20,463 bases of DNA from NCBI GenBank assembly GCA_905178155.1, contig CAJINV010000037.1, positions 6,864-27,326 of the forward strand. Direction: 5' to 3'. This stretch comes from Amoebophrya sp. A120 (taxonomy: Eukaryota > Protista > Dinoflagellata). Both the position numbers and the translations under genes were made by a program. Below the pieces are notes generated by a model. The model worked only from the letters and a program-made list of their open reading frames with translations. It did not search any database and was not told the DNA's origin. Shown piece by piece: positions 1 through 20,463 of this stretch (the first letter of the stretch is position 1; the number at the start of each line of letters is the position of its first letter).

Positions 1-20
1 ATTAATATTTATATTGCTTG

Positions 21-646
21 ACTTCCGGGTTCTGTGATCACATACCCCAGACGACAGGTGACGGCGACAGGTGACGCCGAGAGGTGACGGCGACAGGCGA
101 AAGGAGAGGCCAAACGACAGGCGAAAGGAGAGGCGAAACGACAGGCGAAACGACAGGCGAAAGGAGAGGCGAAACGACAGGCGAAAGGAGAGGCGAAACG
201 ACAGGCGGCGACGACAGGCCAAAAGCGGCAATTTCTAATGCGGTTCAGCACCAGCAGCAGCAACAACAAAAAAGCAAAAAGCCATTTATTTCCGAGAAGA
301 AAAAAGCATCTCTTTTATTTTCAATATTCATGCGCAAAAAATAATTTAGTTTAGTCATAATATTCAAAACATCCATGATTTTTTTTATGATAATTATTTT
401 TTGCGTGTGAATAAAAGAGCTGCTTTTTTCTTCTCGGAAATAAAAAGGGCTCGTGGTTTTTTTGTTGCTGCTGCTGGTGCGGAACCACGTCAAATAAAAG
501 CTGGCACTGTTGGCCTGTCGCCGCCGCCTGTCCTTTCGCCTGTCGTTTTGCCTGTCGTTCTGCCTGACGCCGTCGCCTGTCGCCTCCACGTGTCGCCGCC
601 CCCTGTCGCCTGGGATGTCTGATTACAGTTACAGAGCCCGGGCGTC
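21..646. repeat. Foldback (long imperfect inverted repeat) with GACAGG-type 12-bp minisatellite arms
   Basis: 248-345 (gcaccagcagcagcaaca...tttatttccgagaagaaaaaagca...gcgcaaaaaataat) is mirrored by 392-480. The acaggcgaaa/ggagag minisatellite at 84-222 is mirrored by the cctgtcg tract at 512-610. Confidence 0.8.
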
Positions 647-792
647 TAGTCAGATTCGTTTTTTCTTCTCAGAAATAAACCATAAAGCTGCGACTTCCGC
701 TGCAGCAAAGAAGTTCGAATCTATTTCGAGCCTGTTTGCCATGCGCAAAGAGGACTTTTTGCGCAGCTCTCTATTTTTCAAAAATAGAAAAG

Positions 793-912
793 CCTTCCGG
801 GTTCTGGTAACGCATACCCCCGGACACACAGGGTGACCGCGACAGGTGACCGCGACAGGTGGCCACGAGAGGTGACCGCGACAGGTGTCTGCGGCAGGTG
901 GCCACGACAGGC
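793..912 (+). repeat. Direct copy of the foldback left end followed by a gacaggtgaccgc minisatellite
   Basis: cttccgggttctg...catacccc..gac..acagg(g)tgac occurs at both 22-75 and 794-860. Confidence 0.7.
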
Positions 913-1004
913 AAACACCCTCCCCCCACTAGCGCGCCGCGAACTAAGTCACTAGCTACGCGCGCCGCGCCTGGTGTGATGCGGGGGGCGGACGTTCCTG
1001 GCCA

Positions 1005-4000
1005 AGAATTCCTACGCCGCGTCCATCCTGCGGGAGACAGGGCAGGGGCGTAGAAATTCCATACCGCCCTGGAAAAGAAATCCGGTCCCAAGGTTGCTTT
1101 TGCGCGACACAGATCGGAGATTTCTTTCCCCGGGCGGTATGGACTTTCTACGCCGCGCCCTGCGGGCTCCACTCCAGGGTAGGGGCGTAGAAATTCCATA
1201 CCGCCCTGGAAAAGAAATCCGGCCCCAAAGTTGCTTTTGCGCAACACAGATCGGAGATTTCTTTCCCCGGGCGGTATGGACTTTCTACGCCGCGCCCTGC
1301 GGGCTCCAGGGTAGGGGCGTAGAAATTCCATACCGCCCTGGAAAAGAAATCCGGCCCCAAAGTTGCTTTTGCGCAACACAGATCGGAGATTTCTTTCCCC
1401 GGGCGGTATGGACTTTCTACGCCGCGTCCTGCGGGAGCCGGGGCAGGAGCGTAGAAATTCCATACCGTCCTGGGAAAGGAATCCGGCCCCGAAGTTGCTT
1501 TCGCGCAACACAGATCGGAGATTTCTTTTCCCGGGCGGTATGGACTTTCTACGCCGCGTCCTGCGGGAGCCAGGGAAGGGGCGTAGAAATTCCATACCGC
1601 CCTGGAAAAGAAATCCCGTCCCAAAGTTGCTTTTGCGCAACACAGATCGGAGATTTCTTTCCCCGGGCGGTATGGACTTTCTACGCCGCGTCCTGCGGGA
1701 GCCGGGGCAGGAGCGTAGAAATTCCATACCGTCCTGGGAAAGGAATCCGGCCCCGAAGTTGCTTTCGCGCAACACAGATCGGAGATTTCTTTTCCCGGGC
1801 GGTATGGACTTTCTACGCCGCGTCCTGCGGGAGCCAGGGAAGGGGCGTAGAAATTCCATACCGCCCTGGAAAAGAAATCCCGTCCCAAAGTTGCTTTTGC
1901 GCAACACAGATCGGAGATTTCTTTCCCCGGGCGGTATGGACTTTCTACGCCGCGTCCTGCGGGAGCCGGGGCAGGAGCGTAGAAATTCCATACCGTCCTG
2001 GGAAAGGAATCCGGCCCCGAAGTTGCTTTCGCGCAACACAGATCGGAGATTTCTTTTCCCGGGCGGTGTGGACTTTCTACGCCGCGTCCTGCGGGAGCCA
2101 GGGAAGGGGCGTAGAAATTCCATACCGCCCTGGAAAAGAAATCCCGTCCCAAAGTTGCTTTTGCGCAACACAGATCGGAGATTTCTTTCCCCGGGCGGTA
2201 TGGACTTTCTACGCCGCGTCCTGCGGGAGCCGGGGCAGGAGCGTAGAAATTCCATACCGTCCTGGGAAAGGAATCCGGCCCCGAAGTTGCTTTCGCGCAA
2301 CACAGATCGGAGATTTCTTTTCCCGGGCGGTATGGACTTTCTACGCCGCGTCCTGCGGGAGCCAGGGAAGGGGCGTAGAAATTCCATACCGCCCTGGAAA
2401 AGAAATCCCGTCCCAAAGTTGCTTTTGCGCAACACAGATCGGAGATTTCTTTCCCCGGGCGGTATGGACTTTCTACGCCGCGTCCTGCGGGAGCCGGGGC
2501 AGGAGCGTAGAAATTCCATACCGTCCTGGGAAAGGAATCCGGCCCCGAAGTTGCTTTCGCGCAACACAGATCGGAGATTTCTTTTCCCGGGCGGTATGGA
2601 CTTTCTACGCCGCGTCCTGCGGGAGCCAGGGAAGGGGCGTAGAAATTCCATACCGCCCTGGAAAAGAAATCCCGTCCCAAAGTTGCTTTTGCGCAACACA
2701 GATCGGAGATTTCTTTCCCCGGGCGGTATGGACTTTCTACGCCGCGTCCTGCGGGAGCCGGGGCAGGAGCGTAGAAATTCCATACCGTCCTGGGAAAGGA
2801 ATCCGGCCCCGAAGTTGCTTTCGCGCAACACAGATCGGAGATTTCTTTTCCCGGGCGGTATGGACTTTCTACGCCGCGTCCTGCGGGAGCCAGGGAAGGG
2901 GCGTAGAAATTCCATACCGCCCTGGAAAAGAAATCCCGTCCCAAAGTTGCTTTTGCGCAACACAGATCGGAGATTTCTTTCCCCGGGCGGTATGGACTTT
3001 CTACGCCGCGTCCTGCGGGAGCCGGGGCAGGAGCGTAGAAATTCCATACCGTCCTGGGAAAGGAATCCGGCCCCGAAGTTGCTTTCGCGCAACACAGATC
3101 GGAGATTTCTCTTCCCGGGCCGTATGGACTTTCCGCGCCGCGTCCTGCGGGAGCCAGGGAAGGGGCGTAGAAATTCCATACCGCCCTGCTTGCACAAGAA
3201 ATCCGGCCCCAAAGTTGCTTTTGCGCAACACAGATCGGAGATGTCTTTCCCCGGGGGGTATGGACTTTCTCCGCCGCGTCCTGCGGGAGCATGCAATGCC
3301 AAGGCAGGGGCATAGAAATTCCATACCGTCCTGGAAAAGGAGTCGAGTCCGGCCCTACAGTTGCTTTTGCGCAACACAGATCGGAGATTTCTTTCCCCGG
3401 GCAGTATGGACTTTCTACGCCGCGCCCTGGCCTGCGGGAGCCAGCCAAGGCAGAGGCGTAGAAATTCCATACCGTCCTGAAAAAGGAACCCGGCCCCACA
3501 GTTGCTTTCGCGCAACACAGATCGAGGATTTCTTTCCCCGGGCGGTATGGACTTTCTACGCCGCGCCCTGCGGGAGCCAAGGCAGGGGCGTAGAAATTCC
3601 ATACCGCCCTGGAAAAGGAATCCGATCCCAAAGCTGCTTTTGCGCAACACAGGGCAGAGATTTCTTTCCCCGGGCGGTATTGACTTTCTACGACGCGTCC
3701 TGCGGGAGCCCAGGCGAGGGTGTAGAAATTCCGCGCCGCCCTTGGAAAAGATATTCCCTCGCAAGGCTGCGATTGTGGAATACAGAGCGGGCATTTCTTT
3801 CTCCGGGCGGTATGGAATTTCTACGTCATCACCCTGGCTCCTGCATGAGGCGGTGTAGAAATTCCCTACCGTCCTGAGGACGAAGTCTCGCTCCGATCTG
3901 TATTGCACAAAAGCAATGCTGCAGTCGAGTTTCTTTTTCAGCGGCGGCTTCGAATTTCTACGCCATCGCCTTGGCTCCTGCAGGAGGCGGCGTAGAAATT

Positions 4001-4050
4001 CCATACCGCAACGAGAGGGAAGTCTCCGACCTGTGATGCACAAAGGCAGC
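1005..4050. repeat. 132-bp satellite, ~23 units, with A/B alternation (264-bp higher-order repeat); each unit is an imperfect hairpin
   Basis: gcgtagaaattccataccg recurs at 1185, 1317, 1449, 1581, 1713... (132-bp period). Variants ccgccctggaaaagaaatcccgtcccaaag and ccgtcctgggaaaggaatccggccccgaag alternate. Edge units are diverged. Confidence 0.97.
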
Positions 4051-4149
4051 TTTAACTTTGAGACCGGACTTTAACTTGAGACCGGACGTTTCGAATTGTC
4101 CGCCCCGCTGCCGAAGGAACACCCTGCGCCCGGCTGTAGCGCTTCGCGC

Positions 4150-4510
4150 ACTAAGCCACTATGCGCGCGCCTGATGTGAGGCGAGGCCGAGGGGCGGACA
4201 CTGTCCGCACTGATGCCGAACACCCTTCCCCCACTACCGCTTTGCGAACTAAGCCACTGCGCGCGCGCCTGATGTGAGGCGAGGCCGAGGGGCGGACACT
4301 GTCCGCACTGATGCCGAACACCCTTCCCCCACTACCGCTTTGCGAACTAAGCCACTGCGCGCGCGCCTGATGTGAGGCGAGGCCGAGGGGCGGACACTGT
4401 CCGCACTGATGCCGAACACCCTTCCCCCACTACCGCTTTGCGAACTAAGCCACTGCGCGCGCGCCTGATGTGAGGCGAGGGACGGACTCTGTCCGCCGCG
4501 ATGCCGAGCA
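4150..4510. repeat. 98-bp GC-rich tandem repeat, ~3.6 copies
   Basis: actaagccac at 4150, 4248, 4346, 4444. Confidence 0.95.
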
Positions 4511-4781
4511 ATGTTCTCCCACTCGCGCCACTAGGGGTGCGCACAAGGCCCCAGCGTGGGGACCCTGTCCCCACGCGTGGACCTTGTTTGTCATGCAAAA
4601 TGACCATGACCCGCCAGACGATCAAGCTGCTTCGCATGACAAATTCTCGGAGGGCTAAACAGCACTGTAGTCCGCGCCAAGCCTGTAATGCAAGACGCGC
4701 AAGATTCTCCCTCTTATCTGTGCTAGTCTTGCATTACAAATTCATGTAACAGTTGAGAATGTAACGTTTGAGAACGCCATA
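4511..4781. mobile_element. Introner-like element E1 (family D), left end degenerate
   Basis: 4586-4781 is the reverse complement of E5 (5799-6007). Right flank gagca is at 4782-4786; a candidate left copy is at 4506-4510, but the left TIR is largely missing. Confidence 0.65.
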
Positions 4782-4829
4782 GAGCAAATCTTGTCGTTGT
4801 AACACTGTTGTTTTTCTGACAGACACTGC
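4782..4829 (-). CDS. Exon (QCLSEKQQCYNDKIC)
   Basis: In frame with YGER after removal of E2. Confidence 0.75.
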
Positions 4830-7800
4830 CGCTCTATGCAAGAAAAAAACTGCGTAAGTGTAACTCTGTAATGCAAAACATGCAACAGAGTTACACCTGT
4901 CATGCCACACAGCCATGAAGTCCTTTTTTATGTGTGTTTTCCCTTACAAGCCACGCATGACAGGTTTTCTCTGTCATGTAGAGCATATTTGTGATGCTGT
5001 CAGCCAAAGAAAGTTACACTAACACAGTTTTTTTCTTGGATACGCTCCCCGTAAAACGTGATGTTGTAGATCGTGTAGTTGATCGGGTGCTGGTTGTCCC
5101 AGCTTTTCAATACCTGGTTCGAAATCGGTTCCCTAACCGACTCATTTTTCTCGTAGATCACGTAGCAGATCTTCGGGCTTGTCGTGGAGTTCCGTAGGTA
5201 CAAGAAGTTGCTCATCTGGTCCACTCTGTCTGTTGACCAAATGGAAGAGACTTTGGCGTAGAGCAGCTTCCTATGCATTGCAAAAGTATCCTATTCGTAC
5301 TCGTATAAATGCATTACAAACTTCCTCAGCATGAGAAAAAAAATTTGTAATGCTGCTACCTTAAGAACAACAAGACTTGTAATGCATGACTGCAATACGA
5401 GTGCGATACTTTTGCACAGGATACTTCCCGCCAGGCTGCACTGCGATCTCGTACGCCTGTCTTGCTTCGTCGAAGGGTCGGGTGATCAGTCCCTCCTGGT
5501 TGATGTAAGTGTAGTCATCGAAAAAGATGCATCGGAAAAGTCTCGTGTTGTATCGCAATCTGGTAAATGGAAAATCGCAATCTCGCAATGACAGGTCTGA
5601 TTCCAAGACCTGAAAACGCATGACAAATTCCATTTTTTTTCTAGCATGAAATTTCTCATGCGAAAAATTCTACTAGAAGTACTACACGATGCTTTCGCAC
5701 TGCATAAAATAGTCAATCATCCCTCCCGGAATTGTCCTTCTACTGTCCGAAAACACCGGTCCCACAATCCGGACCGGGACAGCCGGCCCTAGTGCGGATA
5801 TGGCGTTCTCAAACGTTACACTCTCAGCTGTTGCATGAATTTGTAATGCAAGACTAGCACAGGTGAGAGGGAGACCCTTGCGCGTCTTGCATTACAGGTT
5901 TTTTACTGCGGATTATTATAGTGCTGTTTAGCCCTCCGAGAATTTGTCATGCGCAGCTGCTTGCTCGTCTGGCGGGTCATGCTCATGATGGTCATTTTGC
6001 ATGACAAAGCATGTAACAGTTGAGAGTGTAACGTCTGAGAATCCCATAGCGGACCCGTAGATGTTTTGCTGAGGGTAAAACGTTTCGGACAAACAGGATT
6101 CGTAGTATGCATTGCAAACATGTCTGGGTCTGGAAGAATGCAACTTGTCATGCTAATTCTGGATAGTGCGAAAATCTGCGTTGCATGATTGCCAAAAGCT
6201 GCTCGCTTTTGACCAAGCTGAGAAGGATTTTCTCATGCCAACGAGGCATGATAGAGGTCGGACAGGATCTGTCATGCTGGGTCATGTATGACAGACCTCA
6301 CGCGTCACGGAAAACCTGCATGACAAGTCTTCCAACCTTCCAGAACCAGACATTTTTGCATTTGATACGTACCCGCGGGTGACTAGTTCGATGTAGTCCT
6401 GGTAATTCTTGTCTTTCGTCTTGTTCCACACGGTGATTTATGGATTGCAAAAGTGTCTGGGTCTGGAAGAGTGCAAAGTTTGCCATGCATGTTTGCATGA
6501 CCCACGATGCTTGTAATGCATGACTTAGCATCACAGATTTTTAGAAGGCTTCCTGATGCCTATTCGGCATGACAAATGCCCTCCCCGCGTAGCACAAACA
6601 GGATGCCTTTTGCTGGTCATGCAAACCAAATCTTTTTAGAATCCAAACACAGCATCACAAGTTGCAACCTTCCAGACCCAGACATATTTGCATTTGATAT
6701 GATCTGGTAGGACAGATCCGCGGTGAGAGTTGTGTCGTCAGAATTGTTGTCCTGTGCAAAAGTATCGCATTCGTAGTAATTGCAGTTATGCATTACAAGT
6801 TTCTTTCTTAAGGTAAATCCACATGACAAATTTTATTTCTCACGCTGAGGGAATTTGTAATGCATTTATACGAGTGCGATACTCTTGCAATGCATAATTG
6901 TAGCAAGCATCCGCCGCTGGAACACCGAGAAATTGCTCCTGAAACAGCTCAGCACTTGGTGTGGTCAACGCCAAACTGGACTCCTCCAAGGTCTTCGCGT
7001 TAATCGTTATTGCAGAGTCTAACAATGGCGGAAGGTTTTCCCGGGTTTGTTTCGACACGTACCGGGACTTTGTCATCAAATTGCTGAACCCCTTCAAATC
7101 GCCGCCCGCGATGCTGTGAATTGACCAGGCGCGGAACTGCTCGTAGTGGGTTCTTAACTCAGATTTCAACTGCTGATCGGATAATTTCTGCTGCGGTGAC
7201 TGTTGTTGCGTCGTGAGTTGCTGGAAAAACTCCATTGTGATGTTGGGGAGCTGAAGGCTGTCTAAAATCGAGTCCTGCAACGAAGATCCTGCACCCGCTT
7301 GCGCGTGCGGTTCCGCCACGAACTGGGAGTAGATCAACCAGTCCGTGTAGGGCTTGTTCGCGAAGAAGAAGTCCTGCTGGAGCGAGAAACCCTCCTTCGG
7401 GCACATCGAATAGGCCCGAATTACGTCGTTCTTCCAGCACTCGACGACGCACTCGTCGGGCGCTTTGAGTCTGATGCTGTTGTTCACGTTCGGTAAAGGT
7501 TCGTAGCAAATATCGGACAGTGGTGGTGGCATGGCGGCTGCTAGTTGTGCTGCTGCTTCCGACCGGTTGAAGGCCAGCGGGTCGGGGGTCGGGCTGGAGC
7601 CGGACCCGACGTGCGGGGCCGGGAGGTTGCTGTGCGTTGTGGAGGTTGGACATTTAGGATTTTGGTGGACACGCAGCTTATAGTAATGCTGCTCTTTCTT
7701 TTCAAATAGGGCAGGGCGCGAGCGGCGGCGGGGTGTTTATTTCATTCAAAATTCTTGTCATGCATCATCACTTCTTCGTTCATTATGGGCAGGCGCTTGG

Positions 7801-10800
7801 TTTTCCGCGGGGCTTTTCTAAAAGAGATCTAAAAGCGCGGAACTAAGCCCTCGCGCCTCGTCACGGCGTCCTGCATTGCGAGGGCCCCTAGTGGGGGGTG
7901 GGGATTCCACCAGGGGGGCGCAGCAACAGTTGATGTGGATCAAAAGGCGCGCCGGGTGCGGCGCCGCAACATACTAGATTCGCGCGCGCGCACTAATGGG
8001 GAGGGGGTTGCAGCAGAGCATCTAGTTGGACTAGGCCCGCGCAGGAAAGAGAAAAATCGAAGCACCGAGCGGGGGTGGCGCGGCTCAAGCAAAAAGCGAG
8101 CCGGCGGCCGGGCTTCGTGAAAGAACAGCAGCACAAGAGCCGCCCGCCCGCGCAGAGCTGCGGCGGCTGGCTGCTAATTTTGGGAGAAGTTGCAACAGCG
8201 TCAGCGGCTGGCTGCGGAAAAACCACAAAGCCAGAAAAACAAAAGAACCCAAACACCCCCGAGACCGAACCCCATCCCGAGACACCGACCAAGAACGCCC
8301 CCCCGCACAACCAACCCGAAGGAAGGAAGCGAGGCGAGGCAGAAGGCGCGGCGTCTCGGAATGGGGATCGATCCCGGAGGTATAAAAGTTCTTAGTACAC
8401 CGCGGCGCCAAAAGGCGCCGCGTGTCTAAAGAACTGCAGAGCAGTAAACGAAAAGCCGAAACAGGAAAAAAAAACGAAAAACGAGAAACAAAACCAAAAC
8501 AACAAAAGACGAGATCCCATCGCCATTTGGCCCAAAAGCAGTGCGGTATTAGTCTCGGTCAGCCAGCTCTGTAAAAGAAAACCGACTTTCGTTGCCCGAT
8601 CCACATGCATACATTTTTCATAGATGGGTCGAGCATACCCTGGACCCTAGTCGCTCATCGCTTTCTGCAGCACAAAATGCGACACGGTCATACTTGAATT
8701 CCATCAATGCTTCATGCACACATGGTTCTATCGCTCAGACGCGCACCTGCCTGTGAATCATTTGAGTCGCGCGGACATTGACAACAAGACAGACAGATTT
8801 GAAGGTGAAGAGTGACGTCAAAAAAGCAAAAATAAACATGAAAATAATGACGGACAGTGGTGAATAAGTGTGTAGTGCTCTTATATCAGCCAGCAGACGC
8901 ACTGATCTCTTTCTTTCTCGGTTCTACGCACTACGCTGATCTCTTCGTCAGAATCTCTTCAAGGAAAATTCATCTGATCCAGTCTGTTTCGGAAAGAAGT
9001 GTGAATCTTTTGGCTCGGAAATCTCTATATCGCAGTACCGCAGGAGAACATCAAAGTAAAGCTCTTTTTCTCGTACGTACTTCTACCGTGCAGGTTTTGA
9101 AAATACACGCTGCTAGTGCTGCTACGCCTACGCCTAACGCCGCACGACTTTGACTTACAAAACACCATTTACTAAAATCGACATTATCATACCTGAACCT
9201 CGGCGCTGCAGCGTCCCCAGCAACTCCATCCGTAGATGCGGGTACAGAATCGCCAGTAGCCGTCGTCAGCATCCGCAGCACCCTGGAACTCGAAGAACCA
9301 GTTGCGTTCGCCGCATCAGTGAAATTGCACAGCTGTGTGATGTATCAAATGCAAATGTGTCTGGGTCTGGATGAGTGCAAATGTTTGTCATGCTGCTCTT
9401 GCATGAACTAGGAGGTCTGGCATACCAGGCCTGGCATCACACGTCCTGAGAAGGTGTTCCAATGCCTAACCCGCATGACAAATCTCCTCTTTTGGAGTCA
9501 AATTTTGCGCCGCCTTTGCTGCTCATGCTTGACAGATCTGCGTATTGTCTGAAATATGCATCACAAGTTGCAATTTTCCAGACCCAGACATATTCGCAAT
9601 GCATATGATGTTCATCGTCAACTCGGCGGACAAATTCGCGGAAACCAAGCTGGTGTAGTTCAGATACACCGAGCAGTAGAAATCCTCCACCTGCTCCACC
9701 TGCGTCTTGCACCTTTCCATCCGCCACTGGTGTTCCAAATCCTTGACGCAGAATTGGTCATTCAAACCGTCCAAACTGGTTTTCAAATTGCTGTCACATA
9801 TCGGAAGAAAAAAGTGTTTACAGTTTACACATTGCGTTGCAAGAACGGCAACACAGACAACCTTTCTCATGCAGAAAATGCTTTGGATCCTCGTTTCCTT
9901 CCTGTTTTCCCTTATGATCTTTGCATTGCAAGTTTTATCTGTCGTGCAGAAAAAACTTGTGATGCTGAAGTTACAGCAAGTGTGTAACTGTATACACTTT
10001 TTTCGCGGGATATCACACTTCGACTCTTCAGTCTCAACCCCGTTCAGAACCAGATCGATTCCAAACCGCTCCTTCGTGATGGTGGTTGTCTGCTCAAAAT
10101 TGTCCGGCTCAGAGAAGTCGTAGACGCACGGAACTTCGGAAAACCAGGGGGTGGCGTTTTGTGACACCGCGTATGCATTGCAAAAGTAACGTACTAGTAG
10201 TAATTGCATTACAAATTACCTCAGCATGACAAATGAAATTCGTCATGCTGTTTTACCTTGGGATGGAGATTTGTAGTGCATGTTTGCAATCACTACGAGT
10301 ACGATGCTTTTGCGCAGGATACTGCAGTTTGTGTTGCCATTTCGGAAGAAGTATCATTGGTCTCGTTCGTGGCGTTTGATGAATCGGAAGCAGAATCGCC
10401 GGGACTATCAAACGCAAAAGTGTCTGGGTCTGGAAAGTTGCAAGATTTGTCATGCATCTCGCGAACCACACTCATGGTCTGTAATGCAGACCGAAGCATC
10501 ACGATTTTATTTTCAGACCTTCGTCATGCCTCTTCCGCATGAGAAATTCCCCTTTTGCCTACCAAGAATGGGGTAACTGTTGCCGTTCATGCAACACAGA
10601 CTTCCTCGTGATCCAGGTTTCGCATGACAGGCTTCATTCTTCCAGACCCAGACATATTTGCAATGCATAGGAGCCGCCACTTGTCGTATTCGAACCGTTC
10701 GTTGCGTTTGAACCTGTAGCTCCACTGCTATCTGGACCACCAGCAGCCCCAGTTGCGTTTGTCCCGTTCGTAGCGTTCATATCCTCGTCGAATCCGGAAG

Positions 10801-13800
10801 ATGAAGGCGCGGCTGTTGTCGCGTTCGAGGCGTTTGTTGTGTTCCCGAAATCAAAATCGTCATCATCGACCAGTCCTGTTCTGGAATCACTGCTGACGTT
10901 GTGACACACGGTGTAGTTGCTGCCATTCGTCTCGTTGGTCCCGTTGAAAAAGGTACAGTTGTGTGTTGGGGAAGAACTCGCATCAGAAACACCGTCGCCC
11001 GCAGCTGTGTCGTTGGTCGCATTCGCAACTCCAGCGTCGTCTGTTGCTGACGCGTTGGAAGTTGCGTTTGTGGCGTTCGAGCCACTAGCTGTTTCTGATA
11101 TGGAGAGAAAAAAGCTTGTCACAGGCACTACCTTGCAGGTTTTGCATCAGAGCTTTTCTTTGTATTGCATGAGCACTAGGGAAATCCCTTATGAAGTTTG
11201 GCTGTGATGCATTTTTACGCATGACAGAAAATTTTGCATTGCAAAAATGCGCATGAGTAATCGTGACGAACTTTTTTTGTTTGATACCTGAGACTGCAAC
11301 TCCACCACTGGCATTTGAGGCGTTGGTAAAATTGTTCGCAGTCGAAGATACACCTCCGGCGCCACCAGGATATGCTGTGCAAAAGTATCGCATTCGTACT
11401 TCTAATTGCAAATATGCATGACAAATCTTCCTCCTAAGGTACAACAGCATTACAAAGTCCTCTTTTCTTCTTACGAAAATTTGTAATGCAATTTATACTA
11501 GTACCCTACTTTTGCAATGCATACAGGACCTGTAGCGGAAGCTGTAGCTGTGGCACTGAGGTCTCTGTCCACACAAGTTTCTACGTCAAATTGCGGATCG
11601 GCGTAAGGATCGTAGAAGGGGTCCCTCGCGCTTGCCGAAGGATATGATATTAAGAGGAAAGATCCCCCCTCCCCATATCGATAAGGTATGCTTCCGGAAA
11701 TTTGTGTTGCTGATTTGCGACCTCAAATCACGTCTGTCTTGCAAGAAGGCAATCCGACAAGCTACGCAGCATTGCGCAGGCGGTTTGTGATGCTGATGGG
11801 CCTACAGAAAGGACGTTTCTCATGCTAGACGCCTAGGCCAGAGCCTCTCTACTTAGGCTTAGTATGGGGCTGCATTCCTCTCTAGCAAGACAGATCTTAT
11901 TTGTGTACGCAAATCCTGCATCAGAAACTTCGTTTTGATATGGGGAGGGGGGATTTTTCCTGTTGATATATGAAACGCGATGTTTTCTTGTCAGCGCCGG
12001 TTTGCAATACGTCCCCTCTTCACACCCCTTGCTTCCCCCGGGGTCCCCCCTGGCATATCTCCAGGCCTTCTCCGGGTTCCCCACGATCCCCCCCCTGTTT
12101 TCCTCCGGTTTTCCTTTTTGGTTGGGTGGATACTAAGACTAAACTACTTCCGACGAAACAGCAGTCAGCTCGATGCCGGTCCCGGTTCCTCGCAAGCGTA
12201 TATTTTTGCTTTAGCACAACCACGGGGATCGTGGTTGTGCGATAAGTCAAAAAATTGCACCAGAACTCCTGAAACAGGCTCTGTTTCAGAGCCTTTCATG
12301 CTGGTACTTGCGAAAGCAGAGGCGACAAAAACACCTTGAAGAGAGACCAGATCCCAGCCGAGGCAAAACAGCAGTCAGCCCGTTGCCGGTTCCTCGCAAG
12401 CTTAAACTTTGCTTTGGCACAACCCCGGGCCAATCAATCAAAAATACCTAGAAGGCAGACCAGGTTCCAGCTGAGGCAAAACAGCACTCAGCCCGTTGCC
12501 GGTTCCTCGCAAGCCTAAATTTTGCTGTAGCACAACCACGGGCCCGCCAAAAGCACCTAGAAGGCAGACCAGATCCCAGCTGAGGCAAAACAGCAGTCAG
12601 CTCGTTGCCGGTTCCTCGCAAGCTTAAGCTTTGCTTTAGCACAGCCGTTAAGGATCGGCGTAAGGATCGTAGAAGGGGTCCCTCGCGCTTGCCGAAGAAT
12701 ATGATATCCTGAGTAAAAGCGTCCCCACACCAGAGTCAAGATGGGGACTTTGCAACACAAACCTAGGAGTTTTGGGAGTCACGCATGACAAGTTTCAGTC
12801 CGTAAGGTAGTGCAAGTTAGCAAGGAAAGCCGCATCACACATCGATCTGCTAATCCTGTTTACAGCATTACAAGTTCCCAAACACAATTGGAACTGCCTG
12901 TCATGGGGTTGCGCATCACAAATGTTCCTGTCATGGCAAATCTGCATGACAACTCTGGTGTGGGTACGTTTTTACTCAGGATATATGAAACGCGATGTTT
13001 TCTTGTCTTCAGCTCCGGTTTGCAATGCGACCTTTCTCTAGTTTCCCCCCTGCCTGTCTTCTGCAGCGTTTTTTTTCGCGATTTGTGATCCGCGGACGAC
13101 CTAATTCCTGTTTTTGTGCAAAATCTGCTTCCAAAGAAAGACCGGCAAAAGCGCCATCGTATCTCTAGAAACAGCTCCTGTTTGTCACCCGTATGATGCA
13201 GGAGCTACAACACCTGAAAAACATAAAACAACACCCGCGGGCGGCGGCATGCTCATTTTCTTTGTGTGGGTAAACCACCAGGAAAAAGCAGCATCCACGA
13301 GAAGTCTTTTTTGCTATCAGGTGGGGGAACCGCTCTGGGAAGAAAAGCTGTCTGTCTTCTGCAGGGCTTTTTTTGCGATTTGTGATCCGCGGACGACCTA
13401 ACTCCTGTTTTTTGTGCAAAATCTGCTTTCAAAGAAAGCCCGGCAAAAGCCCCATCTTATCTCTAGAAACAGCTCCTATTTGTCACCCGTAAGATGCTGG
13501 AGCTACAACACCTGAAAAACCTAAAACGACACCCGCGGACGGTGGCATACTCATTTTCCTGGTGTGGGTAAACAACCAGGAAAAGGCAACATCCACAGAG
13601 TGTCTTTTTTGCTATCAGGGGGGGAACCGCCCTGGGAAGAAAAGCTGTCTGTCTTCTGCAGGGTTTTTCTTTGCGATTTTTGATCCGCGGACGACCTAAT
13701 TCTTGTTTTTGTGCAAAATCTGCTTCCAAAGAAAGCCCGGCAAAAGCACCGTCGCATCTCTAGAAACAGCTCCTACTTGTCACCCGTAAGATGCAGGACT

Positions 13801-16800
13801 GACAACACATAGAAAACCTAAAACGACACCCGCGGACGGTGGCGCGATCATTTTCCTGGTGTGGGTAAACCACCCAGAAAAAGCAACATCCACAGGAAGT
13901 CTTTTTTGCTATCAGGGGGGGAACCGCTCTGGGAAGAAAAGCTGTCTGTCTTCCGCAGGGCTTTTTTGGCGATTTGTGATCCGCGGACGACCTAACTCCT
14001 GTTTTTTGTGCAAAATCTGCTTTCAAAGAAAGCCCGGCAAAAGCCCCATCGTATCTCTAGAAACAGCTCCTAATTGTCACCCGTAAGATGCAGGAAAAAC
14101 AACACATAAAAAACCTAAAACGACAACCGCGGACGGTGGCAAGATCATTTTCCTGGTGTGGGTAAACCACCCAGAAAAAGCAACATCCACAGGAAGTCTT
14201 TTTTGCTATCAGGGGGGGAACCGCTCTGGGAAGAAAAGCTGTCTGTCTTCCGCAGGGCTTTTCTGGCGATTTGTGATCCGCGGACGACCTAACTCCTGTC
14301 GCTAAGTTCCAACTCGCGCGTGTAAATGCTGTAATCGAAACCCAATTGTTCTCCAATGCACGTGCTGCACTTTCAATTCTGTCCTGCAAAGGAAACCACA
14401 TGACAAACTGGCAGCGACAGAAAAAACTACTTCACGCCCCTCGCCATAACACCACCTCCCCGTGCGCCGGCACTCTGCAGACCGGGTACCGCTCTCTGAC
14501 CGTCGGTTGCCAAAGGCAGCCGTTCAAATTTTGGCTCGGCCACGATTTCAAGCAGCAATCGTAGTACCGATTCAGGTGGCAGATGTTATCGGAATAGCAA
14601 CTCTTGCTCTCGATCGGGCAGTTGGCGAATTCCGGCGTCAAGTAGTTCGTATCGATCAACACAGTCGTGTTGGTTGTGTTGCTGAAGTTGTAGCACAATC
14701 TCGGCTGAATTTGCGTCTCGATCACGTTGTGCTCAGACTGTTCAAGCCTGCTGGAAAGCGTCGGAATTTCCTCTGGATTTGTATTGCTAGCTCCGGTGCT
14801 AGTACCTCCAAACACGTGCCTTGCCAAATCGCTTCTGGTCAAGATCAGCTCTGGCTCGATTGTCACGTTGCCATTGGTCACACTCCTGTCCGCGAAGAAA
14901 AACCTTTGTAGCAAACGGCTCCGCTCGTGCGAATTTGCCGGGAACAGGTAGTCGAAAACCCCGGTGAGGACTTTCATTTCCTCGGAAACAATTTGCTGTG
15001 CCTGATTTTGCTGGCTGCCTGATGGTCCTCCACCTGGCCCACCAGAACCTGATGCAGAAGAGCTGCCCGATGATGTTGACCCTAGAGCATCCACGCAGTG
15101 CTGATTCAACATAGTCTGTTCCTGTTCCGTTAAAGCCGAAACCGTCCTCGTACTTCCATCCGCCTCCACAACTTGCTGCGTCTGCAAAACCTTCACGGCA
15201 ATCGTCTGCACCTGGGAGTTGGACGTCGGCGCTCCTGTTCCTGCAGTCATTCCGAACAAAACGTTATCCAGCCCCAGCAACCTTGCGATCGTTTGCTTTG
15301 CGAAGGTTAAATTCTCCGCGAGAGTCAAGCGGACCACATTGCACATGAACTGTTTCACCTCATCGTTCACATCGAGATCTGTCATGTTGAACAGCTCAGT
15401 CGTCACCGAAGCCGATTGTGAGAACACAGAATCCCCCCCGTAAAAGTCTTTCAATTCCGGTAGTCTCTGTTCCAGAAACTGCAAGAACCCTCTCGCCTGC
15501 CTGCAACGCGGGATGTCCAAGTCGTTCAGAAACATCGTCACGCGGCGCAGCATCGCATGGTCGTTTACGTTTTCGAAGATCAGCATCTGGTCCGTTAAAT
15601 CGTCCCTGTAGCAGGTCTCCATGACGGGCAGGTACCTGCTGTTCAACACTGCATCGGTGGATAATAATTGCAGCGCGTCGGCGTTCACCATGTTGAAGTC
15701 CGTATCAATCGAGCAGTTCCCCGTCGCGTTCGGTTTCAACGCTGCGCCAGTCGGCCCCTCTAATGCGTAGAAGGCGTTGAGACCTTTTTTTAGAAGTTTA
15801 TCGTAGGTTTGGGATGCTACGGTGCAGGAACTGAACCCTCGGGCGATGTTATCCTTCCAACATTTGATCCCACACTGCTATGAATTGCAAAAGTATCGTA
15901 CTAGTACAAATTGCAATACAAATTATCTCAGCATTACAAATTGAATTTGTCATGGGGATTTACTTTGCGAAAAAGACTTGTAATGCATAGCTGCAATTCG
16001 TACGAGTACGATACTTTTGCACAGGATAACTGCAAAGGGCCACGGATCTTCACTTTGTTGACGAGTGCGAGGTCGTGGTTGTTTTCCAGCCCAGTTGACC
16101 ATCAACTGTAAAAATGTCTGGGTCTGGAAGATTCTGACACTTGTCATGCACGTTTTGCATGAGCCCTGATGCCTGTGATGCATGCCCTAGCATCACAGAT
16201 TTTTTGAGAGCTCCTTGATGCCGATTCCGCATGACAAATGCCCTCTCCGCGTAGCAAAAATTACATTCCCCGTGGTACTCATGCAATACAGATTTTTCTG
16301 GAATCCAAATGCAGCATCACAAGTTGCATTCTTCCAGACCCAGACACTTTTACATTTGATATTGACACAAACCTCGGATCCTCTCGCCAGACTCTGTCGT
16401 CCCCGAAAGTGGACAATTCTCCATTGTTGTCCAAATGCCCACTTTATCCTGTGCAAAAGTATCGCACTCGTATAAATGCATTACAAATTTCCTCAGCATG
16501 AGAAATACAATCTGTAATGCGGATTCAGCTTTAGAAAAAGATTTGTAATGCATGTTTGCGATAATTACTACGAGTACGATACTTTTGCAGTTCATACACT
16601 TGCGTACGTCCAGCAGACCGTCTGGTTCAAATTTTCCAGGGAATTTTTACACTCCGGAATCCCAAACATTACCTCGAAGGACTGTGGGCACAGTTTCGTG
16701 TTGTCGTGCTTGTATTCGTAGCTGTCGATGTAATTCGTCGCGTTGTCCGCGGCGACTTTTCCCGTGCAGACCGAGAACTTGACTAAGTTCGACACGATCA

Positions 16801-19800
16801 CGGAAAACTCGTCGTATTTTGGGTCTGCTTCGTCAATGCACGGGTTGGTGTCCACCCCATTAGCGGATACTGCTAGAGAGGAGTCGGGGAGCCGCTCGAC
16901 GTAGAGCGCTACTGCTGTCAAGGAGTCAACCTCGGCGTCGAGATTCATGATCTGCAGCTGGTCGATGGTTGCATTCAGACTAGTCCGCTGCTGGAGCAGT
17001 AGACTTATCTGCATTTCCACCGTCTCGTTGACAAAATGACTGTCGTTGAAGATCCGCAACTCTGCCGTGGAGTTCAGTTCCTTCGGACAGTGGTCAAAGC
17101 CAGAAGTCGTCCACCTGTGGTACCTATGCATGGCAAAGATGTCTGGGTGGTCTGAAAGAACAAGAACTTGCGATGCTAGTATGTGGATGGTTAGCAACAT
17201 CCTCTTTTGAGTCACGCATGCGAAGTCTTTGTGCTACTACACCAGGTCCTCCGTAACCCGCATGACATCAAATTGCTTTTTTTCATGACAACCAAATGCA
17301 AATGGAACTTCATCCCCAGCAAATGCATGACAGGTCTGTTTGTCTTGTCAGCGAACCATGACAAATCTTGTTCACGACCCAGACATCATATTCTTGTAGT
17401 GGATAGAATTTCTTATCCAGCAATTTGTCCCGCAGCTGGTACCTATCAAATGTAAAAATGTCTGGGTCTGGAAGAATGCCAGACTTGTCATGCATATTTT
17501 GCATGACTCAGGATGTCTGTAATGCATGATCTAGCATCACACATTTCTAGAGGCTTTCCTGATGCCTATCCCGCATGACAAATGCCCTCCCCGCGTAGCA
17601 CAAACTGGGCGCCTCTTGCTGGTCATGCAATACAGATTTTTTTAGAGTCCAAAGCTAGCATCACAAGTTGCATTCTTCCAGACCCAGACATTTTTACATC
17701 TGATAGTACCTGCAGCCAGACAACTGCACTATCAACTGCAAAAATGTCTGGGTTTGGAAGAGTCGGGGCTTGTCATGCACATATTGCATGATCCGTCAGG
17801 TCTGTGATGCTGGTTCTAGCATCACAGATTTTTTATTGAAAGCTTTTGATGCTAATTACGCATGAGAAATGCCCTCTCTGCGTGCCATGAGCTGACTCCT
17901 CCTGCTGCTCATGCAACACAGACATTTTTGGAATCCGTAGACAGCATTACAAGTTCCACTCTTCCAGACCCAGACATTTTTGCAATGCATATGCACGGTT
18001 GGAAAACACTTCCGACAGCAATCCTGATTCCGGTGCGTCGCGCACAGCTCGTCGCAGTAACAAGGCTGCACCTTCCGATTGCAGTCATACGTCGCGTAGA
18101 AGTGGATTTCGTTCGTCGCCGGACTCGTTCCGTTCACATCCGTTTCCGGGAACGCGTAGCAAAAGCCTCGGTACTTCCAGAACGATTCGCTGATATCTAA
18201 CAGATTCGACTCCCCGCGATCCTTCGCTTCCTCCCTCGCTTTGAAGAGGTTCGCAACCTCTGATCCCAGTTTCTCGTGAAGATATGCGAGGGTGAGATTT
18301 CTCAAATTCATTTCGCTGGATGAAGTGATACTCGAATCCCCGTGCAGGTCTGCGTAGGTGTGCAGCCAAATTTCTGCCGCGGAAGTCGCATTGGCAACAG
18401 TGCTGTTCTCATCAAAATTAGAAACACTAACTGCCAAATCATTCGCAAGTACATCCGCTTCGATAAGCCTTCCCCGCCACTCCATCTCCGGGCAAGGTTC
18501 AAACCCGTCGGCGATTTCCGTTTGGAGACTTTCTGTAGTGTTTTCGATCCCTTTTTTGAAGACGATTTGCGCTATTTGGAAGTCGTGGTGCAATCCCTCC
18601 ACTTCTCGAATAATTTTCTTATCTTCCCAGCAAATCGTTTCCGGAATCACTTCTGTCACGGTGGCTGTCACGTTACTTGTGACGTTGATCGGCATCTCGT
18701 AGAAAATCTGCACGGAGGCATTCACTTCTTGCTCCGTGCTGTAGGGCGAGATCGTTCCGTTTTGATCCAAACGGAACTCCAGCAATCGCTCCAGCAACAC
18801 CTGTCTCGCGGTGTGGTTGGTGAAGTTCCGGTTTTCTTCTACTGTCTGCTCCATCGTTGTTGTCGTGATTCTGGTGATTTTCGTGGTTTCATTACAGGCC
18901 TTGTGCCCCCTGGTGACGTTGTTCTTCCAGCAGTTCTCCGTATCCAAGGCCCACTGACACTGCGGCGGCGACCGCAGGACGAAGGAACCGTGGATTTTGC
19001 TGACGGAAGATGCAGGTGTTGGACTGTAGACGGCCGGGCCGAGGGTGATCGTTGTCTCTGTCGTTTCTGAAGTGGAATCTTCTGCGACAGCGGTCGAAGC
19101 TGCAATCATCGGCTGATACATGCTGGTCAACGCGATCGGGGTGGTGCTGTCGTCGAAAACTTGGATAGAGCCGTCGCTGCCTACTGCTACTGTTCCGCCC
19201 GCTACCGCCGATGCAGTGTCATCGATGTTGTAAAACGCTTGCAAGCTGCGTCGCAGCTGCCGGGCAGCACTTTTTGAAGCAGGAGCGCTAGAAGAACTAC
19301 CAGATGCAGCTTGCTGCCCACCAGCAGAAGCAGAACCGCCTGTCGTTCCATTGGTCGCGTTTTCATCAGCAAACTCTGTTCCTCCAGTTTGGCTCAAGTT
19401 CACCAACATTTCGAAAACCTGGTCGGTGGAGAAAACCTGCGACTGCACTGCGTTCCCTTCCGTCTCCTCGACATACATTTCGTTCATGCACACGCGGTAT
19501 CAATTGCAAATATATCTGGGTCTGGCAGGTTCTGGCACTTGTCATGCACGATTTGCATGAGCCATGATGTGTGCGATGCATGCCGTAGCATCACAGATGT
19601 TTTGAACGGCTCTTGATGCCTATTCCGCATGACAAATGCCCTCTCCGCGTAGCAAAAAGACATTCCCTTTGCTGCTCATGCAATACAAATTTTTTTGGAA
19701 TCTAAATGCAGCATCAAAAGTTGCATTTGTCTGCACCCAGACATATTTGCAGTTGATACTCGGCCCAACTCCGCACACTGCCCGTTCATCGCCGTCTCCG

Positions 19801-20292
19801 CGAATTTGCAGTCCTGCTTCGTCTATCCAGTGCAAACATGTCTGGGTCCGGAAACTTGTAATGCTGAGTTGTGGGTAGTGAACTCTCTGTAATGCACAGC
19901 CAAGCATGAGAAATTATACTTATTTGCGCTGCTTATTGTTGCGCTTTCCGCAAGACAAACTGCGTTTTTCATAACAAGCAAGCGGTTCGCTTCTTGGACA
20001 CGCATCACAAGCTCTTCAGCCATGTCAGACAAGCATGACAAACCTTGCATCCTTCCAGACCCAGACAGATTTGCAATGCATATCGTCCTGAGCTTCATGC
20101 AGAAGGGCAGGTCAAACGCCTCGACGAATTCTGTCATGCAGAAGGTGTTGCCGTCGCAGATGTACTCGGAAATCCACTGCGTGTCCAGAAGCGGTAGCGA
20201 ACCGTGGGCGATGGAAGGGGGGAGAAGGGGGTGTCTTCAGCGTTTTTCTTTTGTTTACATAGTGAAGCTCCTGCGCATGGTGCCGCGAATGA
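4782..20292 (-). CDS. Multi-exon locus (about 26 exons traced, both ends unresolved) for a large Cys-rich, NxS/T-rich putative secreted or surface glycoprotein; may be one gene or 2-3 tandem paralogs
   Basis: Minus-strand ORF segments join in frame after removing each TIR element plus one 5-bp repeat. There are three continuous blocks: 20292-14440, 12028-9159 and 7697-4782. The links between blocks are not resolved. No family is recognised beyond SMB-like Cys motifs. Confidence 0.8.
4835..5042. mobile_element. Introner-like element E2 (family C)
   Basis: TIR tatgcaagaaaaaaactgcgtaagtgtaact / agttacactaacacagtttttttcttggata; direct repeat cgctc at 4830 and 5043. Confidence 0.9.
5043..5266 (-). 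CDS. Exon (LLYAKVSSIWSTDRVDQ...NITFYGER)
   Basis: Core of ORF 5000..5278, bounded by E3 and E2, in frame on both sides. Confidence 0.85.
5272..5423. mobile_element. Introner-like element E3 (family A, ~150 bp)
   Basis: tatgcattgcaaaagtatc / gatacttttgcacaggata; repeat cttcc at 5267 and 5424. Confidence 0.92.
5424..5563 (-). CDS. Exon (TRLRYNTRLFRCIFFDDY...QPGGK); 5' boundary approximate
   Basis: Core of ORF 5361..5633; joins LLYAK in frame. Confidence 0.75.
5568..5706. mobile_element. Degenerate family A element E4
   Basis: Right end cgatgctttcgcactgcata resembles the family A TIR and internal gcatgacaaa motifs are present. The left TIR is eroded; a taaa repeat at 5564 and 5705 would keep the frame. 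Confidence 0.55.
5705..5793 (-). CDS. Exon (LGPAVPVRIVGPVFSDSRRTIPGGMIDYF)
   Basis: In frame with IYGSA after removal of E5; missed by the ORF track. Confidence 0.75.
5799..6048. mobile_element. Introner-like element E5 (family D)
   Basis: ~40-bp TIR tatggcgttctcaaacgttacactctcagctgttgcatg / catgtaacagttgagagtgtaacgtctgagaatcccata; repeat gcgga at 5794 and 6049. Confidence 0.92.
6049..6100 (-). CDS. Exon (ESCLSETFYPQQNIYGSA)
   Basis: In frame across E6 and E5. Confidence 0.8.
6106..6367. mobile_element. Introner-like element E6 (family B, ~262 bp), inverted relative to most B copies
   Basis: tatgcattgcaaacatgtctgggtctggaag / cttccagaaccagacatttttgcatttgata; repeat cgtag/cgtac. Confidence 0.92.
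6368..6433 (-). CDS. Exon (TVWNKTKDKNYQDYIELVTRGY)
   Basis: In frame across E7 and E6. Confidence 0.82.
6439..6699. mobile_element. Introner-like element E7 (family B)
   Basis: Family B TIRs; repeat tgatt/tgatc at 6434 and 6700. Confidence 0.92.
6700..6742 (-). CDS. Exon (SDDTTLTADLSYQI)
   Basis: In frame across E8 and E7. Confidence 0.8.
6748..6896. mobile_element. Introner-like element E8 (family A), inverted relative to E3 and E19
   Basis: tgtcctgtgcaaaagtatcg / cgatactcttgcaatgcata; repeat attgt at 6743 and 6897. Confidence 0.92.
6897..7697 (-). CDS. Large exon (...HYYKLRVHQNPKCPT...MPPPLSDICYEP...AADACYN); 5' boundary approximate
   Basis: ORF 6840..7532 frame stays open upstream to 7700; contains ECWKNDVIRAYSMC. 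Confidence 0.85.
8947..9082 (-). CDS. Candidate exon (KYVREKELYFDVLLRYCDIEISEP...KRF*)
   Basis: A canonical GTAAGT...TAG intron at 9083-9158 would join it in phase 0 to SKWCF. It ends in TGA unless spliced earlier. Confidence 0.4.
9159..9337 (-). CDS. Exon (TQLCNFTDAANATGSSSSRVLRMLT...DFSKWCF)
   Basis: In frame after E9; ends at a perfect GTAAGT donor (9158-9153). Confidence 0.85.
9343..9605. mobile_element. Introner-like element E9 (family B)
   Basis: Family B TIRs; repeat tgatg at 9338 and 9606. Confidence 0.92.
9606..9793 (-). CDS. Exon (SNLKTSLDGLNDQFCVKD...ELTMNI)
   Basis: Part of ORF 9523..10209 between E10 and E9. Confidence 0.85.
9799..10012. mobile_element. Introner-like element E10 (family C-like)
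   Basis: tatcggaagaaaaaagtgtttacagtttacac / gtgtaactgtatacacttttttcgcgggata; repeat tcaca at 9794 and 10013. Confidence 0.88.
10013..10166 (-). CDS. Exon (VSQNATPWFSEVPCVYDF...EESKCD)
   Basis: Part of ORF 9523..10209 between E11 and E10. Confidence 0.85.
10172..10321. mobile_element. Introner-like element E11 (family A)
   Basis: Family A TIRs; repeat ccgcg/ctgca (2 mismatches). Confidence 0.9.
10322..10400 (-). CDS. Exon (GDSASDSSNATNETNDTSSEMATQTA)
   Basis: In frame across E12 and E11. Confidence 0.82.
10406..10669. mobile_element. Introner-like element E12 (family B)
   Basis: Family B TIRs; repeat gggac/ggagc (2 mismatches). Confidence 0.9.
10670..11093 (-). CDS. Exon, low-complexity NAT/NxT-rich linker
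   Basis: Core of ORF 10634..11128 with very dense N-glycosylation sequons. Confidence 0.88.
11099..11286. mobile_element. Introner-like element E13, removable as a canonical GT-AG intron (11095-11287)
   Basis: TIR tatggagagaaaaaagcttgtcac / gtgacgaactttttttgtttgata; repeat tctga/cctga; minus strand reads TCAG|GTATC...ATATCAG|AAACA. Confidence 0.85.
11287..11365 (-). CDS. Exon (GGAGGVSSTANNFTNASNASGGVAVS)
   Basis: In frame across E14 and E13. Confidence 0.82.
11371..11523. mobile_element. Introner-like element E14 (family A)
   Basis: Family A TIRs; repeat cagga at 11366 and 11524. Confidence 0.92.
11524..11642 (-). CDS. Exon (PSASARDPFYDPYADPQFDVETCVDRDLSATATASATGP)
   Basis: In frame across E15 and E14; missed by the ORF track. 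Confidence 0.82.
11648..11968. mobile_element. Introner-like element E15 (family E, 321 bp)
   Basis: tattaagaggaaagatcccccctccccatatc / gatatggggaggggggatttttcctgttgata; repeat tatga at 11643 and 11969. Confidence 0.88.
11969..12028 (-). CDS. Exon (GCEEGTYCKPALTRKHRVSY); 5' boundary approximate
   Basis: In frame with YPSASARD after removal of E15. Confidence 0.7.
12150..12645. repeat. ~111-bp intronic tandem repeat, 4 copies (first separated by a spacer)
   Basis: aaacagcagtcagc..gttgccggttcctcgcaagc...tttgctttagcacaac near 12156, 12366, 12478, 12588. Confidence 0.9.
12652..13038 (-). pseudogene. Partial duplicate of the exon pair at 11595-12020, ending in TAA
   Basis: 12652-12707 matches 11595-11650 at 55/56 nt. 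12984-13038 is a diverged copy of 11969-12020. Spliced, it reads HCKPELKTRKHRVSYSSASARDPFYDPYADP*. Confidence 0.75.
12705..12983. mobile_element. Introner-like element E16 (family F, 279 bp)
   Basis: tatcctgagtaaaagcgtccccacaccagagt / actctggtgtgggtacgtttttactcaggata; repeat tatga at 12700 and 12984. Confidence 0.9.
13055..14299. repeat. ~297-bp tandem repeat, ~4.2 copies
   Basis: gatccgcggacgacctaa recurs five times about 297 bp apart (near 13087, 13384, 13682, 13978, 14275). Confidence 0.95.
14432..15873 (-). CDS. Large exon (CGIKCWKDNIARGFSSC...LKPNATGNC...YPVCRVPAHGE); 3' end is an unresolved donor or the TGA at 14432-14434
   Basis: ORF 14432..15739 extends in frame up to E17. Confidence 0.9.
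15879..16028. mobile_element. Introner-like element E17 (family A)
   Basis: Family A TIRs; repeat actgc at 15874 and 16029. Confidence 0.92.
16029..16094 (-). CDS. Exon (TGLENNHDLALVNKVKIRGPLQ)
   Basis: In frame across E18 and E17. Confidence 0.82.
16100..16361. mobile_element. Introner-like element E18 (family B)
   Basis: Family B TIRs (left begins cat rather than tat); repeat ttgac at 16095 and 16362. Confidence 0.92.
16362..16439 (-). CDS. Exon (GHLDNNGELSTFGDDRVWREDPRFVS)
   Basis: In frame across E19 and E18. Confidence 0.82.
16445..16596. mobile_element. Introner-like element E19 (family A)
   Basis: Family A TIRs; repeat cactt at 16440 and 16597. Confidence 0.92.
16597..17119 (-). 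CDS. Exon (HRWTTSGFDHCPKELN...VCWTYAS)
   Basis: Core of ORF 16592..17215. Confidence 0.88.
17125..17405. mobile_element. Diverged family B element E20
   Basis: tatgcatggcaaagatgtctggg / acccagacatcatattcttgtagtggata; flanking 5-mers gtacc/gaatt are poorly matched, but the frame is preserved at the usual offset. Confidence 0.8.
17406..17438 (-). CDS. Micro-exon, 33 nt (QLRDKLLDKKF)
   Basis: In frame across E21 and E20. Confidence 0.75.
17444..17705. mobile_element. Introner-like element E21 (family B)
   Basis: Family B TIRs; repeat gtacc at 17439 and 17706. Confidence 0.92.
17706..17724 (-). CDS. Micro-exon, 19 nt (QLSGCRY)
   Basis: In frame across E22 and E21. Confidence 0.75.
17730..17991. 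mobile_element. Introner-like element E22 (family B)
   Basis: Family B TIRs; repeat tgcac at 17725 and 17992. Confidence 0.92.
17992..19492 (-). CDS. Largest exon (VCMNEMYVEE...CYCDELCATHRNQDCCRKCFPTV), ending in an SMB-like motif
   Basis: ORF 17856..19493 trimmed at E22. Confidence 0.92.
19498..19758. mobile_element. Introner-like element E23 (family B)
   Basis: Family B TIRs; repeat cgcgg/ctcgg. Confidence 0.9.
19759..19818 (-). CDS. Exon (KQDCKFAETAMNGQCAELGR)
   Basis: In frame across E24 and E23. Confidence 0.82.
19824..20082. mobile_element. Introner-like element E24 (family B)
   Basis: Family B TIRs; repeat tcgtc at 19819 and 20083. Confidence 0.92.
20083..20210 (-). CDS. Exon (AHGSLPLLDTQWISEYICDGNTFCMTEF...MKLRT); 5' boundary approximate
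   Basis: Open frame upstream of and into ORF 19823..20137; in frame across E24. Confidence 0.8.
20259..20292 (-). CDS. Candidate small exon (IRGTMRRSFTI)
   Basis: Preceded by TTTGTTTTTGTTCTTCAG and followed by GTAAAC; in frame with the next exon if 20211-20258 is removed. Confidence 0.5.
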
Positions 20293-20391
20293 CTGAAGAA
20301 CAAAAACAAAAGTTGGGAACCCCTAGAAAAGAACCCCAAAACCTTGAGCACACACCCAGGAAACACCCGGGACACACCCCCGAAACACCCA

Positions 20392-20463
20392 GGAAACGGG
20401 TGGGAAACGGGTGGGAAACGGGTGGGAAGCGGGTGGGAAACGGGTGGGAAACGGGTGGGAAAC
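20392..20463. repeat. 11-bp G-rich minisatellite (GGAAACGGGTG)n, runs off the window
   Basis: About 6.5 near-perfect copies, one with an a>g change. Confidence 0.95.

Follow-up and report, generated by a model that had tools for sequence, protein, structure and literature searches.

Organization of the locus

The window (the whole 20,463-nt stretch of Amoebophrya sp. A120 DNA analyzed) holds a gene on the minus strand that, after removal of each inserted element together with 5 nt, is recovered as three coding blocks with 2,108 codons in total and neither a stop nor a frameshift. Block 1 (14453..20215, minus strand) consists of 9 exon pieces that yield 1,278 codons once 8 elements, each with 5 nt, are taken out, and encodes Cys-rich repeated modules with 30 N-glycosylation sequons. 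Block 2 (9159..11990, minus strand) gives 414 codons when 7 elements are removed and encodes an N/S/T/A-rich linker followed by a module also found in P0001, and block 3 (4787..7533, minus strand) gives 416 codons, likewise after removal of 7 elements, its protein terminating at 4782, inside the start of a Cys box. The reconstruction used 22 junctions, with the element at 12705..12983 excluded because it sits in a duplicated exon copy. GC content in the blocks differs between the third and second codon positions (GC3 0.65 vs GC2 0.44), and the three blocks are open in 72/6561, 6/2187, and 36/2187 frame combinations, respectively, for a joint value of 5e-7.

An earlier note on this DNA had claimed that removing the elements restores one continuous frame. 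The frame is indeed open over the 22 junctions, but the locus is not one single continuous frame under the rule of removing the element plus 5 nt (the +5 rule), which leaves two internal gaps and an unclosed 3′ end. Gap 1 (11991..14452) contains a lone TAT end at 14445, for which a partner end was looked for and not found, two tandem arrays (297 bp x4.2 at 13050-14299 and 113 bp x2.9 at 12326-12643), and a partial exon duplicate that ends in a stop. Gap 2 (7689..9158, minus strand) is a candidate GT-AG intron, with the previously noted GTAAGT donor at 9158 present and in phase 0 and an in-frame CAG at 7691-7689; an ordinary intron starting from this donor is plausible. Reading both gaps as long introns is possible, and the gene may continue beyond the window.

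The inserted elements

Twenty-three two-ended TAT…ATA elements of 149-321 nt lie between 4835 and 20082, each named here by its first position. Those in block 1 are E19824 (19824..20082; 259 nt, direct repeat matching at 5/5 positions), E19498 (19498..19758; 261 nt, 4/5), E17730 (17730..17991; 262 nt, 5/5), E17444 (17444..17705; 262 nt, 5/5), E17125 (17125..17405; 281 nt, 2/5), which is the most decayed, with 14/30 matches between its terminal inverted repeats (TIRs), E16445 (16445..16596; 152 nt, 5/5), E16100 (16100..16361; 262 nt, 5/5), and E15879 (15879..16028; 150 nt, 5/5). The duplicated exon copy carries E12705 (279 nt, 5/5). Block 2 contains E11648 (11648..11968; 321 nt, 5/5), E11371 (11371..11523; 153 nt, 5/5), E11099 (11099..11286; 188 nt, 4/5), E10406 (10406..10669; 264 nt, 3/5), E10172 (10172..10321; 150 nt, 3/5), E9799 (9799..10012; 214 nt, 5/5), and E9343 (9343..9605; 263 nt, 5/5), and block 3 contains E6748 (6748..6896; 149 nt, 5/5), E6439 (6439..6699; 261 nt, 4/5), E6106 (6106..6367; 262 nt, 4/5), E5799 (5799..6048; 250 nt, 5/5), E5526 (5526..5706; 181 nt, 4/5), E5272 (5272..5423; 152 nt, 5/5), and E4835 (4835..5042; 208 nt, 5/5). 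A start at 5551, without a repeat, was rejected for the element ending at 5706, whose real start is 5526.

Two families are represented more than once within the window, a 260-nt family with eight members (E19498, E17730, E17444, E16100, E10406, E9343, E6439, and E6106, the last in the opposite orientation) and a 150-nt family with six (E16445, E15879, E11371, E10172, E6748, and E5272, with E11371 and E6748 in the opposite orientation). TAT starts 43 of the 46 element ends, and AAA occupies positions 11-13 in 40 of them. Perfect 5-bp direct repeats flank 15 of the 23 elements, rather than the 16 counted previously, compared with 0.64% for randomly paired flanks, and 20 have at least 4/5 matching positions; a 6-bp direct repeat, sought in all 23, was found in none. 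The earlier count of 24 insertions included one at 4506-4786 that proved to have one end only. This one-ended element (4587..4781) is truncated by another repeat and resembles E5799 over 209 nt, with the match stopping at 4587; no partner for its end at 4781 was found in positions 1-4700, and the GAGCA at 4506 is part of a decayed unit in the adjoining 98-bp array.

The protein and its homologs

A HMMER search returned 10 distant relatives, the best with 48% identity across one domain, whereas word-index searches for the protein itself or a close relative gave no match, which is weak evidence. Pfam at its cut-off assigned no family to seven exon pieces, nor to the module shared in the ten homologs, one of which has an unrelated YHYH domain, and the best E value in a PDB sequence search was 0.55. 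The prediction for the host protein is a glycoprotein with Cys repeats, secreted or at the surface, that belongs to no known family.

Homologs that lack the interruptions align without gaps at three junctions after +5 removal. Among the ten homologs, a Cys-box spacer of 7 occurs in 10/13 motif matches and a Pro-to-Cys spacer of 2 in 5/5. Only +5 removal yields both spacers, and at E17730 and E15879 the homologs align gaplessly with +5 removal alone. Around E17125 the homolog alignments are poor. What these alignments determine is the length of the target duplication, 5 bp, and not the register in the mRNA.

Direct-repeat mismatches, a measure of insert aging, amount to 12/115 positions across the elements, so that a frame still intact despite aged inserts points to selection on the gene. 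Selection on the gene is supported by the homologs and by 2,108 stop-free codons alike.

Position of the cut

A single +5 rule fits all 22 tested junctions. By contrast, removal of 8 nt with the element was rejected, given a stop at E11099 (4+4 register) and gaps against the homologs. Two elements, E11099 and E17444, give GT-AG at some +5 register, not one as the note had it, and the other 21/23 do so at none; precise removal without GT-AG thus stands as a reconstruction for 21/23 elements, with GT-AG possible in 2/23. At a +5 register E5272 ends as GA-AG and E9343 as AT-AC. Frame-keeping GT…AG pairs occur exactly in 2/23 elements and with a total shift of at most 6 nt in 6 more, and 2 elements have none within 30 nt. 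No conserved 3′ AG was found: whichever of the six +5 registers is taken, most elements lack it. Mismatches at repeat positions 1-5 number 4, 3, 1, 3, and 1 and single out no register.

The 5′ UAU of the transcript is invariant in 23/23 elements, or 69/69 positions, compared with the mismatch count in the direct repeats (Fisher p 0.004), a conservation that partly reflects the way the ends were picked. Altered ends number 0/23 at 5′ and 3/23 at 3′ (ATG instead of ATA in E16100, ACA in E6748, and ATC in E5526), a difference not significant alone (p 0.23).

In simulations of splice sites, +5 removal with aligner sliding lay at a distance of 0.05-0.07, which suggests that the published splice-site “diversity” of A120 is a single +5 rule plus aligner sliding.

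Predicted folding

All 23 elements are predicted to fold below shuffled sequences (z -2.3 to -12.8), and in 22/23 at least 18 of the 30 terminal bases are predicted to be paired; terminal UAU:AUA pairs are present in only 15/23 predicted structures. Under equilibrium folding, neighboring elements cross-pair in 4/6 folded clusters, hence removal is probably co-transcriptional. Were the cut set by hairpin geometry and nothing else, this cross-pairing would lead to exon skipping.

Sequencing runs over the locus

Seven of the ten runs listed were compared with the locus; no RNA run was listed as matching 14440-20260, which says nothing about expression. Run X1, whose DNA or RNA nature is not on record, spans exons and inserts alike. 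Its depth is 27-35 in exon-only bins and 2e4-3.5e5 in most element bins, with only 47-150 in E17125; the element values are depths summed over contigs, in most bins roughly a thousandfold or more higher than the exon values, and not copy numbers. Summed contig depth and the families in the window show that the element families recur across the genome. Four X1 contigs (depth 27-35) cross 8 exon-element boundaries, involving 7/8 block 1 elements, with no differing letter, and one of them, DNA-like, contains E17125 whole; X1 contigs drop rare variants, and 15 of 723 joints are listed. On 14300-20463, X5 gave 129 reads, all at element ends and continuing into other sequence, X7 gave zero reads, a missing cover that is uninformative, and X8, guessed to be RNA, had cover in element bins alone. 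Over 4500-13100, X8 and X9 yielded short pieces that fall on elements, with no cross-element junction among the joints listed, whereas the pieces from X3 and X4 were thin and gapped and lay on exons and inserts alike.

Comparison with known introns and transposons

In their ends and repeats, the inserts agree with the A120-type introner elements in the literature, an intron class already known. A120's inverted repeats have been described as TAT, seven variable nucleotides, and then at least three A (PMC7789003), word for word the end motif seen here, which bears out the link to Amoebophrya introners proposed in the note. Like the elements at this locus, A120 introners combine TAT + 7 nt + AAA inverted repeats with 5-bp direct repeats (given in the legend of Fig. 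S19), a hairpin, and a length of 150-320 nt, fall into many families without fixed splice dinucleotides, and occur by the tens in a gene, here one without functional annotation; genes with tens of such introns have been published for Amoebophrya (Farhat et al. 2021, PMC7789003; Gozashti et al. 2025, PMC12130899). Compared by length only, elements of 149-153, 208, 214, 250-264, 279, and 321 nt recur among the A120 families. The papers give repeats that measure 3-5 nt and splice sites that vary, whereas a single +5 rule covers 22 junctions here, and they have genome-wide RNA support, whereas this locus was read from sequence; no difference in kind was found.

Among transposons, Family 38 shares the TA…TA termini and the 5-bp target duplication but is ~810 nt long with integrase-like ORFs, whereas the 149-321-nt elements are too short for a transposase. 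IS3EU/GingerRoot elements (PMC10045372) likewise have TA…TA termini and TIRs, but they usually duplicate 6 bp of target, in contrast to the 5 bp found here and also required by homolog spacing. The introns of euglenids and Fritillaria borealis (PMC11282704) resemble the elements in their MITE-like origin, end-joining TIRs, and junction repeats like target-site duplications, but neither the pyrimidine|purine junction tendency and CAG/CTG pairing of the former nor the AG-AN ends of the latter are present in the locus elements.

How the inserts may be removed

The reading that we favor, at about an even chance, is that the inserts are non-autonomous DNA transposons that a hairpin-guided modified spliceosome excises from the pre-mRNA, each along with one 5-nt repeat. 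An integrase-type (Ginger- or IS3EU-like) transposase would quite probably have inserted the elements with a 5-bp target duplication, and the gene, with slightly greater likelihood, would have stayed under selection afterwards, hence the inserts would be removed from RNA. Somewhat more probably than otherwise, each element would fold on itself during transcription and join its own ends, replacing U1 and GT-AG; the 5′ UAU would serve as a cis signal that has been retained, and the cut would precede pairing between neighbors. That the catalyst would be the U2/U5/U6 core, and not a separate nuclease and ligase, is an evenly balanced proposition. In A120, U1 is undetected and U2, U4, U5, and U6 have been found, and introns of a strain that possesses U1 are mainly GT-AG; in Fritillaria, the spliceosome is reported to excise TIR-derived non-canonical introns (review PMC11282704). 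The evidence at the locus is neutral between the spliceosome and another enzyme, and the “structure- or protein-guided splicing” of the earlier note restates a published open question.

The strongest competitor, possible though distinctly less probable, is a spliceosome-independent endonuclease that reads structure, acting with an RNA ligase, as suspected for the nonconventional introns of euglenids. A GT or AG consensus is missing at every +5 register, the elements work in both orientations, strong end-to-end hairpins are predicted, and euglenid TIR introns leave as full-length circles without a lariat, by an unknown mechanism (review PMC11282704), all of which would suit such an enzyme; however, A120 retains a nearly complete spliceosome, the same repeat layout is found in 15% of its canonical introns, and junction structure is uneven, with terminal pairs in 15/23 elements. 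A bolder version, which we regard as speculative, is that all A120-type introns follow TAT…ATA plus exactly 5 nt, their diversity being an artifact, and are removed co-transcriptionally and in either orientation by a spliceosome-independent, hairpin-reading nuclease/ligase that needs the 5′ UAU; any insertion of the transposon family would then be a clean intron at once.

It is unlikely that the gene is recently dead or truncated, with inserts that were once spliced and a locus that the tandem arrays, the duplicated exon, and the truncated 3′ element have since broken. The two arrays of gap 1 and its partial duplicate, which ends in a stop, the one-ended last element, and a protein that breaks off within a Cys box fit this account, and recent death keeps an outside chance because 133/1000 simulated runs were still stop-free at 1% drift. 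At 5% drift, 0/1000 were stop-free, with a mean of 10.4 stops; against gene death also stand the 2,108 codons without stop or frameshift, and the gaps could be long introns with the rest of the gene beyond the window.

Very improbable is a cut one base outside TAT and ATA (+2 register), which would produce NT…AN introns and an extra codon per insert. This register likewise preserves the frame, would make E4835 and E5272 GT-AG, and agrees with 8/9 predominant A120 motifs in Table S4 being NT-AN, but it introduces a stop at E17444 and adds one residue each at E17730 and E15879, predicts zero GC or GA donors where ~5% of each are annotated, and fits the simulation worse, at a distance of 0.13.

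Internal eliminated sequence (IES)-type systems, as in ciliates, precisely remove TA-bounded, TIR-bearing inserts from coding sequence, but excision from DNA is extremely improbable here, as empty sites were not seen and the X1 contigs, in which rare variants are invisible, are unbranched over 8 boundaries. Scarcely credible, too, is the idea that the published removal reflects reverse-transcriptase template switching over repeat-flanked hairpins that stay unspliced in the cell: apparent introns confined to cDNA are documented (PMC8240250), and the locus has the required hairpin plus short direct repeat, but an artifact cannot hold 2,108 codons stop-free as inserts age, and a message left unspliced would, at most junctions, lose the frame or run into a stop.

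The locus as a test piece

Because the intron class, its end motif, and genes carrying tens of such introns have all been published, the locus is not a discovery, but it can serve well for studying how such introns are cut. What it appears to add is selection read through insert aging, the simulation of the +5 rule with sliding, the invariant UAU, cross-pairing, and a duplicated site with two elements. If the single +5 rule were true, DNA alone would suffice to build gene models of this lineage, and the mechanism could be sought more narrowly, as a reader of TAT…ATA that measures five bases. Ordinary reads over the eight elements whose repeats are imperfect would pin down where the cut falls, and wrong-partner pairing is predicted for the clusters with exon pieces of 24-84 nt. 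The duplicated site adds to this value: E12705 and E11648 lie at the equivalent position, yet they are different elements.

TIR elements and their ends

A scan of the window for every TAT…ATA pair with the two ends similar as inverted repeats, in which four decayed ends were placed by hand, recovered 23 two-ended TIR elements between positions 4835 and 20082, each named here by its first position. The earlier note had counted 24; the additional one has a single end, tracks E5799 over 209 nt and breaks off at 4587, and positions 4500-4596 are covered as another repeat by contigs from elsewhere. Perfect 5-bp direct repeats flank 15 of the 23 elements (16 of 23 in the earlier note), and at least four positions match in 20; random pairing of flanks gives a perfect repeat in 0.64% of draws. 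The repeats are imperfect in E5526, E6106, E6439, E10172, E10406, E11099, E17125 and E19498. Two main families were distinguished, one of ~260 nt (8 copies, one in the opposite orientation) and one of ~150 nt (6 copies, two in the opposite orientation), with pairwise identities of 66-85%. Within the TIRs, both ends agree at positions 1-3 and 9-13 in 21-23 of the 23 elements and at positions 4-7 in only 8, 14, 14 and 3, a pattern that predicts a short terminal helix, an internal loop and a long stem. When E5272 is compared with E16445, the end variants prove independent of interior orientation, which hints at inversion between the TIRs.

Host gene and homologues

The gene lies on the minus strand. 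Removal of each element together with 5 nt (+5) at 22 junctions, with E12705 omitted because it sits in a duplicated copy, yields three stop-free blocks of 1,278 (14453-20215), 414 (9159-11990) and 416 codons (4787-7533). In this test, which sets the removed length modulo 3 only, the blocks are opened by 72 of 6561, 6 of 2187 and 36 of 2187 frame combinations, respectively. The single continuous frame claimed from the first reading holds within the blocks, but is interrupted by two gaps and by a break inside a Cys box, at the start of which block 3 ends; the remainder of this box was not found within the window. Within gap 1 (11991-14452) lie a pair of tandem arrays and an incomplete second copy of an exon, and gap 2 (7689-9158) is a plausible candidate GT-AG intron. 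Minus-strand pyrimidine-rich tracts ending in CAG at 14387 and 8436 are candidates for ordinary acceptors within gap 1 and gap 2, respectively. A possible start, an ATG near 20278 (20230-20285), joins the open frame only after removal of a 24-nt GT…AG piece; alternatively, the first exon would lie outside the window.

Comparison of the exon 14450-15877 with 1.84 billion proteins detected 10 unnamed relatives that share a repeated Cys-rich module. The homologue spacing at E17730, E17444 and E15879 is matched by +5 removal only: of 13 motif matches in the homologues, 10 have a Cys-box spacer of 7, and all five Pro-to-Cys spacers measure 2. Removal of the element plus 2 or 8 nt displaces both spacers, and +2 also introduces a stop. 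One homologue, P0001, aligns with E 1e-24 to the end of block 1 and with E 1e-4 to block 2, and block 3 begins with the next motif in module order, so that, judging by these similarities, the three blocks are likely to be one gene. The ten homologues (P0001-P0010), five of which have 3-4 matched stretches, are long proteins of an unnamed family, rich in N-glycosylation, with repeated Cys boxes and CWK motifs; no Pfam family was found for their Cys-box module.

Published splice-site statistics

That aligners slide within a direct repeat toward GT…AG letters was an assumption of our simulation, in which +5 removal was followed by sliding within the repeat to maximise the letters matching GT…AG. 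A +2 cut was first suspected because 8 of the 9 predominant A120 motifs in the published Table S4 are NT-AN. From the supplement of PMC12130899, we pooled 1,994 introns of the seven families with at least 96 members among 19 rows, that is, families picked by size and not by TAT ends; the pool omitted the 12 small families of those rows and two others, and 22 of the 58 A120 rows were covered. The annotated 5' ends in this pool are GT in 27%, AT in 18%, GC in 5% and GA in 5%, and the 3' ends are AG in 29% and AC in 18%. The simulation reproduces these partial data with a distance of 0.05-0.07 whichever register (the position of the cut within the flanking repeat) is true, and does not fix the register; 8 of the 9 Table S4 motifs fall in its top ten. 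On the same pool, the +2 model fits more poorly (0.13), and fixed or random cut placement much more poorly (0.26-0.42). If the sliding rule is true, the published splice-site variety is mostly one rule viewed through the aligner.

Splice signals, folding and probable removal from RNA

GT-AG occurs at one of the six +5 registers in two of 23 elements, E11099 and E17444, rather than in one element alone as had been claimed. Six further elements have a frame-keeping GT-AG within a total shift of 6 nt; for two elements no such GT-AG lies within 30 nt. The transcript 5' ends of the elements start with TAT in all 23 cases, and the 3' ends finish with ATA in 20; conservation of the 5' end exceeds repeat decay (p 0.004), and the asymmetry between the ends, taken alone, is not significant (p 0.23). 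The predicted fold lies below shuffles in all 23 elements, with the ends paired in 22. When neighbouring elements are co-folded, their ends are predicted to cross-pair in 4 of 6 clusters, so that a hairpin-guided cut would need to act on each element separately during transcription, or else exons would be skipped.

The elements are most likely non-autonomous integrase-type TIR transposons that would duplicate 5 bp on insertion and be cut from the pre-mRNA with one repeat copy. There is about an even chance that the hairpin of the element itself marks the ends for a spliceosome without a recognisable U1. The main rival, removal by a separate nuclease and ligase, appears unlikely, though a serious contender.

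Removal from RNA is implied by the probable maintenance of the frame. Mismatches between the direct-repeat copies amount to 12 in 115 positions (95% interval 5.5-17.5%), so that many of the inserts must be old. When neutral drift of 5% was simulated over the 2,108 codons, a mean of 10.4 stops arose and 0 of 1000 runs stayed stop-free; it is thus very likely that the frame was kept open after most of the insertions, a result that bears out much of the earlier view of a functional gene. Recent death of the gene may nevertheless be compatible with these data, since 13 of 1000 runs remained open at 2% drift and 133 at 1%.

Common excision from DNA is argued against by sequencing run X1, which behaves like DNA: four of its contigs agree with the assembly without a differing letter and run through 8 exon-element boundaries, in 7 of the 8 elements of block 1, at a depth of 27-35. 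The X1 depth on most element bins, 2e4-3.5e5, is not a copy number and indicates that the families are highly repeated. RNA reads of run X5 at 16313-16362 derive from another locus, where the end of a 260-family element continues into its own flank; they represent an unremoved element end inside a transcript of that locus.

Comparison with published introns and transposons

Farhat et al. (PMC7789003) described the inverted repeats of A120 as TAT followed by seven variable nucleotides and at least three A, showed 5-bp repeats for A120, did not detect U1, and left the border position and removal mechanism open. Gozashti et al. 2025 (PMC12130899) report single A120 genes with tens of introners and assign family 38, which has TA/TA termini and a TSD of 5 bp, to Ginger. 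According to PMC10045372, IS3EU/GingerRoot elements share the TA…TA termini, whereas their target duplication is usually 6 bp rather than 5 bp. Other papers describe another Amoebophrya strain with U1 and mainly GT-AG introns (PMC12005148), parallels in euglenid and Fritillaria introns (review PMC11282704) and cDNA artefacts (PMC8240250). A literature search, mostly outside subscription journals, found no resolved removal mechanism. Both the intron class and its hallmarks have been described before; what this locus contributes is detail open to testing rather than a new system.

Duplication and other repeats

A piece of exon is duplicated at 11595-12030 and 12651-13040, with the left flank identical at 52 of 53 positions and a 3-nt indel in the right flank. 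Both copies bear a young element at exactly the same 5-bp site, but the two elements differ (321 nt and 279 nt, respectively, between which BLAST found no match of at least 100 nt); hence either the site received two insertions, or one of the elements has taken the place of the other. A larger inverted-repeat element at 32-628 (arms 32-135 and 525-628, 81% complementary) consists of repeats of 12-13 bp; TAT…ATA ends were not seen in it. Tandem arrays comprise units of 98 bp (4140-4480), 113 bp (12326-12643), 297 bp (13050-14299) and 132 bp (1026-3825), the last with 21 copies of an internally palindromic unit.
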